Source of the DNA: Dictyostelium discoideum
Lineage: Eukaryota
Assembly: GCA_000004695.1 (NCBI GenBank)
Contig: CM000150.2
Location: forward strand, 3,264,001 to 3,328,000
DNA length: 64,000 nucleotides
Direction of reading: 5' to 3'
Part shown: one piece after another, positions 1-64,000 of the stretch
How positions within the stretch are numbered: the first letter of the stretch is position 1
How the letters are laid out: each line of letters starts with the position of its first letter
Position numbers and translations under genes: made by a program
The notes under the pieces: generated by a model
Told to the model about the DNA's origin: nothing
Databases searched by the model: none
Seen by the model: only the letters and a program-made list of their open reading frames with translations

Positions 1-2
1 AA

Positions 3-33
<31 letters not shown>

Positions 34-636
34 TTTGATCAAAAAAACTTTTAATTATTTCCCTAAAAAAAAAAAAAAAAAAAATCAAATGACGTGTTAT
101 TTAATTTTTTTTTTTTTTAATTTTATTTTTTTTGAAAATAAATGGACAGATCTATTATTATATTTTAGAGAAATTATTTTATTGTTATTTTTATTATAAT
201 TTTTTTTTTTTTTTTTTTTTTTTTTTTGGCAAGTTTTTGTAAATATAAATAAATAAATGTTCAGTCATATTTCACCCAATTTTTAAATTGATTAAAATGG
301 AATTAAAATATTATTTTAAATAAAAGTATTGATTTTAAATACAATTTTAATTGAATTAAATTAATGAATTAATTATTTTCATTCTCTTTAAATAAAATTA
401 AATTTTTAGAATTCTTCTTTTTTGGTAAAAGTTAACATGTTGTTGGGACATTGGTTAAATTAAAATTATTATTTTTTTTTTTAATATTTTTGGATTTCAA
501 AAAAAAAGCTGATATAATCTTAATTTTTTAATTATTTCTCTCATCCAAATGATTTTAAATTGTTTAAAATTTTAACTTTAATCATTGATTTCTTTAAATT
601 GTAAATATAAAAAAAAAAAGTTGTCCAGTTTTACAT

Positions 637-754
<118 letters not shown>

Positions 755-791
755 TTTTATGACATTTATCTCTAAATATTATTTTTATATA

Positions 792-831
<40 letters not shown>

Positions 832-1130
832 CATATTTTTTTTAGTTTTTGTTTTTTTTTTAAAGTCATAAAAAAGATTTAATTTTTTATTTTTTTATTT
901 TTTTAGGACAATAATTGTTTAATCCTGTTTTTTGATTAAAAAATAAAAAAAATGTTTTTGCTTGAATTTTAGTGACAACACAACTCGAAAAAACGGGATA
1001 TTTTTTTTTTAAAAAAAAAATTTGGAAAAAAAAAAAAAATATTAAAAAAAAAAAAAAATCAAAGGTTTTATTTTCACCCCTCAATAAAAAACTTAAACAT
1101 ACAAAGTTTATTTAAATAAAATAAATATAT

Positions 1131-1290
1131 AATAAATAAAATAAAATAAAATAAAATAAAATAAAATAAATAAAAATAAAATAAAAATAAAATAAAATAA
1201 AATAAAATAAAATAAAATAAACAAAAATAAAAATAAAATAAAATAAATAAAAATAAAAATAAAAATAAATAAATAAAAAAATAAATAAAC
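1131..1290. repeat. (AAAAT)n / (AAATA)n imperfect microsatellite immediately upstream of ATG at 1296
   Basis: 'aaataaaataaaataaaat...' run; lies in 5' flank/promoter of gene 1296..2203. Confidence 0.85.
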
Positions 1291-1295
1291 AAAAA

Positions 1296-1784
1296 ATGGC
1301 ATTTGACGAAAAACAAACTCAACAACAACAACAACAACTACAACAACAACAACAACAACAACCAATTTATGCTCCACAACAACAACAACAACAACAACAA
1401 TTTATGGCACCACCAATGGCAATTGTTCCACAAGTTGGACAAATGGCTAAACATAAAATTCAAGCAGAACATGAATGTGGTTACAATGTGACTGGTTTTA
1501 AAAATTGTTACCCATCTCAATTATCAAATAATTTATCAAGTGAAGAATATGCATTCATTGTTGAAAAATTAAATAGATTAATACATAGTTTCAGAAAAAC
1601 TGGCCTTGTCATTACTTTACTCTATATTTTCGTTCAATTCTCTTTGGTCTCTTTATTAATTTTCGGTTCAATGGATAATTCAATGGCTTTAATTGGTTCT
1701 TACATTGCTCTCAATATATTAGTAGTAATTATCTATATTATTATTCTTGTTACAAGAAATAGACGTGTATGTATTATTTATTAT

Positions 1785-1825
<41 letters not shown>

Positions 1826-2203
1826 GTTTATTAATTTTTAAATAATTATAATTATTATTAGTTTGTAGAAAGCTTAAAATGTACTGTATCAGAAATCAAT
1901 TCTCAATATACTAATCGTAATATTAGACTTGAAGCTTATAGAAAAGTTGCTAGACGTGTATTCATTGTTAAAGCAAGAATTTATTATCCACCAACTTTAG
2001 TCTTCACACAAGCTCCACAAATGTATAACTATCAACAACAACCACAACAACAATATTATGCACAATCTCCAGTTTACCAACAACAACAACCACAATATGT
2101 TCCACAACAACCACAACCACAATATGCTCCACAACAACAACAACAAACCTATGGAGGTTATACTTTAGATGACAAAACAACCGACTCATCTCCACTCATT
2201 TAA
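1296..2203 (+). CDS. Two-exon gene (1296..1766, 1862..2203) encoding ~270-aa protein: N-terminal poly-Q, two predicted TM helices, PQ-rich C-terminus; possibly GOLGA7/ERF4-like (weak)
   Basis: ORF 1296 ATG; donor GTATGT at 1767, acceptor ...attattag at 1861; exon 2 stays in frame with ORF 2021..2203; hydrophobic stretches 'LVITLLYIFVQFSLVSLLIFG' and 'LIGSYIALNILVVIIYIIILV'; GOLGA7 resemblance is loose pattern-level only. Confidence 0.55.
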
Positions 2204-3306
2204 AAAAAACCAATTTTAAAAATAAGAAATCAAAATAATATCAATAAACTAATCACATGTTGTGATAAAGGAAATAAAAAAAATAAAAAAAAAATATTAA
2301 TGTATAAAAAAAAAAAAAAAAATACCATTTTAAAAAAATTTTGTTTTTTTTAATTATTTAATTTGAAATGAAAAAATTTCTTTTTATTTTTTTTTTTTTT
2401 TTAAAAATTAATTAATTAAAATTGAAAAAAATTAATTAATATCGCAAATGCAGAATAAAAAAGAAATTTATTTAATGGATGAATTTAGTAGTGGATTTAG
2501 GAGATATTTTTATTTATAACAAATTTCATTTTCAGATAATATTATTTTTTTAATTTTAATTTTAATTTTTTTTTTTTTATTATTAGTTAAAAACATAAAT
2601 ATGATTGTTTATTTTATAATTTTTAATTTTTAATTTTAATTTTTTATTAAAACCAAAATCTTTATATTTTTATCTTTTTTTTTTACTTTATTTTATTTTG
2701 TTTATTATTATTATAATAATATATAACAACAATGAAAAAAAAAAAAAAAAACTTTTAAATGTTTCCAATACAATATAAATTAAAATATATTTTGTGAATC
2801 TTTTTTTGTATGTGTAAAAATTACAATACACAAAGTTAATTATAATTCAATTATTCATGGATAGGTCCTTTTTTAAATATTTTTTTACTTTTTTTTAACA
2901 AAACAAAAAAAAAAAACTTCACACAAAAAAATCTGGCAGATTTTTTTTTTTTTTTTGGGAATCAATTAATCAAGTTTTATTTTTATCTTTTTTTTTTTTT
3001 TTTATAAAAAATAGATATTTTACATCCTGGTTAATTTTTATTTTGTTATTTTTAAAATAAAGTGACTTTCCTAAAACAAAAAGTGATTTTTTAAATTTAA
3101 GATATTTTGAGAGTGGAATTGGAAATGGTTGACGATTATTCTGATTTTTTTTTATTTTATTTTATTTTTTTCAAATATTTTAATTTTAAAATTTATTTTT
3201 AAATTTTATTTTATTTTTTTTTTTTTTTCAAAACGAAGGATAAAAATCCCATTTTCAAAATGATTTTTTTTTTTTTTTTCATTTTTGATATTGCTCTTAA
3301 AATAAA

Positions 3307-3606
3307 ATGAATAAGTTAATTAGTTTATTACTTGTATGCTTAGTTGCTATTGCATTAGTGAATGCTGATTGTGCTATCGATTTTGATAGTGACACAGGTA
3401 AATTTAAATTAAAATAAAAAAAACAAACAAACAAACACTAACTCATTAAAATATTTAGTAAACTCTGTTACATCTAGTGATTGGAGTTGCTTAGCTGCTA
3501 GCAATGATCGTGTTATTATGCAAGTATTTTCTGGTGGTTATGGGTAAATATTATTCTAAAAAAAAAAAAAAACAAAACAATTTTAAAACATATTTCAGTA
3601 CTAATA

Positions 3607-3639
<33 letters not shown>

Positions 3640-4805
3640 ATTAGATATACTTCAGGAATTGCTTCTGCAGTCCAAGGTGCCCAAGCAGCTGGTATTTCTA
3701 CAATTGATCTCTATGCATTCTTATGTAATCAATGGTAGGATAATAATAATAATAATTATTTATTTATTTTTATTTTCTTTTTTCCTAATCTTTGTTTTTT
3801 TATTTTTTTATTTATAGCTCAGGTAATAGTCCATCATCTTCAGCAATCCAAAGTATTGTATCTCAACTTCAAAATGATGGTGTTTCATACAATATGTTAT
3901 GGATTGATGTTGAACAATGTGATGGATGTTGGGGTGATTTAGGTGACAACGCAGCATTTGTTCAAGAAGCCGTTGAAACTGCCCAAAATCTTGGTGTAAG
4001 TTTATAATACTATATTAATGAATATTATAGTGTCGGGGGAACTCAGGAGAGGAATAGAAAGAATTGAGATTTTAAATATTGGTAATGGATTTCAATTAAC
4101 CATAGGATACAATTTTATTATTTTATTATTTTATTATATTATTATTTTATTATTTTATTTTTTAAAGGTTAATGTTGGTGTTTACAGTTCAATTGGTGAA
4201 TGGAGTCAAACTGTAGGTAATTTAAGTGGTTTAGGTGTTGACTTATGGTATGCTCACTATGATAATAATCCATCATTCTCTGATTCAAGCTTTTATGAAT
4301 TTGGTGGTTGGACTTCACCAACTATGAAACAATACGCTGGTAATGGAAATGAGTGTGGTGTTAGCGTTGATATGAATTTCTTTGGTTCTGGAACATGTTC
4401 AGCATCAACTGGTTCAGGTTCAGGTAAATTTTTTTTTCTATTTTTTTTTTTTTTTTTATTCTTTTTTTAAAAAAAAATTACTAACCATAACAACTCTTGG
4501 TAATCAGGCTCATCATCAGGTTCATCATCAGGTTCATCATCAGGTTCATCATCAGGTTCAGGTTCATCATCAGGTTCAGGTTCATCATCTGGTTCATCAT
4601 CAGGTTCAGGTAAATTTTTTTATTTTTATTTTTATTTTTATTTTTATTTTTATTTTTTTTTTTCTTCTTTCGGCAAACGATTACTAACCGCAGCAACTCA
4701 TTACCACCATCAGGATCAGGCTCATCATCATCAGGATCAGGCTCAGGTTCAGGTTCATCATCAGGCTCAGGTTCATCATCAGGATCGGGATCAGGTTCAT
4801 CATAA
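3307..4805 (+). CDS. GH25-family (Entamoeba/Chalaropsis-type) lysozyme with signal peptide and C-terminal Ser/Gly-rich tail; 7 exons (3307..3397, 3458..3542, 3645..3734, 3818..3995, 4168..4423, 4508..4609, 4714..4805)
   Basis: Signal peptide MNKLISLLLVCLVAIALVNA; motifs 'MLWIDVEQCDGCWGD' and 'VDLWYAHYD' typical of GH25 catalytic domain; all introns GTAAAT/GTAAGT/GTAGGA...AG, phases hand-checked; last two exons encode (GSSS/GS)n repeats, stop TAA 4803..4805. Confidence 0.7.
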
Positions 4806-4904
4806 GCAGTTGAATTGGATGTTAAATAAATTTTAAAATTTAAAAAAAAAAAAAAAACAAGGATTATTACCAATTTTTTAAAATTTAAAAAAAGTACATC
4901 TTTG

Positions 4905-5845
4905 AATGTTGAAAAATAAAAAAAAAGTTAAAATATAAACAATATTGAATAGTAATAATTTTACTTTTATTTTTTTTTTATTTCATTATTTTATAATAAT
5001 TATATTTTTTTTTTTTTTATTTTTTTAAAATAAAAAAAAATAAAATAATAGGATAGGATTTGCAATTAAGCAGTCCAAACCTTAAGATTTGAAGTACCAA
5101 TATTTGTAATTGTTAATCTTCCACCACCAAAACTTCTACTGAATTGACCTTTGCTATGAATATCATTATCTTCATCAGGACTTAATCCACATTGAAATCT
5201 TACACGTCCATTTCCACCTCCAACAACTTCAACATTAACTTGAGTAGATCTTGGCCATGCCCATGTTGGAACGCCACTTACTTGACTACCACTATTGATA
5301 TAATACGGACTAATTTAATTTATTTAATGATAAAAAAAATAAACTATTAATATAATAAAAATATTAATTTAATTAAATAATTATAATTATAATTTACCCT
5401 GCCATTTTTTTAAATTTAATAATATTTTAGTTTATTTAAAAAAAAAAAAAATTCTTTATATAAAAAAAATAATTGAAAATGTTTGTTAATTAATTAAATA
5501 ATAATGATAATAATAATAATAAAAAAAAAAAATAAATCTATTTATTTTCATACCAACAAAAAAAAAAATTAAAAAAATAAAATAAAATAAAATATCTTCC
5601 CAAACATGTGGACCTTTGATTTGTGTTTTAAAAAGAAAATGAGTGTTAATGAAATAAAAAAAAAAAAAAAAAAAAACTTGGCTATTTGTTTTTTTATTAT
5701 TTAATTTTATTTAATTGTTACTTTTTTTTTTTTTTTTTTTTAACAATTGAAATAAGGTATATAGTTATAAGATTATATCTCTTCAAATAAATTAACTTTC
5801 AGAGATTATTAAATTTAACAAATTGAATTGAATTAAATTGAACTT
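4905..5845. repeat. Copy A of ~0.93 kb direct segmental duplication (copy B at 8256..9190), >90% identical by eye, contains a complete small gene plus its upstream flank
   Basis: Long collinear identical stretches e.g. 'gttaaaatataaacaatattgaatagtaataatttt', 'ttgcaattaagcagtccaaacctta', 'cttggccatgcccatgttggaacgccacttacttgactaccactattgatataata', 'ataaggtatatagttataagattatatctcttcaaataaattaactttcagagattattaaatttaacaaattgaattgaattaaattgaa' present in both copies. Confidence 0.9.
5066..5405 (-). CDS. Small 88-aa protein, paralog A (exons 5398..5405 and 5066..5309): MAGPYYINSGSQVSGVPTWAWPRSTQVNVEVVGGGNGRVRFQCGLSPDEDNDIHSKGQFSRSFGGGRLTITNIGTSNLKVWTA; family not recognised
   Basis: ATGGCAGG|gtaaatt...aaattag|TCCGTAT; 8-nt first exon then 244-nt exon in phase, TAA stop at 5066..5068; identical architecture in copy B. 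Confidence 0.55.
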
Positions 5846-6164
5846 TTATTTTTTTTTTTTTTTTTTTTTTTATTTTTTTTTTTATTTTTTTATTTTTTTT
5901 TTTTTGGTCTAAGTACAGTTTCACAACTTGGTCTACGTTTGTATTCACAATGATGATCAAAAGTCTTGAGTAATAATTCTGACGTTGTTGCTGAACTGAA
6001 ATTCAATGATTCTACTTAAAAAAAAAAAATGAAATTTTAAAAAAGACAAGATAATAATAAAAATAATTAAAAAAAAAAATAGATTTATTTTTTTATTTTA
6101 TTATATATATACATATTTTTTATATATATTGTAATTTAACTAAATTGAAACAAAAAATATTAAA

Positions 6165-7230
6165 TTAATTTAAATACGGTATTGGAATTAAATCAATTCT
6201 TTGTTTGAGAGCATAAAGGTCAATAGTTAATGGACGAGCATTTGCTGGTGGATTTGGAAAGAATAAAGAGTTTGGTTGAATGGTAATGGTGAAGATTGGA
6301 TTATTTGGTGTATTATTTGGTGTATTATTATTATGTAAAAAACCTGTAATTGGTGTTTGTTGATTTGATAATCTTCTATATTTATTTATATCACGTGCTG
6401 TAAATCCTTCAGAACCAAATGAAATAATTGCTGATGGATTGACAATACTAACACTACCATCAAAAACAACTAAACAAAACTTTTTTAAATTACTAACACC
6501 TAAAGGCCATAATTGAAGTAAAAAAACTATGTTTACATCAGTATCAAAATAATCGGTACATTTGTTGAATGATTGAGTTTTAGTTTGTGCTTTATAATTT
6601 ACTTCAAAGATTAATAAAACACGTCTTGGATATTGACTTGGTACACTTTCATAGCTTCCATCTGGATTATAAACTGTATTCTCATCAATAACAAGATCAG
6701 AACTTCCTGAACCAGTAATATGACCTTGAGCTCTGCAATAAATTGATATTAATTCATTCATTTCAAATACTACTCTTCCATGATATACTGATTCACTTAA
6801 TTTATTAATTATTACTAAACCATTTAATAAAAATGCATTTTTATTATAACTATGATCATTTAAAAAAGTTTTTGAATTTATATTCTTTTGAACTACAAAA
6901 CCTTTATAACCATATTTTAAAAGTTCAATATTCTAAATTTATTATTTAAAAATAAAAATTATTAATAAAATTAATATTTAATTTATTATTATTAATTTTA
7001 ATTAAACAACTTACATTTCTAATAAAAATTATTTTCTCTTCGTTGGGTCCCATTTTTGTAATATCTAAATATCTTAAATTGTTCATTTTGATGACACGAT
7101 GTGAAGGAATTCCATTGACTAAATCATCTTCTACCTTTTCTTTTTCATAATCTGAATTATTTTTTTTAAATTTTGAAAAAAATTTCATTTGTGTATTTGA
7201 TCTATTTTCAAATCCAATAGAAGATATCAT
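6165..7230 (-). CDS. Hypothetical 327-aa protein, 2 exons (7015..7230, 6165..6932); no family recognised
   Basis: ATG at 7230 (MISSIGFENRSNTQMKFF...); donor gtaagt after ...IIFIRN (7014..7009), acceptor aaatttag at 6933/6934; exon 2 continues in phase 0 into ORF 6165..6761 (…MNELISIYCRAQGHITGSGSSDLVIDENTVYNPDGSYESVPSQYPRRVLLIFEV…PYLN*). Confidence 0.55.
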
Positions 7231-7834
7231 TATTAATATACAATTAATTATACAACAATAAAAACAATAGAAAAAAGAAGTATCATAGAATAAAAAAAAA
7301 AGTAAATATAAAAAAAAAAAAAAAAACAAATAATAATTATTAGAATTACATATTTCTATATTAATTAAAAATTTCTAATATTTACCTTATATATATATTT
7401 TAAATGAATTGAAATAAATTTGTTTTTGTGAAAAAAATTAAAATAAAAAAAAATAGAAACAATAATTAAAATAAAAAAAAAAATTAAAATAAAAAATAAA
7501 AAATAAGATTAACGCAATTTCATATGAAAAACCAATTTTGTAAATGATTTAAAATGGTAAATAATAAAACAAAAATAATACAAAACAAAAGACAAATGTA
7601 GAAAAAACAAAAAAAAAAAAAAAATAAAAAAAAAAAAAATAATATTTTATACTGACCATAATATGTTAAACATGTTCTAAATAAAATAATTTTTTTGTTT
7701 TCTAAATTTTCTCTATTTTTCTTTAATCGAATTCAATTGAATTATTTATTATAATTCTTCATCATGATTTGAATCTTTAGTACCATCAATTGTTGATTAA
7801 ATTGAATTGTAGCTAATTTTCTATACAATTCTGT

Positions 7835-8007
7835 TCACATAATTTTAAATGGTGAACCTTCAAAACCACCATCTTGTTGTAATTCTGATGTTTCTTGTTG
7901 TTTTAAAATACCAACCCCAAAATGATCACATTTTAAATTTGAAACAAGAATAATTGTTAATTTACCAGAAATGTAAATTTCATATTTTGAAAACAATAAA
8001 AATTTAC
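7835..8007 (-). CDS. C-terminal exon of a LAMTOR2/p14 (roadblock/LC7 domain, Ragulator) -like protein; N-terminal exon(s) lie upstream (to ~8220) but were not resolved
   Basis: Translation GKFLLFSKYEIYISGKLTIILVSNLKCDHFGVGILKQQETSELQQDGGFEGSPFKIM* aligns by eye with LAMTOR2 C-terminus (…[51 protein letters not shown]…); acceptor cattag at 8008/8009; candidate N-terminal exon 'MPIFFDTVDAIVSQKWFEF' near 8150..8215 cannot be spliced cleanly. Confidence 0.5.
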
Positions 8008-8255
8008 CTAATGAAAATTGATATTAATATATGTTTGAAAAAAATAAAGATTAAAAAAAAATAAAAAAAAAAACACACATTATTTTTTTATTTTTATCAC
8101 ATATAAACAAATAATGTCATTAAATAATTTAATTAAAATTTATAAAACAACACAAACTCAAACCATTTTTGAGATACAATTGCATCAACAGTATCAAAAA
8201 ATATTGGCATTAAAATGGGATTGGCAACAATCTATTCAATTGAAACGATTGAAAA

Positions 8256-9190
8256 TGTTGAAAAATAAAAAAAAAAAGTTAAAATATAAACAATATTGAA
8301 TAGTAATAATTTTATTTTTTTATTTCATTATTTTATAATAATTATATTTATTACTTTTATTTTTTTTTTTTATTTTTTTAAAATAAAAAAAATAAAAAAT
8401 AATAGGATTGGATTTGCAATTAAGCAGTCCAAACCTTAGGATTTGAAGTACCAATATTTGTAATTGTTAATCTTCCTCCACCAAAACTTCTTCTGAATTG
8501 ACCTTTGCTATGAATATCATTATCTTCATCAGGACTTAATCCACATTGAAATCTTACACGTCCATTTCCACCTCCAACAACTTCAACATTAACTTGAGTA
8601 GATCTTGGCCATGCCCATGTTGGAACGCCACTTACTTGACTACCACTATTGATATAATATGGACTAATTTAATTTATTTAATGATTTAAAAAATAAAATA
8701 TTAATATAATAAAAATATTAATTTAATTAAATAATTTATATTATAATTTTTACCCTGCCATTTTTTTAAATTCAATAATATTTTAGTTTTTAAAAAAAAA
8801 AAAAAATTATTTATATAAAAAAATAATTGAAAATTTTTGTTAATTAATTAAATGATGATAATAATAATAATAAAAAAAAAAAAAAAAAACTATTTATTTT
8901 CATACCAACAAAAAAAAAAATAAAATATCTTCCCAAATATGTGGACCTTTGATTTGTGTTTTAAAAAGAAAATGAGTGTTAATGAAATAAAAAAAAAAAA
9001 AAAAAAAAAACTTGGCTATTTGTTTTTTTATTATTTAATTTTATTTAATTGTTACTTTTTTTTTTTTTTTTTTTTTTAACAATTGAAATAAGGTATATAG
9101 TTATAAGATTATATCTCTTCAAATAAATTAACTTTCAGAGATTATTAAATTTAACAAATTGAATTGAATTAAATTGAATATTTAATTAAA
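8256..9190. repeat. Copy B of the ~0.93 kb direct segmental duplication (copy A at 4905..5845)
   Basis: See copy A; differs by small indels in oligo(A/T) runs and scattered substitutions. Confidence 0.9.
8420..8761 (-). CDS. Small 88-aa protein, paralog B (exons 8754..8761 and 8420..8663); differs from paralog A by 2 amino acids (S->R, L->P near C-terminus) plus synonymous changes
   Basis: Same ATGGCAGG|gtaaat...attag|TCCATAT structure; stop TAA at 8420..8422. Confidence 0.55.
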
Positions 9191-9262
9191 TTGAATTTAT
9201 CATAAAGTGATTTTATAGTTATGAGAGTTGGAAATGAGTAATTCTATTTTAAAAACCATAAT

Positions 9263-9294
<32 letters not shown>

Positions 9295-9350
9295 TATAAA
9301 ATATTGTTTAAAAACATTAAATTTTGATAACATAATTTTATAAAAGTATA

Positions 9351-9587
9351 TTATATTAATGAATTGATGGGATCAGATAAACCAGTATTGAAAGATAATT
9401 CATAATAAGATATTGATGAATCTTCATCTTGTATACCCAATGTAAATGATTTGCAATCAATTGGTAAATTATTTAAATTATTAAACATTTTTTTAATACT
9501 TTCAACACTCCAAATACTTGTTGATTTACAAGGTATAACAATATTATAGTTCTTTTTTTTTTTTTTTTAAAAAAAATTAAATAGATT

Positions 9588-9621
<34 letters not shown>

Positions 9622-9836
9622 CTAAAATGTAATATTTAAAATCTTACATTTGGATTATTTAAATTTTCAATTGCATGTAAATAAATTAATTGGTCATTAT
9701 GTTTAAATTCCACTTTATTCCATTTCTTTAAAAAAACTAAATCAACATAAATTTGATAAGCTAAATGAATTTGAATCATATAATGAGTTTCACTATATTT
9801 ATTCAATAAATCTTCAAATAAATTTTCTAATGACAT
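9351..9836 (-). CDS. Hypothetical 129-aa protein, 2 exons (9648..9836, 9351..9551); no confident family assignment
   Basis: ATG at 9836 (MSLENLFEDLLNKYSETHYMIQIHLAYQIYVDLVFLKKWNKVEFKHNDQLIYLHAIENLNNPN), donor gtaaga at 9647, acceptor after oligo(A) at 9552/9553, exon 2 NYNIVIPCKSTSIWSVESIKKMFNNLNNLPIDCKSFTLGIQDEDSSISYYELSFNTGLSDPINSLI*; six-frame ORF start at 9845 uses TTG so true ATG is 9836. Confidence 0.5.
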
Positions 9837-10160
9837 TTTAAACAAACAAAAGTGGGAGGTTTTCTTTTGTGGTTAACAGATCTGTTGCCGTTGAACTACA
9901 ATTTTTTTTTTTTTTTTTTGTTTTTTAAAAAAAAAAAATGAAAAAAAAAAAAAAATATTAAAAAAAATAATTTATCATTTTTTGTGTGTCACCACTTTTT
10001 TTTTTTTTAATTTCCTATTTTTTTTTTTTTTTTAAATTTTTTATATTTCATTATTTTTAATTAACTACTTTATTTATTTTTTTATTTTATTTCTTTTTTT
10101 TTTTCTCAAAAAAAAAGAAATAAAGAAATAATTAATATCTACATATTTTATAGATATCAT

Positions 10161-10204
<44 letters not shown>

Positions 10205-10208
10205 AATA

Positions 10209-13152
10209 ATGAGAAAATTAGTAATATTAATTATTTTATCAATTGTGTGTAGTTTATTTATTGGATCGATTGAATCAGTAGATACTAGTAAATTTAAGAC
10301 TTGTAAAGATTCACACTTTTGTAAAAGAAATAGAGTTTCACATGAAGTTGGAGTAATGAATGAAATGAAATCCAAACAAAATTTTAACATTGTAGAAGGT
10401 TCAATTAAATTGGTAAAGCAAGAGAATACCATTTACTTTGATTTACAAGAACAAAATCAAAAGAGTAATCTATTAACAATGAAACTTGAAATCTATGAAG
10501 GAGGTATCGTAAGAATGAGAGCTCAAGAAAAAGAACCATTATTGAATAAGCAACGTTACCAAGTTCAAGATGTTTTATTGGATACAATTAAAACCGTACC
10601 AATTCAATGGAAACAAGAACCTTCAAAACAATCAAACACTTTTTCATTTAAACATGGTGAAAAGGAGTGTTGTTATGTATTAGTACAATTGGTACCATTT
10701 AAATTGGATGTTTACATTATGAATGAATTGGCAATTACAACCAATAGTGATAATCTATTCCATTTCGAACCAATCTCTGATAAACCACAACCATTACCAC
10801 CAAAAGAAAAAAAATCTGAAGAAGAGAATAAAGAAGCTAATCAAGAAGAAGATAATAATAATAATAATAATGATAACAATGAAGAACAACAAGTTAGTAC
10901 AGAAGGTTATTGGGAAGAAAGATTTGGATCACATCAAGATAGTAAACCAAATGGACCAATGTCAATTGGTATGGATTTCACATTTGTTGGTAGTTCACAT
11001 GTTTATGGTATTCCAGAGCATACTACTCGTTTATCATTAAAATCAACCACTGGAAATGGTATCAATGAACAACCATACCGTCTTTACAATTTAGATGTAT
11101 TCGAGTACGAGATTGATAAAACCATGGCATTGTATGGTCATGTTCCATTAATGATCTCTCATGATACTAAAAAAACAGTTGGTGTATTTTGGTTGAATGC
11201 AGCTGAAACATTTGTCGATATCGAGGATGTAACCACACCAGTATCACCATCAAAGAAAACTCATTGGATTAGTGAATCTGGTATTATCGATGTATTCTAT
11301 TTAACTGGTCCAACACCATCAACAATCTTTAAACAATATGCATATCTAACTGGTACAACTGCATTACCACAAATGTTTTCATTGGGTTATCATCAATGTA
11401 AATGGAATTATAAAGTAAGTTACAATAAAAAAAAAAAAAAAAAAAATTATAATAATAATAATAATAATAATAATAATTAATAAAATACTAATATTATTAT
11501 TATTTTTTTTTATTAAAAATTATTAGTCAGAAGATGATGTTAAACAAGTTGATAATGGATTTGATGAAAATCATATTCCATATGATGTAATTTGGTTAGA
11601 TATTGAACATACAGATGGAAAGAGATATTTCACTTGGGATAATAATAATTTCCCAACACCAGCTGATATGCAAAATATTATTGGTGCTAAACATAGAAAG
11701 ATGGTTACAATCGTTGATCCACATATCAAGAGAGATAACAATTATTATGTTCACTCTGAAGCAACTTCAAAAGGTTATTATATAAAGAATAAGGATGGTA
11801 ATGATTATGATGGTTGGTGTTGGCCAGGTTCTTCATCTTATTTGGATTTCACTAATCCAGAGATTCGTAAATGGTGGGCAACTCAATTTGGTTATGATAA
11901 ATACAAAGGTTCAACACCAAATCTTTACATTTGGAATGATATGAATGAACCATCAGTATTCAATGGTCCAGAAGTATCAATGCATAAAGATGCCAAACAT
12001 CATGGTGGTTTCGAACATCGTGACGTTCACAATCTCTATGGTTACTACTATCATATGGCATCGGCCGATGGTTTGGTTCAAAGAAATGCCGATCAAAATG
12101 ACCGTCCATTCGTTTTATCTCGTGCATTCTATGCTGGTTCTCAAAGAATTGGTGCCATTTGGACCGGTGATAACTCTGCCCAATGGTCACATCTCGAAAT
12201 TTCAAATCCAATGCTTTTATCAATGAATTTGGCCGGTATAACATTTAGTGGTGCCGATGTTGGTGGTTTCTTTGGTAATCCAGATGCTGAACTCTTAACT
12301 CGTTGGTATCAAGCTGGTGCATTCCAACCATTTTTTAGAGGTCATGCCCATTTAGATTCACGTCGTCGTGAACCTTGGTTATTCAATGAACCATACACTA
12401 CCATCATTAGAGAGGCAATCGTCAAACGTTACTCTTACCTTCCATTATGGTATACCACTTTCTATCAAAATACACTCAATGGTGCTCCAGTTATGAGACC
12501 ACTTTGGGTTCAATATCCAAAAGAAGCCAATCTCTTTGATGTTGATGATCATTATTTAATTGGTGATTCACTTTTAGTTAAACCAGTCACTCAACAATCT
12601 TGTAAAACTATGAAAGTCCTCTTACCAGGCCAAAGTGTCAATGAAATTTGGTATGATGTTGATACTGAGAAACCAATCAATGCTGGTGTCATCGAAATTG
12701 ATACTCCTTTAGAAAAGATTCCAGTTTATCAACGTGGTGGTTCAATCATTTCAAAGAAAGAAAGAGTTCGTAGAAGTACCTATCAAATGAGAGATGATCC
12801 ATACACTATTCGTATCGCTTTGGACTCTTCAAAATCTGCTCAAGGTCAATTATACATTGATGATGAACACTCTTTTGATTATAAAAAAGGTAAATTCCTC
12901 TACAGACAATTCACTTTCAAAGATAATGTTCTCTCATTTTCTGATGCCTCAAATAAAAGCTCAACCTCTTACAAACCAAATGTTACCATTGAAAAAATCG
13001 TTATCCTTGGTGTTCAAAAACCTCACTCGATCACTTGTAACATTACTGGTAAAGAAAAATTATCATTTGAATATGATTCAACTCTTTCAAAACTAACAAT
13101 CAGAAAACCAGATTTATTAGTTGATACTGATTTTATTATAAAATTAAATTAA
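10209..13152 (+). CDS. modA: Glucosidase II alpha subunit (neutral alpha-glucosidase AB, GH31); 2 exons 10209..11414 and 11527..13152; signal peptide present
   Basis: GH31 signatures 'WNDMNEP' and 'GADVGGF'; near-collinear similarity to GANAB across both exons (e.g. 'DVIWLDIEHTDGKRYFTWD', 'WCWPGSSSYLDFTNPE', 'WYQAGAFQPFFRGHAH', 'PVYQRGGSII'); donor GTAAGT at 11415, acceptor tattag at 11526; symbol modA is by analogy with the Dictyostelium glucosidase II gene. Confidence 0.9.
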
Positions 13153-13191
13153 ATTAAAAAATAAATAAAAAGAAAACAAACAAATATAATA

Positions 13192-13242
<51 letters not shown>

Positions 13243-13935
13243 GTTTATATAATATATATTTTCTTTTTATTTATATTTTTTATTTTTTTTTTTATTTTTT
13301 TTTTTTATTATTTTTTTTGTCGATAAAGATATTATTTTTAAAAAAACTATGTACAATTTTCTTTTTTGTTTGCGTTTAAATAATTATTTGGAAATGCTTT
13401 GGTAGTTTTTGATGTTTCCTTCTTCAAACTAAATTTATTTTTTTTTTTTTTAAAAAAAAGAAAAAAATTAATCACCAAAACGAACCTTGGATTGTTGGTG
13501 CTTCATTTCTATTTATCACTCGTATTTGTTTTGTTTATTTTTTGGTTCGATGATTTGGTTGGGTGGTTTTTTTTTTTTTCTTTTTTTTTTTCTTTTTTTT
13601 TTTTCTTTTTTTTCTTTTTTATTTTCTTTTTTTTTTTTTTTTCTTCTTAGAAAAATAAATAATATATCTTGGGAAAAAATAAAAAAAATAAAAGAGGTTT
13701 TTTGGTAAAGTTGGGTGTTTCGAAACACAGTTGTTTTCTATTTTAAAAATAAATATGTTGAGAAAAAGTTGTATTTGTTGTTTTAATTATGATATTGTTC
13801 TTTTAGTTTTATAATTGCTGGTATTGTAGTAGTTATTTATTGTGTTATCATTTTAATTTGTTTTATTTTTTTAGATATTTGATTTTCATTTTTTAGATTT
13901 TTGATTTAGTGAGGAGTTTTTTTTTTTTTTTTTTT

Positions 13936-13967
<32 letters not shown>

Positions 13968-13986
13968 GTGGAAGGTGGTTTTTTTT

Positions 13987-14012
13987 TGTTTTGTTTTTGT
14001 TTTTGTTTTTGT

Positions 14013-14043
<31 letters not shown>

Positions 14044-14074
14044 GTTTTGTTTTGTTTTGTTTTGTTTTGTTTTG

Positions 14075-14100
<26 letters not shown>
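13987..14100. repeat. (GTTTT)n/(GTTTTT)n microsatellite
   Basis: 'gttttgtttttgtttttg...gttttgttttgttttg' run; intergenic. Confidence 0.85.
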
Positions 14101-14105
<5 letters not shown>

Positions 14106-14151
14106 TTTCATTTGAAATGAAAATTATATAATATTTATGCTGTTTTCTCCA

Positions 14152-14568
14152 TTATTTCGTATTGGATGAAGTTGGCATATTGTTGTTACTATTTATATTA
14201 ATACTATTGATATTCATATTCATACTATTGCTGCTGCTGTTGTTATTGTTGCTGTTATTATTGTTGCTGTTATTGTTGTTATTATTAGTATTATTATTGT
14301 TATTGTTATTGTTATTATTATTATTAGCTATATCCATTCCATCTAAATCGATTGGTTCATTACTACTACCACCAGCTGAGTTTGTTGCTGCTTGTGCTTT
14401 TAATTCTTCTTCTTTAAGCTCTCTTTCATATTTAATATAAACCTCTGACTGATTATAAATTGAATCTACCCATCCACTAATTGATGTACTTGTCCAATAT
14501 TTACCTGGATTTAAGTTTTGTAATGAAACCGGTCTGAGAGGTGTATGTACAGTGCCTGAATTCATCAT
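14152..14568 (-). CDS. Hypothetical 138-aa protein with N-terminal unique domain and C-terminal poly-N tail (single exon)
   Basis: ORF with in-frame TAA immediately upstream of ATGATG at 14568; unique N-terminal half MMNSGTVHTPLRPVSLQNLNPGKYWTSTSISGWVDSIYNQSEVYIKYERELKEEELKAQ is not low-complexity; remainder encoded by (CAG/CAA/AAT) repeats. Confidence 0.4.
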   Translation of the reverse strand: MMNSGTVHTPLRPVSLQNLNPGKYWTSTSISGWVDSIYNQSEVYIKYERELKEEELKAQAATNSAGGSSNEPIDLDGMDIANNNNNNNNNNNNTNNNNNNSNNNNSNNNNSSSNSMNMNINSININSNNNMPTSSNTK

Positions 14569-14986
14569 TTATATTTTTCTTTCTTTTTTTTTTAATTGTA
14601 GTTTTTTTTTTTATATTTTACTTTTTTTATTATTTTTTCTTTATTTTGTTTTATTATTCTTTTTTTTTCTTACTAAAAAAAAAAAAAAAAACTATCGTTA
14701 TTACTACAACTAATTTCTTTTTTAAATTATAGTACTTATTTAATTTTTACTATATTTTCGTTATAAATTTGTGTATTGTGGATTTGTTGTTGTTGTTGTT
14801 GTTGTTATTGTTATTATGAGGTTTTTAAAATATTTTATATTTATTTTTATTTTTATTTTTTTTATTTTTTTTATTTATTTAATTACACATATACAAAAGA
14901 TAGATATGACTACACATACACAAAATACACAATAAAATTACTTTATAATTTTTATTTTATTTTATTAAGTGATATCTAGTAGTAGG

Positions 14987-15031
<45 letters not shown>

Positions 15032-15590
15032 AAAAAATTTTAAAAATAAAAAAAAAAAATGAAAACAAAAAATTTTTGAAAATATTTTTTTTTTATTTTT
15101 TTTTAATTTTTTTTTTTTCAATCTTTCTCAATTTTTCTATAAAGAAACCACTTTAGGATTAGTTACTTATTAATAGTAATTCCAAAAAAAAAAAGCTTAT
15201 TTGACTTTTTAATTTTTTTTTTTTTTTTTTTACCTTTTTATATATTAATTTTTTTTTTTTTTTCTTTATTTTTTTAATTTTTTTAATTTTTTTTTTTTTT
15301 TTTAATTTTTTTTTTTTAACATTGGGAATGAATTTTAAGAAAGTCGTTTGGAATGAATTTGAAGAAAGTCGTTTGAAAAAAAGTATTATTTACATTATTT
15401 TTATTTATTTTTCTTTGCAAGATATTATTTTTAAAACTTTTTTTTTTTTTTTTTAAAAAGATGGCAAATTCCAAATGTTGTAAAATGCTAATTTTTTACA
15501 AAATAAAATTTCAGTTTTTTACCACATTTAGGTTTGTTGTGTTTTTTAAAAAAATTTATTATGATTTTTTTTTTTTTTATAAACTGCTAT

Positions 15591-15992
15591 TTAGCAATGA
15601 TGATGACGACTGTGGCAACTTGAAGAAGGATAAGACATCATATAAGTAGAAGTTGGATATTGTTGATAGTATTGTGGGTATACATAACCTTGTTGTGGTT
15701 GAGGATAGCTACCATATTGAACAGCACCTGGATATCCAGCTACTGCTTGTTGTTGTTGTTGTTGTTGTTGTGGATAGACATATCCTTGTTGTTGAATTGG
15801 TTTCATTGGTTGAAGTGGTGTAGTAGCATTTGAAGTTGATGGTTGATTTAATAATACAGCAATATGTGGTGGTAAAGTCCAATGAGCACTCTTTGTGTTG
15901 TGATCAACATAATATTGTTTACCACTTTGATCTTGTCTAATTACCCATCCACTTGGTAATCTTGGATCTGTCCATTCTGGTCCTTGATATTT

Positions 15993-16074
<82 letters not shown>

Positions 16075-17286
16075 GGTGCAAATGGTTGTGGTGGTTGTGG
16101 TTCAATTGGTTGTGGTTGAGATTGCGATTGTTGTGGTACAAATGGTTGTGATTGTTGTGGTACAAATGGTTGTGATTGTTGTGGTTCAAATGGTTGTTGT
16201 GGTGATTGTGATACAAATGGTTGTGGTTGAGATTGTGATTGTTGTGGTATAAATGGTTGTTGTTGTGGTGGTGATTGTTGTATAAATGATTTTGGTGGTG
16301 ATTGTGAAATGGTATTAATATTTGTAGTATTATTATAAACTGGTTGTGGTTGTGATTGTTGTTTAATTGGATAGTTTGTACCATTAAATGATTGAATACC
16401 AGTTTCAGTATGAACACAATCTTGTAATTGAATAAATTGAGAAACATTTTCAAAGTAAATTTCACCTTCCATTATACCAACGACTTGATTTTGGTGGATG
16501 ATTGGCTCAACAAATGAAACCATCTTTTGATCTACACCACCATATGATGGGCCAGTGATTTGCTTTGGATCGAAAACAATTGAACTTAATGTAATTGTAA
16601 CTTGACCTAATGATGGGTCAGTCTCACCATTATAATTTTTATATTGTAAAATGTTGAATATAATTGGACAAATCATCAACTCTTTCAATCCTATAGTATA
16701 AATGATTTGGTCAATATCTTCCCATATCAAATTATTTGATTTTTTTGTTTTTAATGTTTTTGTAACTTTTTGAAGTCTAAAAATTTCAAAAAAAAAATAA
16801 TAATAATTAATATTTAGTTTTTCAATAAATAAACTAATAAATAAAAAAACAAATAAAACACTTACTTTGAAGAATTTAAAATATAATAAAATAAATATTT
16901 TTCAATTGATTGATCGGTTGAAGTAATTGGTAAAGCACCAGCATAATATGAAGTTTTAAGGTTTCTAAATGTTAATTTAGTCTCTAAAAATTCAGACATT
17001 TCCAAGTCGAATTCAATTGTTCCATTAGCAACACCTTTATTTCTTAAAACTAATTTATGATGAACTGGACCATTTAAGACTGTAAAGAAATCAATAGAGC
17101 AACCACCAATAAGATTATCGCCGCCAATAACACATGAATCATAACAATCAATTTCAACTTTTTTATTCTTTAAATCTTGATCTTTCATTATTGGTATATG
17201 AAATGTTTGCTCAAATTTCCATGTTGGTGTAATACTTTTACTAATTGATTCAGTTTTAAATTTTTTAAATTGATCAAATTTTAACT

Positions 17287-17324
<38 letters not shown>

Positions 17325-17482
17325 TAGTTTTCTAAATAACTTTTTTTAAAAAATAAATATATATAATAAAATAATATTACTTTAACATATGGATCAATAT
17401 TTATATTATTTGCATTATGATTTTCTTTTTTTAAGGATAAATCATAAGCTTTTATATTATGAATTTTAATTGAATAATGCAT
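15591..17482 (-). CDS. C2-domain + WW-domain protein with long Q/P-rich region; 3 exons (17381..17482, 16866..17284, 15591..16776), ~568 aa
   Basis: Exon1 MHYSIKIHNIKAYDLSLKKENHNANNINIDPYVK (C2 start, 'DPYVK') donor gtaata; exon2 LKFDQFKKFKTESISKSITPTWKFEQTFHIPI…VEIDCYDSCVIGGDNLIGGCSIDFF… (C2 body) ending phase 2 before gtaagt at 16865; exon3 after tttttag; WW domain 'LPSGWVIRQDQSGKQYYVDHNTKSAHWTLP'; repetitive (QPFVPQQS)n and polyQ. Confidence 0.65.
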
Positions 17483-17493
17483 TTTATATCTAT

Positions 17494-17497
17494 ATAT

Positions 17498-17552
<55 letters not shown>

Positions 17553-17566
17553 TGTATTTATTTATT
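17494..17566. repeat. (ATTT)n microsatellite just upstream of the C2-WW gene start codon (minus strand)
   Basis: 'tatttatttatttattta...' 18 units. Confidence 0.85.
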
Positions 17567-17699
17567 AAAATAAAAAATTTTATTGATGTGAAAAAAAGAA
17601 AATAATTCGAGAAACTTTTTTTTTATAAAAAATAAAAAAAAAAAAAAAAAAAATTTTTTTTAAAAATTAATGATTATATAAAAATTAAACTCAAAAATT

Positions 17700-17812
17700 T
17701 AGGAGAGGAATTTCCAAAATCATATCGATTTTATAGGAAGTTTTAAAAAGCAAAAGGAGAGTTTCAAAATCATATTGATTTTATAGGAAGTGCTTAAAAG
17801 CAAAAAAACAAG
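17700..17812. repeat. Tandem direct repeat, 2 x ~56 bp, unusually GC-containing for intergenic DNA
   Basis: 'aggagaggaatttccaaaatcatatcgattttataggaagttttaaaaagcaaa' followed by 'aggagagtttcaaaatcatattgattttataggaagtgcttaaaagcaaa'. Confidence 0.8.
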
Positions 17813-17815
17813 CTT

Positions 17816-17846
<31 letters not shown>

Positions 17847-17949
17847 TATAAAATAAAGTAATATCTTTTTATATTTTTAACTTTTTTTTTTTTTTTTTTT
17901 TTTTCAAATACATAAATTATTTTTTATTATAATCACTAGAATTTTACGC

Positions 17950-17992
<43 letters not shown>

Positions 17993-18507
17993 ATAATTAT
18001 AATAAAAATAAAAAAAATATTTTTTTTGATGATGTGTAGTTGGTTATAATATATTTAACCCTTTTTTTATAATTATTAAATTATTCTTACCATTTTTTTT
18101 TTTTTTATTATTAACTATTTTAAAAAAGGGTTGCCAAAGAGAACAAATAAAATCTCAGAATGATCATTTAATAATTTTTTTTTTTTATCCTTTTAAAATT
18201 TTTAACCACAAACTTAAAATAGAAATAATTTGTATTTTAGTTAAATTGTATTTTTTTTTTGTTTTTGTTTAACAAAAAGTTGTCAAACCAATTTTTTTTA
18301 TTTTATTTTTAATTTTTTTTTTTTTTTTTAAACAAAAAAAAAAAAAAAAAAAAAAAACTATAAAAAGGAATTTTTTTGATTGTTTTTTTTTATTTTTATT
18401 TTTATTTTTATTTCATTATAAATCATAAAAAAAAAAATATATATATAACTCTTTTTAAAAAAAAACTAAATTCACATTTTATAATAATAATATTTAAAAA
18501 AAAAGAA

Positions 18508-18723
18508 ATGAATAAATTAATTGTTTTTATTTTATTGGTTGTCTCATTAGCCTGCGTTTTCGGTGAATTAGAAGGTGTCCAACCTCAAGTTTGTAAAATG
18601 AAAGCAAATGATTGCAACAGAATGCACCAAGCTTATTTATATGCAACCCAAAATGGTGATTGGAAAGATATGCCAAAAGATGCCCAAGAATTGTTCTTAT
18701 CAGTTTATAAAAATAATTGTTAA
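18508..18723 (+). CDS. Small secreted peptide (71 aa; signal peptide + ~50-aa mature part with 3 Cys), paralog 1
   Basis: MNKLIVFILLVVSLACVFG|ELEGVQPQVCKMKANDCNRMHQAYLYATQNGDWKDMPKDAQELFLSVYKNNC*; real ATG at 18508 (ORF-track start 18376 is in oligo-T 5' flank). Confidence 0.5.
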   Translation: MNKLIVFILLVVSLACVFGELEGVQPQVCKMKANDCNRMHQAYLYATQNGDWKDMPKDAQELFLSVYKNNC

Positions 18724-19384
18724 ATTTGGAATTCCAATTCTTTTATTTTTAAAAAAAAATACAAAAAAATAAAAAATAATAATAAAAAGTTAAATTTCAT
18801 GATATTATAATTATTTACCATATTTATATTATTTTTGTTTGTTTTTTTTATTTTTTTAATGTTTTTATTGCATTAATTCATGTCCTCCACAAAATTATAA
18901 TTTATTATAATATTTTTTAGTTTGTTTTTTATTTTTTTTTTATTTTTTTTTTTGAAAAATATCTATTGGCAATTCTATAATCATTCTTTGAAATTGTAAA
19001 ATAATATTCAAAAAAAATTACAATCGTGATTGAATTTATTAAAAAAGTAATAACCAAAAAAAAAAAAAAAATAATTATAACTTTTATTTTATAACCACAA
19101 CACACATTTTTATTTTTTTATTTATTTTTTGAAATTTTGAATAATTATTTTATCCTTTCAAAATAGTTTTTTTTTTGTATCTTATCCCAAAATAGTTAAT
19201 AATGGTTAATTATTTTTATTTTTATTTTTATTTTCATTTTTTATTTTCCTTTTTTTTTTTTTTTTATTATTTAAAAAAAATTGTATAAAAAAAAAAAAAA
19301 AAAAAAAGTTATTATCAATTACATTCTTAAACAAAAAAAAAAGAAAAAAAGAAAACAAAGAAAACCTAATTTTTAAAAAAAAAA

Positions 19385-19606
19385 ATGCAAAAAATTATTT
19401 TAGTTATATGCTTAATTTTATCATTGGTATTTATTTCTTATGGAGAACAAACTTCGAGCGCAAAATGTTACATGAGACTCGATGATTGTGAAAAGATGAG
19501 AAAGGCTAGAGAAAAATCAATTGCTGATGGATCAATTAATCATATGCCAGCTCAAGGACGTCAATTATTTGAGGAAATCTATGCAAACAACTGTCCAAAA
19601 GCTTAA
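19385..19606 (+). CDS. Small secreted peptide (73 aa), paralog 2 of 18508..18723
   Basis: MQKIILVICLILSLVFISYG|EQTSSAKCYMRLDDCEKMRKAREKSIADGSINHMPAQGRQLFEEIYANNCPKA*; shared skeleton C-x6-C-x2-M-x(n)-MP-x2-Q/A-x2-LF-x3-Y-x-NNC with paralog 1. Confidence 0.5.
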   Translation: MQKIILVICLILSLVFISYGEQTSSAKCYMRLDDCEKMRKAREKSIADGSINHMPAQGRQLFEEIYANNCPKA

Positions 19607-19740
19607 TAAAAATTAAATTCAAAAGAAATAAACTTAAAAAAAAAAAAAAAGATTGAAAGTTCTAATTTTAAAATAAATAATAGTTTTAATTTTTGAAAAA
19701 GAAAACAAATATATTTTATTAATAAAATAATAATATTTAC

Positions 19741-19798
<58 letters not shown>

Positions 19799-20112
19799 GA
19801 TTTTCAATTTATTTTTTTTGATTATTTATAAACCACCACCCATGGTTTATTATTATAAAATTTTTAAAAGAAAAAGTGAGGAAAGTCCAAATTTGTAATA
19901 GCATTTATCCAATCAAATTATTTAATCCTACACTAAAAAAAAAAAAAAAAAATTATAATATTTCATAAATATTATTTTCAAATAATTGATGGTTTTTTTT
20001 TTTTTTTTTTTTTGATTGTTCAAAAATCCTTTTAAAACAAATACAAATAATATACGTAGTCAATCCCTAACGAACATTTTTTTATATTATTTTTTTTTTT
20101 TTTATTTAATCA

Positions 20113-20143
<31 letters not shown>

Positions 20144-20730
20144 CCAATGAAATTTAAATGATTAACAAATAGTAGTTGTCTGAAAGCACGAAAACCCTCA
20201 TTGTTTTTTATTGATATTGTTATTACATTTTTTTTTTTTTTTTTTTTTTTGATTTTAAAATCATATGATTCTTAAGAATTCTGCACTGGTGGGGGAAATT
20301 ATTTTTTTTTTTTTTTTTTTTTTTTAATTGATAAAAAAAACAGTGTTTATTCGTAAAGTAGATATTTATGAGGCCTAACCATAAGAATTACAACTGTTCG
20401 ATTTGAAATAAAATTCCAATATCCATATTCATATCTTTTTATTTGAAAAAAAAAAAAAATTTTAAAAAATAGACTAACTGAAAATTTTAAAAAATATGAA
20501 AAATAATACTAGTAATGGAGATTATAAACAAATCAAAAAACAATTGTTTGATAACCTTTTTTTTTTTTTTTTTAAATAAAATATTGAAAAATAAAAATAA
20601 AAATAAAAATAAAAATAAAAATAAAATAAAATAAATAAAAATAAGACAAATTAAAATAAAATAAAATAATAATATTAATAATAAAAAAAAAAAAAAAAAA
20701 AGATTTTAAAAATATTAAAAACAAAAAAAT

Positions 20731-20731
20731 A

Positions 20732-20818
<87 letters not shown>
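20731..20818. repeat. (AAAT)n microsatellite (22 units) within a block of (AAAATA)n repeats 20584..20700
   Basis: 'ataaataaataaataaataaat...' visible. Confidence 0.85.
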
Positions 20819-22302
20819 GCAAATAAAAACAAATTTAAATTATTTTACTAAAGGTAGTATATGTACAATTTTTTTTAAAGATTCCTTTTTTCCATTTTTT
20901 TTAAAAGATTGTAGATGAAAAATAAACCTTTTTTTTAGTTTTTTCAGAACTACAATGTTTACCTTTTTTTGTTTTGCATTTTTTTGTGTATTGTTTAATG
21001 TTTAATAATAGTTACTATTTTCATATCATCCGATATCTAAGAAAATCAATTTTGGAATTGTTTTTAAAGATTTGTTTTTTTTTTTTTTGATAACTTCCTT
21101 TATTTATTTATTTTTTCCATAAAAAAACAAATTTAAAAAAATATTAAATTAAAATAAAAAAAAAAACATTTTTATATCTAAAAAACTATATTTTTTTTTA
21201 TTTTCTTTTTTTAATTTTTCTTTTTTAATTTAAAAAAAAAAAATAAAAAAAAAAAAAAATATATTTAATCCATTTTTTTTAAATATAAACGTTTTTTATA
21301 ACCTACTAATAAAGATATAGCGAGTGAGTACTGACATTTCATATTTTATAGTTTTTTAAATATATTTTTTTTTTTTATCACACTAACTTTTTTTTTTTTT
21401 TGATCATTTTTTTTTTTCTCATTTGTAAAATATTTTTTTCAATACACATATACAAATAAACAGACAAAATCCTTATATATAATAATATAACAGAAAAAGT
21501 ATTTTTTATTTTTTTTTTTCTTTTTTTTTATTTTATTTTAATTTTCTTAATTTTTTTTTAAATAATTTATTATTTTTATTATAATCACCATTGTTTTTTT
21601 ATTTTTTTTATTATTTTTTTTTATATTTAATTTTTTTTTTTTTATTTTTATTTAATATAAAAAATTTAATAAATTTATTAAATTATAATCACACATTTTT
21701 TTATTTTTTAATTTTAAATGGTAAGAGGATATTTAGAAATATCAAAATTCGCTATTGTTTAGGTTCATTTTCATACTTTTTTTTTTAATTGAATTTCATC
21801 TCAAAAATTAAAAAATTTTTTTTTTTATTGTTTCTATTCAAATAATTAAAAATTTTTTTTTTTTATTTTTTTTTTTATTTTTTTTTTATTTTTTTTTTTT
21901 GCATAAATCAAACAATTGTTTAATGTTTGCAAATATTTAGTCATTGTGTGAAATTGGGGAATGTGTTTTTTCAAATTTTTTTTTTATATGTTTAAAAAAA
22001 AAAATAATCTCAAAGGTAATAATAAATAATAAATAATAAATAATAAATAATAATAATAATAATAATAATAATGATAATAATAATAATAATAAAAATAAAA
22101 AAATAAAATAAAAATAAAATTATATAAACAGAGTCAAACCCAAATCTTATTTAAAAAGATTGTGTTTGATATTTTATTTTTATTTTATTTTATTTTTTAT
22201 TTTTAAATTATTTATTTTTGTCAATGACAATTTGTGGTTTTGTGTGTGTGGGATTATGTAGAGAATTTTTTGGGTGTTTATGTGTGCGTTTGATAGTGCA
22301 AT

Positions 22303-22333
<31 letters not shown>

Positions 22334-23104
22334 CTTTCTCTATCATTCAATTGTTTTAAAATTATGATGAAAAAGGATAATAATAAAAAAATAGTGCGAA
22401 TAAATAGAAAAAATAAAAAATAAAAAAATAAAAAAATAAACATTCAAACATAATAGAGGTTCTATCAGTTTATTTATTATAATTAGTTTGAACCCATCTA
22501 TGTATTTTTAAAAATTAATTTCCAAAAAAAAAAAATTAAAAAATAATAATATTAATATTAAAAAAAAAAAAAATAATATATTTATTATTAAAAAAAAAAA
22601 ATAATAATAATAATAGTAGTAATAATAATAATAATAAATATTTATACTCGCTCCAATATTGTATGTGTAAACCAAATATAAAGAAATTTCCATCTCCTAT
22701 TACTAAATTTAAATTTTATATATTTTAATATACTTCTTTTTAAATATATTTTTTTTTTTATTTTTTATTGTTATTACCTAATAATTCTAATTTTCAAAAA
22801 AAAAAAAAAAAAAAAAAAACAAATTCAAAACCACTGTACCAATTATCTAAAAAATTATTTAAATTTATATTTTATTCAATATTTAAAAAAAAGTTTGTTT
22901 TAAAAGTTATATTATTTTTATTAATAAAATTTTTTTTTTTTTATAATCCAACTGAAAATAAAATAATTATAATAAAAAGTTTCTAAATCTCCTTTTTTTT
23001 TATTATTTTTTTAAAACCAAAAAAAAAAGAATAAAAATATTCATATTTATTTTCATATTCCAATAATAATAATAATATATTATACCAAAATAATAAAAAA
23101 AATC

Positions 23105-23136
<32 letters not shown>

Positions 23137-23287
23137 CCCTTAATTTTATTTTTATTTATACATTTAAACTAATTTTATTAACTTAATTAAATTAAAAATT
23201 TTTTATAAATAATTTTTAAAAAGAAAAAAAAAAATAGTAATATTAAAAATAAATATATTTAGTGAAATATTTAGAAATTAATCAAAA

Positions 23288-25147
23288 ATGGTTATAATGG
23301 ATCATAATACCAATATATCAGGGTCTCCAACATCTTCCCAGGTACTTTCTAATGGAATTCAATCAATTCAAAGTGGGATTTCAAATAGAGTTCAATCTAT
23401 TCAATCTCTGCCGCCACAAATGTATATATTAAAAGAAAGAATTGTAAATAAAAATAATTATCATATAATGGATAGTAATAATAATAATAATAATGTAAAT
23501 AGTAGTAATAATAGTAATAATAATAATGTTGGATTAAAGGACTATGGAGAAGGCGGAATTTATAGTTTCGAAGATGATAGTCATAGATCTGCCTCTCCAT
23601 CAAGATTAAGATCACTCTCTGCTCCTGGTTCAACAAGTACAACAACTGCACCAGCAACATGTACAGGTACAAAGAATCAACGTGAACTATTTCAACAATC
23701 AATTGATTCATTAGCTTCAAAATATAATAATGGTAATAACAATAATTTAAACAACAATAATAATAATAATAATATAAATAATAATAATATAAATAATAAT
23801 AATAATAATAATAATAATATAAATAATAATAATAATAAAGATATAAATAGTAATAATAAATCATCATTAAAAAATAGTGGTGGTAGTGGTAGTTGTGGTA
23901 GTGATAGTGAACAATTAAATTGTAGAATTAGAGATTCAACTGATGAAATGTATGAAAGTGAAGAACTTGCAAATATTGATGACGAAATGATTAGAATGAG
24001 ATCTTTATCACTAACATCATTTGAAACATTTAAAAAGATTGAAAGAGAAAAGAATATTTACTCTCCATCTTCCACTAGAGATGATGATGTTTTATCACCA
24101 TATGAAATGATGTCACATTTGGAGTATCAAGAAAGATTAGAAAGAGAAGAAATGGAAAGAATGGACAAGAATAATGTTATCATATCACAATCATCAAGCG
24201 ATGGTTATACTGGTAATCAAGTTCAATGTGAATCAACATTAACATCGTCATCTTCAATAAAATCATCATTATCATCATCTTCCTCACTTAATATTAGTAC
24301 TTCAATTCCAAGAATTAGTGTATCATCTTCAAATTCTTTCTCTGGTTCACCTTCAACTTGTTCGATTTCTCCACCAAAATCATCATCATCTTCTTCAAAG
24401 TCAAAAAATAGTTTAACTGGTAGTTTAAATGGTACAAGTGTATTAATTCAACAACAACAACAACAAAACCATGGTGGTGGTAATAATAGTCCAATTACAA
24501 GTATTACCAATTCACCATCAACTCGTTCTTCACCATTATTCAAAAGGTCATTAACTTCAAATACTACACTTTCAAAATCATCTACTAAATTACCATCTGT
24601 TGAAAAGGAACAACAGCCAACTCAACAAGCACCTTTATCACCACAAGTGCAACAACAAGCTCAACAATTACCACCACAAGTTCATGCTCAATTACAAGCT
24701 CAAATTCAACAACAACAACAACAAAATATTCCAAAAAAAGTACAACCACTTGTAAAATCATTATCTTCACAAACTATTTTAAAGGAACAACAAAATAAGA
24801 AACAACCAATTGCAGCCGTTGCCTCGCCATCAACAACTTCTTCATCATTAGCACAAAATAGACCATCAACTCCAATTCAAATGTCATCATCACCAAATTT
24901 AAATCCATTAAAAAAGTTAACAAATAAACTTTCATTATCAACTCATTCATTACCACAATCACCTCCACCACAAACATCATCGAATACACCAACTTTGACA
25001 CCAAAAAATAAACTTGTCAAATGTCCATCTGGTAATTCAATTTTACCAAATAAAAAATCAATTTCTCAATCACAACAATCTCAACCTGTAAATAATTCAT
25101 TTCAATTGGAATTAAAACAACATTTGAAATTGAAAAAAGAACAAAAT

Positions 25148-25184
<37 letters not shown>

Positions 25185-25621
25185 TAGAAAATAATAATAA
25201 TAATAATAATATTATTGAAAATATTAATAATAATAATACTTTAAGTAGAAAAGAAAGATATGAATTAAAGAAACAAAATATTCCAAAACCAATGGATGAA
25301 CCAAAAGGATCATCAGTAGTTGAATCAATTGTTAAAATTACATTTCAATTTCCATCCACTGGTAAAAAAGTTAATAGATATTTTAATGCAGATTGTAAAG
25401 TTGAAGAATTAAAAAATTATATTGAATGGTTTGCATACCAAGAACCTCAATTATTCGATTCATCATTTAAATTATCTGATGATTCTCATTTAAAAATTGT
25501 AGATTATAATATTGAATATACAATTTTACCAACAAAATTTGTAATTTCAAATTTTGATGTTACATTTAAAGATTCTGGTTTCGTTCCAAAATCAAATATA
25601 ATTAATATTTCACTTGTATAA
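23288..25621 (+). CDS. UBX-domain protein (777 aa) with long Ser/Asn/Gln-rich low-complexity N-terminal region
   Basis: Single ORF from ATG 23288; C-terminal ~80 aa 'VVESIVKITFQFPSTGKKVNRYFNADCKVEELKNYIEWFAYQEPQLFDSSFKLSDD…' has the UBX beta-grasp pattern (hydrophobic-x-I/V-x-F/R-x-P-x-G-x(3)-R-x-F). Confidence 0.6.
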
Positions 25622-25698
25622 TAAATAATAATAATAATAATAAAACCAAAATAATAAAATAAAATTAAAATTAAAATTAAAAATAAATCGTCTTTTCT

Positions 25699-27350
<1,652 letters not shown>

Positions 27351-27491
27351 CTGTCGGTTTTTTTTTTTTTTATTTTTAATCAAAAAAAAAAAAAAATAAA
27401 AAAATTAAAAATATTAAAAAAAACACCCACTATTGGATTTTCACAAGATATTACTTTTTTTTTTTTTTTTTTTTTTATTTTTCTAAAATTA

Positions 27492-28844
27492 ATGGATTAT
27501 TACCAAAGTGAATTAATCAAACTATTTCAAAAGAGTAATGAAATTTATAAAGATAATAATTTTGAAACTAAATTAAATGAAAAGAATTATAAATTTTTAT
27601 TAGTTTATTTAAATTCAATACATTCAATATTAAAAATTGATATGAAATTAAACATTTATCAATATATCAATATCGAATTTAAAGAATTAATTTTAATATC
27701 AAAAGAATTAATGAAAATTGTATTTGATATAATTCATTCTGGAACATGGAATAATATTGATATTCTATTTAAAGATTTATTTGCATATTCTTCAATTCTA
27801 TATATTTACTCCTTTTTTTTAATTCAATTTAAAAATATAAAAGTTGATAATAATAATAATAATAATATTAATATTAATATCCCAAACCCTATAAAGAAAA
27901 TAATTTTAAAAAAATTAGATTTAGCATTAATATTTGGTGATAAATTATTTAATCAAGTTATAAATCAAATTATTAATTTAATATCAAATAATAATAATAA
28001 TAATAATAATAATTTTTTAAATAATTTTAAAAATGAAAATTATAATAATAATAATGAAAATGAAATAATATTAAATAAAGAAAAACTAATTAAAAGGATT
28101 AGTAGACCACCAAGTTTAAATGAATTTAAAAATGAATATATGATAAAAGGAAATCCATGTGTTATTGAAAATTTAATGAAAGAATGGCCATGTTTTAATG
28201 AAAGAAATTGGAGTGATTTAAATTATTTAAAAAATGTTGCTGGATCAAGACTGGTTCCAATTGAAATTGGTCCAAATTATTTACATGAAAAAATGAAACA
28301 AAAATTAATAAATTTCAATAAATTTATTGATGAATATATAATTTCGAAAAATAGTGATGATGATAATGATGATATTGGTTATTTAGCTCAAACAAAACTA
28401 TTTGAACAAATTCCTCAATTAAGAAATGATATTTTAATACCAGAATATTGTAAAATTAAAATTGGATGTGGTGATGATGATAATGATAATAATAAAGAAG
28501 ATAATGTTGAAATTAATGCTTGGTTAGGTCCAAAAGGAACAGTGACTCCACTTCATTATGATCCAAAACATAATTTTCTTTGTCAAATTGTTGGTAGGAA
28601 ATATATTAAACTATTCTCACCAAAGGAATCAAATAATTTATATCCTCATTTAAACTCAAAATTATTTTTTAATACTAGTATGGTTGATGTTGAAAATCCA
28701 GATCATTCAAAATTTCCATTATTTAAAAATTGTGATTATATTGAATTAATTTTAAATGCTGGTGAAATTCTTTATATTCCACCCACATATTGGCATTTTG
28801 TTAAATCTTTAAGCCAAAGTTTTTCAGTAAGTTTTTGGTGGTAA
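27492..28844 (+). CDS. JmjC-domain protein, JMJD5/KDM8 orthologue (450 aa)
   Basis: C-terminal half near-collinear with JMJD5: 'GYLAQTKLFEQIPQLRNDILIPEYC', 'INAWLGPKGTVTPLHYDPKHNFLCQIVGRKYIKLFSP', 'VDVENPDHSKFPLFKNCDYIELILNAGEILYIPPTYWHFVKSLSQSFSVSFWW'; ATG 27492 (ORF-track start at 27333 lies in oligo-T flank). Confidence 0.85.
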   Translation: MDYYQSELIKLFQKSNEIYKDNNFETKLNEKNYKFLLVYLNSIHSILKIDMKLNIYQYINIEFKELILISKELMKIVFDIIHSGTWNNIDILFKDLFAYSSILYIYSFFLIQFKNIKVDNNNNNNININIPNPIKKIILKKLDLALIFGDKLFNQVINQIINLISNNNNNNNNNFLNNFKNENYNNNNENEIILNKEKLIKRISRPPSLNEFKNEYMIKGNPCVIENLMKEWPCFNERNWSDLNYLKNVAGSRLVPIEIGPNYLHEKMKQKLINFNKFIDEYIISKNSDDDNDDIGYLAQTKLFEQIPQLRNDILIPEYCKIKIGCGDDDNDNNKEDNVEINAWLGPKGTVTPLHYDPKHNFLCQIVGRKYIKLFSPKESNNLYPHLNSKLFFNTSMVDVENPDHSKFPLFKNCDYIELILNAGEILYIPPTYWHFVKSLSQSFSVSFWW

Positions 28845-29314
28845 TTTTTTTTTTTTTTTATTTTTTTTTTTTTTTTTATTTACCAGATCAGCAAATTTTA
28901 TAATTTAAAAAAATAAAAAAAAAAGATATTCCCCTAATTTTTCAAAAGACTTTTTTTATATTTAATTTTTTTTTTTTTTTTTTTTTTAAAAGTCAACGAT
29001 TAAGCATGACAACGCCCAAAATTTTACATTTTTTTTTAATATTTTTTTTTTTATATTTTTTTTTTTTATTTTTTTGTCGTTTATTAATAAAAAAAAAGTT
29101 TAGGCGATTGTTATCTCAAAAAAAAAAAAATAATAAAAAAAATAAAAATACCAATAAAATTTTATTTTGTAATCTCAAAAAATAAAAAACTAAAATTGTT
29201 TATATATTAACCTATACTCACATATATATATATATATTTGCACATATACCAACAATATAAACGTTAAAATTTATTTTTATTAGAAAAAGGATAAATAAGA
29301 AAAAAAAAAAAAAA

Positions 29315-32300
29315 ATGGTAAACTATTTCAACTTATTAGATGAATCAGATGAAGAAGAAACAAATACAACTGTTAAAAAAGATTTAACAGTAGAAACAAC
29401 AGCACCAACAACAACAGCAGTTATTGAAAAAGAAAATAAAGTAAACAACAAAGTTGAAACTAGTACAGCAGCAACATCCGCTTCTTCTTCAACAACAGGA
29501 GGTATTTATGTACCACCACTTAGAACAAGTTCAGAGGCAACAAATAAAGCACCACCTTCACAACATATTGAAATTCAATTTGATGTAAACAAATTTAATT
29601 CAGAAGAAACATTACCAGAGAATTGGATTCTTTGGTACGACACAAAAAAGAATTCCCCACAAGAAGGAGAAAATAATGAATATCTTCAAAATGTTGAAAA
29701 AATTGGTTCTTTTAATTCTTTAAAGGTAATTTATTTTTTTTTTAATTTTATTAATTTTTGCTTATACTAATTATTTACTTTTTTTTTTTTTTCTCTCCTC
29801 TGTCCTTTCTCGTAGCAATTCAAAAATATGTGGGAAAGTTTAAAAACACCATTAGATGTAATTGGTAATATAAGTATTTTCAAAGAAGGTATTGAACCAG
29901 CTTGGGAAGATCCAAAAAATAAAGATGGTGGTAAAATTGTAAGTTCAAAAAATAAAAAAAAAAAAAAAAAAAAAATCGCTAACTTTTTTTCTCTTCTTTA
30001 ATATTACAACTATTATAGACTATAAATTATCTTAAAGATAATGGCGACTTCAATTTTTTATTAAATGCATGGTTCACTTTATTCACAACAATTGTTTTTA
30101 GCACATTCGAAAATTATGAACAATCAGTATGTAACATATTTCTAATCTCACCCTACCCCCTCCCTTTCTTCATCTCTTTTCTACCTTTTACACCACTCAT
30201 TTCCTTCCTTTCCTACTATCCCCTTTTTTATTTTTTTATTTTCAAATATTAATAAAAACTTTTTTTTTTATTTTTTTTTATTTTTTTTTATTTTATATAT
30301 TTATTAATTTCAAAAAAAAAAGAATGGTATTGTTTTATCAATTAGAAGTTGGGGTGCAAGTATTCATTTATGGAATAATAGTTCAGAGAATGATAAAGTT
30401 CAATCAATTAGAGATGTATTCCAAAATATATTATTTGTTAAATATTCAAAGTTTTCACCACATAAAACAGCACTCGATATGAATAAGAATAAAGATCCAA
30501 ATACTAAACAAATAAATAAGAATAAGAAAAGAGATGAACATGGATTCACAATTAAACCAGTCAATACACTATTATCAGTACATCCAACTTTTTCAGGTGC
30601 ATATGAAAAGCAATGGGTATTACCAGAGAATAATAAACCAGATAAATCATTAAATATTATTAACACAAATACTAAACCAAAGAAATCTTCACCATATACT
30701 GTAAACACTGAAGAAAGAAAAGAATCACCTGATATAATAAATGATTCAAATAATATAATAAATAATAACAATAATAATAATAATAACAATAGCAACAATA
30801 ATGAAAATAATAATAATTCAGATAATATAGAAAATGAACAATCTGAACCAATTCCTGAAATTCCATCTGGTGTTAATGCATGGTCAACTGGTATTTTATT
30901 AGGTCAACCAAAAGTTGAAGAATCTCAAAAACAACTCGATGAACAACCATTAGTTGTAAAAGAAGACGAAAAAGAAAATGAAAAAGAAAAAGAAAAAGAA
31001 AAAGAAAAAGAAAAAGAAAAAGAAAAAGAAAAAGAAAAAATTATTGAAAAGAAAGAATCAAAATCAGCTTATTCAAATGCATGGGGTAATAGTAAAATTG
31101 AACAACCAACAACCACACCATCCAATAATAATAATAATAATACCACTAAATCATCAAATACACCAACTCCAATGATTAATACAAATATTGAAATTCCAAC
31201 TGGCGCAAATGCATGGGCAACTGGTAAATTATTAGTTAAACAAGAGGTTGTTGAAGATAAACAATCATTAAATAATGTTGATGGTGCTGCTGTAGCTGCT
31301 TCCACCACCACTATTACTCCTCCACCAGTCGTCACAACTGAAAATAAAGAAAAGAAAGGAAAAACAGAAAAGAAAGAAAAAGAAAATAAAGCACCAACTG
31401 TAGTAATCACAGAAAAGAAAGATTCTTCTCAATCACAAGAAAAACCAATTAAGAGAGTAAGTTCAAAAGAAGTTTTACAAGAAAAACCAATAAAAAGAGT
31501 AAATTCAAAAGAAGTATTACAATCACAACCAACTGAATCATTCTGGGAAGAACCAACACCAATTACTGTTGTTCAACAAACTCAAGTACCAACTAAAGTA
31601 CCAAAGAAAACTATTGAACCAACCCCAACTCCAACACCAACTCCAACCCCAACTCCAACCCCAACTCCAACTCAAACAACAGCTTCAACCTCAACACCAA
31701 CTCAAGTTGATACCTTTTCTAAAGTTGTAAAGAAAGATAAATCATACAAACAAACCAAAACAACAGTTTCATCATGGGGTAGTCCAACTAGTATCGCTGA
31801 TTTAATCGCTTCTCAACCTGAACCAACAACAGTTATTGTTGCTCCAGTTGCAACTGAAGTTACAATTCCAACTCCAACTGCTGCACCTATCTCCACCAAC
31901 ACAGCAACTACTGTCACCACCACCACTACTACCACCTCCCCTACCAATACAACAGCCATTACCCCTACTGCCACTGTTGTAGCAACAGTTGAAAGTGAAG
32001 TTAAATCTGGTGTATTATCAATTAAAGAGAATAAAAAAGTAGAAACTATATCAAGCGTAAATGTCCAAACAAAAGTTGAAAAAGATGAATGGATTTCAAT
32101 TGAAAAGAAACCAAAGACAGCTAAACAATTAGTTGATAAGAAAGAAAAAGATGAAACATCACCATCACTCCTAAACAAAGGTCCAAAAGATAATTTATTA
32201 ATTAGAAATTTATTAGTTGAAGAACCATTAGATTACCCATCACCAATAAAACCATCACAACCAATTAAAAATATTACTAAAGAAGTTAAAAAAGATATTC

Positions 32301-32614
32301 AACCAAAAGAAAATAAAAAAGAAAATCAATTAAAAGAAAATAAAAAAGAAAATAATAATAATAACAACAATAATAACACTAATAATATATCAAAAGAAAA
32401 TAATACTAAGAAGGTTTCAAAATCATCTACTTCAAATACATTAAAAAATAATAATGATAATATAGTCAATTCAACAAATAAACAAACCAACAAATCAACC
32501 ACCACCACATCCGAAAAAGATCTTTCTATAATCTCATCATCTTTAATAATGAATTTAGTTGCTGTAGTTTCAGTTTTAGTTTTAGGTTTTATTCTTAAAT
32601 ATTTATTTGTTTAA
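29315..32614 (+). CDS. eIF4E-family cap-binding protein domain (exons 29315..29725, 29816..29938, 30019..30126) continuing, apparently in frame (exon 30323..32614), into a ~750-aa Ser/Thr/Pro/Lys-rich disordered region that ends in a predicted transmembrane tail anchor
   Basis: eIF4E motifs: 'ENWILWYD', 'FKEGIEPAWEDPKNKDGGKI', 'LLNAWFTLFTTIVFSTFENY', 'NGIVLSIRSWGASIHLWNNS'; donors GTAATT 29726, GTAAGT 29939, GTATGT 30127; acceptors ...cgtag 29815, tattatag 30018, (a)nag 30322; no in-frame stop or obvious donor between the end of the eIF4E fold (~30470) and ORF 30479..32614; C-terminus LIMNLVAVVSVLVLGFILKYLFV*. Confidence 0.7.
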
Positions 32615-33166
32615 ACATATATTAGTTAAATAAAATAAAATATTTTAATTAAAATAAATTAAAAATAAAGAAAAAAAAAAAAGTATTAAAATTAGAAATA
32701 AATAAACTAAACAAAAACAAAATTTTATTAAAAAAAAAAAATATATATATATAAATTCCCCAATCATATGATTTTTCTAAATTTACAAATTCATTTACTA
32801 TTTGATAAATAGTAATATATTAAATTAAATTTTTACAAAAACAAAAAAATTTTTTTTTTTTTTCTTTTCTAAACACAATAATTTAATATTATATAAAATC
32901 AAATAAAAAAAATTATTAATTAATTTTACACCTTAATTCCTTGATAGGGATAAAGGTGTAAAATAAAAAAAAAAAAAAAAAAAAAAAACATAGTATTAAA
33001 TTACAACACGCACCTTTTTTCCCCAACTATTATTACAACAAAATTAAAAATAAGTAAAATTAAATTACAAATTAATAATCATTTTTTTTTTTTTTTTTAT
33101 GTGTTCGGTCAAATATTATAACTTGTATAATATTTAACAATTTTAAAAGTACATTTTTTATTTTTT

Positions 33167-33200
<34 letters not shown>

Positions 33201-33320
33201 GTTTACATAGGATTATTAATTTGAGTTAAATAAATATTACTTAAATAATATTATTTACAGTGGTCGCTTTTTTTTTTTTTTTTCTCGAATATTTAATAAA
33301 GTTTGTTAATGATTTTCGAT

Positions 33321-33636
33321 TTAACAAGTTGTTGGGATTCCATCTGGGTATTGAAGTACATATCCTTTTGTTGGGAAACTAGTAGAATCGAAATATCCTG
33401 GTGGTAATCTAGAAATTTTATTAATTCCATTGTTTGAATTAAAACTATTTGAATTAAATATGTTTTTATTATCGATATTTGATTTATTAAAATTATAGAT
33501 TGATTTTAAAGATGCTAAAATAAAGGAAAAAAAAAAAAATAGTAATTAGTATTAAGTAAAATTATTATACAGATTTTTCAAAAATAAAAAAAAAAAAAAA
33601 AAAAAAGTTTAATTAAATCTTACCAAAAATTGCCAT
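33321..33636 (-). CDS. Putative small protein (~68 aa), 2 exons (33624..33636, 33321..33514); speculative
   Basis: ATGGCAATTTTTG|gtaaga … ttattttag|CATC…; MAIFASLKSIYNFNKSNIDNKNIFNSNSFNSNNGINKISRLPPGYFDSTSFPTKGYVLQYPDGIPTTC*; same 13-nt first-exon architecture as gene 35624..36197. Confidence 0.3.
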
Positions 33637-33765
33637 TTTATTAATTATAATTTTATAGTTTTTTTAAAAAAATATTTTATCTTTTATTTTATTATTATTA
33701 TTTTATTTTGTTTTAATGATCATTGTATTGAAAAAAATAAACTTTAAATAGTTGATTGTTTATGA

Positions 33766-33806
<41 letters not shown>

Positions 33807-34041
33807 AATAAAATAAAAATAAAATAAAAAAAATTAATATATAAATAAATTATATTTATTTGTTATACATAACTTCTTTAGGGTTAAATTCATTATTATT
33901 ATTATTATTTTTATTATTAACATTAATATTATTTGATTTATGATTTGAACTTGTACAAACAACTTTCCTTTTTTAATAATTAACATTAACACAACCCCTT
34001 AAACACACCAACCCCCAAAACATAACACCAACACCACACAT

Positions 34042-34051
<10 letters not shown>

Positions 34052-34096
<45 letters not shown>
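34052..34096. repeat. (CA)n dinucleotide microsatellite embedded in CA-rich tract 34000..34100
   Basis: 'tacacacacacacacacacacacacacacacacacacacacacacac'. Confidence 0.9.
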
Positions 34097-34097
<1 letters not shown>

Positions 34098-35497
34098 ATT
34101 TTAAATATATATATTTTTAAAATATATTTTATATTGTATTTAATATGTTTATATATATATTTTATTTTTTTTAAATATAATATTTATACCAATACACTTC
34201 ATACATTAACAACCCACAAAAAAAAACACACACATACATACATAAAAAAATATCTCACCAACAAACACATTCTCTCTTTTCACCAAAAAAAAAAAAACAA
34301 ATACATGTAAAATAACAAATCTTAAATTATCGTTTAAAAATTATTATTATTATTATTAATTTTATTATATTTTTTTTTTTTTTTCACCGCAATATGATAG
34401 TGGGTGATATCATTCATACTTTTTCAAACATTAAAGAGGTAGATTTAAATTATATTTGTAAGGCAAAATAACAAAAAAAAAAAAAAAGAATTATTTTGAT
34501 AATAGTTATAATAAAGCCAGTGGGGGGAGAGTGGGTGTGGTTTTTTTTTGTTATTATATGCTTGAATAACAAATTATAGAACAACCTCAAAAAACATTAT
34601 GTGAACAACAACAAATAAAAGAAATTTAAAATAAACTCCATAAAAATATCGATTTAAAATCATTTTATCCATTTTTTTTTAAAAAAAAATTGTTTTTATG
34701 GTAAAAAAAAAAAATAAACACCTCATTAAACTCCCAATTATTTCAAATAAAATATCAAAAATGAAAATTACATTAAAATTAACATTGATTTTAAATATTT
34801 TCATATTGTTATTGTCATTTTGTAAGACTTTTAATTTTTTTGTTTTAATTATTTTTGTTTTGGTTTTGGTTTTTTTTTTTTTTTTTTTTTTATTATTATA
34901 ATTTAGTTTACAATTTTGAAAATATCTTTTTTTTTTTCTTTTTTTTTTTATTTTAAAGTCTTATAAAATGAAATTACAAATTTATAGTTTGTAAATTGAA
35001 TTTTTTTAAACTAATTAATATTTTTTCCCCAAGTTTGGTTTAAAATTCAATGAAATTTGATTATTAGATATTTCTCGTCATCTATCATTTTTTTTTTTTT
35101 TAAAATATTTTTTTTTTTTTTCAGATTAGTTTTTTTTTTTAAAACAAAAAATCAATTTTTTTTTTTATTAAAAATAAACATTAAAATATAACCTAATAAT
35201 CTCTTAAATCTTATTTTATTTTATGATACACCATAAAAGATTTTTTTTTTGTCTAATAAAAATCAAAATATAAGAGCAAGGAAAAAGATTTTAATGGTAT
35301 TAATAATTACTTTTTATGATAATTTAACAATTTTAATTTCTTTTGGAAATTAAAAATATTAATTTCTTTACTTTTTTTTTTTTTTTTTTTTTTTTAAAAA
35401 ATAAAAAAATTAATATGATAAGATTTTTATTTTTAAAAGATTTTAAAAGATTTTTGGGTAATTTATTTATTTATTATTAAAAATTGTTTTTTTTCTA

Positions 35498-35557
<60 letters not shown>

Positions 35558-35623
35558 ATATAGATTTTTAATTTTTTATTATTATATTGTTTTTTTATTA
35601 TTATTTTTTTATTTATGCTTTTT

Positions 35624-36197
35624 TTACCACCATGGTTTATCTTTTTTAAATTTAGATAATTCATCAGTTTCGAATAAATAATATGGACGTCCTGGTATCT
35701 TTTGGTTGTATGTCCAATCATTTGTAAACATATCATAATTTTTTTTATATTTTTCACTATTACATTTTTCCATATTACTAATTGTTTCATTATTTTTAAT
35801 TATATTATTTGATTCATCTGATATTGAGTTATGATTAAAATTACTATTTGATGTCGATGCATCGTCATTTGCACAGCCAACATTGTCATCACTTTCAGTT
35901 ATATTTTTTAAATTAATTTCTATTATAGAGTCATCATTTTTTAAATCTATAGATTTATGTTCAACTATATAAAATTAATATCAAAATAAAATCAAATTAT
36001 ATTAATTAATTATCGATCAAATATAATAATAAAATAGATAAAATCGATAAAAATGTAAAACATAAAAAAATAATTATTATTATAAATTATTATTATTATT
36101 TAAAAAATTGATTAAGATTAAAAACAATATTTTTTTTTTTTTTTTTTTTTAGATTTGATATTGTGCGATTTAAAATTAACTTACTAATAATTGTCAT
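35624..36197 (-). CDS. Putative small acidic protein (~117 aa), 2 exons (36185..36197, 35624..35964)
   Basis: ATGACAATTATTA|gtaagt … tatatag|TTGAACAT…; MTIIIEHKSIDLKNDDSIIEINLKNITESDDNVGCANDDASTSNSNFNHNSISDESNNIIKNNETISNMEKCNSEKYKKNYDMFTNDWTYNQKIPGRPYYLFETDELSKFKKDKPWW*; ORF-track ORF 35554..35790 is a different (rejected) frame. Confidence 0.4.
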
Positions 36198-36485
36198 TTT
36201 TTTTTTTTTTTTTTTTTTCCCTTATTATTATTTATTTAAAATTTACTTTATATTAAAAAATGTTAAAATTACTAAAATATTTTTTAATTAATTAAAAAAT
36301 TAAGAATTAAAAAATATAATTAAAAAATAATTAAAAATTATATAAAAAAAAAAAAAAAAAAAAATTTAATAACTAAAAAATATTAAAAAAAAACAATTAA
36401 AAAAATAAATAAAAAAAAACAAATTATAATATATTTAAAATACTATTTTTATTTATGAATATATATATTTATTTTTTAAATTATT

Positions 36486-36562
36486 TTGTCACTCCCACAC
36501 AAAAAATTCACACACTCACCTTTTATTTGTACATTTCACCCACTCCCACACACAAAAATTTT
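36486..36562. promoter_or_regulatory. CA-rich element pair resembling Dictyostelium G-box/CAE (GBF-type) sites, ~300 bp upstream of minus-strand gene starting 36197
   Basis: 'gtcactcccacacaaaaaattcacacactcacc' and 'cacccactcccacacacaaaaa' — strikingly non-AT islands in AT-rich spacer; functional assignment is inference. Confidence 0.3.
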
Positions 36563-37230
36563 CTTTTTATTGCTGGTGGATTGTAAAAAATTGAAAAATA
36601 ACCATACTCATGATAGTAGGTGTGTTTCAACATTACTTTTTCTCATTAAATATTGTGTGTGTTTAATGATTAATCATACAATAGATTCGAATTTAACACC
36701 CTCTGGTTATTTTTTTTATTTTTTTTTATTTTTTTTTTTTTTTTATATAATTATATTTTTTGACTTTATTAATAAAAAAAAATAAATGGGATGGTGTTAT
36801 ATTTTTTTTTGGTAATTTTTTTCTATATTTAATATTATTATTTTTTTTATTTAAAAATATTATTTTCCTTTTTTATTTTATTGAGACCAAAATTAGAACC
36901 ACCGTTTTTAATTGATGTTCCCAATCTTGGTTAATATATTATATATATAAATAAATATATATAAAAATTAAACTAGATACTCAATACTTTTATGAGATAT
37001 ATCAGTTAACCTATTTATTTCAAACTCCCCATTCCATGAAATTTTAAATATAAATAATAACAATAATTTATTTTACAACTGTTTTTTTTCTTTTATTTTT
37101 TTTCTTTTTATTTTTTTTTTTATAATTGATATTTTTTTACAACAATTATTATAAGAATGGTTTTAAGAATGGTTTTTTATTTTTATTTTTATTTTTATTT
37201 TTATTTATTATTATTATTATTTTTTTTTTT

Positions 37231-39141
37231 TTAATTTGTAACATTCATTGGTGGTACTTGTAAATATTCAACATGTTTTTCAATTGAAATTTCTAAACCA
37301 TTTGTATCTATTTCAGTATCAAAAATTTCAACAGATTCTAAACCATCAACTTTTCCAATAATCTCTTGTAATTTATTTTTTGTTACAGTACAATGATCTT
37401 TGGTGATTAAAATCATGAATCCACCACCACCAGCACCAGCCAAAGAATAACCATAAGTATAATCTTTGACAAGGTTAAATATTTGAACTATCCTTGTTGG
37501 TTCAGAACCAACAGCCATGGCTTTCTTTTGATTCCAATATTGTAATAAACAGGAACCAATCTCTTTGATATCACCTCTAATTAAAGCTTCCTTCATTGTT
37601 TTAGTGGTTTGAATGAGTGCTTCAGTATTTGAGAGAATCTCTTGAGTTTTAGCATACCATCTTCTAATTACATCTTGTAAAAGATCTCTTGCCAATCTTG
37701 TTCTACCAGTGTAAATTAATAATAAATGATCATTTATGGTTTGAATGGTTTGATCCGACATTGGTAATTGATTGGCAGTTACCATGATTTTATCTGATTT
37801 GCTATGGAATCTTGTACAGGAACCCTCTTTGAAGCCACCTAAAACACCACCAATTTGATCTTGCCAACCACCACCAGTTGTTAACATTTGTTCAACTTTT
37901 AGCACAGCATGGAATAAATGTTGATCAGAGTATTTATAACCATAAGCATAGGCCATTGCAGTTATAAGACCAGCTGCCAATATACTTGAAGTGCCTAAAC
38001 CTGAACCAGTTGGTAAATCTGAACTTGAGGTTACTTCCATACCACCACCTAAACTCTCCAATTGTTGTTTCAAAGTTTTACAAACTACAACACATGCTGT
38101 AGTGGTTGAGGTTGTAATAGTTTTTGCTTTTCTACCATCGACAGAACTGACATTATTGAAATTAATGCCATCACCATAATCGATTAAACCCAATTGAAGG
38201 AAACATGATTTTAACAATGATCCAGGAGCATGTGGTTGATCATAATCCATTAGATCATTTAATGAACGACAAATGATTGAATCACCAGTTTGACCAACAC
38301 GAAATATTAACACTGGTTCATCCAATCTTCTAACACGTGCTTCAATTGATTTCTTACCACGAATACGAATTGCAGCATTTAAAACCACACCACCATGTTC
38401 ATAACAAATTGGAGGTGTATCTGTCCAACCACCTGCTAAATCGATTCTAACTGGTAAAGAAACACAAATCCAATCTTTTGTTGTTGTTGTTGTTGTCGTT
38501 GGACTATTTGATGGATCTAATGGTTTCAATTCAGTTGGACAAGTATCAACTATATTTTTAATAACGATTTGACCAGCACCTTCATAATGTCTAGCAACAC
38601 GTATCATGCTTTCATAAGAGGTTAACCATTTTCTACGTTCCTTTATCAAAGAGAGGAAACCTTTTCTTTCATCATGATTTCTAAAATAATTGAATGACTT
38701 TTCAAATTGACTATTTCTAGCTGGACCAGAACGTAAACCACCTTGATTATTAACATAGATTGCCAATGTATCAGAGATACATGATAATAATCTACCAGTA
38801 TATTGTAATGGACATGATAATGAAATTCGATCCAATGTTTCCAATGCTTTACTTAATGGAATATTACATTCTGACCATTTCTTTACAAATGGTAAAATCG
38901 ATTGATCAATACCTTGAACTAATATATGTTCAATTTCCATTGAATCAACTTGAAATGATATCTCTCTTCTCCACTTAAATCCTGCTTCAATATCACCTTC
39001 AATCATCCATTTACTTGAATATTCTGATGCTCCTGTTGTAAATGATGTTGTACATGGTTTAATTCTTTCTGAATTTGAAATTATATTATCAACTAAATTA
39101 TTTGTATTAAAACTATAACAATTTTCATTACTATTATTTAA

Positions 39142-39201
<60 letters not shown>

Positions 39202-41445
39202 ATCAATATTATTATCATTATCATTATTATTATTAATATTATTATTAATATTATTATTATTATTATTAATATTATTATTATTATTATTATTACAATTGTT
39301 TGAATTTGAATTTTCAACAATTAAAACACCATCACCAACTTTATTTTCACTTAATTGTTGAACTTGTTGTTTAACTTCTAATTGAGTATAATCTAATAGA
39401 TAAGATTCACCAATGATATCAGCAACAGAGATACGTTTTGAAGATCTCCAACGACCAATTACAGATAATGGTGGTGATTCTTTATTTTGAATCCAAAGTG
39501 AAGCTTCATACATTTTTTCATCTTGATCATTGACAATAATTGGAAAAAGTCTTGCAGTTCTAAGTATTTTAGGTACACCTTTTGACCAAAGTTCATCGGG
39601 TGATACACCACTTGATAGTAAGAATTCTTCCCAATTTCTATTTGCAATTCTCGCAGTTGGATCATTATAGAAAGAGTTTAAATCATCTTCAATGCCTAAT
39701 ACTATTAATGCTTTTGGTGATTCAGAGATTGAATGTTTGATTTTAATTGATTTTAAACGAATTTCATTTACCATCATATTTGAATGAATATGAAAAGTTT
39801 CAAACAATGATTTTACACCGAAAACAATTGAACGTTCACCAATTGACCAATTACCAGTGAGTATAGAATCATAGATCACTGTGGTATCAAATGATTTACC
39901 TTTACCCATAAGAATACTATTTACAATGATACCTTTAACCGAATCTTGACAATCAATGAATGAATGCATCTTTTTTGAAATTATACTTTTTTCACCACTT
40001 GCACCAACACCAATATTTGAATTAATGAAATTTAAATAATCGGTTGGATTCTTTAAATAATAATAGGTTCCTTTAATTTTAATTGATCTAATTGGTGTTG
40101 TTCTAAATGAATCCCAAACCACTTTTCTTGCCTTTCTAACCAACGATTTGTGAGAACCATAGAAATAAGGTTGATTTAAATAACTTTCAAAAGTTTCATT
40201 CTTTGTCATTGAACATAGAATGTCAGGGAAAACACCAAATTTTAAAAGTTGTGAACCCGAGTCAACACCCAAATAAGTGCATGAATCCAATGGTGATGTA
40301 TTATGAAGATACAATAGTTTCTCTGTGGTTTTCTCACAAAAGAATATGATACCAGTATAAATTGAAGCAGTATCATCATTCTTTGAAATGAATCCATTTA
40401 CTTGTAAATACTCCTTTGGTTTCTTATAGGCAATCTCTAAGATTTCACCAGTCTCTTCATTAATTTTACACATACCATGATTTGTATAATAATCGGGGCC
40501 AACATTCATTGTGATCACAGATACACCCGATTGTTTCCAAAGTGTTTTACTCTTTAGATTTGAATCTTCTCTATTGAAAAATATTAAAGATTCAGTACTT
40601 GAAACCATAAAACCTGATTGTAAATTCAATACAATATCATTTAAATTTGATAATAAAATATCAATTGGATAAACTGGTTCATCACCGACATATTTCTTAT
40701 TTGACTTTTCATTTTTATTTTGACCATCTTGTTGTTGTTTATTTTGATTCTGGTGATGTTTAATAATATCAATATTTTTTAAAGGCATCATTGAGAATGA
40801 TTTTGTACATAAATTTACTAATGGTGCATGTTGATGTATACCACCATTTAAAAGTAATAAAATTCTTTTATTCTTTAAAATATCAACATCTAAATAACTT
40901 TTACCTGATAGTGCACTTAACTTTTCAGTTATTACAAATAATGAATTTATCATTGATGATCCACTTCCAACTTTTGTATAATGAGGTTTATGTAAATTCT
41001 CTTCATTTTCATCAATTTCATCACCATTATCATCAATATTATTTTTAATACCATGATTATGATATATTTTATGTTTTTCATTTTTATTATTATTATTATT
41101 ATCATTTTTATTTTTATTATTACTTGATTGATACTGTAATGGAATTTCACCAAATGTCTCTTGTTCTTCTTCATCATCAATTTCTTCTTGTGATTTTGAT
41201 CTTCTTTTTGTTTTCATTGGTCTATAACCAGTATTTATGTATGGATCAGGTATTGATATTAAAAATGTTTTCTTTGAAATTATACCTTCATTTTGTCTAT
41301 TTTGTAATTCTTTTAAAAACTCTTCAGCATGTTCATATTTTGGTGCTGTCACTGCTATAGCATCCCAATAAATATCTTCTTCTCCATTTTCATTTAAATT
41401 TTTATTCTCTCCAATATAATTATGTTGATAACTATGAAAATTCAT
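37231..41445 (-). CDS. L-fucose kinase (fucokinase; N-terminal fucokinase domain + C-terminal GHMP-kinase domain), 1404 aa, apparently single exon with poly-N inserts
   Basis: GHMP motifs 'LPTGSGLGTSSILAAGLI', 'TTGGGWQDQIGG', 'SLAGAGGGGFMILITK'; collinear with fucokinase ('DLAGGWTDTPP', 'DHLLLIYTGRTRLARDLLQDVIRRWYA', 'YTGIIFF…TEKLL'); ATG at 41445, TAA at 37231. Confidence 0.9.
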
Positions 41446-41523
41446 TTTATTATAAAATCAACACATATGTTTATAAATAAATTTAAATAAATATAAAATT
41501 AATTTTATAATAATTTTTTTTTT

Positions 41524-41606
<83 letters not shown>

Positions 41607-41787
41607 ATATGTTTTGTTTTGAGTGTGTTGGTGTTAATTATAAATGAAAAAAATTAAAAAAAAAAATTCAAAAAATTTAATTCAAAAAATTAATAATAAA
41701 AAATTTAATTTGAAAATGAAATTTCAAATAAAAATAAAAATAAAAAAAATAAAAAAGTAGAATATGTATTTGGAGGAGTGTCCAAAA

Positions 41788-44565
<2,778 letters not shown>

Positions 44566-45434
44566 TGCTACCTATTAACTTTTCATTAACAAAATTTATA
44601 TGTGATTATGAAAAAAAAAAAAAATAAAAAAAAAAAACAAAATGAAAAAAATCTTATGTACTTTGAAAATTAATAAAAAAAAAAAAAAAATTTAAAAAAC
44701 ACCCTTCCTTTTTTATTTTTAATAATAATTATTTTCAAATAGCCTTTTTTAGACCAAATCCCATTAAAAAAAATTAAGAATTTATTTTGGTATAAAAGGT
44801 CCAATTTTTTTATTTTATTTATATGGACAGTCTCAAAAAAATTACCTTTAATAAATAAAATTAAAAATTTAAAAATTAAAAAAAAAAAAAAATAAAAAAA
44901 TAATTAATCTAACATTTTTTTATTTAATCTGGTCCATTATTTGATTTTTTTTAATTCAAAAGGAATTTGGATATTGTAAAAAGGAATCTACCAAATTTGA
45001 ACCATAAAAAAACTCAAAATGATTTTTAAATTAACAAATTTTTAATTTATTTGGTGTATAAATGTTTGATTAAATTTTACCAATTAAATCAAATAAATTT
45101 TTTTAAAATATATTCCTTCTCATTGTTCCTAAAAATGGAAATACAAAAAATCTTAAAAAATGTTCTAAAATTAAAATTAAAATTAAATTAAAAAAAAAAA
45201 AAAAAAGAAAATCTATGGATGATTAAATTGTTTTCAAAATAAATATATTATCACAATCGGATGTGATAAAATTAAACTATTTATTAATTATTAGGGAGAG
45301 GGAAGATTTTTTTTTTTCCAGAACTTTTAATGATATTTGATTATTATTATTATTATTTTATTATTATTTGTTTATTTATTATTATTATTATTTTATTATT
45401 ATTATCAGTATTATTATTATTTTTATTTTTATTA

Positions 45435-45544
<110 letters not shown>

Positions 45545-45630
45545 TGTGCTATTATTATTTTTTATTTTTATTAATATTATAATTTATTTATTATTTATTA
45601 TTATTTATTTATTTATTATTTTTTAATTAT

Positions 45631-45659
<29 letters not shown>

Positions 45660-45664
<5 letters not shown>

Positions 45665-47768
45665 GATATTGATTTTCATTTGGATGGTAACCTCTTGGTG
45701 GGTGAGTCATATAAGAATAAGGTGGAACTTGTTGATTTAAACGATTTGAAGGAGAATCTTGTTGTGGTGAATTTTGAGATACAACTTGACCTTGTTGTGG
45801 AATTATCATTGGTTGCACTTGAGGATAACCTTGTGGTGGTGGTTGATAAAATCTTTTATTACCACCTTGAATACCTTGGGGTGGCATTGGGTATTGAGGA
45901 TGTGGTACGGCATAAGGTGGGTGAGCACCTTGGAATACAAATGGTTGATTGGGTGGACCATTTGAGATGACTAAATTAGCACCGGGTGGAATACCTTGAA
46001 TGAATTGTGGTGGTGGTTGTTGTTGTTGTTGTTGTGGTTGTTGTTGTGGTGGTAGATGGCCACCTCTTTGGACACCCATTGGACCTCCAGGTTGACCAGT
46101 TTGTTGTTGTTGTTGCTGTTGTTGTTGATACATTGTTTTTGGAGCACCGCCTGCAGATGGTTGAACTACACCGCCCTGTGGCTGTACGATACCTTGAGGT
46201 TGAACGATACCTTGTGGTTGAACGACACCACCGCCACCTGGTTGTAAAGAACCTGGTGGTTTCATTGTGTGTACATTTACACCAGGTGGTACTTGTTGTA
46301 ATTGTGGTGGTACCATATGATGATGTGGTTGTAATTGTGGATGACCTTGTTGTGAATAAAATTGTGGATTGAATTGAAGTTGTGGAGGTGGTTGATGACC
46401 AACCATATGATGATGTGCTCTCATTTGATAGGCTGCAGCATATGGATCCTCTTCATAACGTGGATAAAATGGATCAACCCAATACAATGAAACTTGATCG
46501 GGTGATTCTGGTTGTAATTGTCTCTTTCTCATTGAATCATAATAGATCTCATTGATTGGTGTAACACTATCAGTATTTGATTCAGTTGTTGATTTAAATG
46601 ATGGTTGTGGTTTATTAACTACAACTGGTACAAATTCTTTTGCATTTGGATTTAATTTTAATTTTGATAATTTAGTTACAGTTGTAGTATTATTATTATT
46701 ATTATTGGTGGTATTAGTAGTGGTAGTAGTAGTATTAGATGATGATGATGATTCATCTTTCTTTTCAACTAATGTAGAAGATTGATCTTTATCTTTTTCA
46801 TCAGATTTTTCTTTTTCTTTTTCTTTTTCTTTTTCATCAACTTTTTCTTTTTCTTTTTCCTTTTCTTTTTCTTTATCATCAGATTTATTTTCTGTTAAAA
46901 TTGTAGTTGTGATTGGTGTTGTAGTTGATTTATCATCTTCAGTAGTAGAGGGGGTGGTAGAATTTGTTGCTGTTGTTGTGGTGGTGGTGGTATTTGTAGT
47001 TGGTGGTGAAGTAGTAGAAGTATTTGTACTTGTAGAAGAACCAGATAATGATAATTGAGTTGGAGTTGGACGTGGTGAACCAGAACCAATTAATGGTGAA
47101 CCAGGTCTAGATTTTGATTTAATTACTAAATTACTACTAAAACTTTTTAATCCTTGAGTTTCAGAACCACGATCAACATTGTTAATTTTTAATTTAAAGT
47201 TATTGAAATCATTTACAAATTTCTCTGGTACGGTTGGAGTTGCCAATTCCAATGATAATGCTTTCACCAAACCATGATTTGAAACGATGGTTGGTACTGG
47301 TGATTTTGGAGCTTGATCACTATGGACCGATGAGAGTAATGGTGTGCCGTTTGGACCAACATTGCCACTACCATTTACTGGTGTGGTTGAAATGTTTGAA
47401 CCAGATTTATTCATTGATTTATTAGTTGGTTCCGATAAGATTTGTCTGTATCTTGTGTAAGCAACTGAACGTGGTGATAAATTTTCACGTGGTGATCCCA
47501 TTACATCTTGATCAATTGTTGATTGATGTAAACGTAATTTTGAAATTGTTGGTGATTCTCTATCACCTAATGGTGAATTAACATTTGTATTTGTTGCTGT
47601 TGGTGTATTATTTGTACTTGTAGTTGCAGTAGTAGTAGTTATATTTTTTGGTGTTGATGGTGTTGATGGTGTTGAACTTGTACTAGATGATGATGGTGAT
47701 TCATTTGTTGTTGTAGTAGTTGAAGTGGATGTAGAAGCTGTTGCTGTTGCTGTTGTTGTTGGTTGGGT

Positions 47769-47856
<88 letters not shown>

Positions 47857-49064
47857 GTTTGTTTTTTATCTTGATGAGTTTGTTGGTGTTTTTTATCTAC
47901 AATTGGTGGTGAAGTTACTGATGGAGTTGATGGTGTATTATTATTATTATTACGTTTGGATGGTGGAATATAAACAGATGATGATGGTGTTGGATTTTGA
48001 GTTGGTGGTGAAGTTGTAGTTGATGTTGTTGAAGTTGGAAGTAATCCTTTTCTAACAACAGAACTATAACGTTCCTCTTCATCATAATCTGCACCTTCAA
48101 CAAAACCACGTTCTTCTAATAAATGAATATTACCTGATTTTTCCTATTTAAATGAATAAAAAAATAATAAATATTAATATTAAATTTTGTTTTGTATATT
48201 TTTTTTTTTTTTTGTATTTTTTTTTTTTTTTTTTACATTTTCAATTTCTTGAGCTTTCTTTTCAGCAACAGATTGATTTATTTTATAAAATTCGGAATCT
48301 CTATCTAAACGAGTTGTATAAATTTCTTCTTCATAAGTTGTTCTAACACCAAATAATTTTTCATTTGTTTCAAATTGATCCCAATTTGCAGGTTTTTTAG
48401 CCTCACTATTTGCAGCGAAATCATCGAGTGATTCGCCAACTGATGGGTCGGGTGTCCATGGTGTTAATTCACGTTCTTTTAAGTTACCATCAAATCCACT
48501 CAATTCTGTATCTGTAATGAATGATTGTTGATCTCTATTCATAAAACTATCTCTATAATGATCCAATACTACACCTGTTGCTGTGATTTGTAGGAAATCT
48601 TTGGCTTCAATGATAACCAATGGTAGTGGTAATGTTGTGATAACTCTATTGTTGGTATCTTTTTTTCTTGCCATTTTTAATGCAACACCCCAACCACCTC
48701 CACTACTACCTGTTGATGTTGATGTTGTATGTAATATACCCTCATATACATCACCATTCTTTAAGGTGACACTTACATTTTGACCTACTAAACTCATTGA
48801 CATAAATACTGTTCTCTCTTTCATTGCTGTTAAACTATCGAATGGTTGTTGTTGTTGTTGTTGTTGTTGCTGTTGTTGTTGTTGTTGTTGTTGATGATGT
48901 TGTTGATTATGGTGTGATTGATGAGGTGATTTATTATTGCTGCTATTTCTATTATTATTATTATTATTATGTTTAGGTGATCCATAACCACCACCTCCAC
49001 TATTATTTCCACCGCCACCACCGCCACCACCTACAAATTTCTTTTTATCTTTTGATTGACTCAT
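45660..49064 (-). CDS. Ataxin-2 homologue (LSm + LsmAD domains, several poly-Q tracts, C-terminal PAM2 motif, P/Q-rich tail); 2 exons (48237..49064, 45660..48143), ~1103 aa
   Basis: LSm 'RTVFMSMSLVGQNVSVTLKNGDVYEGILHT'; LsmAD 'WDQFETNEKLFGVRTTYEEEIYTTRLDRDSEFYKINQSVAEKKAQEIEN'; donor gtaaaaa at 48236, acceptor aaatag 48144/48145, exon 2 in phase 0 (EKSGNIHLLEERGFVEGADYDEEERYSSVVRKG…); PAM2 'LNPNAKEFVP'; pure (CAA)~30 tract 47769..47857. Confidence 0.85.
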
Positions 49065-49511
49065 TTCTCTTGTCTGTATGTTTAGGTGTATGTATGTATG
49101 TATGTATGTGTGTTCTATGAGTATTTAAAAGTATATATATGTGTGTTTGAGACTACAAATACTAATTAGTATTGTTTAAATTTTTGGCTTTATTGCTCTA
49201 TTGGTTTTATTGTTATTGTTATTGTTATTTATTATTATTAACTATTGTAATTATATTATTATTATTATTATTGCGCAAATATTAATATAAGATATGAACG
49301 TTTATTATTATTATTATTATTATAATGTTGAATACGTTCTTTGATTTTTCTTTATTTTAAAGATTTTTTAAAAATAGACTTTTTAAAAAAAAGAATTATT
49401 TATTTTTTTTTAAAGAAAAAAAATTTACAAAAAAAAAAGTATGGTGTTGTGATCCACTGAATGTGTAAAAGTTTAAGTTTGTAATGTAAAAAAAAAAAAA
49501 AAAAAAATTGA

Positions 49512-49553
<42 letters not shown>

Positions 49554-50084
49554 AAAATTAAAAATAAAAAATATAAAAAAAAATAAAATAAAAAAAATTT
49601 TAAAATTGGAATTCACATTTGGTTGACCGAGAACCTCCCATATTTACATATCGGCAAATGAAATCACCAATTTTCCAACTTCATTAAAATGTTAGTTATA
49701 CATTATTTAATTATATACCAAAATGTATACAAAATATTAATTTTTTTTTTTCCTTAAAAAAAATAAAATAAAAAAATAAAAAATTTTTGAAAATCTAAAA
49801 TAAATCTTTGTGTGTCAAAAAAAAATTAAATATAAATTATTTTTTTAATTATTATTATTATTATTTTATTATTACCTAATAATAATAAAAAAATAAAAAA
49901 TAAAAATTTTGATTATTTCCTTAATTAAAAGGAAAAAAAAAAAAAAAAAGAAATAAGGTATTTTATTTTGGTATATTTTATTGGAATCCAATCTTTTGAA
50001 GAAAAACATGTCAATTGGACTCACATTTTTTAGAATCCTAACTGGAGTCGAACTAGTGACTTTGTTTATTTTATCATAAAATAT

Positions 50085-50155
50085 GGGGAGATCCGAGAAT
50101 CGAACTCAGGACGCTACCACCCAAAGGTAGCATTATACCACTTAACTAATCTCCC
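50085..50155 (-). tRNA. tRNA-Pro (anticodon UGG), 71 nt without CCA
   Basis: Minus-strand GGGAGATTAGTTAAGTGGTATAATGCTACCTTTGGGTGGTAGCGTCCTGAGTTCGATTCTCGGATCTCCCC: 7-bp acceptor stem GGGAGAT/ATCTCCC, D-arm GTTA…TAAT, anticodon stem CTACC/GGTAG with loop TTTGGGT (U33, anticodon TGG, G37), T-loop TTCGATT. Confidence 0.8.
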
Positions 50156-50817
50156 ATTTTGATGAAATTTTTAGTTTTTTTGAAAAAAAAAAGGACGATT
50201 CCGATCCCCCATTTTGGTCAAATTGGGGTTTTAATTAAAATAATATCCCAATTAATAATTTTCCTTATTGGTGGAAGTTTGAAAAAATATTCCACTTAAC
50301 TAATCTCCCATTTTGATATTTTGAACATCATTAAGCAGCTACATTACTCCCATTTTGGGATGTTTAACATTTGGCAATATCTAAATTTCAGTATAAAAGT
50401 ATTTGAAAACAAACAATAAAACCATTATGATATGTTTAGAATATATAAATAGAATTTGTTTGTGTTTAATAATGATTTATACTTAAACTTCATTATATTA
50501 TATTAATTCATTTTTTTTTTTTGGTTTTTAATCAGCTCAAAAAATAGAGCTAAATATTGTTCAACTAATATAATTCAATTACACAAATCAAAAAAATATT
50601 AAATTATTTAATATTTGAATTCAAAAATAATATAAAGTTACTTTAAAATTTATGTTGGAAATTATCAAAATTATTAACTAAACCTAAAAATATTACCATG
50701 ATACAAGATAATAAAAAAATAGGTTCAAGTATGCTTAGGGTAAATTAATTAAAAAATGTTTACCGTATTTTGAATATTTTTTTTCCAAAAAAAAATAAAA
50801 TAATAATGTTACAAATA

Positions 50818-50915
<98 letters not shown>

Positions 50916-50987
50916 TAAAAAGATTTATAATTTTAAAAAAAAAAATTCGATTTTTTAAATAATTTTATTTTGTTTTTAATAAAATTT

Positions 50988-52018
50988 TTAGAATAATAAA
51001 GCAATAATGGCAACAATTAATAAGACAAATGATGGCAAAATAACAGATGAAGATGATGGGGTGTTACAAACTGGGTAAACTGGTGCATCACCACAAGTGT
51101 TTGTTTGAACAATACAATTATTGTTATCACAGATTTCAGATCTACAGTGTTTCATGAGACATGAATCTGGACCTAATTCGATATTTTCAATGCTTGGACA
51201 TTCATGTTCAATAGCACATGTGGCCAAGTTTTGGACAGAGGTTTGACAATTTGAAGCCAAGTTGAATGGACTAGCAGTGCATTTACCAGTTATAATTTGT
51301 GAGGTAGAAGTACATTGGCAACTTGAACCATATGCTGATGGACAAGAGTTGGCGATATCCATACAATCACCAGTTGGGATTGAGTTTTGTGGAGATTGAC
51401 AGGTACCAGCTTGGCAAACTAAAGTAGCAGCACATTCGTAACGGAAACCAGAACCTAATTGAACAAATGAAGAACCGTGGACTGAACAAGTGTCACCTTG
51501 GACTTTGTTGAAATTTGATTGACAGAATAAATCACCAGAGTTATCACCTTGTTTGGCACCACAATAGTTGTTGTATGGGCATTGACCGTCTCTAGTACAT
51601 TTTGCACCGGTAGCATAAAGTGTTCTACATTGGACTGGAGTATTTAATGAGTTAGTACCATTACAGAATTGACCAAATGGACATTGACCATCGTTAGAAC
51701 AAATAACGTGTGGTTTCAATGAGCAAATCTCTTCATTACATGTTAAACCATTACCACATTGGTAGTCTGAATTACAACTTTCACCAAAACCTAAATAATC
51801 TGGCATAGCACAAGTTTGTAAATTACCTTTGGTGGTTGTAACAGAACGACATGCGAATGGTTCTGCACATTCTGTGAATGGGGTGCCACAAGTTTCTCCT
51901 AAACCACTTAATTTAGTACAAACTGGGGTAAAGATTACTGAACTAGATGGACAAAAAGTACCATATTCACATGTAATATCAACTACACTATTATCTGTAA
52001 AATTACTATAAATTTATA

Positions 52019-52074
<56 letters not shown>

Positions 52075-52261
52075 AAAATTAGATTCTTTAAAATAGTAGG
52101 AAGAAATAATAATAACCAAAAAAAAAAAAAAGATTAAAAACTTACTAATTATTAATGTTACAATTTTCACCTTCTTTTACACAAACACCAATAGAACAAT
52201 ATTGAGCATTCGTTGCTACAATTGAAGCTGCAAGAGCTAAAAGTCCATAAATAAACTTCAT
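50988..52261 (-). CDS. Secreted cysteine-rich repeat protein (signal peptide, >30 Cys, C-terminal hydrophobic segment suggesting GPI anchor or TM); 2 exons (52146..52261, 50988..52005)
   Basis: Exon1 MKFIYGLLALAASIVATNAQYCSIGVCVKEGENCNINN + phase-2 donor gtaagt (52145); acceptor tttatag (52006/52007); repeats 'DGQCPFGQFCNG', 'DGQCPYNNYCGA', 'DYQCGNGLTCNEEIC'; C-terminus SVILPSFVLLIVAIIALLF*. Confidence 0.6.
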
Positions 52262-52964
52262 TTTAATTTTATATATTTATATATTTTTATTTAAAAAAAA
52301 AAAAATATTAATAATTAAAATTTGGAAAACTAAATTATTTAAATAATTTTTTTTTTTTTTGAAAAATCAGAAAAAAAAAAAAAAAAAAAATTATTAATAA
52401 TTAAAAATAAATTATAAAAATTTTGTTTTTAATTCATAGAAACTATAAAAATATCTTAAAAAACTGCTGTAACACGATAGGATATTTATAACTTTTTTTC
52501 AATTTTTTTTTTTTTTTTTTTCTGATTTTTTTATTAATTTGATTTGGTTTTAAATTTTTTTTTTCTGATTTTTTTTTTTTTTTTTTTTTTACTTAATTTT
52601 TTTAATAAAGTAAATAATTTTAATTTTTTATATGTAAATTTCGTATTTTTATTTTTATAAATATTTTTTTTTCTTTTTTTTTTTTCTCTCTAAATAATTT
52701 TAATTTTTTTATTTAATAAATTTTTTTATTTGTTGATTTTTTTATTATTTTTAATATTATTTTCCATTTTTTTTTTATTATTATTACGTAAAGCTCTTCA
52801 ATGAAACTTTTTAAGTTAACCATTTCTGATTTGAAATTTTATCAATTTTCAAAAAAACGGAAAAAATATCTTTTTTTCGATTTTTTTTAGCTTTTCAAAA
52901 TTTTAACCTTTCACAAAATTTATGAAAGAAGAGATCACACAAAAAGATTCAACTGATGAATTAT

Positions 52965-53006
<42 letters not shown>

Positions 53007-53581
53007 AAATAATTATTATTAGAATTAATCTAATCAGAAATTTTAAAAATAAAAAAAAATAAAAATAAAAATAAAAACAAAAAAAAAAAAAAAGGTATGA
53101 AAACCTGTCACCTGACTATCCTTAAAATTTGATAATTATCTTTGAATAAAAAAAAAAAAAAAAAAAAAAATGGAAAATAATATTAAAAATAATAAAAAAA
53201 ATAATAAATTAAAATTGAACAAAAAAATTTTTTTTTTAAAAATAAAATTTTGTGATTGACTAAATTTAATTATAACAATCAATATATCCATAAACATCAC
53301 AAATAAACGAATCACCAATTCTTAAAATAAAACTTAAAATATCTTTAGTTTATTATTATTATTATTTTTTATTTTATTTTTTTTTTATTTATTTTATTAT
53401 TATTTTTTTTTTTTTCTATCCCCAACTCAAATTAATGAATTATTGACCAGAATTTGTTTTTTTTTTTTTTTTTTTTTGATATTTTTGATCTTTTCATTTT
53501 TTTAATCCTTTTTTTTTTTTTATTTTTTTGAAAAAAAAAGAAAAAAAAAGGTGGAAATTTACATGAAAAAAAGGTGGAAAT

Positions 53582-54816
53582 TTAATGATGTATAGCAGTT
53601 AAATTGGAAGTTGAAGAATGTTTTTGAGATAATAAATTCATTTTGTGTGTGGATGGATTTCTTTTTGTTGGTGTTAAATTACTACTATTATTGGATATTC
53701 CACCACTGCCGCCCAAAGTAGATAAACGTTTTGTTGGAGTTTGAGAATTTGAAATAATTTTGTTGAACGAATTTGGATTGTTTTCAATTGAACCAACAGA
53801 AATATTGTTATTATTATTATTATTGCTATTAATGTTATTATCACAAGAAAAATAACTTAAAAGATTATTTGAACTTGTATTATTACTATTATTATTATTT
53901 TCTTGGTTGGCAATAGTAGAGAAACGTTTTGTTGGAGTTGAAGAACCACTATTATTTACAGAGGGTGAACCAGAGGTAATATTTCTAGTTGGTTTTGGAC
54001 TTGAAGAGATTATTGATAAACGTTTACTTGGTGATAATAAAAGTGATGGCGATGATCTGAATACATCCTTTGATTTTTGTAATTTTGATAAACGTAAATT
54101 TAATGGTGTTGATGGTTGTTGTTGTTGTTGATAAAGTGGTTTTTGTACTTCACTTGATCTTGATAATTGATTATCGAAAACTAAAGATGAATCAAATTCT
54201 TCTTTAAGATCTTTCATAATTAATGAATCAATATCAACATTTTCAATAGTATCAATTTCTGTTGTAGTTGTTGTTGTTGCAATAGCTGTTGGTACTGGTT
54301 CAGTGGCGATTTCAACATTATCAACATTACTATTGATTGTTGGTTCAATTTCAGTAATAATTTCTTCTTTTTCTTCTTCTTTTTCTTCCTCTTTCTCAAC
54401 TTCTTTTTCTTTATCAGAATTATCTTTGATTTCATTTTCTAACATTTCTTTAAATGATAAATATACAGTGGTGTCCTCTTGAATTGGACTTGATGGAATT
54501 GAAATTTGGTTTTGATTCAAAGATTTTGTGAATGGTGATGAACATGTTCCTTCAGTGGTGGTGGTAGTTGTAGTAGTTGTAAAGTTGGCATTATTATTTT
54601 TTAAATTATGAATTGGGGTTCTAGAGATTTTAAGGGAAGGTGATCTTGGATCAAAATTCATTTTAATTGGAGTTCTTGTGAATTTGATTGATGGTGATCT
54701 TGGATCAAATAATAATAATGAAATTTGTTTCTTTGGTTTAATTTGAATTGGTGATCTTTTAAATTTATTATTTGATGGTGATCTTGGATCAATTAATAGA
54801 TTATTATTATTATTAC

Positions 54817-54889
<73 letters not shown>

Positions 54890-55144
54890 TGTGGTATTTT
54901 TAATTTTATTTAATTGAATTGGTGATCTTTTAAATCTATTATTTGATGGTGATCTTGGATCAAAGAAAGCTTGATTACTATAATTTTTTTTAAATGGTGT
55001 TCTTTTAATTGACTTTGATGGTGATCTTGGATCAAACATTTCTATTTTATTTTCATTATTTTTTTCATCACCTCCGATATTATTATTATTATTATCATTT
55101 ATTTCTGAGCCAAAAGAAAGAAATTGTTTTTTAAAAAATTGCAT
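53582..55144 (-). CDS. Low-complexity protein (520 aa) containing six copies of an 'FDPRSPS-x(3-5)-(K/R)-(T/S)-P-I' repeat
   Basis: MFDPRSPSKSIKRTPF, FFDPRSPSNNRFKRSPIQ, LIDPRSPSNNKFKRSPIQ, LFDPRSPSIKFTRTPIK, NFDPRSPSLKISRTPIH in ORF 53582..55144; also acidic EKEEE stretch and S/T-rich C-terminus; ATG at 55144. Confidence 0.55.
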
Positions 55145-55213
55145 TTTTTTTTTTTTTTTTTATTTTTTTATTTTTTTTTTTTATTTATTTATTTTTGTTT
55201 TATTGTACAATTA

Positions 55214-55330
55214 TTTATATTTATATTTATATTTATATTTATATTTATATTTATATTTATATTTATATTAATATTATATTTATATTTATATTTATAGTTA
55301 TGAAAATATATTTATATTTATATCTATCTC
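55214..55330. repeat. (ATATTT)n hexanucleotide microsatellite
   Basis: 'atttatatttatatttatatttatat…' ~18 units. Confidence 0.85.
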
Positions 55331-55945
55331 TATATTTATCTTTATCTTTATATTTATATTATCTTTATCTTTATTAACTTTAAAATTTTAATAATAATAA
55401 TAAAAAAAAAAAAAAAAAAAAATTATTAAATTTAATAATAAAATAATTTATTGCAAAAAAAAAAAAACCCATAATTTTTCCAACAGTTGGCATAAATTTT
55501 CAAAATATTGGCGCGATTGTTTTAAAAAAATCAGGGGAAAAAATAATTTAAATTATTTAAATTGTGAAATTTTAAATGTCACTTTCATAAAAATTTTATA
55601 AGGGTGTTTGTCCATAGTAGGTTGGTGTTTGTCGCCTTTTTTTTTTTTTTTTATAATTTTGTGTATAACAAATTTCTTTGGAAATGCTCGCAGATTTATT
55701 TTTTGAAAAAAAAAAAAAAAAAAAAAAAAAAATTGTTGTGAGCAAATTTGGCAATATTAATATTTACAATTTATGATTTATTTGGATTTAAATAAAAATT
55801 CATTTTTATGTTATTATGTAAAGAATTATTATTTATGTGTGGTTTGAGGTTTATGTACATTTATCAATAATTATTATTATTGTTATTATTATTGTTAATT
55901 ATTGTTATTATTTTAATATTAATTATATTAATTATTAATTATTAT

Positions 55946-57002
55946 TTATTGATTTGAACAACCACTAGGTACTGGAAAACTTGAAGTATCATCTCTTTTT
56001 GGATATCTATCAAGTGTAGCGTAGTGATTTATAGTTTTCTTTCTTCTTTGCATTTCAGTTTCATCTGGATATTCTTTCGTTGGTTCCCATAAACAAATAT
56101 AAGGATCTATACCACTCGTTGCTATACATGGTTCATTTGGATGACATACAACACTATTTACATGTGAATCGTGGCCTTCTAAAATTCTAACGATTTTTGC
56201 AGACTCTTTATCCCAAATAAATAGTTTTGAATCATCTGAACCAGATACTATATATTCGGAATTTGGACCATAAAAATTTACAGATTTAATAGTTTGTTCA
56301 CTAACATGACCAGAATAAACTTGTTTAAATGTTTTTGGTAAAAATGGTTTGGAATTATTCTTTTCACTATCTTGTTGATCTTCTTCATCCTTATCTTCAT
56401 TATCATCGCCATCATCATCACTTTCATTTCCATAATAGCTATCATCACTTTCGTCATCATCATCTTCTTCTTCTTCTTCACCATTATTACTATCATCTTC
56501 GGTTAAATTTTCTTGGTCATTATCGTTATCGTCACTATTATCATCGCCGTCATCATCATCATCATCATCATCTCTTTGTTCAATTAATCTTGCCTCAACT
56601 AAAAGTTGATGATAATAATCAAAAATAAGTGATAGATCTTGTTCATCACTATCAAGTTCATCTTCATAATTAGCAACATTATCATTTTCACTATTATTAT
56701 CATTTTCAAGTTCTTCTTCTTCTTCTTCTTCTTCTTCTTCTTCTTCTTCTTCTTCTTCTTCTTCTTCTCCCTCTTGTTCTTCTTGTTCTTCCTCTTTTTC
56801 TATTTTTTCATTTTCACTATCATTTATTCCATTTTCCTCTTCTTTGTCATCTTTAGTACTCTTATAATCTTTTTCAATTTCTTTCTCCTCTTTATCATCT
56901 TCCTGTTCTTCTTTTTCATTTTTCATTTTAAAATTTGAATCAGAATTATCTGTTTCATCATTTAAGCTGCTAATGGGTGAGGTTGTTGTATTTGGAGGAG
57001 TT

Positions 57003-57075
<73 letters not shown>

Positions 57076-58896
57076 TATTATTGCTACTACTACTACTACT
57101 ATTGCTATTACTACTACCAATACTACTATTACTACAACTACTTAAACTTATATCACTATCTGTTTTTGCTTTTTTCTTATTTCTTCTCTTCTTTTTATTT
57201 AGTTTGCCAATTTTAGTACTTTTGATTGGATTTTCATTTTTATTACTATCAGTATCGGTTTTATTACTTTCATTTGATCCACTATCATTAATACTACCAC
57301 TACTACTATTACTAGTACGACTTACAATACTTGAACTACTATCTCTTCTTGATCCACTATCATTAATACTACCGCCAACACCCCCACTACTACTACTACT
57401 ACTACCACTACGGTGACTACTTCTACCACCACCACTACTACCATTACTACTATTAATATTACGACTATGACCACGTGAATGATTTGATCTTTTCTTTTTC
57501 TTATTTTTATTTTTATTTTGATTTGAATAATCTTTAAAATAATCTAAAGAATATTCTTTTGAATAATTCTTTTTCAAATCATAAAGATAGATATTATCAT
57601 TTAGATAGGTAACGACGATTTCATTACCATTCTTACTGAATGCACAACCAGTGGCTTCATCCTCCGATGGGAAAGGTACCTCTATATTACGATATATATT
57701 TACAAATGATTCACTTGAATGATTTGGTATCATTCTTTGATCGAATAATCTTACCGTTCCATCCGATGATGCTGTAATGAAACTATATCCATCAAATGGG
57801 TGATATTCAACTGAAAATATTGTTGTTTTTGGTATAGATATTGAATATCTAAAACTTCTTCTTAATGGTAATGGATCAAAATTAATTAATAAACTATTAC
57901 CATATTTTATTGGATTTTCATTTAAAGTGGTTTTATTTGTAGTTGTTGTTGTTGTTGTTGTTGATGTTGTTATTGATGAAGAAGGTGAATCTGTTGTTGA
58001 AGTGGATTGTTGTAGTTGTTGTTGAAGTGGTAATGCCATAGTTCTACCTCTACCACCACCAATTACTTGAGGTAGAATTGCTCTATAACCATCATTATTT
58101 GAAGGAGCAGTTTGAATTGGTTGAATTTCCGTATCTTTATATTTTAGTCTAACATCAAAAAGCCTAACTGATCCATCACTAGAAGATGATAAAAATACTT
58201 GTGGTTGAGTTGGACAAACTGATAACTTTAATACTTTTTTACTATGATGTTTATAAACTGTACATTTTTGATTCTCAATATCATAATATCTAATATCCGC
58301 ATCATTTCCACCAGATATAACTTTTCTATTATCATTATTTAAAAAATTGGTTGCAAAAACATTTGTTGAATGTCCACTTTTATTTATTTTTTCAAAAAAA
58401 TAAGAAAAAAAAAAAAGAAAATTATATGTTAATATATCTATACATAATATATATATTATTTTAAAATTCTAATGGTATTACTTACTATAAAGTTGTTAAA
58501 CATTTCCTTTTACCAACATCCCAAATACGAACAGTTTCATCATCACCACCTGAAACAATCAATGATCCATCATCGTTGAAATTAATTGAATTAACACATT
58601 CCTACAAAAAATTTGAAAAGATTTTAAAAAATAAAAAAAAAATAAAGTTAATAATTAATTTTTTTATTTTTTTATTTTTTTGGCAAAAAATGTGTGGTTT
58701 TTTATTTTTTTTTTTATTTTTTATATCTCATTTAATTAAAAATGTTTATACAAACATTATGTCCATGAAGTTCAGTTTTCTCTAGAGTTTCAATGGCATA
58801 ATTTGATTTTGAAAATTCATCTTTTAATTTATTGATACCACTTCGATTTTCTGACAATTCTCTTTCGCATAATAATTGATTGAATTTATTTATCAT
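55946..58896 (-). CDS. DCAF8/WDR42-like WD40 protein (DDB1-CUL4 associated factor family); exons 58756..58896, 58486..58601, 55946..58376; ~895 aa with huge acidic (poly-E/D) and Ser/Asn inserts
   Basis: Collinear with DCAF8: '[12 protein letters not shown]', '[14 protein letters not shown]', '[14 protein letters not shown]', C-terminal '[83 protein letters not shown]'; donors gtttgt (58755), gtaagt (58485); acceptors ttttgtag (58602/3), aaataaaag (58377/8); upstream limit of exon 1 (ATG 58896) uncertain. Confidence 0.75.
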
Positions 58897-59636
58897 TTTT
58901 TTCTGGAATTCTTTTTTTTTTTTTTTTTTTTTTTATTTTATTTATTATTTTTTTTTCTCTTTAGAGTTACTTTACCCAATGATTCCCCCATAAAGTGTAC
59001 GATTTTTATTTTTATTTTTATTATTATTATTGTTATTATTGTTATTTTTTTATTTATTTTACTATTTGTTTACAATTGCTAATATATATAGATTTATTTA
59101 TTTGAATATAAATATTATAAAATTGAATATTGATACCCTATTGAAATAATCCTTTTTTTTGTTTCTTTGGTTTTTTTTTTGTTACTTTAGTATCTTTAAA
59201 ATAAAAAAATAAAAAAACAAAAAAAATAAAAAAAATAAAAAAAAAATAAAAAAAAAAAAAATAAAAAAAAAAATAAAATAAATAAAAAATAAAAAAAATA
59301 AAAAATTTAAAAATTGTTTAAACTAAGTAAGTATTTGGAATGTTTAAAAAAAAAAAATAAAAAATTAAAATATAAATTTGGAAAAAAAATATTTTTTTGA
59401 GGTCAAGGATTACTGTTAATATTTTTATAAATTAATTGAAAGATAAGATAAAATTTATAAAATACAAATAAAAATTTTTTATTTTTTTTAGTCAGTTTTT
59501 GGATAAAAAGCAATTTTTTTTTTTTAATATTATTTTTTTTTTTAATATTATTTTTTTTTTTTATTTTTTTTTTTATATTATTTATATCTTTTTTTTTTTT
59601 TTTATTTAATTAAATCTTTTTTTTTTTCTTTTTTTT

Positions 59637-59675
<39 letters not shown>

Positions 59676-59736
59676 CTTTTTTCTTAAAATTGTAAAAACT
59701 TGGGAAAAAAAAAAATTGAATGAAAATTTTTGATTT

Positions 59737-62004
59737 TTAATGTCTACCTCTTTTTTGTCTGGCAGAATGTTCTCTTTGACCAATTTGTTTATCTCTAAAT
59801 GATTTAAGTGATTTTCCTCTAACTTTTTTAGTTTTGAGAGTGAGAACGAATGGTTTGGTGACTTTTGCTTTGTATTCATTTGTAGTGGATTTACCAGTTT
59901 TATCTCTTCTACTTGCTTTACTACCATAACCACCATCTCTACCCTCCTTTGCTCTTGCAATTCTTTCCAATTTCTCTTCTTTCTTCTTTTTATGAGCACC
60001 TTGTAAATCTTCTGGTCTAATTAAACCATGAACATTTTCACCATTTTCATCATCATCTTGATCCATATCTTCATATTGTTTATTATTTTCTCTAGCTTCT
60101 TTTAATATTCTTAATTTTCTAATTCTAATTAATTCTTCATCTGTTAAAACTTTAATATCATCAGTTCTTAAAACTTCAACTTTTTCTTTTTGTTGTGATT
60201 TCTTCTTTGTTGGTTTAATTTCTTCTTCTTCTTCTTCTTCAACTTCTTCCTCAACTTCTTCCCATTCTTCATCATCATCGTCATCACCTTCAATTTCTTC
60301 ACCTGATTCCCAATCTCCTTCTTCGTCATCTTCCAATTCTTCTTCATCTACTTCTTCTTCATCTTCTTCATCCTCAACCTCTTCATCCTCTTCACCTTCT
60401 TCATCATCATCATCAGAAACCCATTCAGAATTATTATCATCATCAGCAGTAGTAGTATTAACATCTTCCCAACCTTCATCATCAGAATCAGAATCAGAAT
60501 CATCATCAGATTCAAATTCTTCACCAGCTTCAATTGCGTCTAATCTTGCATTTAATTCTTCATCCATTAATAAATCTAAACCGTCAATACCTTGACTAAC
60601 TTTTTGATGACCAAAAGCTAATAAACCAATATCAGTTTTATTTTTACCTCTTTCTTTCTTTGGTAACATTGATGGATAATTATCTTTAAAGAATTGAAGT
60701 AAACTTTTACTTGCCATGGCAACACCTTTTTCTTTCTTTTCTCTATACTGAATGAGATCAGCTAAAAGCACTGTATCAATTGCTAATGGACAACGTGAAC
60801 AAATTGAACGAATTGTATTTAACCCAATTGCAATAACATCGGAACCACAACCATCATTAACGAAATATTTGGCGATTGTCATAACCAATGGTTTCAATAC
60901 ATCCGGATCAACCAATTCATGACATGACTGTGCCAACACTGCCAATAGATATGTGATATTCTTTTGATGTGGTTGTAAATATTTTTGAAGGAATGGATAG
61001 AAATTGTAAACCATCAATTTATGAACGTAAATTAAACGTGATATAAAATTCATTATCATAATTCTAGTCTCAAACTTTTCAGTTGTCTTTACCAATACAT
61101 TGAATAATTTATCACAGTATCCTTGTGGGTCGTGAATCAACTCAATTGCTGGGAAATTTGGTTGCAACTTATTGTCCTCCTCTTGTTTGGCTTTCTTTAA
61201 ATCAACTTTACTCTTTGCTAAACGTGTTATTCTACCCTTTGTCTTTTTACCAACACGATGTGCCAATGATTTCTTTCTAAAGTTATCCTTTGCTCTCTTC
61301 TCTTTCACTGCTTCATCCTCTTCCTCTTCATCTGGTTTATCTGGATTATCAATATGTAAAAAGAAATTTAATGTTGTAATTAAAATCTTTGAATTTTTTG
61401 AAAATACACCATTTGAAATAACATTAACAGTCTTTGTATCGTGCCTATACATATATATTGTTTTTTTTTTTTTTTTTTTTTTAAAATTAAATTTATAAAA
61501 TTAATAAAAAGAAGATTTCTAAATTTCCACCCCTTATTTTTTTTTTTTTTTTTACTTACCAAATCTTTTTTCTAAATAATTCTATCATAACTTTTAATGA
61601 CATTTTTGAAGCAATTTCAGAATCATCATTCATCATTGTAAACATGAAATTTTGAAGTGTTCTATTTAATTTTTGATTCTTTTGTTTTAAATTTGTATTT
61701 TTAATATCAGCAACAATATGTGAATATAATAATGAACGAAGTGGTTTATCATGAACTCTAAATAATTTGAAAAATAATGATAACATTTGAATTTGTGGTA
61801 ATAAATTACGATTTCTCATTAAAATTAAACTTTTTGCTAAAATTCTTCTTAATTCTGGTTCTAAATTATTACAATTATTTTCTAATAAATCTGAAATTTG
61901 TTTTGGAAATTCTGATAATTCTTTTGGATAACATACACAAACCTTAATTTTAATTAATTAATAATAAAAAAAAAAAAAATTTGTATTAATATTATAATTT
62001 TAAC

Positions 62005-62035
<31 letters not shown>

Positions 62036-62298
62036 ATGAAAATAATAATCATAATATAATAATAATAATTATTATTATTATTATTAAGTTAAATAAAATA
62101 TTCTTTAGTTATACTTACATGACTTAAATAACTAACTAATTGAGAAAAATGTTTAAATTCTTTAGTTGGTTTTAATTGAAAGATTTGTAATTGTGTTAAA
62201 TAATGTTGGTATTGTAATAAAAATTCCTCTTTATAAGCAGATGGATCACGTTTTGTTAAATTTTGAAGTTGTAAAAGATCTAAAATTCTTGTACCCAT
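59737..62298 (-). CDS. SDA1 (SDAD1) homologue, pre-60S ribosome export/nucleolar protein; 3 exons (62119..62298, 61560..61942, 59737..61444), ~756 aa
   Basis: Collinear with SDAD1: exon1 'LQLQNLTKRDPSAYKEEFLLQYQHY', exon2 'LLYSHIVADIKNTNLKQKNQKLNRTLQNFMFTMMNDDSEIASKMSLKVMIELFRKKIW', exon3 'HDTKTVNVISNGVFSK…NFPAIELIHDPQGY…FYPFLQKYLQPHQ…CPLA…'; donors gtaagt (62118, 61559), acceptors attaag (61943/4), gtatag (61445/6); acidic E/D-rich central region. Confidence 0.85.
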
Positions 62299-62543
62299 TT
62301 TTTTTTCTATAAATTAATTGTTTGGCGTACCTCCCTTTTACGATTGATTATGAAAAAAAAAAAAAAAAAAAAATTTAGGAAAAAAAAAAAAAAAAAAAAA
62401 AAAAAAACCGACCGAAAATGATTTTTTTTTTATTTTATTTTTATTTTATTTTTTTCTTTTATTTTTATTTGGCATTTGAATTTTTTTTTTTTTTTTTTCT
62501 TAACAAAAATTTTATTTTTAGAATTTAATTATTTACTAAGTTC

Positions 62544-62676
<133 letters not shown>

Positions 62677-62878
62677 AGTTTTTATAAAAAAAAAGTTTAA
62701 ACATTAATTTTAATATATAAAAATAATTAATTAGCTTTATTAAAATTTTAATCATGAATACATGATCTACTTTTTTTATATAAATAAATAAAATTAAATT
62801 GAAAATTAATAAAATAAATAAATAAATAAATAATTAAATAAATAAATAAATAAATTTTGAATAAATATTTTTTTTTTT

Positions 62879-63583
62879 TTATAAATTAAACTCTTCATCA
62901 TAATTTACTAATGGTTTGAATGATGGTTCACCTTCATCTTCATTTGGAGAGTAGATAGGTCCGGTTAAAAGTAAAGGAATATCACTGCTATTTGATCCAA
63001 TCAAACCAGTGAATCCTTCATTTAGTTGGATATCCATATTTTCATTATTTTTAATTTTAATTGAAGATAATGGTGGATTTTCAATTGAAATTTCATTTTC
63101 AATGAAATGTCTGAGAATTATTTTGTTCTCAATGTTTTGAAAATATAAATAACATTCAATTAATAAAAATTTAATGCCATTTTTATCTCTATTTGAGAAT
63201 TTGTTATATTTATATTCTCTACCATCCTTATCTACCCCAAATCCTTCAGGATTCATACTACTTCTAAATTTAATATTTTTTTCATTAAATTTTCTGGGAA
63301 GTCTTTTTTTATCTTTGAGTACTAAATGTAAACTACCAACTAAAAAATAAAAAAAAATAAAAAAATAAAAAAAAATTATTATTTAATTCTGATTTAAAAA
63401 ATTTATAATATATAATATAGATAAACACTTACTTAAAGGTGTGGTTTCCATTGATTGATCAATATTTTTAATTGGAATTAAATAATCGTCAATAAAAACT
63501 GACAAATTATTATCGACAATAGAATTAGCATAAAATAAAATTTTAGCATAAATTTCAAAGGATAATTTATTTTTTAAATTTAT

Positions 63584-63586
<3 letters not shown>
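62879..63586 (-). CDS. Hypothetical ~204-aa protein, 2 exons (63433..63586, 62879..63339); family not recognised
   Basis: ATG 63586 MINLKNKLSFEIYAKILFYANSIVDNNLSVFIDDYLIPIKNIDQSMETTPL + phase-1 donor gtaagt (63432); acceptor ttttttag (63340/1); exon 2 IGSLHLVLKDKKRLPRKFNEKNIKFRSSMNPEGFGVDKDGREYKYNKF…VNYDEEFNL* joins ORF 62879..63256 in frame. Confidence 0.5.
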
Positions 63587-63621
<35 letters not shown>

Positions 63622-64000
63622 CCAAAACAAAATTAAATAAAAATAAATATTCAATGGTTAAAAATAAATAGAAATGAATTAAAAAAAAAATTACATTTAC
63701 ATTTATATGTTTTTTATTTTTTTATTTTTTTTTATTTTTTTTTATTTTTATTTTTATTTTTGATCTCAAATCTTAAAATCAAAAATTATTATATTAAAAT
63801 TATTTGTATTTTGTTTATTTTATTGAGTTCAAATAATTGAAAAAAAAAAACAAGAATGCATTGTTAATGATACTATGAGAAATTTTTTTTTTTAATTTGT
63901 ATTCATTGCCAATCCCCTTTATAAACTTTTTTTTTTTTTTTTTTAAAGACGGATACTATTTTTAGATAATAACATGGTTATTATTAATATTATTTTTTTT

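Follow-up and report, generated by a model that had tools for sequence, protein, structure and literature searches.

A predicted lysozyme gene of Dictyostelium discoideum (AX4) ends in a Ser/Gly-coding tail that is interrupted by two introns, each followed by an exon of Ser/Gly codons. An earlier note on this DNA had proposed that the tail was built by tandem duplication of such an intron–exon unit, of which there are two, here called cassettes A and B. The locus raises three linked questions: whether the two tail introns are spliced and related to each other, when the duplication took place relative to the origin of the tail itself, and by what route an intron complete with its splicing signals came to stand twice in low-complexity coding DNA.

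The Lysozyme Gene and Its Ser/Gly Tail

The gene occupies positions 3307..4805 (1,499 nt) on the forward strand of the window, by which we mean the whole 64-kb stretch of DNA that was analyzed. The gene region is extremely AT-rich, with GC content rising in short blocks only, which fits Dictyostelium. A neighboring open reading frame on the minus strand (6165-6761) is 100% identical to DDB_G0270600, and two further neighbor genes match DDB_G0269664 and DDB_G0269666 exactly, which places the window on AX4 chromosome 1. Homologs of DDB_G0270600, a member of a multi-copy gene family, led both to the syntenic loci L004 and L009 and to four non-syntenic loci (L005-L008); a third syntenic locus, L010, was reached via a cluster member, and a fourth, L011, is that of D. 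firmibasis. A GH31 query of the protein collection returned no dictyostelid protein. A weak tblastn match at 11306-11664, considered as a second GH25 gene, belongs to the GH31 glucosidase II gene and does not represent a paralog.

The hand-built spliced model of the lysozyme gene comprises seven exons and six introns, all six of the GT..AG type, and its coding sequence of 894 nt translates into 297 amino acids, ending at TAA 4803-4805. Exon 1 (3307..3397, 91 nt) opens with a putative signal peptide, MNKLISLLLVCLVAIALVNA (codons 1-20, 3307-3366), judged by eye from a hydrophobic core followed by VNA|D. Exons 2 (3459..3543, 85 nt) and 3 (3645..3734, 90 nt) lead to exon 4 (3818..3995, 178 nt), which holds the predicted catalytic Asp-Val-Glu motif (D119 and E121; 3906-3914), and exon 5 (4168..4423) encodes the end of the catalytic domain together with the first GSGSG of the tail. 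Cassette A then consists of intron 5 (4424..4507, 84 nt, phase 1) and exon 6 (4508..4609, 102 nt, 34 Gly/Ser codons), and cassette B of intron 6 (4610..4713, 104 nt, phase 1), with a (TTTTTA)n run at 4617-4663, and exon 7 (4714..4805, 92 nt), whose Gly/Ser codons run to the stop. All of these features lie on the plus strand, and exons 5 and 6 share the 3' end GGTTCAG|GT. Reading the sequence and splicing it by hand returned exactly the boundaries that had been given earlier for the last two exons and their introns, and translation confirmed that exons 6 and 7 code for Gly and Ser only. The description of both exons as symmetric (phase 1-1) holds for exon 6 but hardly for exon 7, which is entered in phase 1 but terminates at a stop codon.

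The product is predicted to be a GH25 (Entamoeba-type) lysozyme with a signal peptide-like N-terminus and a C-terminal Ser/Gly tail. Searched as a single sequence, the protein scores 22.8 bits against PF01183, for which the gathering cut-off is 27 (E=1.2e-4, covering profile positions 12-179 of 180), and most of its homologs at 30-68% identity have a precomputed PF01183 assignment. A profile built from 31 homologs matches GH25 muramidases of solved structure, namely 1JFX (cellosyl; E=3.5e-12), 4KRU (6.6e-11), 6ZMV (4.3e-9), and 2X8R (3.3e-8). Four residues (D25, D119, E121, and D216) are invariant across the 31 aligned sequences, and the Asp and Asp-x-Glu of the lysozyme align with GIDVS and LDIE of 1JFX, respectively. 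The identification of the enzyme as a GH25-type lysozyme is supported by these profile matches and by the invariance of the Asp and Asp-x-Glu residues.

Among the 31 aligned homologs, long Ser/Gly-rich C-terminal tails are found only in the three dictyostelid sequences. A few environmental homologs outside the alignment have tails of a different composition, Ser/Thr- or Pro/Lys-rich. The Dictyostelium counting-factor components CF50 and CF45-1 are described with Ser/Gly-rich regions. Both are Entamoeba-type lysozymes, having the enzyme family in common with the protein studied here; they belong to a set of at least 22 putative lysozymes in D. discoideum, and they are secreted and have measured lysozyme activity (2026 review, PMC13399256).

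The tail had been called a linker, which is a misnomer because nothing follows it. It resembles the Ser-rich domains found in lysosomal cysteine proteinases of Dictyostelium, both being low-complexity segments on a secretory or endolysosomal hydrolase of the same organism, but unlike them it is C-terminal and almost purely Gly/Ser. The tail is probably a disordered extension that bears many glycans. The cysteine proteinase domains carry GlcNAc-1-P on serine, according to the passages of PMC4920372 and PMC6994554 that cite Ord 1997 and Mehta 1996, and by analogy with cprG and proteinase-1 this modification is a candidate for the tail serines, at least as likely as mucin-type O-glycosylation.

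Splicing and Kinship of the Two Tail Introns

Comparison of strains provides strong evidence, drawn from genome sequences, that introns 5 and 6 are both spliced. The gene at L010 is 100% identical to the window gene and is annotated over a 1,499-nt span with a product of 297 amino acids; L004, whose exons are 95-99% identical to those of the window, has an annotated product of 290 amino acids, and L009 one of 360. In AX4, L004, and L009, respectively, the lengths are 102, 84, and 72 nt for exon 6 and 92, 89, and 95 nt for exon 7, so that all exon differences are multiples of three, whereas the differences among the introns (84, 82, and 82 nt for intron 5; 104, 107, and 216 nt for intron 6) are not. 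Despite these changes in intron length, exon 7 returns to Ser/Gly codons in all three. Between AX4 and L004, moreover, eight of the nine substitutions in the tail exons fall at codon position 3. Exons that change by whole codons, introns that do not, and substitutions concentrated at third positions together argue that both tail introns are removed. If retained, intron 5 would add a poly-Phe stretch followed by an in-frame stop, and retention of intron 6 in AX4 would push exon 7 into a His/Gln frame.

Spliced models that take the first suitable AG as the intron 6 acceptor give 297 and 290 amino acids, equal to the independently annotated lengths, and the splicing predicted in the earlier note agrees both with these annotations, which fit the seven-exon model, and with the pattern of exon and intron lengths. 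The 360-amino-acid product annotated for L009 corresponds to read-through of intron 6, which would bring in a Phe-rich segment and an (SP)n run. In L009, growth of a CACCAT microsatellite from 1 to 21 units, in the stretch that separates the branch point from the acceptor, has left the intron open and in frame, and we regard this annotation as an artifact. The spacing between branch point and acceptor in intron 6 is 26, 41, or 143 nt in natural strains.

A second in-frame CAG (4717..4719), 6 nt past the intron 6 acceptor, is a candidate alternative acceptor whose use would drop one Gly-Ser. An upstream AG at 4692-4693, created by an AX4-specific GCAGC, was rejected as an acceptor: it lies only 5-6 nt past the branch A, it is absent from both L004 and L009, and it leads into a His/Gln-rich frame that is contradicted by the third-position substitution pattern.

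Both tail introns start with GTAAATTTTTTT, and their 3' portions share a 20-nt core, ATTACTAACCRYARCAACTC, which reads ATTACTAACCATAACAACTC in cassette A (4477..4496) and ATTACTAACCGCAGCAACTC in cassette B (4680..4699). Each intron holds ATTACTAACC, then five bases, then CAACTC, and within each core the heptamer TACTAAC stands a short distance upstream of the CAG acceptor (23 nt in intron 5, at 4479-4485; 26 nt in intron 6, at 4682-4688). Between the two introns, no alignment was possible for the T-rich middles or for the final 11-14 nt before the acceptors. A search of both strands of the 64-kb window with the intron 5 20-mer, allowing up to three mismatches, found only the 20-mer itself and its counterpart in intron 6, against an expectation of 0.01. 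Nor was the core found anywhere else in 10 loci (~150 kb), each genome that carries it having exactly two sites.

In sequence of this composition, likeness has to be scored with care. Raw match counts are uninformative because poly-A and poly-T runs lift unrelated introns (1 with 2, 3 with 4) to 17/20 matches as well, and the alignment of cassette A with cassette B, proposed earlier as a check, gives a column identity of 83% that is inflated by low complexity and does not discriminate. Since poly-A/T runs and the Ser/Gly repeat inflate alignments and counts alike, intron 3' ends were instead compared by an information-weighted local score, in which matches are weighted by base rarity. By this measure, introns 5 and 6 score 37.4 bits. 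The gene's 14 remaining intron pairs lie at 7.4-20.2 bits and 3,000 shuffles reach 26.3 bits at most, and introns 5 and 6 retain 24.0 bits when the branch-point heptamer is masked. The likeness of the two introns thus goes beyond chance.

Sequences from the other strains strengthen this result. The AX4 cores of cassettes A and B differ at three positions, all by transitions. In L004 and L009, the cassette B core is ATTATTAACCATAACAACTC: at the place of the AX4 hexamer GCAGCA it still has ATAACA, as cassette A does; AX4, in turn, keeps TACTAAC where L004 and L009 have TATTAAC. When the ancestral core B is inferred from AX4, L004, and L009 with cassette A as outgroup, it equals core A, with 0/21 differences. 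With identical ancestral cores, introns 5 and 6 are paralogs: on this reconstruction the two tail introns are tandem copies of one another. The duplicated intron pair recognized in the earlier note is upheld by the unique 20-mer, the 37.4-bit score, and the identity of the ancestral cores over 21 nt.

Unrelated introns could in principle have become alike by convergence on the same signals: GTAAAT donors, runs of T, CTAAY branch points, and CAG acceptors. CTAAY is indeed frequent in D. discoideum introns (PMC2483917), and the raw counts for unrelated pairs would fit such a view. The weighted score, however, lies far beyond all other pairs and all shuffles and keeps 24 bits when the heptamer is masked, the shared C-rich CCATAACAACTC falls outside known splicing signals, and the two cores become identical once their ancestor is inferred with the help of L004 and L009. 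We consider convergence extremely improbable and effectively refuted.

The heptamer itself is nothing unusual among Dictyostelium branch points. That TACTAAC should be seen intact twice had been thought notable, but it occurs six times in the window, where 5.9 matches are expected, and thus shows no enrichment. WCTAAY is the usual D. discoideum branch-point consensus, present in ~32% of introns, with ACTAAT as the commonest hexamer (PMC2483917). Within the lysozyme gene, CTAAY occurs in four of the six introns and TTAAC in intron 4, at 17-68 nt from the acceptor, and the copy in intron 6 is not even intact in L004 and L009. In AX4, both introns have the exact heptamer because one is a copy of the other.

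Age of the Duplication and History of the Tail

The ortholog in D. firmibasis is syntenic, lying in the same GH31 / Sen15 ... Erf4-like / tubulin neighborhood. Its exons 1-4 (91, 85, 90, and 178 nt) are identical in length to those of AX4, so introns 1-4 are common to the two species. Its tail, by contrast with the three-exon tail of AX4, is encoded in a single uninterrupted exon and comprises 66 amino acids (G/S/T), compared with 63-72 in the D. discoideum lineages. Intron-free tails are also found in more distant homologs from D. citrinum (P0001, a gene without any introns), D. purpureum (P0002), and H. album (P0003). These three were rejected as orthologs because they are not syntenic, being paralogs or rearranged copies, and were used solely to show that their tails lack introns.

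The proposal that duplication built the tail does not survive this comparison. An intron-free tail of equal length in D. firmibasis, together with intron-free tails in distant homologs, argues that the tail predates the cassette structure. It is mainly in-frame slippage of the repeat that alters its length, exon 6 having three lengths (102, 84, and 72 nt). Counting cassettes in orthologous genes, a check suggested at the outset, gave two in each of AX4, L004, and L009 and none in D. firmibasis, so that the two-intron tail is present in three lineages of the D. discoideum complex and absent from their relative.

Divergence between the species bears on the age of the duplication. Third positions are only 76.4% identical between AX4 and D. 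firmibasis, yet the ancestral cores of the two introns are identical, which makes it likely that the duplication followed the split from D. firmibasis. By a rough estimate, a duplication that predated the split would have left ~3 differences in 14 unconstrained positions, and the probability of seeing none would be ~0.06 without gene conversion. We infer that the duplication took place after the two lineages had separated and that the second intron, at least, is a young gain specific to this lineage. Gene conversion could give an old duplication a young look.

Such conversion is central to a different history, in which the common ancestor of D. discoideum and D. firmibasis already had both introns, cDNA-mediated, 3'-biased loss removed them from D. 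firmibasis, and conversion homogenized the cores that remained. Intron loss of this kind, mediated by reverse transcriptase and biased toward the 3' end, is a known process (PMC3443670), and it would be expected to leave the pattern seen in D. firmibasis, where introns 1-4 are kept and precisely the two introns nearest the 3' end are missing. Against it stand the third-position divergence of ~24%, set beside 0/21 differences between the ancestral cores, and the intron-free tails of more distant homologs. Furthermore, the two cores have diverged independently after the D. discoideum lineages separated (three changes in AX4 and one in L004/L009), which argues against ongoing gene conversion. An old duplication followed by loss appears very unlikely on this evidence.

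The first tail intron is a separate matter. None of the loci compared represents a genome with exactly one tail intron, D. firmibasis having none at all. The first intron may have been gained in D. discoideum ahead of the duplication, or it may have disappeared from D. firmibasis by 3'-biased loss.

Origin of the Second Intron and Its Significance

In the DNA encoding the tail, GGTTCA and TCATCA units recur in the manner of a microsatellite, and each GGTTCA junction reads AG|GT. The donors of exons 5 and 6 are both TCAGGTTCAG|GTAAATTTTTTT, and exons 6 and 7 both open with, or nearly with, GGC TCA TCA TCA. Taken together with the kinship of the introns, these features make it very probable, as far as comparison of genomes can tell, that a unit consisting of an intron and a Ser/Gly exon was duplicated in tandem within the tail-coding microsatellite in the D. 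discoideum lineage.

The most likely origin would be a single event of in-register unequal recombination or replication slippage. In such an event, the GGTTCAG just 5' of the existing tail intron would be joined to a GGTTCAG farther downstream in the tail exon, and the copied unit, of ~190 bp, would comprise the intron and presumably the Ser/Gly exon with it. The product would be a new exon of a length divisible by three, in phase 1-1 and ending in GGTTCAG|GTAAAT, followed by a new functional intron that brings its splicing signals with it. Since then, in-frame slippage has mainly determined how long the tail is, keeping it at 63-72 amino acids, near the 66 of D. firmibasis.

The least secure step is the copying of the exon. 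The likeness of the two exons includes a block of 38/40 matches, but because the exons are low-complexity this likeness alone does not prove that they were copied along with the intron. The first intron alone might instead have been copied and inserted at another CAG|G of the repeat, whether by reverse splicing and reverse transcription or by ectopic repair, leaving the flanking exon unduplicated. Informative similarity is confined to the intron, the repeat by itself could explain the resemblance of the exons, a CAG|G proto-splice site is available at every GGTTCA junction, and the tail is no longer than in intron-free D. firmibasis, all of which such an insertion would explain. It would explain less readily why the copies are adjacent, tandem, and in the same orientation and phase, flanked by a repeat that promotes recombination, why the otherwise unusual GGC TCA TCA TCA opens both of the following exons, and why neither the window nor any of the 10 loci contains a third copy. 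Documented intron transposition is also very rare (PMC3443670). We therefore consider copying of the intron alone unlikely and favor duplication of intron and exon as a unit.

Duplication of the unit resembles a known route, internal tandem gene duplication that copies an existing intron (Gao and Lynch 2009, as it is cited in PMC3443670), and also tandem exon duplication at large. As in such cases, the exon and intron copy is adjacent and in the same orientation, frame is kept by a symmetric exon of 3n length, and splice signals are inherited, which makes the new intron functional at once. Unlike such duplications in general, the lysozyme unit lies inside a coding microsatellite, the coding repeat itself would serve as the recombination substrate, and net protein length does not exceed that of an intron-free relative.

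There is also a likeness to the duplication of AGGT segments (the Rogers model; Hellsten et al. 2011; potato RdRp, PMC4974935), in that duplicated AG|GT sites are used in both. In that model the new intron consists of duplicated exon sequence, whereas in the lysozyme gene an existing intron appears to have been duplicated. Introns 5 and 6, with GC contents of 15% and 23%, are T-rich, unlike the GGTTCA/TCATCA coding repeat; de novo origin from an AGGT exon segment was rejected on the ground that they are AT-rich and contain no copy of the neighboring exon. Introners (PMC9860276) likewise place near-identical introns at more than one site, but the lysozyme introns are only two, adjacent, and in one gene. 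An introner origin was rejected since no dispersed copies are present in the 64-kb window (with up to three mismatches) or in the 10 loci (~150 kb); inspection by eye revealed no terminal repeats or target-site duplications at the tail introns.

In a broader, more tentative reading, both tail introns are recent gains in D. discoideum, and (GGTTCA)n, by offering an AG|GT in every unit, acts as a hotspot for intron birth and for later amplification of intron and exon together through unequal recombination. From the sequences compared, we think this possible, though somewhat less probable than its converse.

We know of no young intron gain with an identifiable mechanism in Dictyostelium. Well-documented examples are few in general (PMC4974935, PMC3443670). 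The lysozyme locus offers a dated case, in which at least three lineages of the D. discoideum complex have the cassettes, D. firmibasis does not, and the copies are still recognizable, and it does so in D. discoideum, where direct tests of splicing are possible. The route, in which tandem duplication inside a gene takes an intron along, is a known one, and the lysozyme gene offers a clean and young example of it; the interpretation given in the earlier note is partly supported.

Lysozyme biology itself gains little from these results; their interest lies in gene structure. A low-complexity tail can hold its length while the gene that encodes it is remodeled. The locus also illustrates a pitfall of annotation, in that an expanded intron 6, open and in frame in one strain (L009), was annotated as coding sequence. 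If the coding repeat does act as a hotspot, the natural strains, which already differ strongly at intron 6, would form an allelic series for intron birth and intron definition in an experimentally tractable organism.

Intron positions and lengths in dictyostelid GH25 genes

The positions of introns 1-4 of the lysozyme gene are conserved between AX4 and the syntenic D. firmibasis orthologue, but their lengths differ widely. Intron 3 spans 263 nt in D. firmibasis (L011:12163-12426, minus strand) compared to 83 nt in AX4, owing to the extensive expansion of an (ATT)n/(GTT)n tract. No conservation of intron positions was found among the other dictyostelid GH25 homologues (L001:4001-4864; L002:4001-5439; L003:2040-3284 and 4001-5162), all at non-syntenic loci: the D. 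citrinum paralogue (L001:4001-4864) is intronless, the D. purpureum homologue (L002:4001-5439) has three introns at positions unlike those of other homologues, and the H. album homologue, which is present in two tandem copies (L003:2040-3284 and 4001-5162), has a single intron at yet another position. In the D. purpureum gene, model P0002 seems to remove an in-frame piece of the tail that is not AT-rich and is bounded by a GT and an AG within the repeat; this tail splicing is probably an annotation artefact.

Neighboring genes and protein matches

The gene encoding the alpha-subunit of the GH31 enzyme glucosidase II (window 10209-12300, plus strand, with an intron at approximately 11416-11526) was considered as a lysozyme homologue and rejected; it has a weak tblastn similarity to the lysozyme (E = 0.029), but this does not represent homology. 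The first 402 residues of its product, used as a protein query, matched nothing from a dictyostelid and only proteins of under 700 amino acids, an outcome that seems to reflect the search tool. The protein collection used for comparison includes the neighbors of the lysozyme, but neither the AX4 lysozyme itself nor its annotated 290- and 360-amino-acid orthologues, and the dearth of close protein matches is therefore uninformative.

The gene DDB_G0270600 (window 6165-7230, minus strand), whose function is unknown, is one of a multicopy family. Other genomes of the D. discoideum complex and D. citrinum carry copies at non-syntenic places (L005-L008) that either show 58-91% identity or fall in the same 90% cluster, and the cluster also holds two 83-amino-acid AX4 proteins (DDB_G0270604 and DDB_G0295751). 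The syntenic locus of D. firmibasis contains no member of the family. Two further TACTAAC motifs 45 nt apart (window 6446-6452 and 6491-6497, plus strand) fall within the coding exon of DDB_G0270600 but on its antisense strand; their resemblance to a splicing signal is a coincidence, and they have nothing to do with splicing.

Intron 6 and the exon 7 acceptor

In intron 6, the stretch from branch point to acceptor holds a CACCAT microsatellite that comprises 21 units in strain ACTFIR, three in the syntenic L004 locus, and one in AX4. With 21 units, the distance from branch point to acceptor reaches 143 nt, and the ACTFIR intron (L009:10775-10990, minus strand; orthologous to window 4610-4713) is 216 nt long. 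This intron is open and in frame, and the deposited 360-amino-acid annotation appears to include its translation, as a Phe-rich segment plus (SP)n.

Three transitions are clustered in the intron 6 core of AX4 and of the identical L010 locus, changing ATAAC to GCAGC (window 4690-4694) and creating a new AG just 5-6 nt 3' of the branch adenosine. At the end of the intron, window 4711-4719 contains two CAG acceptors, in frame and 6 nt apart (CAG|GATCAG|G), the first of which fits the annotated product lengths. Use of the second would remove one Gly-Ser from the lysozyme tail, and the new AG, if used as an acceptor, would place exon 7 in a His/Gln frame.

Follow-up and report, generated by a model that had tools for sequence, protein, structure and literature searches.

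A direct segmental duplication carrying two DUF8244 genes in Dictyostelium discoideum: evidence for gene conversion and a possible origin by template switching

Introduction

Two nearly identical blocks of ~1 kb lie in direct orientation on chromosome 1 of Dictyostelium discoideum AX4, and each carries a small gene. The locus raises the question of how these copies came to lie on either side of DNA that resembles neither of them, how long ago this happened, and whether a gene was broken in the process. According to the original prediction, the duplication is evolutionarily recent and may have disrupted or rearranged a LAMTOR2-like gene, the N-terminal exon of which was expected at the left boundary of the second copy. 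Tandem and segmental duplications with templated insertions at their breakpoints, i.e., events of the FoSTeS/MMBIR type, are established in human, yeast, and Drosophila genomics.

Here, we present an analysis of a 64-kb stretch of this chromosome (the window), in which the four gene models concerned (DDB_G0295751, DDB_G0270604, DDB_G0270600, and DDB_G0270602) are all annotated already. The loci used for comparison include the orthologous locus of D. citrinum (L001), the same locus in a lineage ~5-10% diverged in DNA (L004) and in an independent de novo Nanopore+Illumina assembly (L010), and a different locus in D. cf. discoideum (L006).

Results and Discussion

BLASTN confirmed that the two blocks, R_A and R_B, represent a genuine direct segmental duplication. 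They are collinear, on the same strand, and 93.2% identical with gaps counted (950 columns, 28 mismatches, 16 gap openings, E=0), and the block coordinates proposed earlier were accurate to within 3-12 bp (Table 1). Among the aligned bases only, identity is 96.8%, with 29/909 bases differing. The two starts are offset by ~3.35 kb, and BLASTN detected no third copy in the 64-kb window. Each repeat extends from ~437 bp upstream of the ATG of its gene to ~161 bp downstream of the stop codon, with the upstream end of R_A being ~85 bp short relative to R_B and to copy 2 in L004.

Table 1. Features of the duplicated locus, in positions of the window
Feature	Position	Strand	Basis or remark
Repeat copy A (R_A)	4905..5842	-	BLASTN vs 8254-9178; nearer the 295-aa neighbor gene
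DUF8244 gene copy A, DDB_G0295751, 83 aa	5066..5405	-	Gene model; exact match to DDB_G0295751 (P0060)
Inserted segment S, 2,411 bp	5843..8253	-	No match to L001; collinear with a different locus (L006)
Junction J2 region	5846..6082	.	Differs between AX4 and L004
Relocating gene unit, ~1.57 kb (promoter, DDB_G0270600, 3' end)	6083..7655	-	Matches at other loci in relatives
DDB_G0270600, 327 aa	6165..7230	-	Gene model; 100% identical to P0005
545-bp stretch in AX4 and L010, deleted in L004	7568..8112	.	BLASTN blocks; three-way alignment
DDB_G0270602 main exon, 58-aa orphan model	7835..8007	-	No homologue but itself
SAM-dependent methyltransferase pseudogene fragment, first 48 codons	8114..8259	+	tblastn with the L006 313-aa protein
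Repeat copy B (R_B)	8254..9178	-	BLASTN; nearer Sen15
Junction J1	8254..8259	.	Four-way junction alignment (AX4_B, AX4_A, D. citrinum, L006)
DUF8244 gene copy B, DDB_G0270604, 83 aa, R60 and P78	8420..8761	-	Gene model; exact match to DDB_G0270604 (P0059)
Sen15 (tRNA-splicing endonuclease subunit) gene	9354..9872	-	Pfam Sen15, E=2e-15 and 2e-4

The gene models bear out that the gene in each block is intact and consists of an 8-nt exon 1 and a 244-nt exon 2. In DDB_G0295751, exon 1 (5405-5398, ATGGCAGG) is followed by an 88-nt GT..AG intron (5397-5310) and exon 2 (5309-5066, including the stop codon); in DDB_G0270604, exon 1 (8761-8754) and exon 2 (8663-8420) are separated by a 90-nt intron (8753-8664). 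The coding sequences differ at four nucleotides, two of which are synonymous (P4 and G65) and two non-synonymous, giving exactly the two amino acid differences that had been predicted, S60R and L78P. Copy A and the four orthologues in the alignment, i.e., all five members other than copy B, have S and L, respectively, at these positions. Copy A of AX4 differs from the L004 copies by 4-5 synonymous and 0 non-synonymous substitutions. Both genes retain the same promoter, splice sites, and open reading frame, and the substitution pattern indicates that both are under purifying selection.

Both proteins are 67-78% identical over 100% of their length (E=1e-41 to 3e-31) to four Dictyostelium proteins with the DUF8244 (PF26736) annotation. 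DDB_G0269702 and the orthologues in D. citrinum, D. firmibasis, and D. purpureum can be aligned with them over the entire length; 40 columns of the alignment are invariant, and the micro-exon gene structure is common to all of these members. The PF26736 label derives from the precomputed annotation of homologues, including the AX4-identical L010 gene and the orthologues, while an hmmscan of the 83-aa protein against the Pfam-A copy used, which probably lacks this model, returned no family at E<=1. A profile search for DUF8244 relatives recovered 43 representative proteins, including proteins of Acytostelium and Heterostelium. To our knowledge, no function has been assigned to any member. The effect of the rearrangement is two co-oriented doses of a small predicted jelly-roll beta-sandwich protein in which no signal peptide was detected.

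Sen15, the conserved right-hand neighbor, anchors the synteny of the locus to D. citrinum, L004, and L010. The gene order in D. citrinum, which is of the ancestral type, is GH31 glucosidase, Sen15, one DUF8244 gene, and the 295-aa gene. R_B is collinear into the 3' flank of Sen15, as is the single D. citrinum copy, and nothing at the orthologous locus of D. citrinum corresponds to the segment S between the AX4 copies. S consists of the 5' fragment of a methyltransferase gene, the divergent intergenic region of that gene, and the complete DDB_G0270600, and the order of these components is intact at L006, which is matched at 86-87% by window positions 8259-8053 and 7653-6084. The comparison indicates that S is foreign to the Sen15/DUF8244 locus. 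The intact L006 protein (313 aa) matches the Pfam families Methyltransf_25/11 and Ubie_methyltran. Based on tblastn, the fragment in S encodes residues 1-17 at 8114-8164 and residues 20-48 (100% identical) at 8173-8259; a frameshift lies between codons 17 and 20, and the junction of S with R_B truncates the gene at codon 48. The idea that a gene is disrupted at the left boundary of copy B stands insofar as a gene is truncated there; however, the truncated gene encodes a methyltransferase and lies on the opposite strand, and the sequence is not a LAMTOR2 exon.

At J1, the methyltransferase-derived sequence and the repeat have AATGTT in common (4905-4910 in copy A), a perfect 6-bp microhomology within an imperfect one of ~10 bp (TTGAA[AA]TGTT). 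The J2 region begins with a tract rich in A/T homopolymers (5846-5905), followed by 111 nt with 34% GC (5906-6016) and an AT-rich spacer. In L004, the repeat begins ~110 bp further upstream, directly at an A-run. J2 has been remodeled differently in AX4 and L004, with ~110-180 bp having no assigned source and the original junction no longer readable. The 545-bp stretch of S is homologous to L006 at its ends but not in its center, which contains the DDB_G0270602 ORF.

The high identity of the copies had been taken as a sign of a recent duplication. This dating does not hold. The repeat-insert-repeat layout, with the same J1, is also present in L004, and 12 of 14 informative sites group the two AX4 copies against the two L004 copies, with one supporting the orthologous grouping and one the third grouping (binomial p=8e-5 for the within-genome grouping). 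Divergence within a genome is 3.2% for the AX4 copies and 5.5% for the L004 copies. The outgroup alignment of the non-coding repeat DNA is 24% diverged and unreliable for polarizing changes. As is characteristic of interlocus gene conversion, the paralogues are more alike within a genome than the orthologues are between genomes although the duplication is older than the split, and the converted tract here covers flanks and intron. These patterns show that R_A and R_B are kept alike by gene conversion, and because their similarity is maintained in this way, identity does not date the duplication. The case differs from concerted evolution of young paralogues in that it involves no more than two copies, separated by 3.35 kb, and conversion is incomplete; AX4 copy B, with two replacements at conserved sites, has escaped it.

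How did the layout arise? We favor, with moderate confidence, an old segmental rearrangement in which one microhomology-mediated event generated a ~1-kb tandem duplication with a templated junction insertion, followed by homogenization by gene conversion. In this model, template switching guided by microhomology, as in FoSTeS/MMBIR, would have taken place during one accident of replication or repair: ~1 kb including the DUF8244 gene would have been copied first, then ~2.3 kb of the methyltransferase/DDB_G0270600 locus, and then, after a return to its start, the same 1 kb again, yielding repeat-insert-repeat. Later, R_A and R_B exchanged sequence by gene conversion, as the site patterns show; in the AX4 lineage, copy A lost ~85 bp from its upstream end and S60R and L78P arose in copy B at otherwise conserved positions, while in the L004 lineage 545 bp of the insert were deleted.

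The R-S-R layout, in which DNA from elsewhere occupies exactly the space between the duplicates, is the arrangement found in FoSTeS/MMBIR-type events, and the resemblance extends to the direct orientation, the truncation of a gene by the DNA from another locus, and the short microhomology at one junction. Unlike the fresh mutations in which such events are seen, the present one is ancient and fixed, and one of its junctions has since been remodeled. The one-step switch is the most likely reading of the junction anatomy, from which alone we infer it; a 6-bp microhomology and an A-run weigh little in a genome of ~20% GC, in which short microhomologies easily occur by chance.

The main competitor, to which we give some but limited credence, is an origin in two steps, in which the ~1-kb DUF8244 block was first simply duplicated in tandem and 2.4 kb were later captured at or near the joint by end-joining break repair or by insertion of the DDB_G0270600 unit. 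It arrives at the same final structure, the DDB_G0270600 unit relocates by itself in related genomes, and the extra sequence at J2 fits patchwork filler. However, two independent events at the same point are needed, and the genomes examined include no R-R intermediate: L001 has a single copy, and L004, L010, and AX4 are all R-S-R. Moreover, the methyltransferase fragment in the insert is flanking DNA of the donor, for which a self-contained element would have no need.

It is unlikely that the repeat-insert-repeat layout is ancestral to the discoideum/citrinum group and that D. citrinum lost the insert and one repeat by a pop-out deletion of the kind envisaged in the original prediction. Crossing-over can also occur between direct repeats of ~1 kb that convert each other, and the one copy in D. 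citrinum matches the flank of R_B on one side and that of R_A on the other in collinear order, as a pop-out product would; yet this collinearity is equally expected for a locus that was never rearranged. The D. citrinum orthologue of DDB_G0270600, which is 91% identical, lies elsewhere, so that an extra copy or a further move would be required. While unequal crossing-over between R_A and R_B is possible, no deletion or amplification allele from it was found, and the discoideum-clade assemblies examined contain no deletion allele of this kind.

A different explanation centers on a gene in the insert. DDB_G0270600 (exon 1, 7230-7015; intron, 7014-6933; exon 2, 6932-6165) belongs to a dispersed family found only in Dictyostelium and lies at one locus in AX4/L004, at another in D. 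cf. discoideum, and at a third in D. citrinum. The unit matches L009 at 91% (window 7626-6082), L006 (7653-6084), L005 (7211-6083), and L007 (6965-6084), with nearly coincident ends at ~6083 and ~7655. The locus of the D. citrinum orthologue, the third, has no methyltransferase gene nearby, indicating that DDB_G0270600 moved more than once. DDB_G0270600 might be the cargo or enzyme of an unrecognized mobile gene, possibly a PD-(D/E)XK-type nuclease, whose insertion at staggered breaks or by break repair generates kb-scale flanking duplications. The family would then represent a class of mobile genes not recognized before within the D. discoideum species complex, which may code for a divergent PD-(D/E)XK nuclease, move by break-induced copying, carry along pieces of their former neighborhood (here, 48 methyltransferase codons), and leave kb-long direct target duplications (here, of the DUF8244 gene).

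We regard this explanation as decidedly improbable. The family has invariant P-D-G and E residues, one of nine members matches the Uma2 restriction endonuclease at a non-significant E=0.15, and a paralogue in L005 is likewise bracketed by direct repeats. Against this, DDB_G0270600 had no match in Pfam or the PDB, including no significant fold or profile match to PD-(D/E)XK/Uma2 in Pfam and in a PDB profile search, and its AlphaFold model (pLDDT 35) is unusable. End alignments revealed neither terminal inverted repeats nor target-site duplications at the ends of the unit, flanking repeats are missing at 4/6 other loci of the family, and those at L005 are copies of tgr Ig-domain DNA, of which there are three. 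Also, dragging along donor-flank DNA is atypical for a transposon.

We consider it very improbable that a recent duplication disrupted a LAMTOR2-like gene. The copies are highly identical with only two amino acid differences, and the ORF of DDB_G0270602 has a coding-like GC content (24%); however, the structure is older than its homogenized copies suggest, and the sequence at the boundary of copy B is part of the inserted DNA and not a missing LAMTOR2 exon. The ORF matched neither Robl_LC7 nor any other Pfam family at E<=10, nor did the neighboring reading frames. A phmmer search of all PDB chains returned no LAMTOR2 chain at E<=10 (only nebulin, E~0.5), the sole match among 5.8 billion proteins is the protein itself, and tblastn found no match in L001-L008. 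The first four bases of the model (ATGT) would require an upstream micro-exon. The likeness of the 57-aa ORF to LAMTOR2/Roadblock-LC7 proteins is a loosely similar hydrophobic pattern; compared with LAMTOR2, a Ragulator subunit, it has no statistical similarity and no upstream coding exon, and it is not conserved in the closest relatives. Together with the deletion of the ORF in L004 and its lack of alignment to L006, the Pfam, PDB, and protein searches refute a LAMTOR2/Roadblock identity, and DDB_G0270602 is an orphan ORF that is probably not a conserved gene.

Finally, a mis-assembly of the AX4 reference in this AT-rich, homopolymer-rich and, thus, difficult DNA can be set aside, since the copies differ at many indels in addition to the substitutions and each has a unique flank, the diverged L004 has the same layout, and the long-read assembly L010 reproduces 4.6 kb (window 4800-9400), including both copies, with 0 mismatches and 1 gap, which rules out an artifact.

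Conclusions

Altogether, the whole case is one of ordinary genome evolution. For annotation, DDB_G0270602 is a doubtful orphan model, and the methyltransferase pseudogene fragment is unannotated. For knockouts of DDB_G0295751 or DDB_G0270604, the common promoter and flanks matter in that recombination of the targeting arms may occur at either copy or remove the intervening 3.3 kb. The locus is a clean case, from nature and in an extremely AT-rich genome, of a duplication accompanied by a templated insertion, the mechanism being our inference. Moreover, near-identity of two Dictyostelium paralogues need not mean that they were duplicated recently; here, gene conversion is at work over ~1 kb.

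Results

Repeat copies A and B form a single collinear, same-strand alignment by BLASTN (93.2% identity over 950 columns, with 28 mismatches and 16 gap openings), and no third copy was found by BLASTN within the 64-kb window. Each copy carries an intact two-exon gene starting with the 8-nt exon ATGGCAGG, and the two coding sequences differ at four bases, nt 12, 180, 195, and 233, of which two are synonymous and two cause replacements (S60R and L78P). The original prediction described this direct duplication accurately. An assembly artefact is ruled out because L010, an independent de novo Nanopore and Illumina assembly from the data set of Holland et al. 2025 (PMC12745789; ten long-read genomes, PRJNA1300491), carries both copies and matches positions 4800-9400 of the window with 0 mismatches and one gap. 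Judging by this near-identity, L010 is probably AX2-214. The repeat is real. As genome rearrangements go, it is of an ordinary type, and the reference genome that carries it is well annotated.

Features of the repeat region, with corresponding features at related loci
Feature	Locus	Position	Strand	Description
Ser/Gly coding repeat	window	4486-4817	plus	TCA/GGT; 3' end of neighbouring gene
Repeat copy A	window	4905-5842
Copy A gene, DDB_G0295751	window		minus	8-nt exon 1, 88-nt intron (GT..AG), 244-nt exon 2; 83 aa
A-rich tract	window	5846-5905		expanded
34%-GC island	window	5906-6016		111 nt, at insert/copy A junction
DDB_G0270600	window	7230-6165		327 aa
DDB_G0270600 unit	window	6083-7655		homology ends at ~6083 and ~7655
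DDB_G0270600 unit	L009	7620-9103		D. citrinum
DDB_G0270600 unit	L006	7150-8676		D. cf. discoideum
DDB_G0270600 unit	L005	7978-9145		D. cf. discoideum
DDB_G0270600 unit	L007	7957-9136
Stretch deleted in L004	window	7568-8112		545 bp
DDB_G0270602 ORF	window	7835-8007	minus	58-aa model
Methyltransferase pseudogene fragment	window	8114-8259	plus	first 48 codons only; no annotation seen
Methyltransferase gene	L006	5653-6594		intact, 313 aa
Repeat copy B	window	8254-9178
Copy B gene, DDB_G0270604	window		minus	8-nt exon 1, 90-nt intron (GT..AG), 244-nt exon 2; 83 aa
Direct repeats	L005	6098-6653, 10279-10844		0.57 kb; tgr Ig-domain copies
tRNA-Pro (TGG)	window	50085-50155	minus	ARAGORN and Rfam at gathering score; sole RNA gene found in window

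Exact look-up identified the two 83-aa proteins as DDB_G0295751 and DDB_G0270604, refuting the idea, suggested by a best homology match of 78%, that both genes are unannotated in AX4; the 327-aa protein is 100% identical to DDB_G0270600 of AX4 chromosome 1. The first homology search missed the 83-aa proteins because an obsolete chimeric 438-aa model (P0064) drew both into the 90% cluster represented by the 327-aa protein (P0005), such that an 83-aa query misses its own exact matches. A search of the available literature library for all six gene identifiers and for DUF8244 found no paper. The plus-strand neighbour ending in the Ser/Gly coding repeat is the orthologue of a D. citrinum 295-aa protein that has no Pfam domain; the name GH25 lysozyme, considered for the left neighbour, was dropped because Pfam gave no match. 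In an Rfam scan of 4500-9800, C/D-box matches were sub-threshold only and are explained by the reverse strand of the GATGA/CTGA-rich Ser/Gly-coding repeat at 4500-4810.

Along the corresponding D. citrinum locus (L001), a GH31 glucosidase gene is followed by Sen15, a single DUF8244 gene, a 295-aa gene, and a 269-aa gene. It is collinear with the window but contains no match to 5846-8253, and its one DUF8244 gene is the counterpart of both copies in the window. In that gene (L001 10001-10627), the sequence of the usual 8-nt exon 1 has changed to ATGTCAGGGG, which provides no in-frame GT donor; the annotated model uses another first exon of 14 nt ~370 nt upstream, giving MTITS instead of MAG. 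L004, a locus labelled D. discoideum with a DNA divergence from AX4 of ~6-10%, contains two DUF8244 copies flanking a DDB_G0270600 orthologue, and has the same junction between insert and copy B, adjoining the same methyltransferase fragment. It probably comes from one of the isolates that Holland et al. 2025 describe as genetically diverged from AX4. Because AX4 and L004 have this layout and junction in common, the rearrangement arose once, before the two split.

The insert is foreign to this locus. In D. cf. discoideum, another locus (L006) matches its segments 8259-8053 and 7653-6084 collinearly at 86-87% identity. The first of these blocks corresponds there to the beginning of an intact opposite-strand gene, which encodes a SAM-dependent methyltransferase (Methyltransf_25, E=3e-14; Ubie_methyltran, 8e-16). 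In the window, the reading frame of this gene fragment shifts after codon 17; over codons 20-48 its identity to L006 is 100%, and it ends exactly at the start of copy B. In a four-way alignment, the repeat ends with TTTTTCAACATT. Beyond this point, copy A and D. citrinum run on into the ancestral flank, and copy B and L006 into methyltransferase sequence. At this junction, AATGTT is common to both partners, with TTGAA[AA]TGTT as an imperfect extension of the match. Thus, a gene is indeed truncated at the left boundary of copy B; it is an insert-borne, plus-strand copy of a methyltransferase gene rather than a LAMTOR2 gene.

The junction between the insert and copy A differs between the two genomes. 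Compared with AX4, the repeat in L004 has its start ~110 bp farther upstream, immediately at an A-run that occurs upstream of copy B as well; AX4 copy A lacks ~85 bp at its upstream end, has the expanded A-rich tract, and is joined to the 34%-GC island, which is absent from L004. These differences indicate that the original repeat was ~1.0-1.1 kb and that this junction has been remodelled since. The island has no match at any locus compared except near-identical L010, and the Rfam scan gave nothing there. Its plus strand has C/D-box-like motifs (ATGATGA ... CTGA) without a terminal stem, and the obsolete model P0064 took it as an exon.

The ORF between the copies that was originally read as LAMTOR2-like corresponds to DDB_G0270602. 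It matched no Pfam family at E≤10, only nebulin (E~0.5) among all PDB chains (phmmer, E≤10), only itself in a search of 5.8 billion proteins, and nothing by tblastn in loci L001-L008. Moreover, it lies within the stretch deleted in L004, of which the ends are homologous to L006 and the centre is not. The annotated protein starts with MCK, for which four bases (ATGT) are needed from a presumed upstream micro-exon spliced at 8007. The GC content of the ORF (24%) is coding-like, and the ORF may therefore be a scrap of some gene. We conclude that DDB_G0270602 is neither a conserved gene nor LAMTOR2 and is probably a spurious annotation.

To date the duplication, the original prediction relied on the few differences between the copies. 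We aligned the A and B copies of AX4 with their L004 equivalents, using D. citrinum as the outgroup. Of the informative sites, 12 pair the copies within each genome, one favours pairing by orthology, and one the remaining arrangement (binomial p = 8e-5 versus equal thirds). The two copies differ by 3.2% in AX4 (29 of 909 aligned bases) and by 5.5% in L004, and copies from different genomes by 5.0-5.9%. Given the common layout and junction, independent duplications are not credible; rather, the site pattern demonstrates that the copies exchanged sequence by gene conversion after the AX4 and L004 lineages split. Consequently, the few differences between the AX4 copies do not date the duplication, and its age, like the identity of the intervening ORF, was misread.

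AX4 copy A differs from the L004 copies by 4-5 synonymous and no non-synonymous changes, and all four copies retain an intact start codon, splice sites, and reading frame, indicating purifying selection. S60R and L78P in copy B, which are also present in L010 and not in L004, affect positions that are invariant among the rest of the aligned family members; this copy may be diverging or evolving under weaker constraint. Homologues of the 83-aa proteins carry the Pfam domain DUF8244 (PF26736), and the 83-aa queries had no match in the local Pfam copy. Searching 1.8 billion representative proteins with a DUF8244 profile gave 43 members; among ten that were looked up are proteins from Acytostelium and Heterostelium, AX4 paralogues, and JGI/ENA metagenome sequences. 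AlphaFold confidently predicts a beta sandwich of eight strands (pLDDT 92), and no signal peptide or cupin-like histidine cluster was apparent by eye in the sequence. A small intracellular binding module appears likeliest.

The six AX4 DUF8244 proteins found form three close pairs: the window pair (P0059/P0060); DDB_G0269702/DDB_G0274299 (P0004/P0066) on chromosomes 1 and 2, with 6 of 83 residues different; and DDB_G0286957/DDB_G0287047 (P0017/P0057), with 1 of 82 different, both on a 5.45-Mb record that we take to be chromosome 4. These pairs suggest repeated duplication or conversion within the family. A 2,305-aa protein from a 1.14-Mb ENA contig (P0015) has 29 stretches matching the DUF8244 profile, forming a long tandem domain array.

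Discussion

The simplest account of the repeat-insert-repeat layout would be one microhomology-mediated replication/repair accident. This event would have created a ~1-kb tandem duplication and placed in its joint ~2.3 kb for which the methyltransferase/DDB_G0270600 locus served as template. We infer such a single-step template switch from the structure. It is possible that the layout was instead assembled in two steps, a less simple account of the same structure. It is also possible that the layout is older and was later lost in D. citrinum, which has a single DUF8244 gene and no insert.

DDB_G0270600 has no Pfam or PDB relatives, and its predicted structure (pLDDT 35) is too low in confidence to use for a fold search. 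PDG and E residues are invariant across the family, and the Uma2 nuclease match of one member is non-significant (E=0.15). The gene lies between DUF8244 repeats in AX4, L010, and L004; its homologues adjoin a cellulose-synthase-like gene in D. citrinum (L009, 91% identity) and the methyltransferase gene in D. cf. discoideum (L006, 87%), and more distant paralogues are present at further loci. Each time, homology ends at nearly identical bases, and the ends of the unit have no inverted repeats or target duplications. Elsewhere, direct repeats flank a family member only in L005, where they surround a paralogue located within an array of tgr (Ig_TgrO1) genes; this locus holds three copies of the repeat. 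DDB_G0270600 may be a mobile gene, and the shifting location of its unit is the only thing in the region that is out of the ordinary.

Follow-up and report, generated by a model that had tools for sequence, protein, structure and literature searches.

What kind of gene lies at positions 5066-5405 of this 64,000-nucleotide stretch of the Dictyostelium discoideum genome (the whole of which is referred to here as the window), how has it fared in related lineages, and what might its product do? The original prediction described it as a duplicated gene for an 88-residue, Gly-rich protein of small, possibly lectin- or crystallin-like fold. The best explanation that we can offer, to which we assign a probability of about 55% when it is taken as a whole, combines an annotated pair of genes of the Pfam family PF26736 (DUF8244) with a reading of their products as binding modules. 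Both the genes and the DUF8244 family are already catalogued and are not new.

The gene was found at the proposed position, on the minus strand, with two exons, a GT..AG intron, a TAA stop codon and the peptide that had been quoted (Table 1). The product length required correction, as the spliced gene encodes 83 residues and the figure of 88 corresponds to the length of the intron in nucleotides. The start context of this copy, designated copy 1, is AAAAAAATGG, and its first exon carries the codons of Met and Ala followed by two bases of the Gly3 codon. Approximately 50 nt upstream of the ATG lies a TATATAAAG box followed by a run of 14 T residues. A TATA box combined with oligo-dT is the usual promoter arrangement in Dictyostelium, and by analogy the two elements together are taken as a putative core promoter. 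The claimed duplication was likewise borne out by a second copy (copy 2) at 8761-8420, also on the minus strand, whose product is identical at 81 of 83 residues; a tblastn search of the window with the product returned one further match only, at 8662-8423 on the minus strand. Within exon 2 the copies differ by four nucleotides, two of them synonymous (P4, CCG/CCA; G65, GGT/GGA) and two giving the replacements S60R (AGT/AGA) and L78P (CTT/CCT). By exact-sequence look-up, the spliced product of copy 1 corresponds to DDB_G0295751 (C7FZX4, XP_002649196) and that of copy 2 to DDB_G0270604 (Q55DG4, XP_646167), both annotated as "hypothetical protein" on chromosome 1 of D. discoideum AX4.

Table 1 Features of the duplicated DUF8244 locus, in window coordinates
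Feature	Position	Strand	Remarks
Duplicated block 1	4905-5851	minus	about 446 bp of 5' flank, copy 1 and about 160 bp of 3' flank
Copy 1 exon 2	5309-5066	minus	residues 3-83, entire DUF8244 domain; TAA stop at 5068-5066
Copy 1 intron	5397-5310	minus	88 nt, GTAAAT...TTAG, 4.5% GC
Copy 1 exon 1	5405-5398	minus	8 nt, ATGGCAGG; read directly
Copy 1 putative core promoter	5438-5462	minus	TATATAAAG box 5462-5454, then T14 run 5451-5438
Upstream element	5590-5627 (copy 1), 8923-8960 (copy 2)	minus	conserved, GC-richer, AACACAAATCAAAGGTCCACATGTTTGGGAAGATATTT
Inverted repeat ATCTCT-N18-AGAGAT	5777-5806 and 9113-9142	minus	distal end of each block
DDB_G0270600	~7230-7013 and 6931-6165	minus	327 aa, two exons, no Pfam domain; protein mapped exactly to the window
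Duplicated block 2	8254-9187	minus	holds copy 2
Copy 2 exon 2	8663-8420	minus	with TAA stop
Copy 2 intron	8664-8753	minus	90 nt, GT..AG, 3.3% GC
Copy 2 exon 1	8761-8754	minus	ATGGCAGG
Copy 2 putative core promoter	8792-8817	minus	TATATAAAT 8817-8809 and T15 run 8806-8792

Both copies are genuine protein-coding genes. The rival view, that the open frame is spurious and its annotation an artefact, can draw on the base composition of the window, at which an open frame of 81 codons is expected by chance about six times per 64 kb. The gene is nevertheless rated beyond chance because its second exon forms a GC island, because it is under coding constraint across species and because it has significant homologues. 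In a window that is very AT-rich (13-35% GC in 2-kb windows), exon 2 reaches 36.5% GC, whereas the introns are at 3-4.5% and the flanks at 8-12%. The original prediction had treated missing transcripts together with a failure of conservation in related species as the sign of a spurious frame; homologues were found in dictyostelids, and the syntenic orthologue of Dictyostelium citrinum is 88.9% identical in exon 2 as against approximately 70% in the intron and flanks, with a dN of 0.094, a dS of 0.228 and an omega of 0.41. The 8-nt start exon and the position and phase of the intron are common to copy 1, copy 2 and the assembly GCA_054859385.1, and the TATA box and T-run are conserved in all of these and in D. 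citrinum. Together with homologues that range from bacteria to algae, one of which (P0036) comes from a transcriptome, and a confidently predicted AlphaFold2 (AF2) fold, these observations effectively refute the artefact view and leave it a negligible probability. The exact-product contig look-up contained no intron-less transcript contig, as the product of copy 1 has no entry in it and that of copy 2 occurs in a genome assembly alone. The duplicated block gave no match in Rfam and tRNA scans; the sub-threshold C/D-box snoRNA matches from Rfam fall in the repetitive coding region of the neighbouring gene, where a Ser/Gly/Asp-rich repeat at 4600-4810 produces them, and are regarded as chance. 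That repeat (tcaggatcaggctca...) belongs to the 3' end of a convergent gene on the plus strand.

The family that the original prediction could not recognise is catalogued by Pfam as PF26736 (DUF8244), and the two genes already have dictyBase and UniProt identifiers. The exact product of copy 2 is tagged PF26736:DUF8244 at E <= 1e-5 in the gene table of assembly GCA_054883475.1, and copy 1 differs from this tagged product at two of 83 residues. The first protein search returned four Dictyostelium homologues of 67-78% identity, all tagged PF26736.1. Placement in a known family had been named as an outcome that would overturn the earlier description; it does so in name, the family itself having no known function, and membership of PF26736 explains nothing mechanistically. 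Pfam-A scans of the window protein, the four close homologues and 44 aligned members gave nothing consistent, because the copy of Pfam-A that was scanned contains no PF26736 model; proteins already tagged PF26736 were unmatched as well. Isolated weak matches to DUF6406 and DUF5126 fell below threshold, and an affiliation with either was rejected. The literature on the five D. discoideum gene identifiers, the D. purpureum identifier, the UniProt accessions, PF26736 and DUF8244 is empty as far as searchable full text is concerned.

Both products were missed as self-matches in the standard protein search because their 90% identity cluster is represented by an unrelated, longer protein, the 327-aa DDB_G0270600. 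This clustering was caused by an obsolete 438-aa gene model (P0197), which fused DDB_G0270600 to exon 2 of copy 1. The case carries a caution for database users, as it was the exact-sequence look-up that recovered the proteins hidden by the fused model.

To map the family, a six-sequence profile was searched exhaustively against 1.84 billion representative proteins at E <= 1e-3, and 43 proteins (representatives at 50% identity) were retrieved. One of these, P0005, a protein of 2305 aa, matches profile positions 7-41 in part 29 times and was discarded as a false positive caused by repeats. D. discoideum has at least five DUF8244 genes and D. purpureum at least four, whereas one gene each was found in D. 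citrinum, D. firmibasis and Heterostelium album. The member from Acytostelium subglobosum carries a signal peptide and that from Pseudonocardia xinjiangensis a secretion leader; a transcript of the glaucophyte Gloeochaete encodes a further member, another is located on a plastid-bearing eukaryotic contig beside Tic22, and a lipoprotein-like bacterial form adjoins a sigma-54 two-component system. A scan of one genome per prokaryotic species added Microseira, Microcoleus, Limnoraphis, Hydrococcus and a Caldilineales MAG. DUF8244 is a small and patchily distributed family whose members come from dictyostelids, algae, filamentous cyanobacteria and a small number of further bacteria.

With few exceptions the domain forms a protein of 80-90 aa on its own, and the mature sequence of the leader-bearing forms begins where the leaderless ones do, at (M)AGP[YWF]. 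The sole fusion among the 43 representatives is P0017, a 249-aa protein encoded on a 918-nt JGI metagenome contig, in which a TIR_2 domain (E 6e-10; score 40.1 bits, cut-off 28) precedes DUF8244. The family is characterized by the N-terminal (M)AGP[YWF] motif, by IPTW, QAGxSPxE, FxRxFGG and VxNxG motifs, and by a last strand with which the protein terminates. P17, T18, T25, G44, E49, R61, G65 and N72 are each conserved in 38-43 members of the 44-sequence alignment and are present in both copies; W19, F63, G64, T82 and the alternating hydrophobic residues of the strands are conserved as well. The single Cys noted originally does occur in the window protein (C43), yet it is no feature of the family, this column being Ala in 34 of 44 members. 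Close members and distant bacterial and algal ones share the length of about 80 aa and the motifs with the window proteins, which differ from them in nothing substantive and are ordinary members.

The other D. discoideum genes, DDB_G0269702, DDB_G0286957 and DDB_G0287047, likewise encode single domains of 82-83 aa with an MAGP start. They lie at other loci and are less similar to the window genes, DDB_G0269702 being 65-67% and DDB_G0286957 and DDB_G0287047 41-44% identical to them. The latter two, on the 5.45-Mb chromosome, form a second near-identical pair (99%), which indicates that recent duplication or conversion recurs in the family.

The two genes of the window reside in direct repeats of approximately 950 bp that are situated on either side of DDB_G0270600, which is not a member of the family. 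The blocks are 92.1% identical over 966 columns when indels are counted (blastn) and about 97% by substitutions alone; on the latter measure the intron is the least similar part, at 93.2%, and is followed by the 5' flank (97.1%), exon 2 (98.4%) and the 3' flank (98.7%). Two further elements accompany the genes in each block. The GC-richer upstream element, with the consensus AACACAAATCAAAGGTCCACAT(G/A)TTTGGGAAGATATTT, lies about 185-220 nt 5' of each ATG and is shared by the two copies with both upstream segments of GCA_054859385.1. In D. citrinum a core of about 27 nt is retained with one mismatch and a 1-nt indel by alignment count, within flanks that are approximately 70% identical, and the element is a candidate cis-regulatory site on the strength of this sequence conservation. 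The inverted repeat at the distal end of each block keeps both arms in D. citrinum, where the loop has diverged; it could form a hairpin, perhaps one that signals the 3' end of Sen15, the gene upstream, or act as a protein-binding palindrome.

The history of the locus was reconstructed by comparison with three other assemblies. One of them, GCA_054883475.1, shows no mismatch to the window over 3.3 kb and belongs to the same strain lineage, so that it adds nothing independent. The D. citrinum contig JBTAPK010000053 is collinear with the window in reversed orientation at about 83% DNA identity, with the order C2/WW protein, glucosidase II alpha (GH31), Sen15, DUF8244 and two further genes. It has one DUF8244 gene at this locus, from which DDB_G0270600 is absent. 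The orthologue of the latter (P0196) lies approximately 220 kb away on the same contig and has no DUF8244 gene beside it, so that DDB_G0270600 must have been relocated in the D. discoideum lineage. In D. citrinum this orthologue adjoins a cellulose-synthase-like gene. P0002, the relative from D. firmibasis, shows no synteny with the window. As annotated, the D. citrinum DUF8244 product (P0001, at about 9990-10390 of locus L001) starts with MTITS, in an exon upstream of the conserved TATA box and T-run; at the conserved start the sequence reads ATGTCAGGGGTATT, with one G in excess of what the D. discoideum ATGxxxGG/GT splice requires. Either the assembly or the annotation is at fault here, or the N-terminus has really changed.

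The third assembly, GCA_054859385.1, is labelled D. discoideum and is approximately 85-92% identical in DNA sequence; its divergence from AX4, about 9-13%, is unusually high for one species. It contains Sen15, an orthologue of DDB_G0270600 and one full DUF8244 gene at the position of copy 1. Between Sen15 and DDB_G0270600, its copy-2 block is reduced to two remnants, roughly 300 bp from the distal 5' part and 60 bp from the 3' end, joined by only about 24 bp (L007 7402-7427); some 590 bp that would hold the promoter and the copy 2 gene (window 8315-8906) have been cleanly deleted. The remnants imply that the two-block arrangement predates the split of the lineages and that copy 2 was subsequently deleted in this one. 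The upstream segments of GCA_054859385.1 are 87.5% alike, compared with 96% for the AX4 pair, and the AX4 copies (97-98% alike) resemble one another more than they do the GCA_054859385.1 copy. Gene conversion in the AX4 lineage would be the simplest reading of this similarity.

Two copies, taken to be expressed, had been thought consistent with a dosage-sensitive function, a suggestion that fits the comparative data poorly. D. citrinum has one copy, GCA_054859385.1 has lost copy 2, and copy 2 of AX4 bears a Pro at residue 78 that is unique in the family, where Leu, Ile or Val occupies this position in 41 of 44 members. Such copy-number variation among close lineages argues against dosage sensitivity. 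Given the L78P replacement and the loss in GCA_054859385.1, that is, one substitution and one other lineage labelled D. discoideum, copy 2 probably evolves under relaxed constraint as a redundant gene.

In agreement with the all-beta fold that had been proposed, AF2 modelling on a six-sequence alignment gave eight beta-strands and no helix (mean pLDDT 92, pTM 0.79). The strands are predicted to pack into a compact beta-sandwich of the generic small jelly-roll kind. In sequence searches of the PDB, neither the single protein nor the family profile had a significant match; the best one (E 0.01) was to a de novo protein. Beta-gamma-crystallins are small, all-beta and Gly-rich, as is the window protein; the more specific notion of a crystallin-like fold did not survive, as neither pairs of Greek-key motifs nor a match to Crystall (PF00030) was present. 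Small cupin and double-stranded beta-helix (DSBH) proteins, for example the cupin_2 protein 5j7m, the de novo DSBH 6e5c and the cupin domains of CENP-C/Mif2, appear at Foldseek E values above 1e-3; they show no sequence similarity to the window protein, whose family has no conserved His/Glu metal site. GOLD domains (p24/TMED) and the MG domains of bacterial alpha-2-macroglobulins are, unlike the window protein, parts of large membrane or secreted proteins. They share 10-13% sequence identity and no linking Pfam match with it, and the fold class is all that they have in common.

With regard to function, the DUF8244 protein may be a non-enzymatic, soluble binding module, a proposal that we regard as tentative when it is judged on its own. 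A non-enzymatic role is favoured because no constellation of conserved His, Cys or acidic residues typical of cupin enzymes is found. The conserved residues T18, T25, E49, R61, N72 and T82, together with the neighbouring W19, would form a surface for a ligand or a partner, although they could also be purely structural. The window proteins have no signal peptide, and the D. discoideum protein is placed inside the cell because it lacks a leader; the module would thus act in the cytosol in Dictyostelium and outside the cell where a leader peptide is present. Our confidence in this binding-module reading, which draws on missing catalytic motifs and on generic fold neighbours, is low. The bacterial genes have no conserved neighbourhood and are located among unrelated housekeeping or regulatory genes, and NCBIfam, PHROGs and PADLOC contain no match to the DUF8244 domain. 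In Microcoleus (L015 5337-5735) and Limnoraphis (L016 5454-5795), the DUF8244 gene is followed by a gene for a small protein with a signal peptide, whose two versions are 60% identical; among the genera with DUF8244, this neighbour was seen in these two only.

Several more specific roles were weighed against this reading. A minimal catalytic cupin, that is, a cupin-type metallo-enzyme, is close to refuted and very improbable. The 44-sequence alignment has no conserved His column, the only His of the window protein (H54) being variable, and the cupin families of Pfam give no match at E <= 10; since no His/metal-ligand set is conserved, DUF8244 is not considered a catalytic cupin. A second possibility is an oligomerisation or scaffold module, in which the jelly-roll would dimerise or pentamerise and chaperone or bridge partners, by analogy with the non-catalytic cupin domains of CENP-C/Mif2 and the nucleoplasmin core. 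Structural scores for these proteins are no better than for unrelated sandwiches and no sequence relationship links them to the family, while the secreted bacterial forms are ill-suited to a role in chromatin or as a chaperone; we consider this role unlikely, and about equally possible as one in recognition or defence.

The latter role, which the original prediction had partly anticipated, would make DUF8244 a lectin-like or immune protein that recognises glycans or microbial patterns. In amoebae the protein would act on its own as an effector, and in TIR immune proteins the domain would serve as the sensor. We likewise consider this role unlikely. In its favour are the metagenomic TIR_2-DUF8244 fusion P0017, which scores above the Pfam cut-off; the carbohydrate- or collagen-binding sandwiches of Cry5B, an arabinoxylanase carbohydrate-binding module (CBM) and the ColG CBD among the structural neighbours; the existence of secreted forms; and the multi-copy, fairly fast-evolving character of the family (omega about 0.4), with its variable copy number. 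Matches to lectin or CBM families of Pfam were absent among family members, and PADLOC, run on six of them, recorded no domain match apart from a weak score for the TIR part of P0017. Effector-associated domains of conflict systems sit in conserved NTPase/vWA neighbourhoods (PMC7159879). Such neighbourhoods are absent around DUF8244, and a link to the conflict systems of multicellular prokaryotes was rejected. Further still from what we would expect, and speculative, is a version in which DUF8244 is a ligand-sensing jelly-roll exchanged horizontally between social amoebae and bacteria that are filamentous or multicellular (cyanobacteria, Chloroflexota, actinomycetes), serving in recognition both on its own, in the cytosol or after secretion, and as the sensor of TIR immune proteins. 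If this were true, the copy-number flux at the locus would be the trace of an arms race against bacteria, be they prey or pathogens.

For D. discoideum, the locus offers a worked example of a segmental duplication of about 950 bp around a relocated gene, in which the copies appear to have undergone conversion in one lineage and one copy was deleted in another. For DUF8244, the remaining interest lies in its unexplained function and its odd phyletic distribution, and the confident fold assignment and phyletic map presented here, for a family without literature, could guide a first experiment.

Follow-up and report, generated by a model that had tools for sequence, protein, structure and literature searches.

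Two very short open reading frames stand side by side on chromosome 1 (4.92 Mb) of Dictyostelium discoideum AX4, and they raise the question of whether they are related genes, what kind of protein they encode and what such proteins might do in development. They were analysed in a window of 64,000 nucleotides (the whole stretch of DNA considered here, from whose first letter all positions are counted), with a base composition of 13–35% G+C and long homopolymer A/T spacers. In the list of open reading frames, gene 1 (DDB_G0269672) occupied 18508..18723 and gene 2 (DDB_G0269674) occupied 19385..19606, both on the + strand. Each was a single-exon coding sequence including the stop codon, and the precursors comprised 71 and 73 aa, respectively. 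The gene 1 protein matched XP_646172.1 (UniProt Q55DF9) from end to end with 100% identity, and so did the gene 2 protein with XP_646173.1 (UniProt Q55DF8). Both genes had thus been annotated already, as single-exon "hypothetical" proteins. The two starts were 877 bp apart, and 661 bp lay between the stop of gene 1 and the ATG of gene 2. The two proteins aligned end to end in BLASTP (46.6 bits, E = 5e-14, 33% identity, 54% positives), and a six-frame tblastn search found no third copy in the 64-kb window, where the next match had E = 0.77. An earlier note on this DNA had described a tandem pair of paralogs on the + strand, 0.87 kb apart. This observation was correct and far beyond chance, given the BLASTP E-value and the presence of only two loci in the tblastn search of the window.

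The extent of the family was determined by a word-indexed search, which covered 5.8 billion proteins, and by a profile HMM scan, which covered 1.84 billion cluster representatives. For each gene, the word-indexed search returned only the protein itself and one D. firmibasis protein: RB653_007031 was 73% identical to gene 1, and RB653_007030 was 80% identical to gene 2. The profile HMM scan added the paralog DDB_G0293422 (E = 7e-11), and a second, word-indexed profile search added the paralog DDB_G0271260 (E = 1e-24) and comprised six proteins in total. These two paralogs were unlinked, were located on other chromosomes (contigs of 3.6 and 8.5 Mb) and shared 39–42% identity with gene 1. The family consisted of four D. 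discoideum genes and two D. firmibasis proteins (six members), and the word-indexed and profile searches detected no further members in other annotated dictyostelids or in other organisms. A 490-aa repeat protein with a profile E-value of 4e-4 was rejected as spurious; its match was due solely to a repeated 'NLFVSVYNN' string. The suggestion in the earlier note of a lineage-specific family was borne out by the protein and profile searches, which recovered the D. firmibasis pair and also the two unlinked D. discoideum paralogs that the note had missed. Luna and Chain (2021; PMC8535579) independently included DDB_G0293422 and DDB_G0271260 among the 'lineage-specific genes' of D. discoideum. In their comparison of five dictyostelid genomes, each of the two formed a singleton orthogroup; the stage-specificity indices were 0.98 and 0.90, respectively, and expression of both peaked at 24 h. 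In the searchable literature, no paper text named any of the four gene identifiers, and no paper matched a small secreted, prestalk or signal-peptide family of this description. This is a young family, limited to the D. discoideum/D. firmibasis lineage, with no earlier description in the searchable literature.

In D. firmibasis, a 74-aa gene followed by a 76-aa gene formed the orthologous pair, which was perfectly syntenic with the window pair, and the adjacency of the two genes was conserved. The gene order in both species was glucosidase-II α, a 135-aa gene, a C2/WW gene, the pair and a 745-aa gene. Comparison of the D. discoideum and D. firmibasis orthologs by the Nei-Gojobori method gave pS 0.40 and pN 0.12 for gene 1, with dN/dS of 0.24 for the whole protein and 0.19 for the mature part. 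For gene 2, pS was 0.45 and pN was 0.08, and dN/dS was 0.12 for the whole protein and 0.08 for the mature part. The whole-protein values of 0.24 and 0.12 indicated that selection acts on the protein and not on the transcript alone. Paralogy, syntenic orthologs and purifying selection together identify these as real protein-coding genes.

Very small genes that are induced in prestalk cells have a precedent in Dictyostelium. Genes of the hssA/2C/7E/SigN family consist of a 13-nt first exon and a second exon of ~200 bp, the family has nearly 100 members, and a frame-shifted hssA construct still suppresses a mutant phenotype, an effect partly attributed to the transcript (Vicente et al., 2008, PMC2257962; Kin et al., 2018, PMC6198379). 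The present genes resembled that family in their very small size (~213 bp there, 216–222 bp here), in proteins of less than 90 aa, in expansion within D. discoideum, in induction after aggregation, in prestalk/cup expression and in the extremely high expression of some members. However, the genes of the window pair were single uninterrupted ORFs and lacked the two-exon structure, and the present family has four genes, a classical type of predicted signal peptide and a putative three-Cys hairpin. No similarity to hssA/SigN was retrieved by the profile HMM scan (1.84 billion proteins) or by the word-indexed profile search (six proteins). Membership was rejected on the grounds of the two-exon structure, the ~100 members and the lack of similarity; the hssA/2C/7E/SigN family is the closest biological analogue of the present family, not its relative. 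The same likeness in gene size (~216–222 bp) and prestalk/cup expression could point to a function at the RNA level, or the genes might be functionless young ORFs. Protein detection was indeed not found in the 2026 life-cycle proteome supplement, in which Q55DF8 appeared solely as a node of a STRING co-expression cluster. An hssA-type function of the RNA only is nevertheless disfavoured by the dN/dS values (0.12–0.24 at pS 0.40–0.45). In addition, the Cys, MP and LF residues were invariant across paralogs that were only 32–42% identical, and the fold was predicted with confidence, so that both an RNA-level function and an absence of function seem most improbable.

If the proteins matter, the next point is where they go. 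The predicted signal peptide of gene 1 (18508..18564, + strand; MNKLIVFILLVVSLACVFG) had 19 aa, with cleavage between G19 and E20. That of gene 2 (19385..19444, + strand; MQKIILVICLILSLVFISYG) had 20 aa, with S at position −3, G at −1 and E at +1. The mean Kyte-Doolittle value of the hydrophobic core was 3.32 in gene 1, in which V and G occupied −3 and −1, and 3.61 in gene 2. All six members began with M-N/Q-K, followed by a hydrophobic core of ~14 residues with a mean Kyte-Doolittle value of 3.3–3.6, and in each the junction had Glu at +1 without exception, preceded by G at −1 and by V or S at −3. The n/h/c anatomy of a Sec/SPase I substrate, with small residues at −3 and −1, was thus recognisable in six of six members. 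Since the hydrophobic core is too short for a transmembrane helix or membrane anchor, these N-termini look like textbook cleavable signal peptides, and the anatomy of the sequence places the probable cleavage site at G|E. An N-glycosylation sequon, a KDEL/HDEL signal or a C-terminal hydrophobic tail was found in none of the six.

The predicted mature chain of gene 1 (18565..18720, + strand) comprised 52 aa (6.07 kDa, pI 5.6), with Cys at precursor positions 29, 36 and 71. According to alignments and composition, that of gene 2 (19445..19603, + strand) comprised 53 aa (6.07 kDa, pI 8.0) and also contained three Cys. These lengths agreed with the ~20 aa of signal peptide and ~50 aa of mature chain that had been proposed from the DNA. 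Across the six members, the predicted mature chains measured 50–56 aa and 5.7–6.4 kDa, and each contained exactly three invariant Cys. The residues invariant in all six, in the numbering of the gene 1 precursor, were C29, D35, C36, A42, M55-P56, F63, N69 and C71. The C-x6-C…MP…LF…NNC skeleton that the earlier note had drawn was present, but its 'Q/A' position is occupied by A in gene 1 and by G in gene 2. Its odd number of Cys held for the mature chains (three each) and not for the precursors, because a fourth Cys lies inside each signal peptide of the window pair (C16 in gene 1, C9 in gene 2). A member lacking the signal peptide or the Cys pattern, which the same note had named as evidence against a secreted family, was not encountered; within the two species to which the family was restricted, all six kept both the predicted signal peptide and the three Cys.

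The fold was predicted with AlphaFold2. The model of the gene 1 mature chain had a mean pLDDT of 86.3, with 93–96 across residues 11–50, and contained helices at 14–30, 32–35 and 38–51. With the full-length alignment as input, pLDDT was 82 and helices were placed at 33–48 and 57–70. An antiparallel α-hairpin was predicted with high confidence from either input. The invariant M-P was located at the start of helix 2, and the ~12 residues after the cleavage site, including C29, had low confidence. In the register of the monomer model, residue i of helix 1 faces approximately residue 105−i of helix 2, which places C36 beside C71. On this basis, C36 and C71 may form the staple of the hairpin and C29 would be the spare thiol. 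A Foldseek search of the full-length model against the PDB gave no match below E = 8, and the best hit of a sequence profile search of the PDB was phospholamban at chance level (E = 0.11). The two window proteins had no Pfam match at E up to 10, and five members together had two non-significant Pfam matches only.

Several known families invite comparison with this predicted architecture. Plant α-hairpinins (CX3C…CX3C) and twin-CX9C CHCH domains are antiparallel hairpins of ~40–60 residues whose ends are tied by disulfides, and the two-helix antiparallel hairpin predicted here resembles them. Those folds have four Cys, grouped symmetrically as two pairs with each pair confined to a single helix, whereas the present family has three Cys (C-x6-C plus a C-terminal Cys), which would permit at most one staple and leave one spare thiol. 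Two CX3C or CX9C motifs were not found, the first mature Cys precedes helix 1, and the present proteins had no sequence match or significant structural match to α-hairpinins or CHCH domains. Rop, a cytoplasmic bacterial RNA-binding protein without disulfides, dimerises from two hairpins into a four-helix bundle; the resemblance would be one of architecture alone, a dimer being a proposal for the present family. Euplotes pheromones are also small, helical, Cys-stabilised, cell-type-specific, rapidly evolving and lineage-restricted, and are made with a signal peptide. However, a Euplotes pheromone folds into a bundle of three helices and has its Cys in even number, forming three or more disulfides, as opposed to a predicted hairpin with three Cys, and there was no homology. 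Saposin- and amoebapore-like proteins (SAPLIP) are characterised by a length of ~80 aa, a fold of four to five helices, a conserved set of six Cys and the Pfam domain SapB; the present proteins had two main helices in the model, three Cys and no significant match to SapB. Late nodulins/NCR peptides (PF07127) have four or six Cys; with three Cys, only one of five members matched this family, at E = 0.084. The six proteins would thus represent an undescribed family of a familiar kind, that of lineage-restricted, Cys-stabilised small secreted proteins.

That weak and non-significant late-nodulin match is one of the points in favour of antimicrobial peptides, a possibility named in the earlier note, or of defence peptides protecting the slug tip, the stalk or the sorus. 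The predicted helices are small and amphipathic (hydrophobic moments 0.32 and 0.39), and a young, lineage-restricted family is typical for immune effectors. However, the net charge of the mature chains ranged from −3 to +1, and the pI went down to 4.4. The mature part was under strong purifying selection rather than diversifying selection (dN/dS 0.08–0.19), and the genes were not expressed in feeding amoebae. The neutral-to-acidic charge together with the purifying selection disfavours a role of the classical cationic kind, and we consider a defence function in general to be quite improbable.

The timing of expression was taken from raw RNA-seq reads of filter development in two replicates (Rosengarten et al., 2015; PMC4403905). 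From 0 to 11 h, DDB_G0269672 had mostly 0–13 reads (single replicates up to 43) and DDB_G0269674 mostly 0–12 (up to 35). At 12 h, the two replicates gave 63 and 59 reads for DDB_G0269672 and 32 and 37 for DDB_G0269674; at 14 h, 515 and 287 versus 377 and 227; at 18 h, 1615 and 2090 versus 1214 and 2136; and at 24 h, 743 and 915 versus 674 and 861. Over 14–16 h, counts of the two genes were in the range of about 300–500 reads. Both window genes were thus near background until 11 h, were induced at 12 h and peaked at 16–18 h, and their time courses were almost superimposable (Pearson r = 0.99). Both are strongly and developmentally expressed, and the lack of expression that would have spoken against the earlier note's claim was not observed. 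Quorum and pre-starvation factors act during growth or early starvation. The timing, with near-background reads at 0–11 h and onset at 12 h in prestalk cells, therefore makes the quorum-factor-like role that had also been suggested unlikely.

Cell-type data placed the family in one lineage. The values of Parikh 2010 given by Kin et al. (2018; PMC6198379) for DDB_G0269674 were 0, 0, 12, 548, 2250, 1635 and 1109 over 0–24 h, and 3815 in prestalk versus 85 in prespore cells, a 45-fold prestalk enrichment; the gene belonged to the stalk-specific set. For DDB_G0269672, the assignment to the prestalk lineage was based on its time course and on the ratio of cup/stalk over spore (~40 vs. 2.4 TPM). Mean TPM values in cup, stalk and spore cells purified from mature fruiting bodies and in vegetative cells (PMC6198379) were 36, 45, 2.4 and 0.15 for DDB_G0269672; 22, 98, 7 and 0 for DDB_G0269674; 1978, 3047, 59 and 0.3 for DDB_G0271260; and 588, 9, 10 and 0.07 for DDB_G0293422, respectively. 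DDB_G0271260 spanned 1700–3500 TPM in cup and stalk and was detected only from 18–20 h on, and DDB_G0293422 was on only at 24 h. The whole family is specific to the prestalk-derived somatic lineage (prestalk, stalk and cup). Its paralogs split time and cell type among them, from slug prestalk to stalk plus cup and then to cup only.

The shared time course of the pair has a possible counterpart in the upstream DNA. Intergenic regions were compared by a G/C-filtered exact-block search; permissive blastn gave mainly low-complexity matches. The upstream regions compared had 9–13% G+C, and TAACCACA was the only 8-mer with at least three G/C that all four of them (two genes in each of two species) had in common. 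In the window, this candidate cis-element was located at 18203..18210 (+ strand), 305 bp upstream of the gene 1 ATG, and at 19092..19099 (+ strand), 293 bp upstream of the gene 2 ATG. It was on the coding strand in four of four upstream regions (−305, −293, −267 and −268 from the ATG) and lay inside blocks conserved between the species. It may be an element for the common prestalk, post-aggregative control. D. firmibasis has a third copy of TAACCACA, which prompted consideration of a degenerate third gene downstream; this was ruled out by tblastn in both species.

We have high confidence that these are small, cell-type-specific proteins entering the secretory pathway. A signal peptide indicates entry into the ER only, and the proteins might then never be released but remain within the lumen of the secretory or endolysosomal system. 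Their location would in that case be prestalk-specific vesicles or, in stalk cells, the autophagic vacuole. Autophagy and vacuolisation programmes are enriched in stalk cells, and the cells that express the two late paralogs are in the course of terminal vacuolisation. However, the proteins had no recognisable retention or sorting motif and no transmembrane segment or glycosylation site, and expression began at 12 h, long before vacuolisation. A lumenal residence is therefore unlikely, and secretion provides the frame for the following scheme.

We propose that the signal peptide of 19–20 aa would take the precursor into the ER, where signal peptidase would cut at the invariant G|E to give a chain of ~6 kDa. 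This chain would fold into the two-helix hairpin that was predicted with high confidence, and one intramolecular disulfide, most likely Cys36–Cys71 as judged from the helix register, would staple it. The Cys left unpaired, probably Cys29 of the flexible N-terminal arm, could then make an intermolecular disulfide. A second hairpin might be its partner; the result would be a four-helix bundle, built either from two identical chains or from the products of the two co-expressed neighbours. The other candidate would be a matrix protein rich in Cys. As the chain has no signal for retention, GPI anchoring or membrane insertion, prestalk cells would release it from the tipped-mound stage on. On its own, a hairpin of ~50 residues held by a single staple would hardly be stable as a monomer, and the extra Cys exists in all members, so a covalent dimer or coupling to the matrix would be the simplest arrangement. 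The idea of a charge-complementary heterodimer was rejected: the charge complementarity between the neighbours was not conserved in D. firmibasis, and thus nothing specifically favours the heterodimer.

As to function, we tentatively favour a matrix-associated accessory or structural role in the extracellular matrix built by prestalk cells (slime sheath or stalk tube) over that of a dose-limited signal. The transcripts are very abundant, and their onset coincides with the time when prestalk cells start to build the sheath and the stalk tube. Prestalk cells synthesise the stalk tube, and the stalk gene set is strongly enriched for extracellular-matrix genes (Kin et al., 2018; PMC6198379); this dominance of matrix proteins in the set to which DDB_G0269674 belongs also speaks for a matrix role. 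The unpaired Cys is what covalent incorporation into the matrix would need. A cellulose-binding or other matrix domain was not found in the proteins.

The abundance of the transcripts may be compatible with a signalling role too. The hairpins could be prestalk-derived intercellular signals whose receptor would belong to prespore cells or to further prestalk cells, and they would thereby coordinate slug behaviour or culmination. Proteins that are small, with predicted signal peptides and probable disulfide stabilisation, would suit such a function. Their expression is strictly specific to cell type and stage and starts from tip formation, when prestalk cells become the organiser. The pair has also been kept together: the two genes are co-expressed 1:1 in D. 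discoideum, and they are neighbours in D. firmibasis too. For several culmination signals of Dictyostelium, SDF-1 for example, no gene is known. Gene 2 was rejected as the SDF-1 precursor; its sole PKA-like site, REKS, is lost in D. firmibasis (RDKA). Against a signal stand transcript levels that are very high for a ligand, and receptor or processing sites were not evident. The family is moreover limited to two very close species, whereas core dictyostelid signalling is conserved far more widely. We regard an intercellular signal as the main, though doubtful, alternative to the matrix role. The more specific form, in which the pair would be the two chains of a disulfide-linked heterodimeric morphogenetic signal from prestalk (tip-organiser) cells, a cue for slug behaviour or culmination restricted to the species, and the late paralogs would serve likewise for cup and stalk, appears improbable.

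The genes are real, expressed and under selection, and their kind is ordinary. Prestalk cells organise the slug and build its matrix, and few of their secreted products are known at the gene level. Two "hypothetical" ORFs have here become part of a defined six-member family with a predicted three-Cys hairpin and prestalk/stalk/cup-specific expression. The promoters of the family are compact, very strong and specific to cell type, and its paralogs illustrate neatly how young duplicates come to differ in their regulation inside a somatic lineage that is itself a recent product of evolution. Should the spare Cys serve dimerisation or coupling to the matrix, these proteins would be a small and tractable model of extracellular assembly. 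If they are ligands, they would be candidates for the orphan culmination signals, and, if the heterodimeric signal is true, they would be the first family of peptide ligands that is encoded by genes, depends on a signal peptide and is confined to the prestalk lineage.

Between D. discoideum and D. firmibasis, the promoters of the two tandem genes DDB_G0269672 (gene 1) and DDB_G0269674 (gene 2) had one candidate cis-element in common. Among the 8-mers with at least three G/C, TAACCACA was the sole one present in all four promoters (both genes, two species). Its copies were located on the coding strand at 18203-18210 and 19092-19099 of the window, and at 4784-4791 and 5733-5740 of L001, the D. 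firmibasis locus that carries the orthologous pair. The element was 267-305 bp upstream of the ATG for both genes in both species. An extra third copy was found at position 6870 of L001, and no gene followed it.

Downstream of gene 2, there was a gap of 3.7 kb without ORFs. Comparison with D. firmibasis revealed a conserved block of ~215 bp in this gap (21265-21480, corresponding to about 7765-7960 of L001) with ~87% identity, and matching sequence was also found at 21926-21952. The block included an exact match of 35 bp at 21313-21347 (AGATATAGCGAGTGAGTACTGACATTTCATATTTT), and it was more conserved than the synonymous sites of gene 1 and gene 2, whose synonymous difference per site (pS) was 0.40-0.45. 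It contained no ORF and had no match in Rfam. Possible identities for the block are a non-coding RNA missing from the annotation, an untranslated exon and an enhancer.

Upstream of the pair, the full gene order of the neighbours was kept in D. firmibasis (10209-17188 of the window versus 1-4237 of L001). This region comprised a glycoside hydrolase family 31 gene, presumably split by an intron into two ORFs (10209-11480 and 11668-13152), and, on the minus strand, a 138-aa ORF and the C2/WW-domain gene DDB_G0269670. The latter was expressed at ~62 TPM in vegetative cells but reached at most ~1 TPM in cup and stalk, a pattern opposite to that of the adjoining pair.

Elsewhere in the window, the sole tRNA was a tRNA-Pro(UGG) gene (50085-50155, -). 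Both the G+C maximum (0.35) and the strongest GC skew were at 45660-49064 (-), which is ordinary Gln/Pro-rich coding sequence consisting of two ORFs of 613 and 294 aa, of which the shorter is Lsm-like in its middle region.

Outside the window, the family profile matched P0006, a 490-aa metagenomic repeat protein, with an E-value of 4e-4. P0006 was rejected as a relative because this value arose solely from its repeated AAAGNLFVSVYNNQHH unit, which illustrates that short-motif profile matches near E=4e-4 are unreliable.

The unlinked paralog DDB_G0271260 is adjoined on chromosome 2 by DDB_G0271262, labelled "unknown (not in dictyBase)" in a published expression table and strongly stalk-specific, with ~200-310 TPM in stalk versus ~3 in cup and <1 in spores (Kin 2018, PMC6198379). 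DDB_G0271262 might be another small stalk gene next to a member of this family.

Follow-up and report, generated by a model that had tools for sequence, protein, structure and literature searches.

The window, by which we mean the whole 64-kb stretch of Dictyostelium discoideum DNA analysed here, contains one real, conserved dictyostelid gene that joins an eIF4E domain, a linker of approximately 680 residues and a C-terminal anchor in one predicted protein (Table 1). An Rfam scan of the 64-kb window returned nothing but one tRNA.

Gene structure and conservation among dictyostelids

The gene opens with an ATG at 29315 and closes with a TAA at 32612-32614, and its three introns are all of the GT..AG type and all in phase 0. 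The start codon is fixed because the N-terminal motif is invariant in five species (M1, N3, Y4, F5, N6, L8, D12, and E13). All three splice junctions lie inside gapless conserved blocks of the orthologue alignment, such as the exon 1/exon 2 junction (GSFNSLK/QFKNMWESL), which also marks an intron site in Tieghemostelium lacteum. Intron 3 is missing in T. lacteum, in which the corresponding part of the gene is one exon.

Table 1 Features of the gene; positions are those of the 64-kb window
Feature	Position	Strand	Basis or remark
Whole gene, 4 exons, 977-aa product	29315..32614	+	Orthologue alignment; tblastn of orthologues onto the window gives the same limits for exons 3 and 4
N-terminal motif MVNYFNLLDESDEEE, M-x-NYFN-x-L and acidic run	29315..29359	+	Alignment of 5 species
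Exon 1, residues 1-137	29315..29725	+	N-terminus and first part of eIF4E domain
eIF4E domain, residues ~95-267	29597..30481	+	Pfam PF01652; structure 5nvk; split by three introns
Intron 1, 90 nt	29726..29815	+	GT..AG, 19% GC
Exon 2, residues 138-178	29816..29938	+	Holds FKEGIEPAWEDPKNKDGGK (W102/E103 equivalents)
Intron 2, 80 nt	29939..30018	+	T. lacteum intron at same position
Exon 3, residues 179-214	30019..30126	+
Intron 3, 196 nt	30127..30322	+	Unusual C/T-rich tract
Exon 4, residues 215-977	30323..32614	+	Last third of eIF4E fold, whole linker and membrane anchor; uninterrupted frame
Linker motif 1 PIPEIPSGVNAWSTGILLG, residues 390-408	30848..30904	+	13 of 19 positions invariant in 5 species, including W401
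(KE)n repeat, (AAAAGA)x13.7	30958..31039	+	Not conserved in orthologues
Linker motif YSNAWGNSK (W468)	31070..31096	+	NAWSSNK in orthologues, after motif 2
Linker motif 2 EIPTGANAWATGKLL, residues 504-518	31190..31234	+	N510, A511, W512, T514, G515 invariant
Tandem duplication, 42-nt unit x2.1	31435..31522	+	Encodes EKPIKRV(S/N)SKEVLQ
Linker motif TESFWEEP	31535..31558	+	W622, E623 invariant
(TP)n repeat, CCAACT-type units	31619..31703	+
Linker motif SSWGSPTSIADLIASQPE	31766..31819	+	W699 invariant; P0001 equivalent is a short predicted helix
Linker block LSIKENKKVE...KDEWISIEKKPK	32015..32116	+	I781, K782, E783, K785, K786, E803, W804, K812 invariant
Linker motif DNLLIRNLLVEEPLDYPSPIKP	32189..32254	+	L844, V846, E847, P849, P855 invariant
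C-terminal transmembrane anchor LIMNLVAVVSVLVLGFILKYLFV, residues 955-977	32543..32611	+	Hydropathy, AlphaFold, orthologue conservation

The original prediction held that exon 4 stays in frame for approximately 2.3 kb without a stop, beyond chance expectation, and this was borne out: the stop-free stretch that contains it measures 2304 nt, against a longest of 444 nt in 50 shuffles of the window, and the probability of meeting no stop in 763 codons at 78% AT composition is approximately 2e-31. All the elements that it had named are in place. Its statement that three exons encode the eIF4E fold needs one correction: the fold is completed only in exon 4, whose first ~52 codons supply the final helix and the two strands before it (NGIVLSIRSWGASIHLWN...KYSKFSPHKTAL, residues 215-266). 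Because these last 52 residues share exon 4 with the tail, the fusion of eIF4E to the tail is independent of any intron call.

Orthologues were found end to end in T. lacteum, Cavenderia fasciculata, Acytostelium subglobosum, and a dictyostelid-like sequence from JGI samples. These four (P0001-P0004) share every block, colinearly, over the whole length from N-terminus to C-terminal anchor, and the comparison found the proposed layout of eIF4E domain, long disordered region and transmembrane anchor kept in full in all of them. A spliced 2533-nt assembled transcript of T. lacteum carries the whole open reading frame (ORF) uninterrupted, with two intron-sized gaps relative to the genome, in which residues 177-808 form a single exon; for P0001, seven JGI contigs of 2.6-2.8 kb carry an uninterrupted 818-aa ORF. 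The gene also has neighbours in common between the window and C. fasciculata: upstream lies a gene for an RsmB-F methyltransferase, and downstream one for a fucose pyrophosphorylase/GHMP kinase. Looking up the 977-aa spliced product by its exact sequence gave no match.

The eIF4E domain and its binding surfaces

The Pfam IF4E profile (PF01652) matches residues 100-253 (E=8.8e-33; profile positions 2-150 of 158) with 113.7 bits, passing the curated cut-off of 28.7. Among 34 solved eIF4E chains that were matched, the best is human eIF4E2/4EHP (5nvk, E=8e-19, residues 95-267). A residue map was built against human eIF4E1 and 4EHP, and residues W43 to W166 are given here in human eIF4E1 numbering. 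The cap-contact positions, identical in the four orthologues, consist of an aromatic residue at W56 (Tyr), W102, E103, a basic residue at R112 (Lys), R157, and W166. The m7G contacts Y56, W102, E103, and W166, plus K112 and R157, are kept across about 50 anchored relatives, and the residue pattern of the window family is also seen in an alignment of 162 sequences. Because the equivalents of these six residues are kept, we infer that the domain can bind the m7G cap as eIF4E2/4EHP does. The two lysines that touch the cap phosphates in eIF4E1, K159 and K162, are replaced in the window protein by Trp and Ser, and 4EHP is also without both; given this loss, the cap affinity of the window protein may be low. 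When the eIF4E domain was used by itself in a word-indexed search for homologues, no match emerged from 23 candidates, which we attribute to a limitation of the index.

The dorsal surface is altered in a consistent manner. W73 is replaced by Lys, and H37, P38, L131, E132, and L135 are replaced as well, with the same substitutions in all five species. A non-aromatic substitution of W73 disrupts binding of both eIF4G and the 4E-BPs (PMC3388326). Because these six residues are replaced, the window protein is predicted to be unable to dock eIF4G or 4E-BPs via the canonical dorsal site. A regular-expression scan of the whole window protein and of P0001-P0004 found no YxxxxL-Phi eIF4E-binding motif, which ruled out a canonical motif of the 4E-BP/4E-T/eIF4G type acting in cis from the tail.

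Class I eIF4Es have Trp at 43, 46, 56, 73, 102, 113, 130, and 166 and carry the motif S/TVxxFW for binding eIF4G (PMC3388326), whereas the window protein has Tyr at W56, Lys at W73 and Ile at W113, and its motif reads SLKQFK. In Class II (eIF4E2/4EHP), W43 is changed to Y/F/L and W56 to Y/F (PMC3388326); the second change is found, but W43 is Trp in five of five species, even though the closest structures are still those of 4EHP. The Class III (eIF4E3) rule, in which W43 is kept and W56 becomes C/Y (PMC3388326), fits the window protein by its residues; our tree of related eIF4E domains, a simple neighbour-joining tree of the 150 best matches of a profile including the anchor, contains no eIF4E3 sequence. 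Class III has been described mainly from chordates, and mouse eIF4E3 binds eIF4G (PMC3388326); it is also short and soluble, in contrast to the window protein, in which the eIF4G site is lost. With 4EHP the window protein shares its best structural matches (5nvk, 2jgb; E~1e-18), Tyr at W56, Lys at R112, the loss of K159 and K162 and the expectation of binding the cap without building eIF4F. However, 4EHP is a soluble protein of ~245 aa with Tyr at W43, and it keeps W73 (its W95) for 4E-BP, GIGYF, and 4E-T, whereas in the window protein, a chain of 977 aa predicted to be membrane-anchored, W43 is kept and W73 is Lys.

The linker, the C-terminal anchor and other anchored eIF4Es

The linker is of low complexity and predicted to be disordered. 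Its composition gives independent support for disorder, since 67% of the tail consists of K, T, N, E, S, and P; AlphaFold assigns the linker a pLDDT below 50 both for the window exon 4 and for the orthologue P0001 (mean of both models ~40), although the underlying alignments contained only 5-6 sequences, which makes the low pLDDT a weak argument for disorder. The S/T/P/K/E-rich repeats that had been predicted, (KE)n and (TP)n, were located together with both duplicated motifs, of which the IP(S/T)G(V/A)NAW(S/A)TG pair lies at residues 394-407 and 505-518. Most of the short conserved linker motifs centre on an invariant Trp. Five of the seven linker Trp residues are invariant across the window protein and the four orthologues (p=9e-6), in the contexts NAWSTG, NAWGNS, SFWEE, SSWGSP, and DEWISI; the Trp density is 1%, with few GW/WG pairs. 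These conserved motifs probably bind partners. Among the conserved motifs are PEIPSGVNAWSTGLLLG, FWEE, DEWxSxEKKPK, and LLIRNLLVEEPLDYPSP in the linker and MVNYFNLL-acidic at the N-terminus. We also considered a Trp-rich linker as a general trait of anchored eIF4Es, and this was rejected: linker Trp is 0.67% in anchored versus 1.04% in non-anchored proteins, and Trp-rich linkers are confined to the window family, P0028 and P0052.

The hydrophobic C-terminal tail of 23 residues recognised in the original prediction is the only strongly hydrophobic segment of the protein. A Kyte-Doolittle 19-residue mean of at least 1.6 is reached solely at residues 954-972 of 977 (mean 2.63), and the next-best window, within the eIF4E fold, reaches 1.28. 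The 18-residue transmembrane domain (TMD) has a GRAVY of 2.82 and is followed by the tail KYLFV, predicted to be luminal, with a charge of +1; across orthologues these values are 2.6-2.9 and 0 to +1. AlphaFold models the anchor as a helix (pLDDT 85-92) and gives P0001 a confident C-terminal helix too, and the anchor sequence is conserved in the orthologues, with L966, G969, and L972 invariant. Hydropathy revealed neither an N-terminal signal sequence nor a second hydrophobic segment in any of the five species, and the N-terminus is acidic. The protein thus has, by hydropathy, one segment at the extreme C-terminus, a very short tail and no other transmembrane segment, as a tail-anchored protein does. 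A reading of the segment as a GPI-anchor signal was dropped because the N-terminal signal sequence is missing. In yeast and mammals, a hydrophobic TMD combined with a low tail charge favours ER targeting (PMC5450235). In the window family the TMD hydropathy clearly exceeds 1.75, the threshold for the ER in yeast, under rules drawn from yeast and mammals, not from Dictyostelium; the anchor looks to be of the ER type, with the ER favoured over mitochondria.

The combination is not confined to this gene. A C-terminal anchor is present in 63 of 162 related eIF4E domains, and the anchored ones cluster together in the simple neighbour-joining tree described above. Beyond the window protein, at least 50 cluster representatives of the eIF4E family have such an anchor at their C-terminus. 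They include a second dictyostelid paralogue family (P0005 from Polysphondylium violaceum and P0074 from Dictyostelium purpureum) and Trinity transcripts of four amoebozoans: Flabellula baltica (P0052), Thecamoeba quadrilineata (P0123), Gocevia fonbrunei (P0034), and Protostelium nocturnum (P0048). Like the window protein, these have a linker, of 60-700 residues, between their eIF4E domain and one hydrophobic segment at the C-terminus, and they share W43, Y/F56, W76, and K112; in contrast to it, their linkers are unrelated, most keep W73 and most are without the linker Trp motifs. W73 is kept in 33 of 52 anchored relatives and W76 in 46 of 52, while the window tail itself is matched only by P0001-P0004. 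A profile built from 33 anchored eIF4E domains, when used to search for homologues, yielded nothing but short proteins of the eIF4E2 type from fungi and metazoans and missed even the members of the query.

Proposed function and alternative explanations

On balance, this single gene probably encodes a tail-anchored protein of the eIF4E family that retains capped mRNAs at a membrane but does not recruit eIF4G. Its topology suggests that the protein would be inserted post-translationally, by a route of the GET/TRC type, most likely into the ER membrane, leaving its whole N-terminal part in the cytosol. There, the eIF4E domain would bind the m7G cap like eIF4E2/4EHP, with no eIF4G or 4E-BP bound through the canonical dorsal site, and partners would dock on the conserved motifs of the linker. 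Capped mRNAs would be captured at the membrane surface on a long flexible tether without nucleating eIF4F, a step that would follow from the predicted cap binding combined with the lost dorsal site. The outcome would not be canonical initiation but the storage or anchoring of mRNAs, or repression by competition for the cap; by the residue analysis, anchoring or repression is more likely than translation that depends on eIF4G. It is from the sequence that we infer cap binding, membrane insertion, the organelle, and the effect on translation.

It could be argued that the architecture is an artefact, with a short eIF4E gene of the usual kind stopping near 30480 and another gene, for an S/T/P/K-rich membrane protein, lying downstream, the two appearing fused through a missed short intron or terminal exon. 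Intron 3 is indeed long for the D. discoideum genome and odd in composition, and an in-frame ATG at 30479 could open a 711-aa ORF. However, the end of the eIF4E fold and the tail lie in one exon, and other amoebozoan Trinity transcripts also join eIF4E to a C-terminal anchor. Because the whole layout is shared by colinear orthologues and spliced, full-length mRNA contigs of two of them run through it uninterrupted, we reject the two-gene alternative, which we regard as extremely improbable. With a single gene accepted, the most plausible competitor, though still unlikely, is a membrane-localised activator that recruits an eIF4G-like or other scaffold via a non-canonical surface or the linker motifs and drives local translation of some mRNAs at the ER or another organelle. 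The dorsal-site loss leaves room for a non-canonical activator at another place, such as the conserved linker motifs, to which a scaffold could bind; the residues for cap binding are kept, W73 is kept in many anchored relatives outside the window family, and the widely kept W76, one helical turn past position 73, might rebuild a binding surface. Against this stands the joint replacement of six dorsal-site residues in the window family, in which the replacements are themselves conserved.

The anchor may also direct the same protein to another address, such as the mitochondrial outer membrane, with capped mRNAs tethered there. A single Lys/Arg near the C-terminus is found in all orthologues and the targeting rules were not derived in Amoebozoa, yet the high TMD hydropathy and the low tail charge make this destination rather improbable. 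We give less credence still to a repurposed eIF4E fold that acts as an organelle-surface adaptor (a tether, a motor or coat adaptor working via Trp-acidic motifs, or a selective-autophagy receptor working via the N-terminal YFNL-acidic motif), with cap binding secondary or lost. This would accommodate the loss of K159 and K162, the invariant N-terminal MxNYFNxL and acidic run with its Y-x-x-L core, and the conservation of the anchor sequence itself, with an Asn and a Gly among the residues kept, which hints at a role beyond passive anchoring. The N-terminal YFNL-acidic motif may resemble an LIR, and FWEE and DEW may resemble Trp-acidic motifs, but the retention of the six cap-contact residues in the anchored relatives argues for selection on cap binding.

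The tail-anchored ER protein LRRC59 and p180/RRBP1, which is anchored N-terminally, use an anchor and a long cytosolic region, as the window protein would, to place mRNA or translation machinery at the ER; to our knowledge, none of these proteins has an eIF4E fold or recognises caps. In GW182/TNRC6 scaffolds, conserved Trp residues in small or polar contexts form islands of conservation within a disordered region. The window protein differs from these scaffolds in having no sequence homology to them, only seven Trp residues and few GW/WG dipeptides. It is conceivable, but quite doubtful, that tail-anchored eIF4Es are an unrecognised ancient cap-binding class across Amoebozoa, and perhaps beyond, in which the dictyostelid Trp motifs recruit CCR4-NOT and/or Argonaute like GW182. 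If true, one membrane-bound polypeptide would combine a 4EHP-like cap clamp with a silencing or deadenylation platform, making an ER-resident mRNA repression machine.

We found no description of a membrane-anchored eIF4E in the literature on transmembrane or tail-anchored eIF4E, Dictyostelium, Amoebozoa, and 4EHP. Proteins of the eIF4E family are usually treated as small soluble factors, and the localisation of mRNAs to membranes is normally ascribed to signal sequences, RNA-binding proteins, and ribosome receptors. The occurrence of the layout in four dictyostelid orthologues, a second paralogue family and four named amoebozoans argues for a real cellular function, and D. discoideum is a tractable model in which the idea is directly testable. 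A cap-binding domain bolted to a membrane would hold mRNAs at the organelle surface independent of their sequence and away from eIF4F.

Gene structure and coding continuity

The eIF4E-family gene on the + strand is composed of four exons, as read and spliced by hand from window positions 28800-33200, and its predicted product has 977 aa. The three introns (90, 80, and 196 nt) are each bounded by GT..AG, lie in phase 0 and contain 16-22% GC versus 25-31% in the exons. An A-run surrounds the start ATG, and the N-terminus MVNYFNLL aligns with those of all orthologues (M1, N3, Y4, F5, N6, and L8 invariant). Because this N-terminus and the stop codon, which coincides in the alignment with the orthologue ends, agree with the orthologues, both ends of the gene are fixed. 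The original prediction that the long frame of exon 4 is improbable by chance was borne out: exon 4 lies within a stop-free stretch of 2304 nt, compared to a longest stretch of 444 nt in 50 window shuffles, and the probability of 763 codons without a stop is ~2e-31 at 78% AT. All the repeats it named were found as well, namely (KE)n, encoded by an (AAAAGA)x13.7 repeat, the KPIKRVxSKEVLQ duplication, encoded by a 42-nt tandem duplication, and (TP)n, encoded by CCAACT-type repeats. Intron 3 carries a ~110-nt C/T-rich tract (ctcaccctaccccctccctttcttcatctcttttctacc...); introns 1 and 2 are A/T only.

Positions of the gene, its neighbors and other features
Feature	Sequence	Positions	Strand	Remark
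Exon 1	window	29315-29725	+	hand splicing
Exon 2	window	29816-29938	+	hand splicing
Exon 3	window	30019-30126	+	hand splicing
Intron 3	window	30127-30322	+
Exon 4	window	30323-32614	+	hand splicing
RsmB-F-type methyltransferase	window	25699-26811	-	upstream
Cupin_8/JmjC-domain protein	window	27480-28844	+	directly upstream, E=6e-50
Interval 3' of gene	window	32615-37230		4.6 kb, 7.5-22% GC, no ORF of at least 100 aa
Fucose pyrophosphorylase/GHMP kinase fusion	window	37231-41445	-	downstream
613-aa ORF	window	45660-47501	-	weak PAM2 (PABP-interacting) match, residues 280-292, E=1.1e-4
tRNA-Pro (TGG)	window	50085-50155	-	ARAGORN and Rfam agree
Conserved neighbors, C. fasciculata	L007 (C. fasciculata locus)	1904-3493 and 11424-15133

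Two fused genes had been considered as an alternative, and this is ruled out by colinear orthologues, a shared exon and full-length transcripts in relatives. Orthologue comparison, proposed as a check, yielded four proteins of the same architecture that are colinear end to end with the window protein: P0002 (Tieghemostelium lacteum, 808 aa), P0003 (Cavenderia fasciculata, 923 aa), P0004 (Acytostelium subglobosum, 849 aa), and P0001 (JGI samples, 818 aa). When 1.84 billion cluster representatives were searched exhaustively with a profile, only these four matched full-length, and ~1500 other matches cover the eIF4E part alone. All three window splice junctions fall inside conserved gapless blocks of the orthologue alignment, and tblastn with P0002 recovered the limits of exons 3 and 4 base-exact. 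Residues 215-266 (NGIVLSIRSWGASIHLWN...KYSKFSPHKTAL), the final strands and final helix of the eIF4E fold, are encoded by the first codons of exon 4, and therefore the eIF4E domain and the tail share one exon; the earlier view that three exons encode the fold holds for the presence of the domain but not for its completeness. T. lacteum has introns at the sites of window introns 1 and 2 and none at intron 3, and its last exon (residues 177-808) runs from mid-eIF4E through the anchor. The assembly of run ERR3252993 contains a 2533-nt contig with the entire T. lacteum ORF unbroken plus UTRs, which is a spliced mRNA because its genome alignment consists of three blocks with gaps of 100 and 61 nt between them. 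The P0001 ORF is likewise unbroken on seven JGI contigs of 2.6-2.8 kb, with UTR-like flanks in the four that were read. Thus, one conserved gene encodes an eIF4E fold, a long linker of low complexity and a single C-terminal hydrophobic helix, and of this architecture by itself we are highly confident.

The methyltransferase and the fucose pyrophosphorylase/GHMP kinase fusion flank the gene in both the window and C. fasciculata. The interval 3' of the gene seems long for an intergenic region within this window, and the matching C. fasciculata interval contains a dolichol kinase gene. The ORF with the PAM2 match may be another mRNA-metabolism gene.

The eIF4E domain

The Pfam IF4E match spans residues 100-253 (E=8.8e-33), and a scan of the 977-aa protein found no second Pfam domain even at E<=1. 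The closest solved structures are those of human eIF4E2/4EHP (5nvk, 2jgb; E~1e-18; residues 95-267), with canonical eIF4E ranking behind. For the residue map, the domain was aligned to human eIF4E1 and 4EHP, and the numbering of both was checked. The cap pocket is retained in the 4EHP pattern (W56 to Y, W102, E103, R112 to K, R157, W166; eIF4E1 numbering). K159 and K162 are replaced by Trp and Ser, and neither lysine is present in 4EHP. The dorsal eIF4G/4E-BP surface is substituted as a block (H37 to E, P38 to T, W73 to K, L131 to F, E132 to T, L135 to T). All six residues are also substituted in the four orthologues, identically at W73, L131, and L135, identically in three of four at E132, and variably at H37 and P38. 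It has been documented that replacement of W73 by a non-aromatic residue disrupts eIF4G and 4E-BP binding (PMC3388326). By the residue rules of that review the protein is neither Class I nor Class II (W43 is retained) and matches Class III at the residue level. No canonical eIF4E-binding motif was found in the protein.

The linker and the C-terminal anchor

Residues 269-950 consist of 67% K, T, N, E, S, and P. Identity to the orthologues is 52-66% in the eIF4E domain, 30-67% in the anchor and 19-26% in the linker, in which several islands are nevertheless conserved: PEIPSGVNAWSTG(I/L)LLG (two copies), NAWxxSK, FWEE, SxWxxPxSI..L, L.IKE.KK...DEWxSxEKKPK, and LLIRNLLVEEPL(D/E)YPSP. Among the five species, 5 of 7 linker Trp are invariant versus 39 of 680 linker positions overall (hypergeometric p=9e-6). 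Judged from this conservation, the islands behave as putative Trp-anchored short linear motifs. These motifs may resemble GW182 W-motifs or Trp-acidic motifs, and the N-terminal YFNL-acidic motif may resemble an Atg8-interacting motif.

AlphaFold2 models of the exon-4 product and of P0001, weak evidence alone as their input alignments held 5-6 sequences, agree with each other; in the former only the final eIF4E helix and a C-terminal helix (exon-4 residues 739-762, full-length 953-976; pLDDT 85-92) are structured, with pLDDT <50 throughout the stretch between them. The hydrophobic C-terminal tail noticed at the outset proved to be the sole such segment in a Kyte-Doolittle scan (954-972, mean 2.63). 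Every orthologue likewise has exactly one, at the C-terminus, and none was found in the acidic N-terminus of any of these proteins. In the five species the 18-residue core has a GRAVY of 2.6-2.9 and is followed by 0-6 residues of net charge 0 to +1. The predicted topology is that of a tail anchor with the N-terminal part cytosolic. ER targeting is favored in yeast and mammals when the TMD is hydrophobic and the tail carries little charge, with a GRAVY threshold of >1.75 in yeast (PMC5450235); extrapolating from these rules, the ER is most likely the location of the anchor.

Anchored relatives and proposed function

In a sample of the best 150 matches to a profile that itself included the anchor, together with proteins of the same clusters, 63 of 162 eIF4E-domain proteins (about one third) have a single hydrophobic segment, called by hydropathy threshold, within 70 residues of the C-terminal end and none at the N-terminus. 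The one exception is P0084 (1215 aa, second dictyostelid paralogue family), which carries a multi-pass membrane region of ~7 hydrophobic segments, probably because its gene model was fused with that of a downstream gene. Removal of near-duplicates left 52 proteins. In a crude neighbor-joining tree of the domains the anchored proteins group together (~62 of the last ~85 leaves in leaf order), and the ~77 canonical and 4EHP-like leaves include one anchored match only, which looks like a false positive. Anchored members comprise Trinity transcripts of Flabellula baltica (P0052), Thecamoeba quadrilineata (P0123), Gocevia fonbrunei (P0034), and Protostelium nocturnum (P0048), the second paralogue family in D. 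purpureum and Polysphondylium violaceum (P0005, P0074, P0058), and ~40 metagenome or metatranscriptome contigs. They have W43, Y/F56, W76 (in 46 of 52), and K112 in common. W73, in contrast, is retained in 33 of the 52 and substituted in the window family. Within the anchored set, only the window family, the Flabellula protein and P0028 have Trp-rich linkers.

P. violaceum P0005 retains W73, L131, and L135 and has YNEERLV, a YxxxxL-Phi motif, in its own linker at protein residue 593, which could mean that its family has an eIF4E-binding motif in cis. Four 4EHP-like proteins with no anchor detected (P0051, P0116, P0090, P0117) have tails in which Trp flanked by G/S/R is abundant (RPAWGNV, GGWRGG, GSAWGRK) and may represent an independent joining of an eIF4E2-type domain to Trp motifs.

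The gene itself is not new, because GenBank already lists the orthologues as "eukaryotic translation initiation factor 4E family protein". Neither full-text literature searches nor the protist eIF4E review, according to which amoebozoan eIF4Es are under-sampled (PMC3388326), yielded an account of an eIF4E that is transmembrane or tail-anchored. The anchored set suggests that a broader tail-anchored eIF4E class exists. With regard to the window protein, we lean slightly toward a combined reading in which it would be inserted post-translationally into the ER with its N-terminal part on the cytosolic side, bind cap in the manner of 4EHP and not assemble eIF4F, while its linker motifs would recruit effectors; cap binding without eIF4F at the ER would hence mean that capped mRNAs may be tethered, stored or repressed at the membrane.

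Follow-up and report, generated by a model that had tools for sequence, protein, structure and literature searches.

What kind of protein does the Dictyostelium discoideum gene DDB_G0269684, annotated as 'unknown', encode, and what might recognise the short unit that its product carries in repeated copies? The gene lies on the minus strand at 53582..55144 of the window, by which we mean the whole 64-kb stretch of DNA that was analysed, and it reads as a complete, single-exon and uninterrupted open reading frame of 520 amino acids with exactly the boundaries given in the initial annotation. The frame itself, phosphosite windows, orthologues and an AF2 model all bear on this reading. The identity of the gene follows from three 13-mer phosphosite windows (S330, S364, S480) in the supplement of PMC6397043, which agree with the translation in sequence and in numbering. 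Orthologues were detected in four other dictyostelids (D. citrinum, D. purpureum, Tieghemostelium and Cavenderia). An exact look-up of the protein among 15 billion proteins returned no match, and a literature search on DDB_G0269684 yielded nothing relevant.

Six FDPRSPS repeats had been described in this protein from the sequence. The repeat is real, but there are five exact copies of DPRSPS, with their Asp at residues 38, 62, 119, 147 and 165, and the preceding residue is Phe in four of them and Ile in one; a sixth DPRSP is absent from every frame of the 64-kb window. All five are located in the N-terminal third of the protein and are followed by a (K/R)(S/T)P(I/F) element, which begins five residues on in units 1, 4 and 5 and six residues on in units 2 and 3. 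On the minus strand, the array comprises unit 1 (FDPRSPSKSIKRTPF, aa 37-51, 54992..55036), whose DPRSP and R..P are invariant in the dictyostelid alignment, unit 2 (FDPRSPSNNRFKRSPI, aa 61-76, 54917..54964), with a spacer one residue longer, unit 3 (IDPRSPSNNKFKRSPI, aa 118-133, 54746..54793), unit 4 (FDPRSPSIKFTRTPI, aa 146-160, 54665..54709) and unit 5 (FDPRSPSLKISRTPI, aa 164-178, 54611..54655). In a protein of this composition, 6e-5 copies of DPRSPS would be expected by chance, as against the five observed. What comes closest to a sixth copy, 'CSSPFTKS...IPSSPIQ' at aa 201-222, is degenerate; it is kept in close relatives and is not a DPRSPS module.

A tandem-repeat finder detected no DNA-level tandem array of the units. 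Units 2 and 3 share 93% nucleotide identity, and the remaining pairs 56-80%. Between units 2 and 3 runs a poly-Asn linker encoded by an (AAT)n tract on the minus strand (54800..54889; ATT x30 on the plus strand), and the corresponding linker of D. citrinum is interrupted and shorter. The units are conserved in the orthologues, a point on which the initial annotation had staked its proposal: the four other dictyostelids possess five to seven copies of the module, and at the five module positions common to all five proteins neither DPRSP nor the R..P that follows it varies. Identity among the dictyostelids amounts to 74% in the motif columns vs 28% in the linkers. The repeat units are conserved linear motifs and not low-complexity noise.

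The family to which these repeats belong had gone unrecognised, but profile comparison makes it recognisable as CDCA3. Already a single-sequence search with DDB_G0269684 (5.8e9 sequences) retrieved animal-type DPRSP[ST]xGIxRTPI proteins with E-values of 2.6e-4 to 4.4e-3. A profile built from dictyostelids only and run against 1.84e9 representatives gave 342 matches at E<=1e-3, including the 'CDCA3-like' proteins of the animals Priapulus (1.5e-11) and Lingula (1.9e-7), a protein of the choanoflagellate Diaphanoeca (5.7e-16) and one of the amoebozoan Squamamoeba (4.4e-15). When the dictyostelid proteins were aligned by hhalign with metazoan CDCA3, the human protein included, the probability was 99% and the E-value 6.5e-18, with the similarity restricted to the repeats. 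Human CDCA3 (NP_112589.1, identified by exact look-up) carries two modules, ADPRSPSAGILRTPIQ and SDPRSPTLGIARTPMK. Pfam is of no help in this family: neither the Dictyostelium protein nor human CDCA3 gave a match at E<=10, and of four other members three were likewise blank and the fourth returned noise-level matches only. On the profile evidence, the repeats of DDB_G0269684 very probably belong to the CDCA3/Tome-1 family.

Across 128 proteins of this family, 354 of 388 DPRSP sites have the standard 5-residue spacer, and in these 354 units D, P, R, S, P, R and P occur without exception (100%), the first phospho-acceptor being Ser throughout. The second site is Thr in 95% of the non-dictyostelid members, and Ser in 55% of the dictyostelid units. 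As read from these alignments, the family signature is a unit of 15-16 residues, Phi-D-P-R-S-P-[ST]-x-x-Phi-x-R-[ST]-P-Phi, with fast-evolving linkers between the copies, whose number is labile (two to seven). A Met-Gly start, of the N-myristoylation type, is found in 165 of 233 fetched DPRSP proteins, those of Squamamoeba and Diaphanoeca among them, and is absent from all dictyostelid members; DDB_G0269684 begins with MQFFKKQ. Since dictyostelids, a further amoebozoan, a choanoflagellate and animals all have the module in invariant form, the module appears to have originated before the split between Amoebozoa and Opisthokonta, and it, rather than the KEN/D-box tail, would be the functional core of the family.

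How much of this likeness reflects descent has to be weighed against convergence, in which the Dictyostelium protein would not be a homologue of CDCA3 and would have come independently to engage the same conserved partner through a short linear motif. Such a course of events is compatible with the confinement of all significant similarity to the repeats, with C-terminal halves that are unrelated by profile comparison, with a labile copy number in which units 2 and 3 represent a recent duplication, and with the missing MG start and KEN/D-box of the Dictyostelium protein. However, convergence on a motif of 15 residues with the same spacing is much to ask, and the Squamamoeba and choanoflagellate proteins, with their MG start and N-terminal array, bridge the two groups. 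The groups further share one layout, an N-terminal array followed by an acidic middle and a basic, S/T-P-rich tail, and the C-terminal SPTKRLS is common to the choanoflagellate and Dictyostelium proteins. We therefore judge convergence improbable. DDB_G0269684 is, by sequence comparison, best described as a CDCA3-like protein of predicted disorder that belongs, at a distance, to a known and poorly understood family, and an 'unknown' gene thereby gains a family. Full orthology to CDCA3 is unproven, because the similarity is found only in the repeats and because the MG start, KEN and RxxL are missing.

The resemblance to animal CDCA3 extends to general features: in both, the module forms an N-terminal array (two to five copies in animals, five in DDB_G0269684) that is followed by an acidic middle and a basic tail rich in S/T-P, and neither has a Pfam domain, disorder being predicted for each. 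The human protein is described as intrinsically disordered (PMC9926468). The differences are equally clear. The Dictyostelium protein is twice as long, and it lacks the 'PKxLF', 'RSPL' and 'SPRxLxQxKQ' blocks of the animal proteins as well as their C-terminal D[KQ]EN box. It possesses instead conserved blocks of its own, LQKSKDVFRSSPSL and [ST]P[ST]KR[LF]S, and its second site is Ser or Thr, whereas that of animals is nearly always Thr. Homology of the C-terminal regions to CDCA3 was considered and rejected, as hhalign of the C-terminal halves gave an E-value of 0.8; a match made by eye between 'KDVF/RSSPSL/SPSKRL' and 'KxLF/RSPL/SPRxL' is likewise without statistical support. The sole faint likeness there is that of a conserved 'NQEN' (aa 412-415) to the 'DQEN' of crustaceans.

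These comparisons bear directly on the published account of human CDCA3 (PMC9926468), from which a Tome-1-style role could be carried over to Dictyostelium: the protein would serve SCF as an F-box-like component with Wee1 as its target, APC/C-Cdh1 would in turn destroy it, and the repeats, the only part common to the Dictyostelium protein and CDCA3, would bind the substrate or Skp1. However, neither a KEN box nor an RxxL degron is present in the DDB_G0269684 protein, nothing in it resembles the C-terminal degron region, and Pfam finds no F-box, which is a weak point given that human CDCA3 is blank as well. We regard such an adaptor function as quite improbable. With regard to the cell-cycle-regulated (G2/M) expression expected of a CDCA3/Tome-1 family member, DDB_G0269684 is not among the listed rows of RblA-repressed S/M-phase genes in Table S2 of PMC3386910.

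Outside the array, the protein offers little structure. An AF2 model computed from a 5-sequence alignment has a mean pLDDT of 41, no residue reaching 70 and no domain, and the protein is consequently predicted to be disordered throughout. The model contains two helices, one of four residues at the N-terminus and one of 17 residues, the only one of substantial length (aa 225-241, YLSFKEMLENEIKDNSD; minus strand, 54422..54472), after which comes an acidic, E/K-rich stretch; 'SFK..LENEIK' in the helix region is kept in D. citrinum and D. purpureum. Further downstream follows a conserved C-terminal block (RLSKLQKSKDVFRSSPSL, aa 351-368; minus strand, 54041..54094), recognised by its invariant alignment columns, in which L355, Q356, K357 and F362-P366 do not vary across the dictyostelids and S364 carries phosphate in vivo (PMC6397043 supplement). 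A further region (minus strand, 53660..54034) contains four [ST]P[ST]KR motifs at aa 371, 403, 469 and 491, three of which extend to KR[LF]S and thus place a basophilic site beside a proline-directed one. This region is kept in D. citrinum and D. purpureum, and 'SPTKRLS' also occurs in the choanoflagellate homologue P0012.

With regard to phosphorylation, the initial annotation was right that each unit holds two S/T-P sites; they are present in all five units and add up to ten. The full CDK consensus [ST]Px[KR] applies to three of these ten (S41, T49 and T158), and P-x-S-P fits the first site in five of five units. Among the sites listed in PMC6397043, those of DDB_G0269684 are pS330, pS364 and pS480, all of them outside the repeats, and no repeat phosphosite is among the sites listed there or in PMC12785797. 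This says little, since the tryptic peptides covering the repeats are only 4-8 residues long.

One reading of such data would be a generic multisite substrate of CDK or MAPK, in which clustered S/T-P sites tune bulk charge and no dedicated reader or phosphatase is involved. The ten S/T-P sites, the first sites that conform to P-x-S-P and the three that conform to [ST]Px[KR] all agree with it, as do the predicted disorder of the protein and the fact that CDCA3 in humans is a cell-cycle protein under phospho-regulation (PMC9926468). To this extent, the earlier suggestion of a multisite phospho-regulated disordered protein holds, for disorder is predicted, S/T-P sites are dense and CDCA3 is phospho-regulated in humans. 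What does not hold is that the motif amounts to the minimal CDK/MAPK consensus. Its invariant D, P and R, its fixed spacing and its two hydrophobic positions exceed this consensus and speak for a reader or enzyme dedicated to the motif. Clusters that merely set bulk charge would not keep seven invariant and two hydrophobic positions together with a 5-residue spacer from amoebae to humans, and the strict Ser at site 1, combined with 95% Thr at site 2 outside the dictyostelids, points to site-specific recognition.

Nor does the protein show the docking element that such a substrate might use. The cyclin-docking pattern [RK]xL[FLIVM] has no match in DDB_G0269684, and the loose form [RK]xLx[FLIVM] has a single one, at aa 374; in animal members an [RK]xL-like element stands just before repeat 1, and they have the 'PKxLF' block besides. 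With CDK-regulated multisite proteins of the Sic1/p27 type, DDB_G0269684 shares disorder and an array of many S/T-P sites, several of them suboptimal, but it has no kinase-inhibitory domain, no cyclin-docking motif and no sequence relationship to them, and CDK phosphodegron clusters are much less constrained than the DPRSPS module. A generic substrate thus seems unlikely to us.

If a dedicated partner recognises the module, several classes of phospho-reader come to mind, namely a Pin1-type WW domain, Cks, FHA, 14-3-3 or PP2A-B55, for any of which the repeats could serve as a docking array. The minimal Pin1 site is pS/T-P, and Thr at site 2 suits pThr-specific readers and phosphatases, so that the 95% Thr at this site in animals would be in keeping with them. 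Yet Ser occupies site 2 in 55% of the dictyostelid units, which pThr-only readers could not tolerate, and a literature search found no link. The Cks consensus demands a hydrophobic residue or Pro at -2 of the pThr-Pro. In the module, the hydrophobic residue stands at -3 of site 2, not at -2, and together with the frequent Ser at this site in dictyostelids this led us to set a Cks-type reader aside. A phospho-reader from these classes we consider very improbable indeed.

The explanation that we favour overall, with somewhat more belief than doubt, is a CDCA3/Tome-1-type protein whose modules act as phospho-switches that dock an SCP-type phosphatase. Each unit would be a bipartite, two-site proline-directed phospho-switch with a kinase of the CDK or MAPK type as its writer. 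The first half, P-x-S-P-S with its invariant Ser, may mimic the Ser5 site of the RNA polymerase II CTD (S-P-T-S-P-S), which SCP/CTDSP-type phosphatases of the FCP family read by taking up the Pro at -2 in a pocket. For an SCP-type phosphatase, the array could then be a substrate that offers multivalent docking, or a competitive sink. The stretch of the CTD that Scp1 binds is S2-P3-T4-pS5; Pro3 sits in a hydrophobic pocket and is the specificity determinant (PMC4350670; PMC11011526), and P-R-S-P in five of five units fits this Pro(-2) determinant as a sequence match. Citing Kim and Bahk (2014), PMC7281111 and PMC6594944 name CDCA3 among the binding partners and candidate substrates of SCP1/CTDSP1.

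The parallel with the CTD is one of functional analogy and not of family membership. D-P-R-S-P-S coincides with S2-P3-T4-S5-P6-S7 of the heptad YSPTSPS at P3, S5, P6 and S7, and both are multivalent arrays within a disordered region. However, the module array has no heptad periodicity, consisting of 15-16-residue units with variable linkers; its two sites are spaced by eight residues, not seven; and nothing in the CTD corresponds to the invariant D and R or to the second R-[ST]-P half. That the DPRSP motif docks a CTD-type protein phosphatase at all is a tentative proposal, held with more doubt than confidence. The further-reaching version, that the ancient module is a dedicated high-affinity SCP/CTDSP docking site by Ser5 mimicry and that CDCA3-like proteins are multivalent scaffolds or competitive 'sponges', is more doubtful still; as sponges, they would titrate phosphatases off the CTD and other substrates under kinase control. 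Were it true, CDCA3/Tome-1 would have to be seen as a regulator of phosphatases instead of an F-box-like adaptor, and DDB_G0269684 with its five modules would become a genetically tractable model.

CDCA3/Tome-1 is in wide use as a marker of proliferation and cancer while its biochemical mechanism is thin, and its most conserved part, the DPRSP...RTP module, is little discussed. A literature search for the DPRSP motif in connection with CDCA3 found no paper in the library covered, searches for PRSPS plus RTPI and for tryptic peptides of human CDCA3 returned nothing relevant, and a PDB search with the repeat profile gave no match at E<=10, the PDB holding no structure of a family member. As a haploid and tractable host with a five-copy array, Dictyostelium should be well suited for finding the reader of the module, for which a CTD phosphatase of the SCP/FCP type is a concrete candidate. 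D. discoideum has a putative CTD phosphatase, FcpA (PMC1888708).

The ORF at 53582..55144 (-) runs unbroken over 520 codons, and the DNA surrounding it is very AT-rich, of Dictyostelium type. It is the gene DDB_G0269684: at three windows around phosphosites, the last of them at residue 480, the annotated protein and the ORF agree. These 13-residue windows, DNQLSRSSEVQKP for S330, SKDVFRSSPSLLL for S364 and LSTLGGSGGISNN for S480, match the ORF in sequence and in numbering; Nichols et al. (2019; PMC6397043) give them for this gene in the accessible part of their supplement, which lists it as "unknown", on chromosome 1, with start 3317582, and this puts the window on D. discoideum chromosome 1. 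We found no mention of DDB_G0269684 in paper text in the literature searched. The exact 520-residue sequence (53585-55144 (-)) is absent from a collection of 15 billion proteins; in BLASTP, the best full-length match is the D. citrinum orthologue at 76% identity. Either the collection lacks the D. discoideum protein altogether, or it has a version that is not identical to the ORF, with a poly-Asn tract of another length, for instance.

The initial annotation had described a six-fold repeat; the repeat is real but has five copies, at residues 37-51, 61-76, 118-133, 146-160 and 164-178 (units 1-5). The hexapeptide DPRSPS begins at residues 38, 62, 119, 147 and 165, the chance expectation for a protein of this composition being 6e-5 copies, and no further DPRSP is present in any frame of the window. 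Only one degenerate stretch, CSSPFTKS...IPSSPIQ at residues 201-222, could be considered as a sixth copy. DPRSPS is preceded by Phe in four units and by Ile in one, and is always followed by (K/R)(S/T)P(I/F), after a gap of five residues in units 1, 4 and 5 and of six in units 2 and 3. The units do not form a tandem array at the DNA level. Between units 2 and 3 (54746-54964 (-)) lies a poly-Asn tract of 30 codons, (AAT)n (54800-54889 (-)), which is shorter and interrupted in D. citrinum. Since these two units are 93% identical in nucleotide sequence, whereas the remaining pairs share 56-80%, a single recent duplication or conversion around an expanding microsatellite is suggested, superimposed on an old array.

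The family, which the initial annotation did not recognise, is identifiable as CDCA3/Tome-1. A Pfam scan gave no match for the window protein and none for human CDCA3, so that no Pfam model fits any scanned family member. With the repeat region alone as query, a database of 5.8 billion sequences returned five short animal-type proteins with repeats of the form DPRSP[ST]xGIxRTPI (E 2.6e-4 to 4.4e-3), and a profile of these five and the dictyostelid repeats retrieved 1158 proteins at E<=10. As a safeguard against circularity, a profile built from dictyostelid sequences only was run exhaustively against 1.84 billion representative proteins; its 342 matches at E<=1e-3 include CDCA3-like proteins of Priapulus (E 1.5e-11) and Lingula (E 1.9e-7), a Ciona protein (E 8.9e-21) and, identified by exact look-up, homologues from the choanoflagellate Diaphanoeca grandis (E 5.7e-16) and the amoebozoan Squamamoeba japonica (E 4.4e-15). 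Human CDCA3 (NP_112589.1, CDCA3_HUMAN; exact look-up) contains ADPRSPSAGILRTPIQ and SDPRSPTLGIARTPMK, and a profile-profile comparison of five dictyostelid proteins with 13 metazoan CDCA3 sequences, the human one included, gave a probability of 99% and an E-value of 6.5e-18. Among 388 DPRSP sites in 128 proteins, the spacer is exactly five residues in 354, which yield the consensus Phi-D-P-R-S-P-[ST]-x-x-[IVF]-x-R-[ST]-P-[ILFM], Phi being hydrophobic. The first acceptor (site 1) is Ser without exception in these units; the second (site 2) is Thr in 95% of non-dictyostelid units, and 55% Ser and 45% Thr in dictyostelids. The window protein shows that the core of the family that is ancient, older than the split of Amoebozoa and Opisthokonta, is the DPRSP...RTP module and not the tail with the APC/C degrons.

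The likeness to CDCA3 lies wholly within the repeats; compared separately, the C-terminal halves of the dictyostelid and metazoan proteins show no similarity (E 0.8). Independent origin of the motif alone is a minority possibility. Because similarity is confined to the repeats and the animal landmarks are missing, we class the window protein among proteins with CDCA3-type repeats, where it is a divergent family member rather than a proven functional Tome-1 orthologue. Animal members have an MG start, a PKxLF block, an RSPL...SPRxLxQxKQ block and a terminal D[KQ]EN, whereas the window protein begins with MQFFKKQ and contains neither KEN nor RxxL. In the metazoan alignment, an [RK]-x-L-like element directly precedes the first DPRSP (NRRILTL, HRRIV, human NKHLARV); this element and the PKxLF block resemble cyclin-docking (Cy/RxL) motifs, and both are absent from the Dictyostelium protein. 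The MG start, with which 165 of the 233 DPRSP proteins retrieved begin, was probably lost in dictyostelids, since the Squamamoeba and Diaphanoeca homologues retain it in the MGxxxS form typical of N-myristoylated proteins. SCP1 itself is reported to be palmitoylated and at the plasma membrane (PMC5404917); a shared localisation is possible.

Orthologues with DPRSP copies were found in D. citrinum (five), D. purpureum (six; 42% BLASTP identity), Tieghemostelium lacteum (seven; 34%) and Cavenderia fasciculata (seven; 30%). The initial annotation had made conservation of the units in orthologues a check on its reading, and they are kept: neither DPRSP nor the R..P that follows it varies at the five module positions common to all five proteins, and identity to the window residue is 74% in motif columns versus 28% in linkers. 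Invariant in the C-terminal half are S328, S330, E332, L355-K357 and F362-R-S-S-P366; RLSKLQKSKDVFRSSPSL (residues 351-368; 54041-54094 (-)), which contains phosphorylated S364, is nearly invariant throughout Dictyostelia. A second repeat, [ST]P[ST]KR, occurs at residues 371, 403, 469 and 491 (within 371-495; 53660-54034 (-)), and three of the four copies extend to KR[LF]S (SPSKRLS, TPTKRFS, TPTKRLS), by their motifs a proline-directed site paired with a basophilic KRxS site. This repeat is kept in D. citrinum and D. purpureum, and a near-identical SPTKRLS is present in the Diaphanoeca homologue.

An AlphaFold2 model from the five-sequence alignment is disordered (mean pLDDT 41, pTM 0.16, no residue at or above 70), with a single helix at residues 225-241 besides a four-residue turn at 5-8; this fits PMC9926468, where CDCA3 is described as an intrinsically disordered protein. 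No PDB entry resembles the repeats. Among the sites listed in the accessible part of PMC6397043, the protein is phosphorylated in vivo at S330, S364 and S480 and at none within the repeats. S330, in an invariant S-R-S-S-E block, and S364, likewise invariant, are R-x or R-adjacent rather than S-P sites. The entries listed in PMC12785797 hold no phosphosite for DDB_G0269684. Absence of repeat phosphosites is weak evidence, since the tryptic peptides bearing the ten repeat S/T-P sites are only four to eight residues long. Among the RblA-repressed S/M-phase genes in the accessible part of the table of PMC3386910 the gene does not appear, an absence that does not refute cell-cycle regulation.

The general idea of the initial annotation, that a disordered protein carries an array of phospho-regulated docking modules, is a reasonable one. 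The disordered chain holds strictly conserved linear motifs of 15-16 residues, each with two R-[ST]-P sites. A CDK/MAPK consensus is far less specific than this motif. Seven invariant and two hydrophobic positions at fixed spacing represent a constraint far above that of a kinase consensus, which implies a specific reader or enzyme. Proline-directed kinases would set the state of the array, which as a multivalent ligand might be a preferred substrate, scaffold or competitive sink for a phosphatase. Large human interactome maps tie CDCA3 to CTDSP1, CTDSP2 and CTDSPL, and the human protein is phosphorylated at S29, S31, T37, S68 and T76, all within its two modules. Site 1 stands in a P-x-S-P context in every unit, and P-x-pS-P is common to other SCP substrates (REST, Smad linker, Myc S62). 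The best candidate would be an SCP/CTDSP-type, FCP-family Asp-based phosphatase, on four grounds. SCP1/CTDSP1 is reported to bind human CDCA3, which is also named as its candidate substrate (Kim and Bahk, 2014, as cited in PMC7281111 and PMC6594944). In the Pol II CTD, Scp1 recognises Ser2-Pro3-Thr4-pSer5, the determinant being Pro3, which occupies a hydrophobic pocket (PMC4350670, PMC11011526). D-P-R-S-P-S matches the CTD's S-P-T-S-P-S at P3, S5, P6 and S7 with an invariant Ser acceptor. Lastly, D. discoideum has a putative CTD phosphatase, FcpA (PMC1888708). The invariant D, the invariant R and the entire second half of the module have no counterpart in the CTD, and the module is a candidate phosphatase contact. 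The window protein offers a tractable system for identifying what reads the module.

The neighbouring genes encode a WD40 protein, SDA1, ITFG2, a fucokinase/pyrophosphorylase-like protein, a GH31 glycoside hydrolase and an RsmB/NOP2-type methyltransferase; all are of ordinary housekeeping type and seem unconnected with the repeat finding. The GH31 enzyme (10209-13152 (+)) appears as two adjoining ORFs, a mutarotase-like N-terminal domain followed by the TIM barrel and C-terminal domains, presumably one gene interrupted by a short intron. Upstream of DDB_G0269684, a long intergenic TATTTA hexamer microsatellite of about 27 copies (55212-55374) lies between this gene and the WD40 gene (55946-58039). 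At the other end, a 23-bp direct duplication (AAAAAAAGGTGGAAATTTAATG twice, 95% match; 53543-53588) lies directly against the stop codon and 3' end of the ORF or overlaps them, and the protein ends in NLTAIHH versus NLTIYH in D. citrinum.
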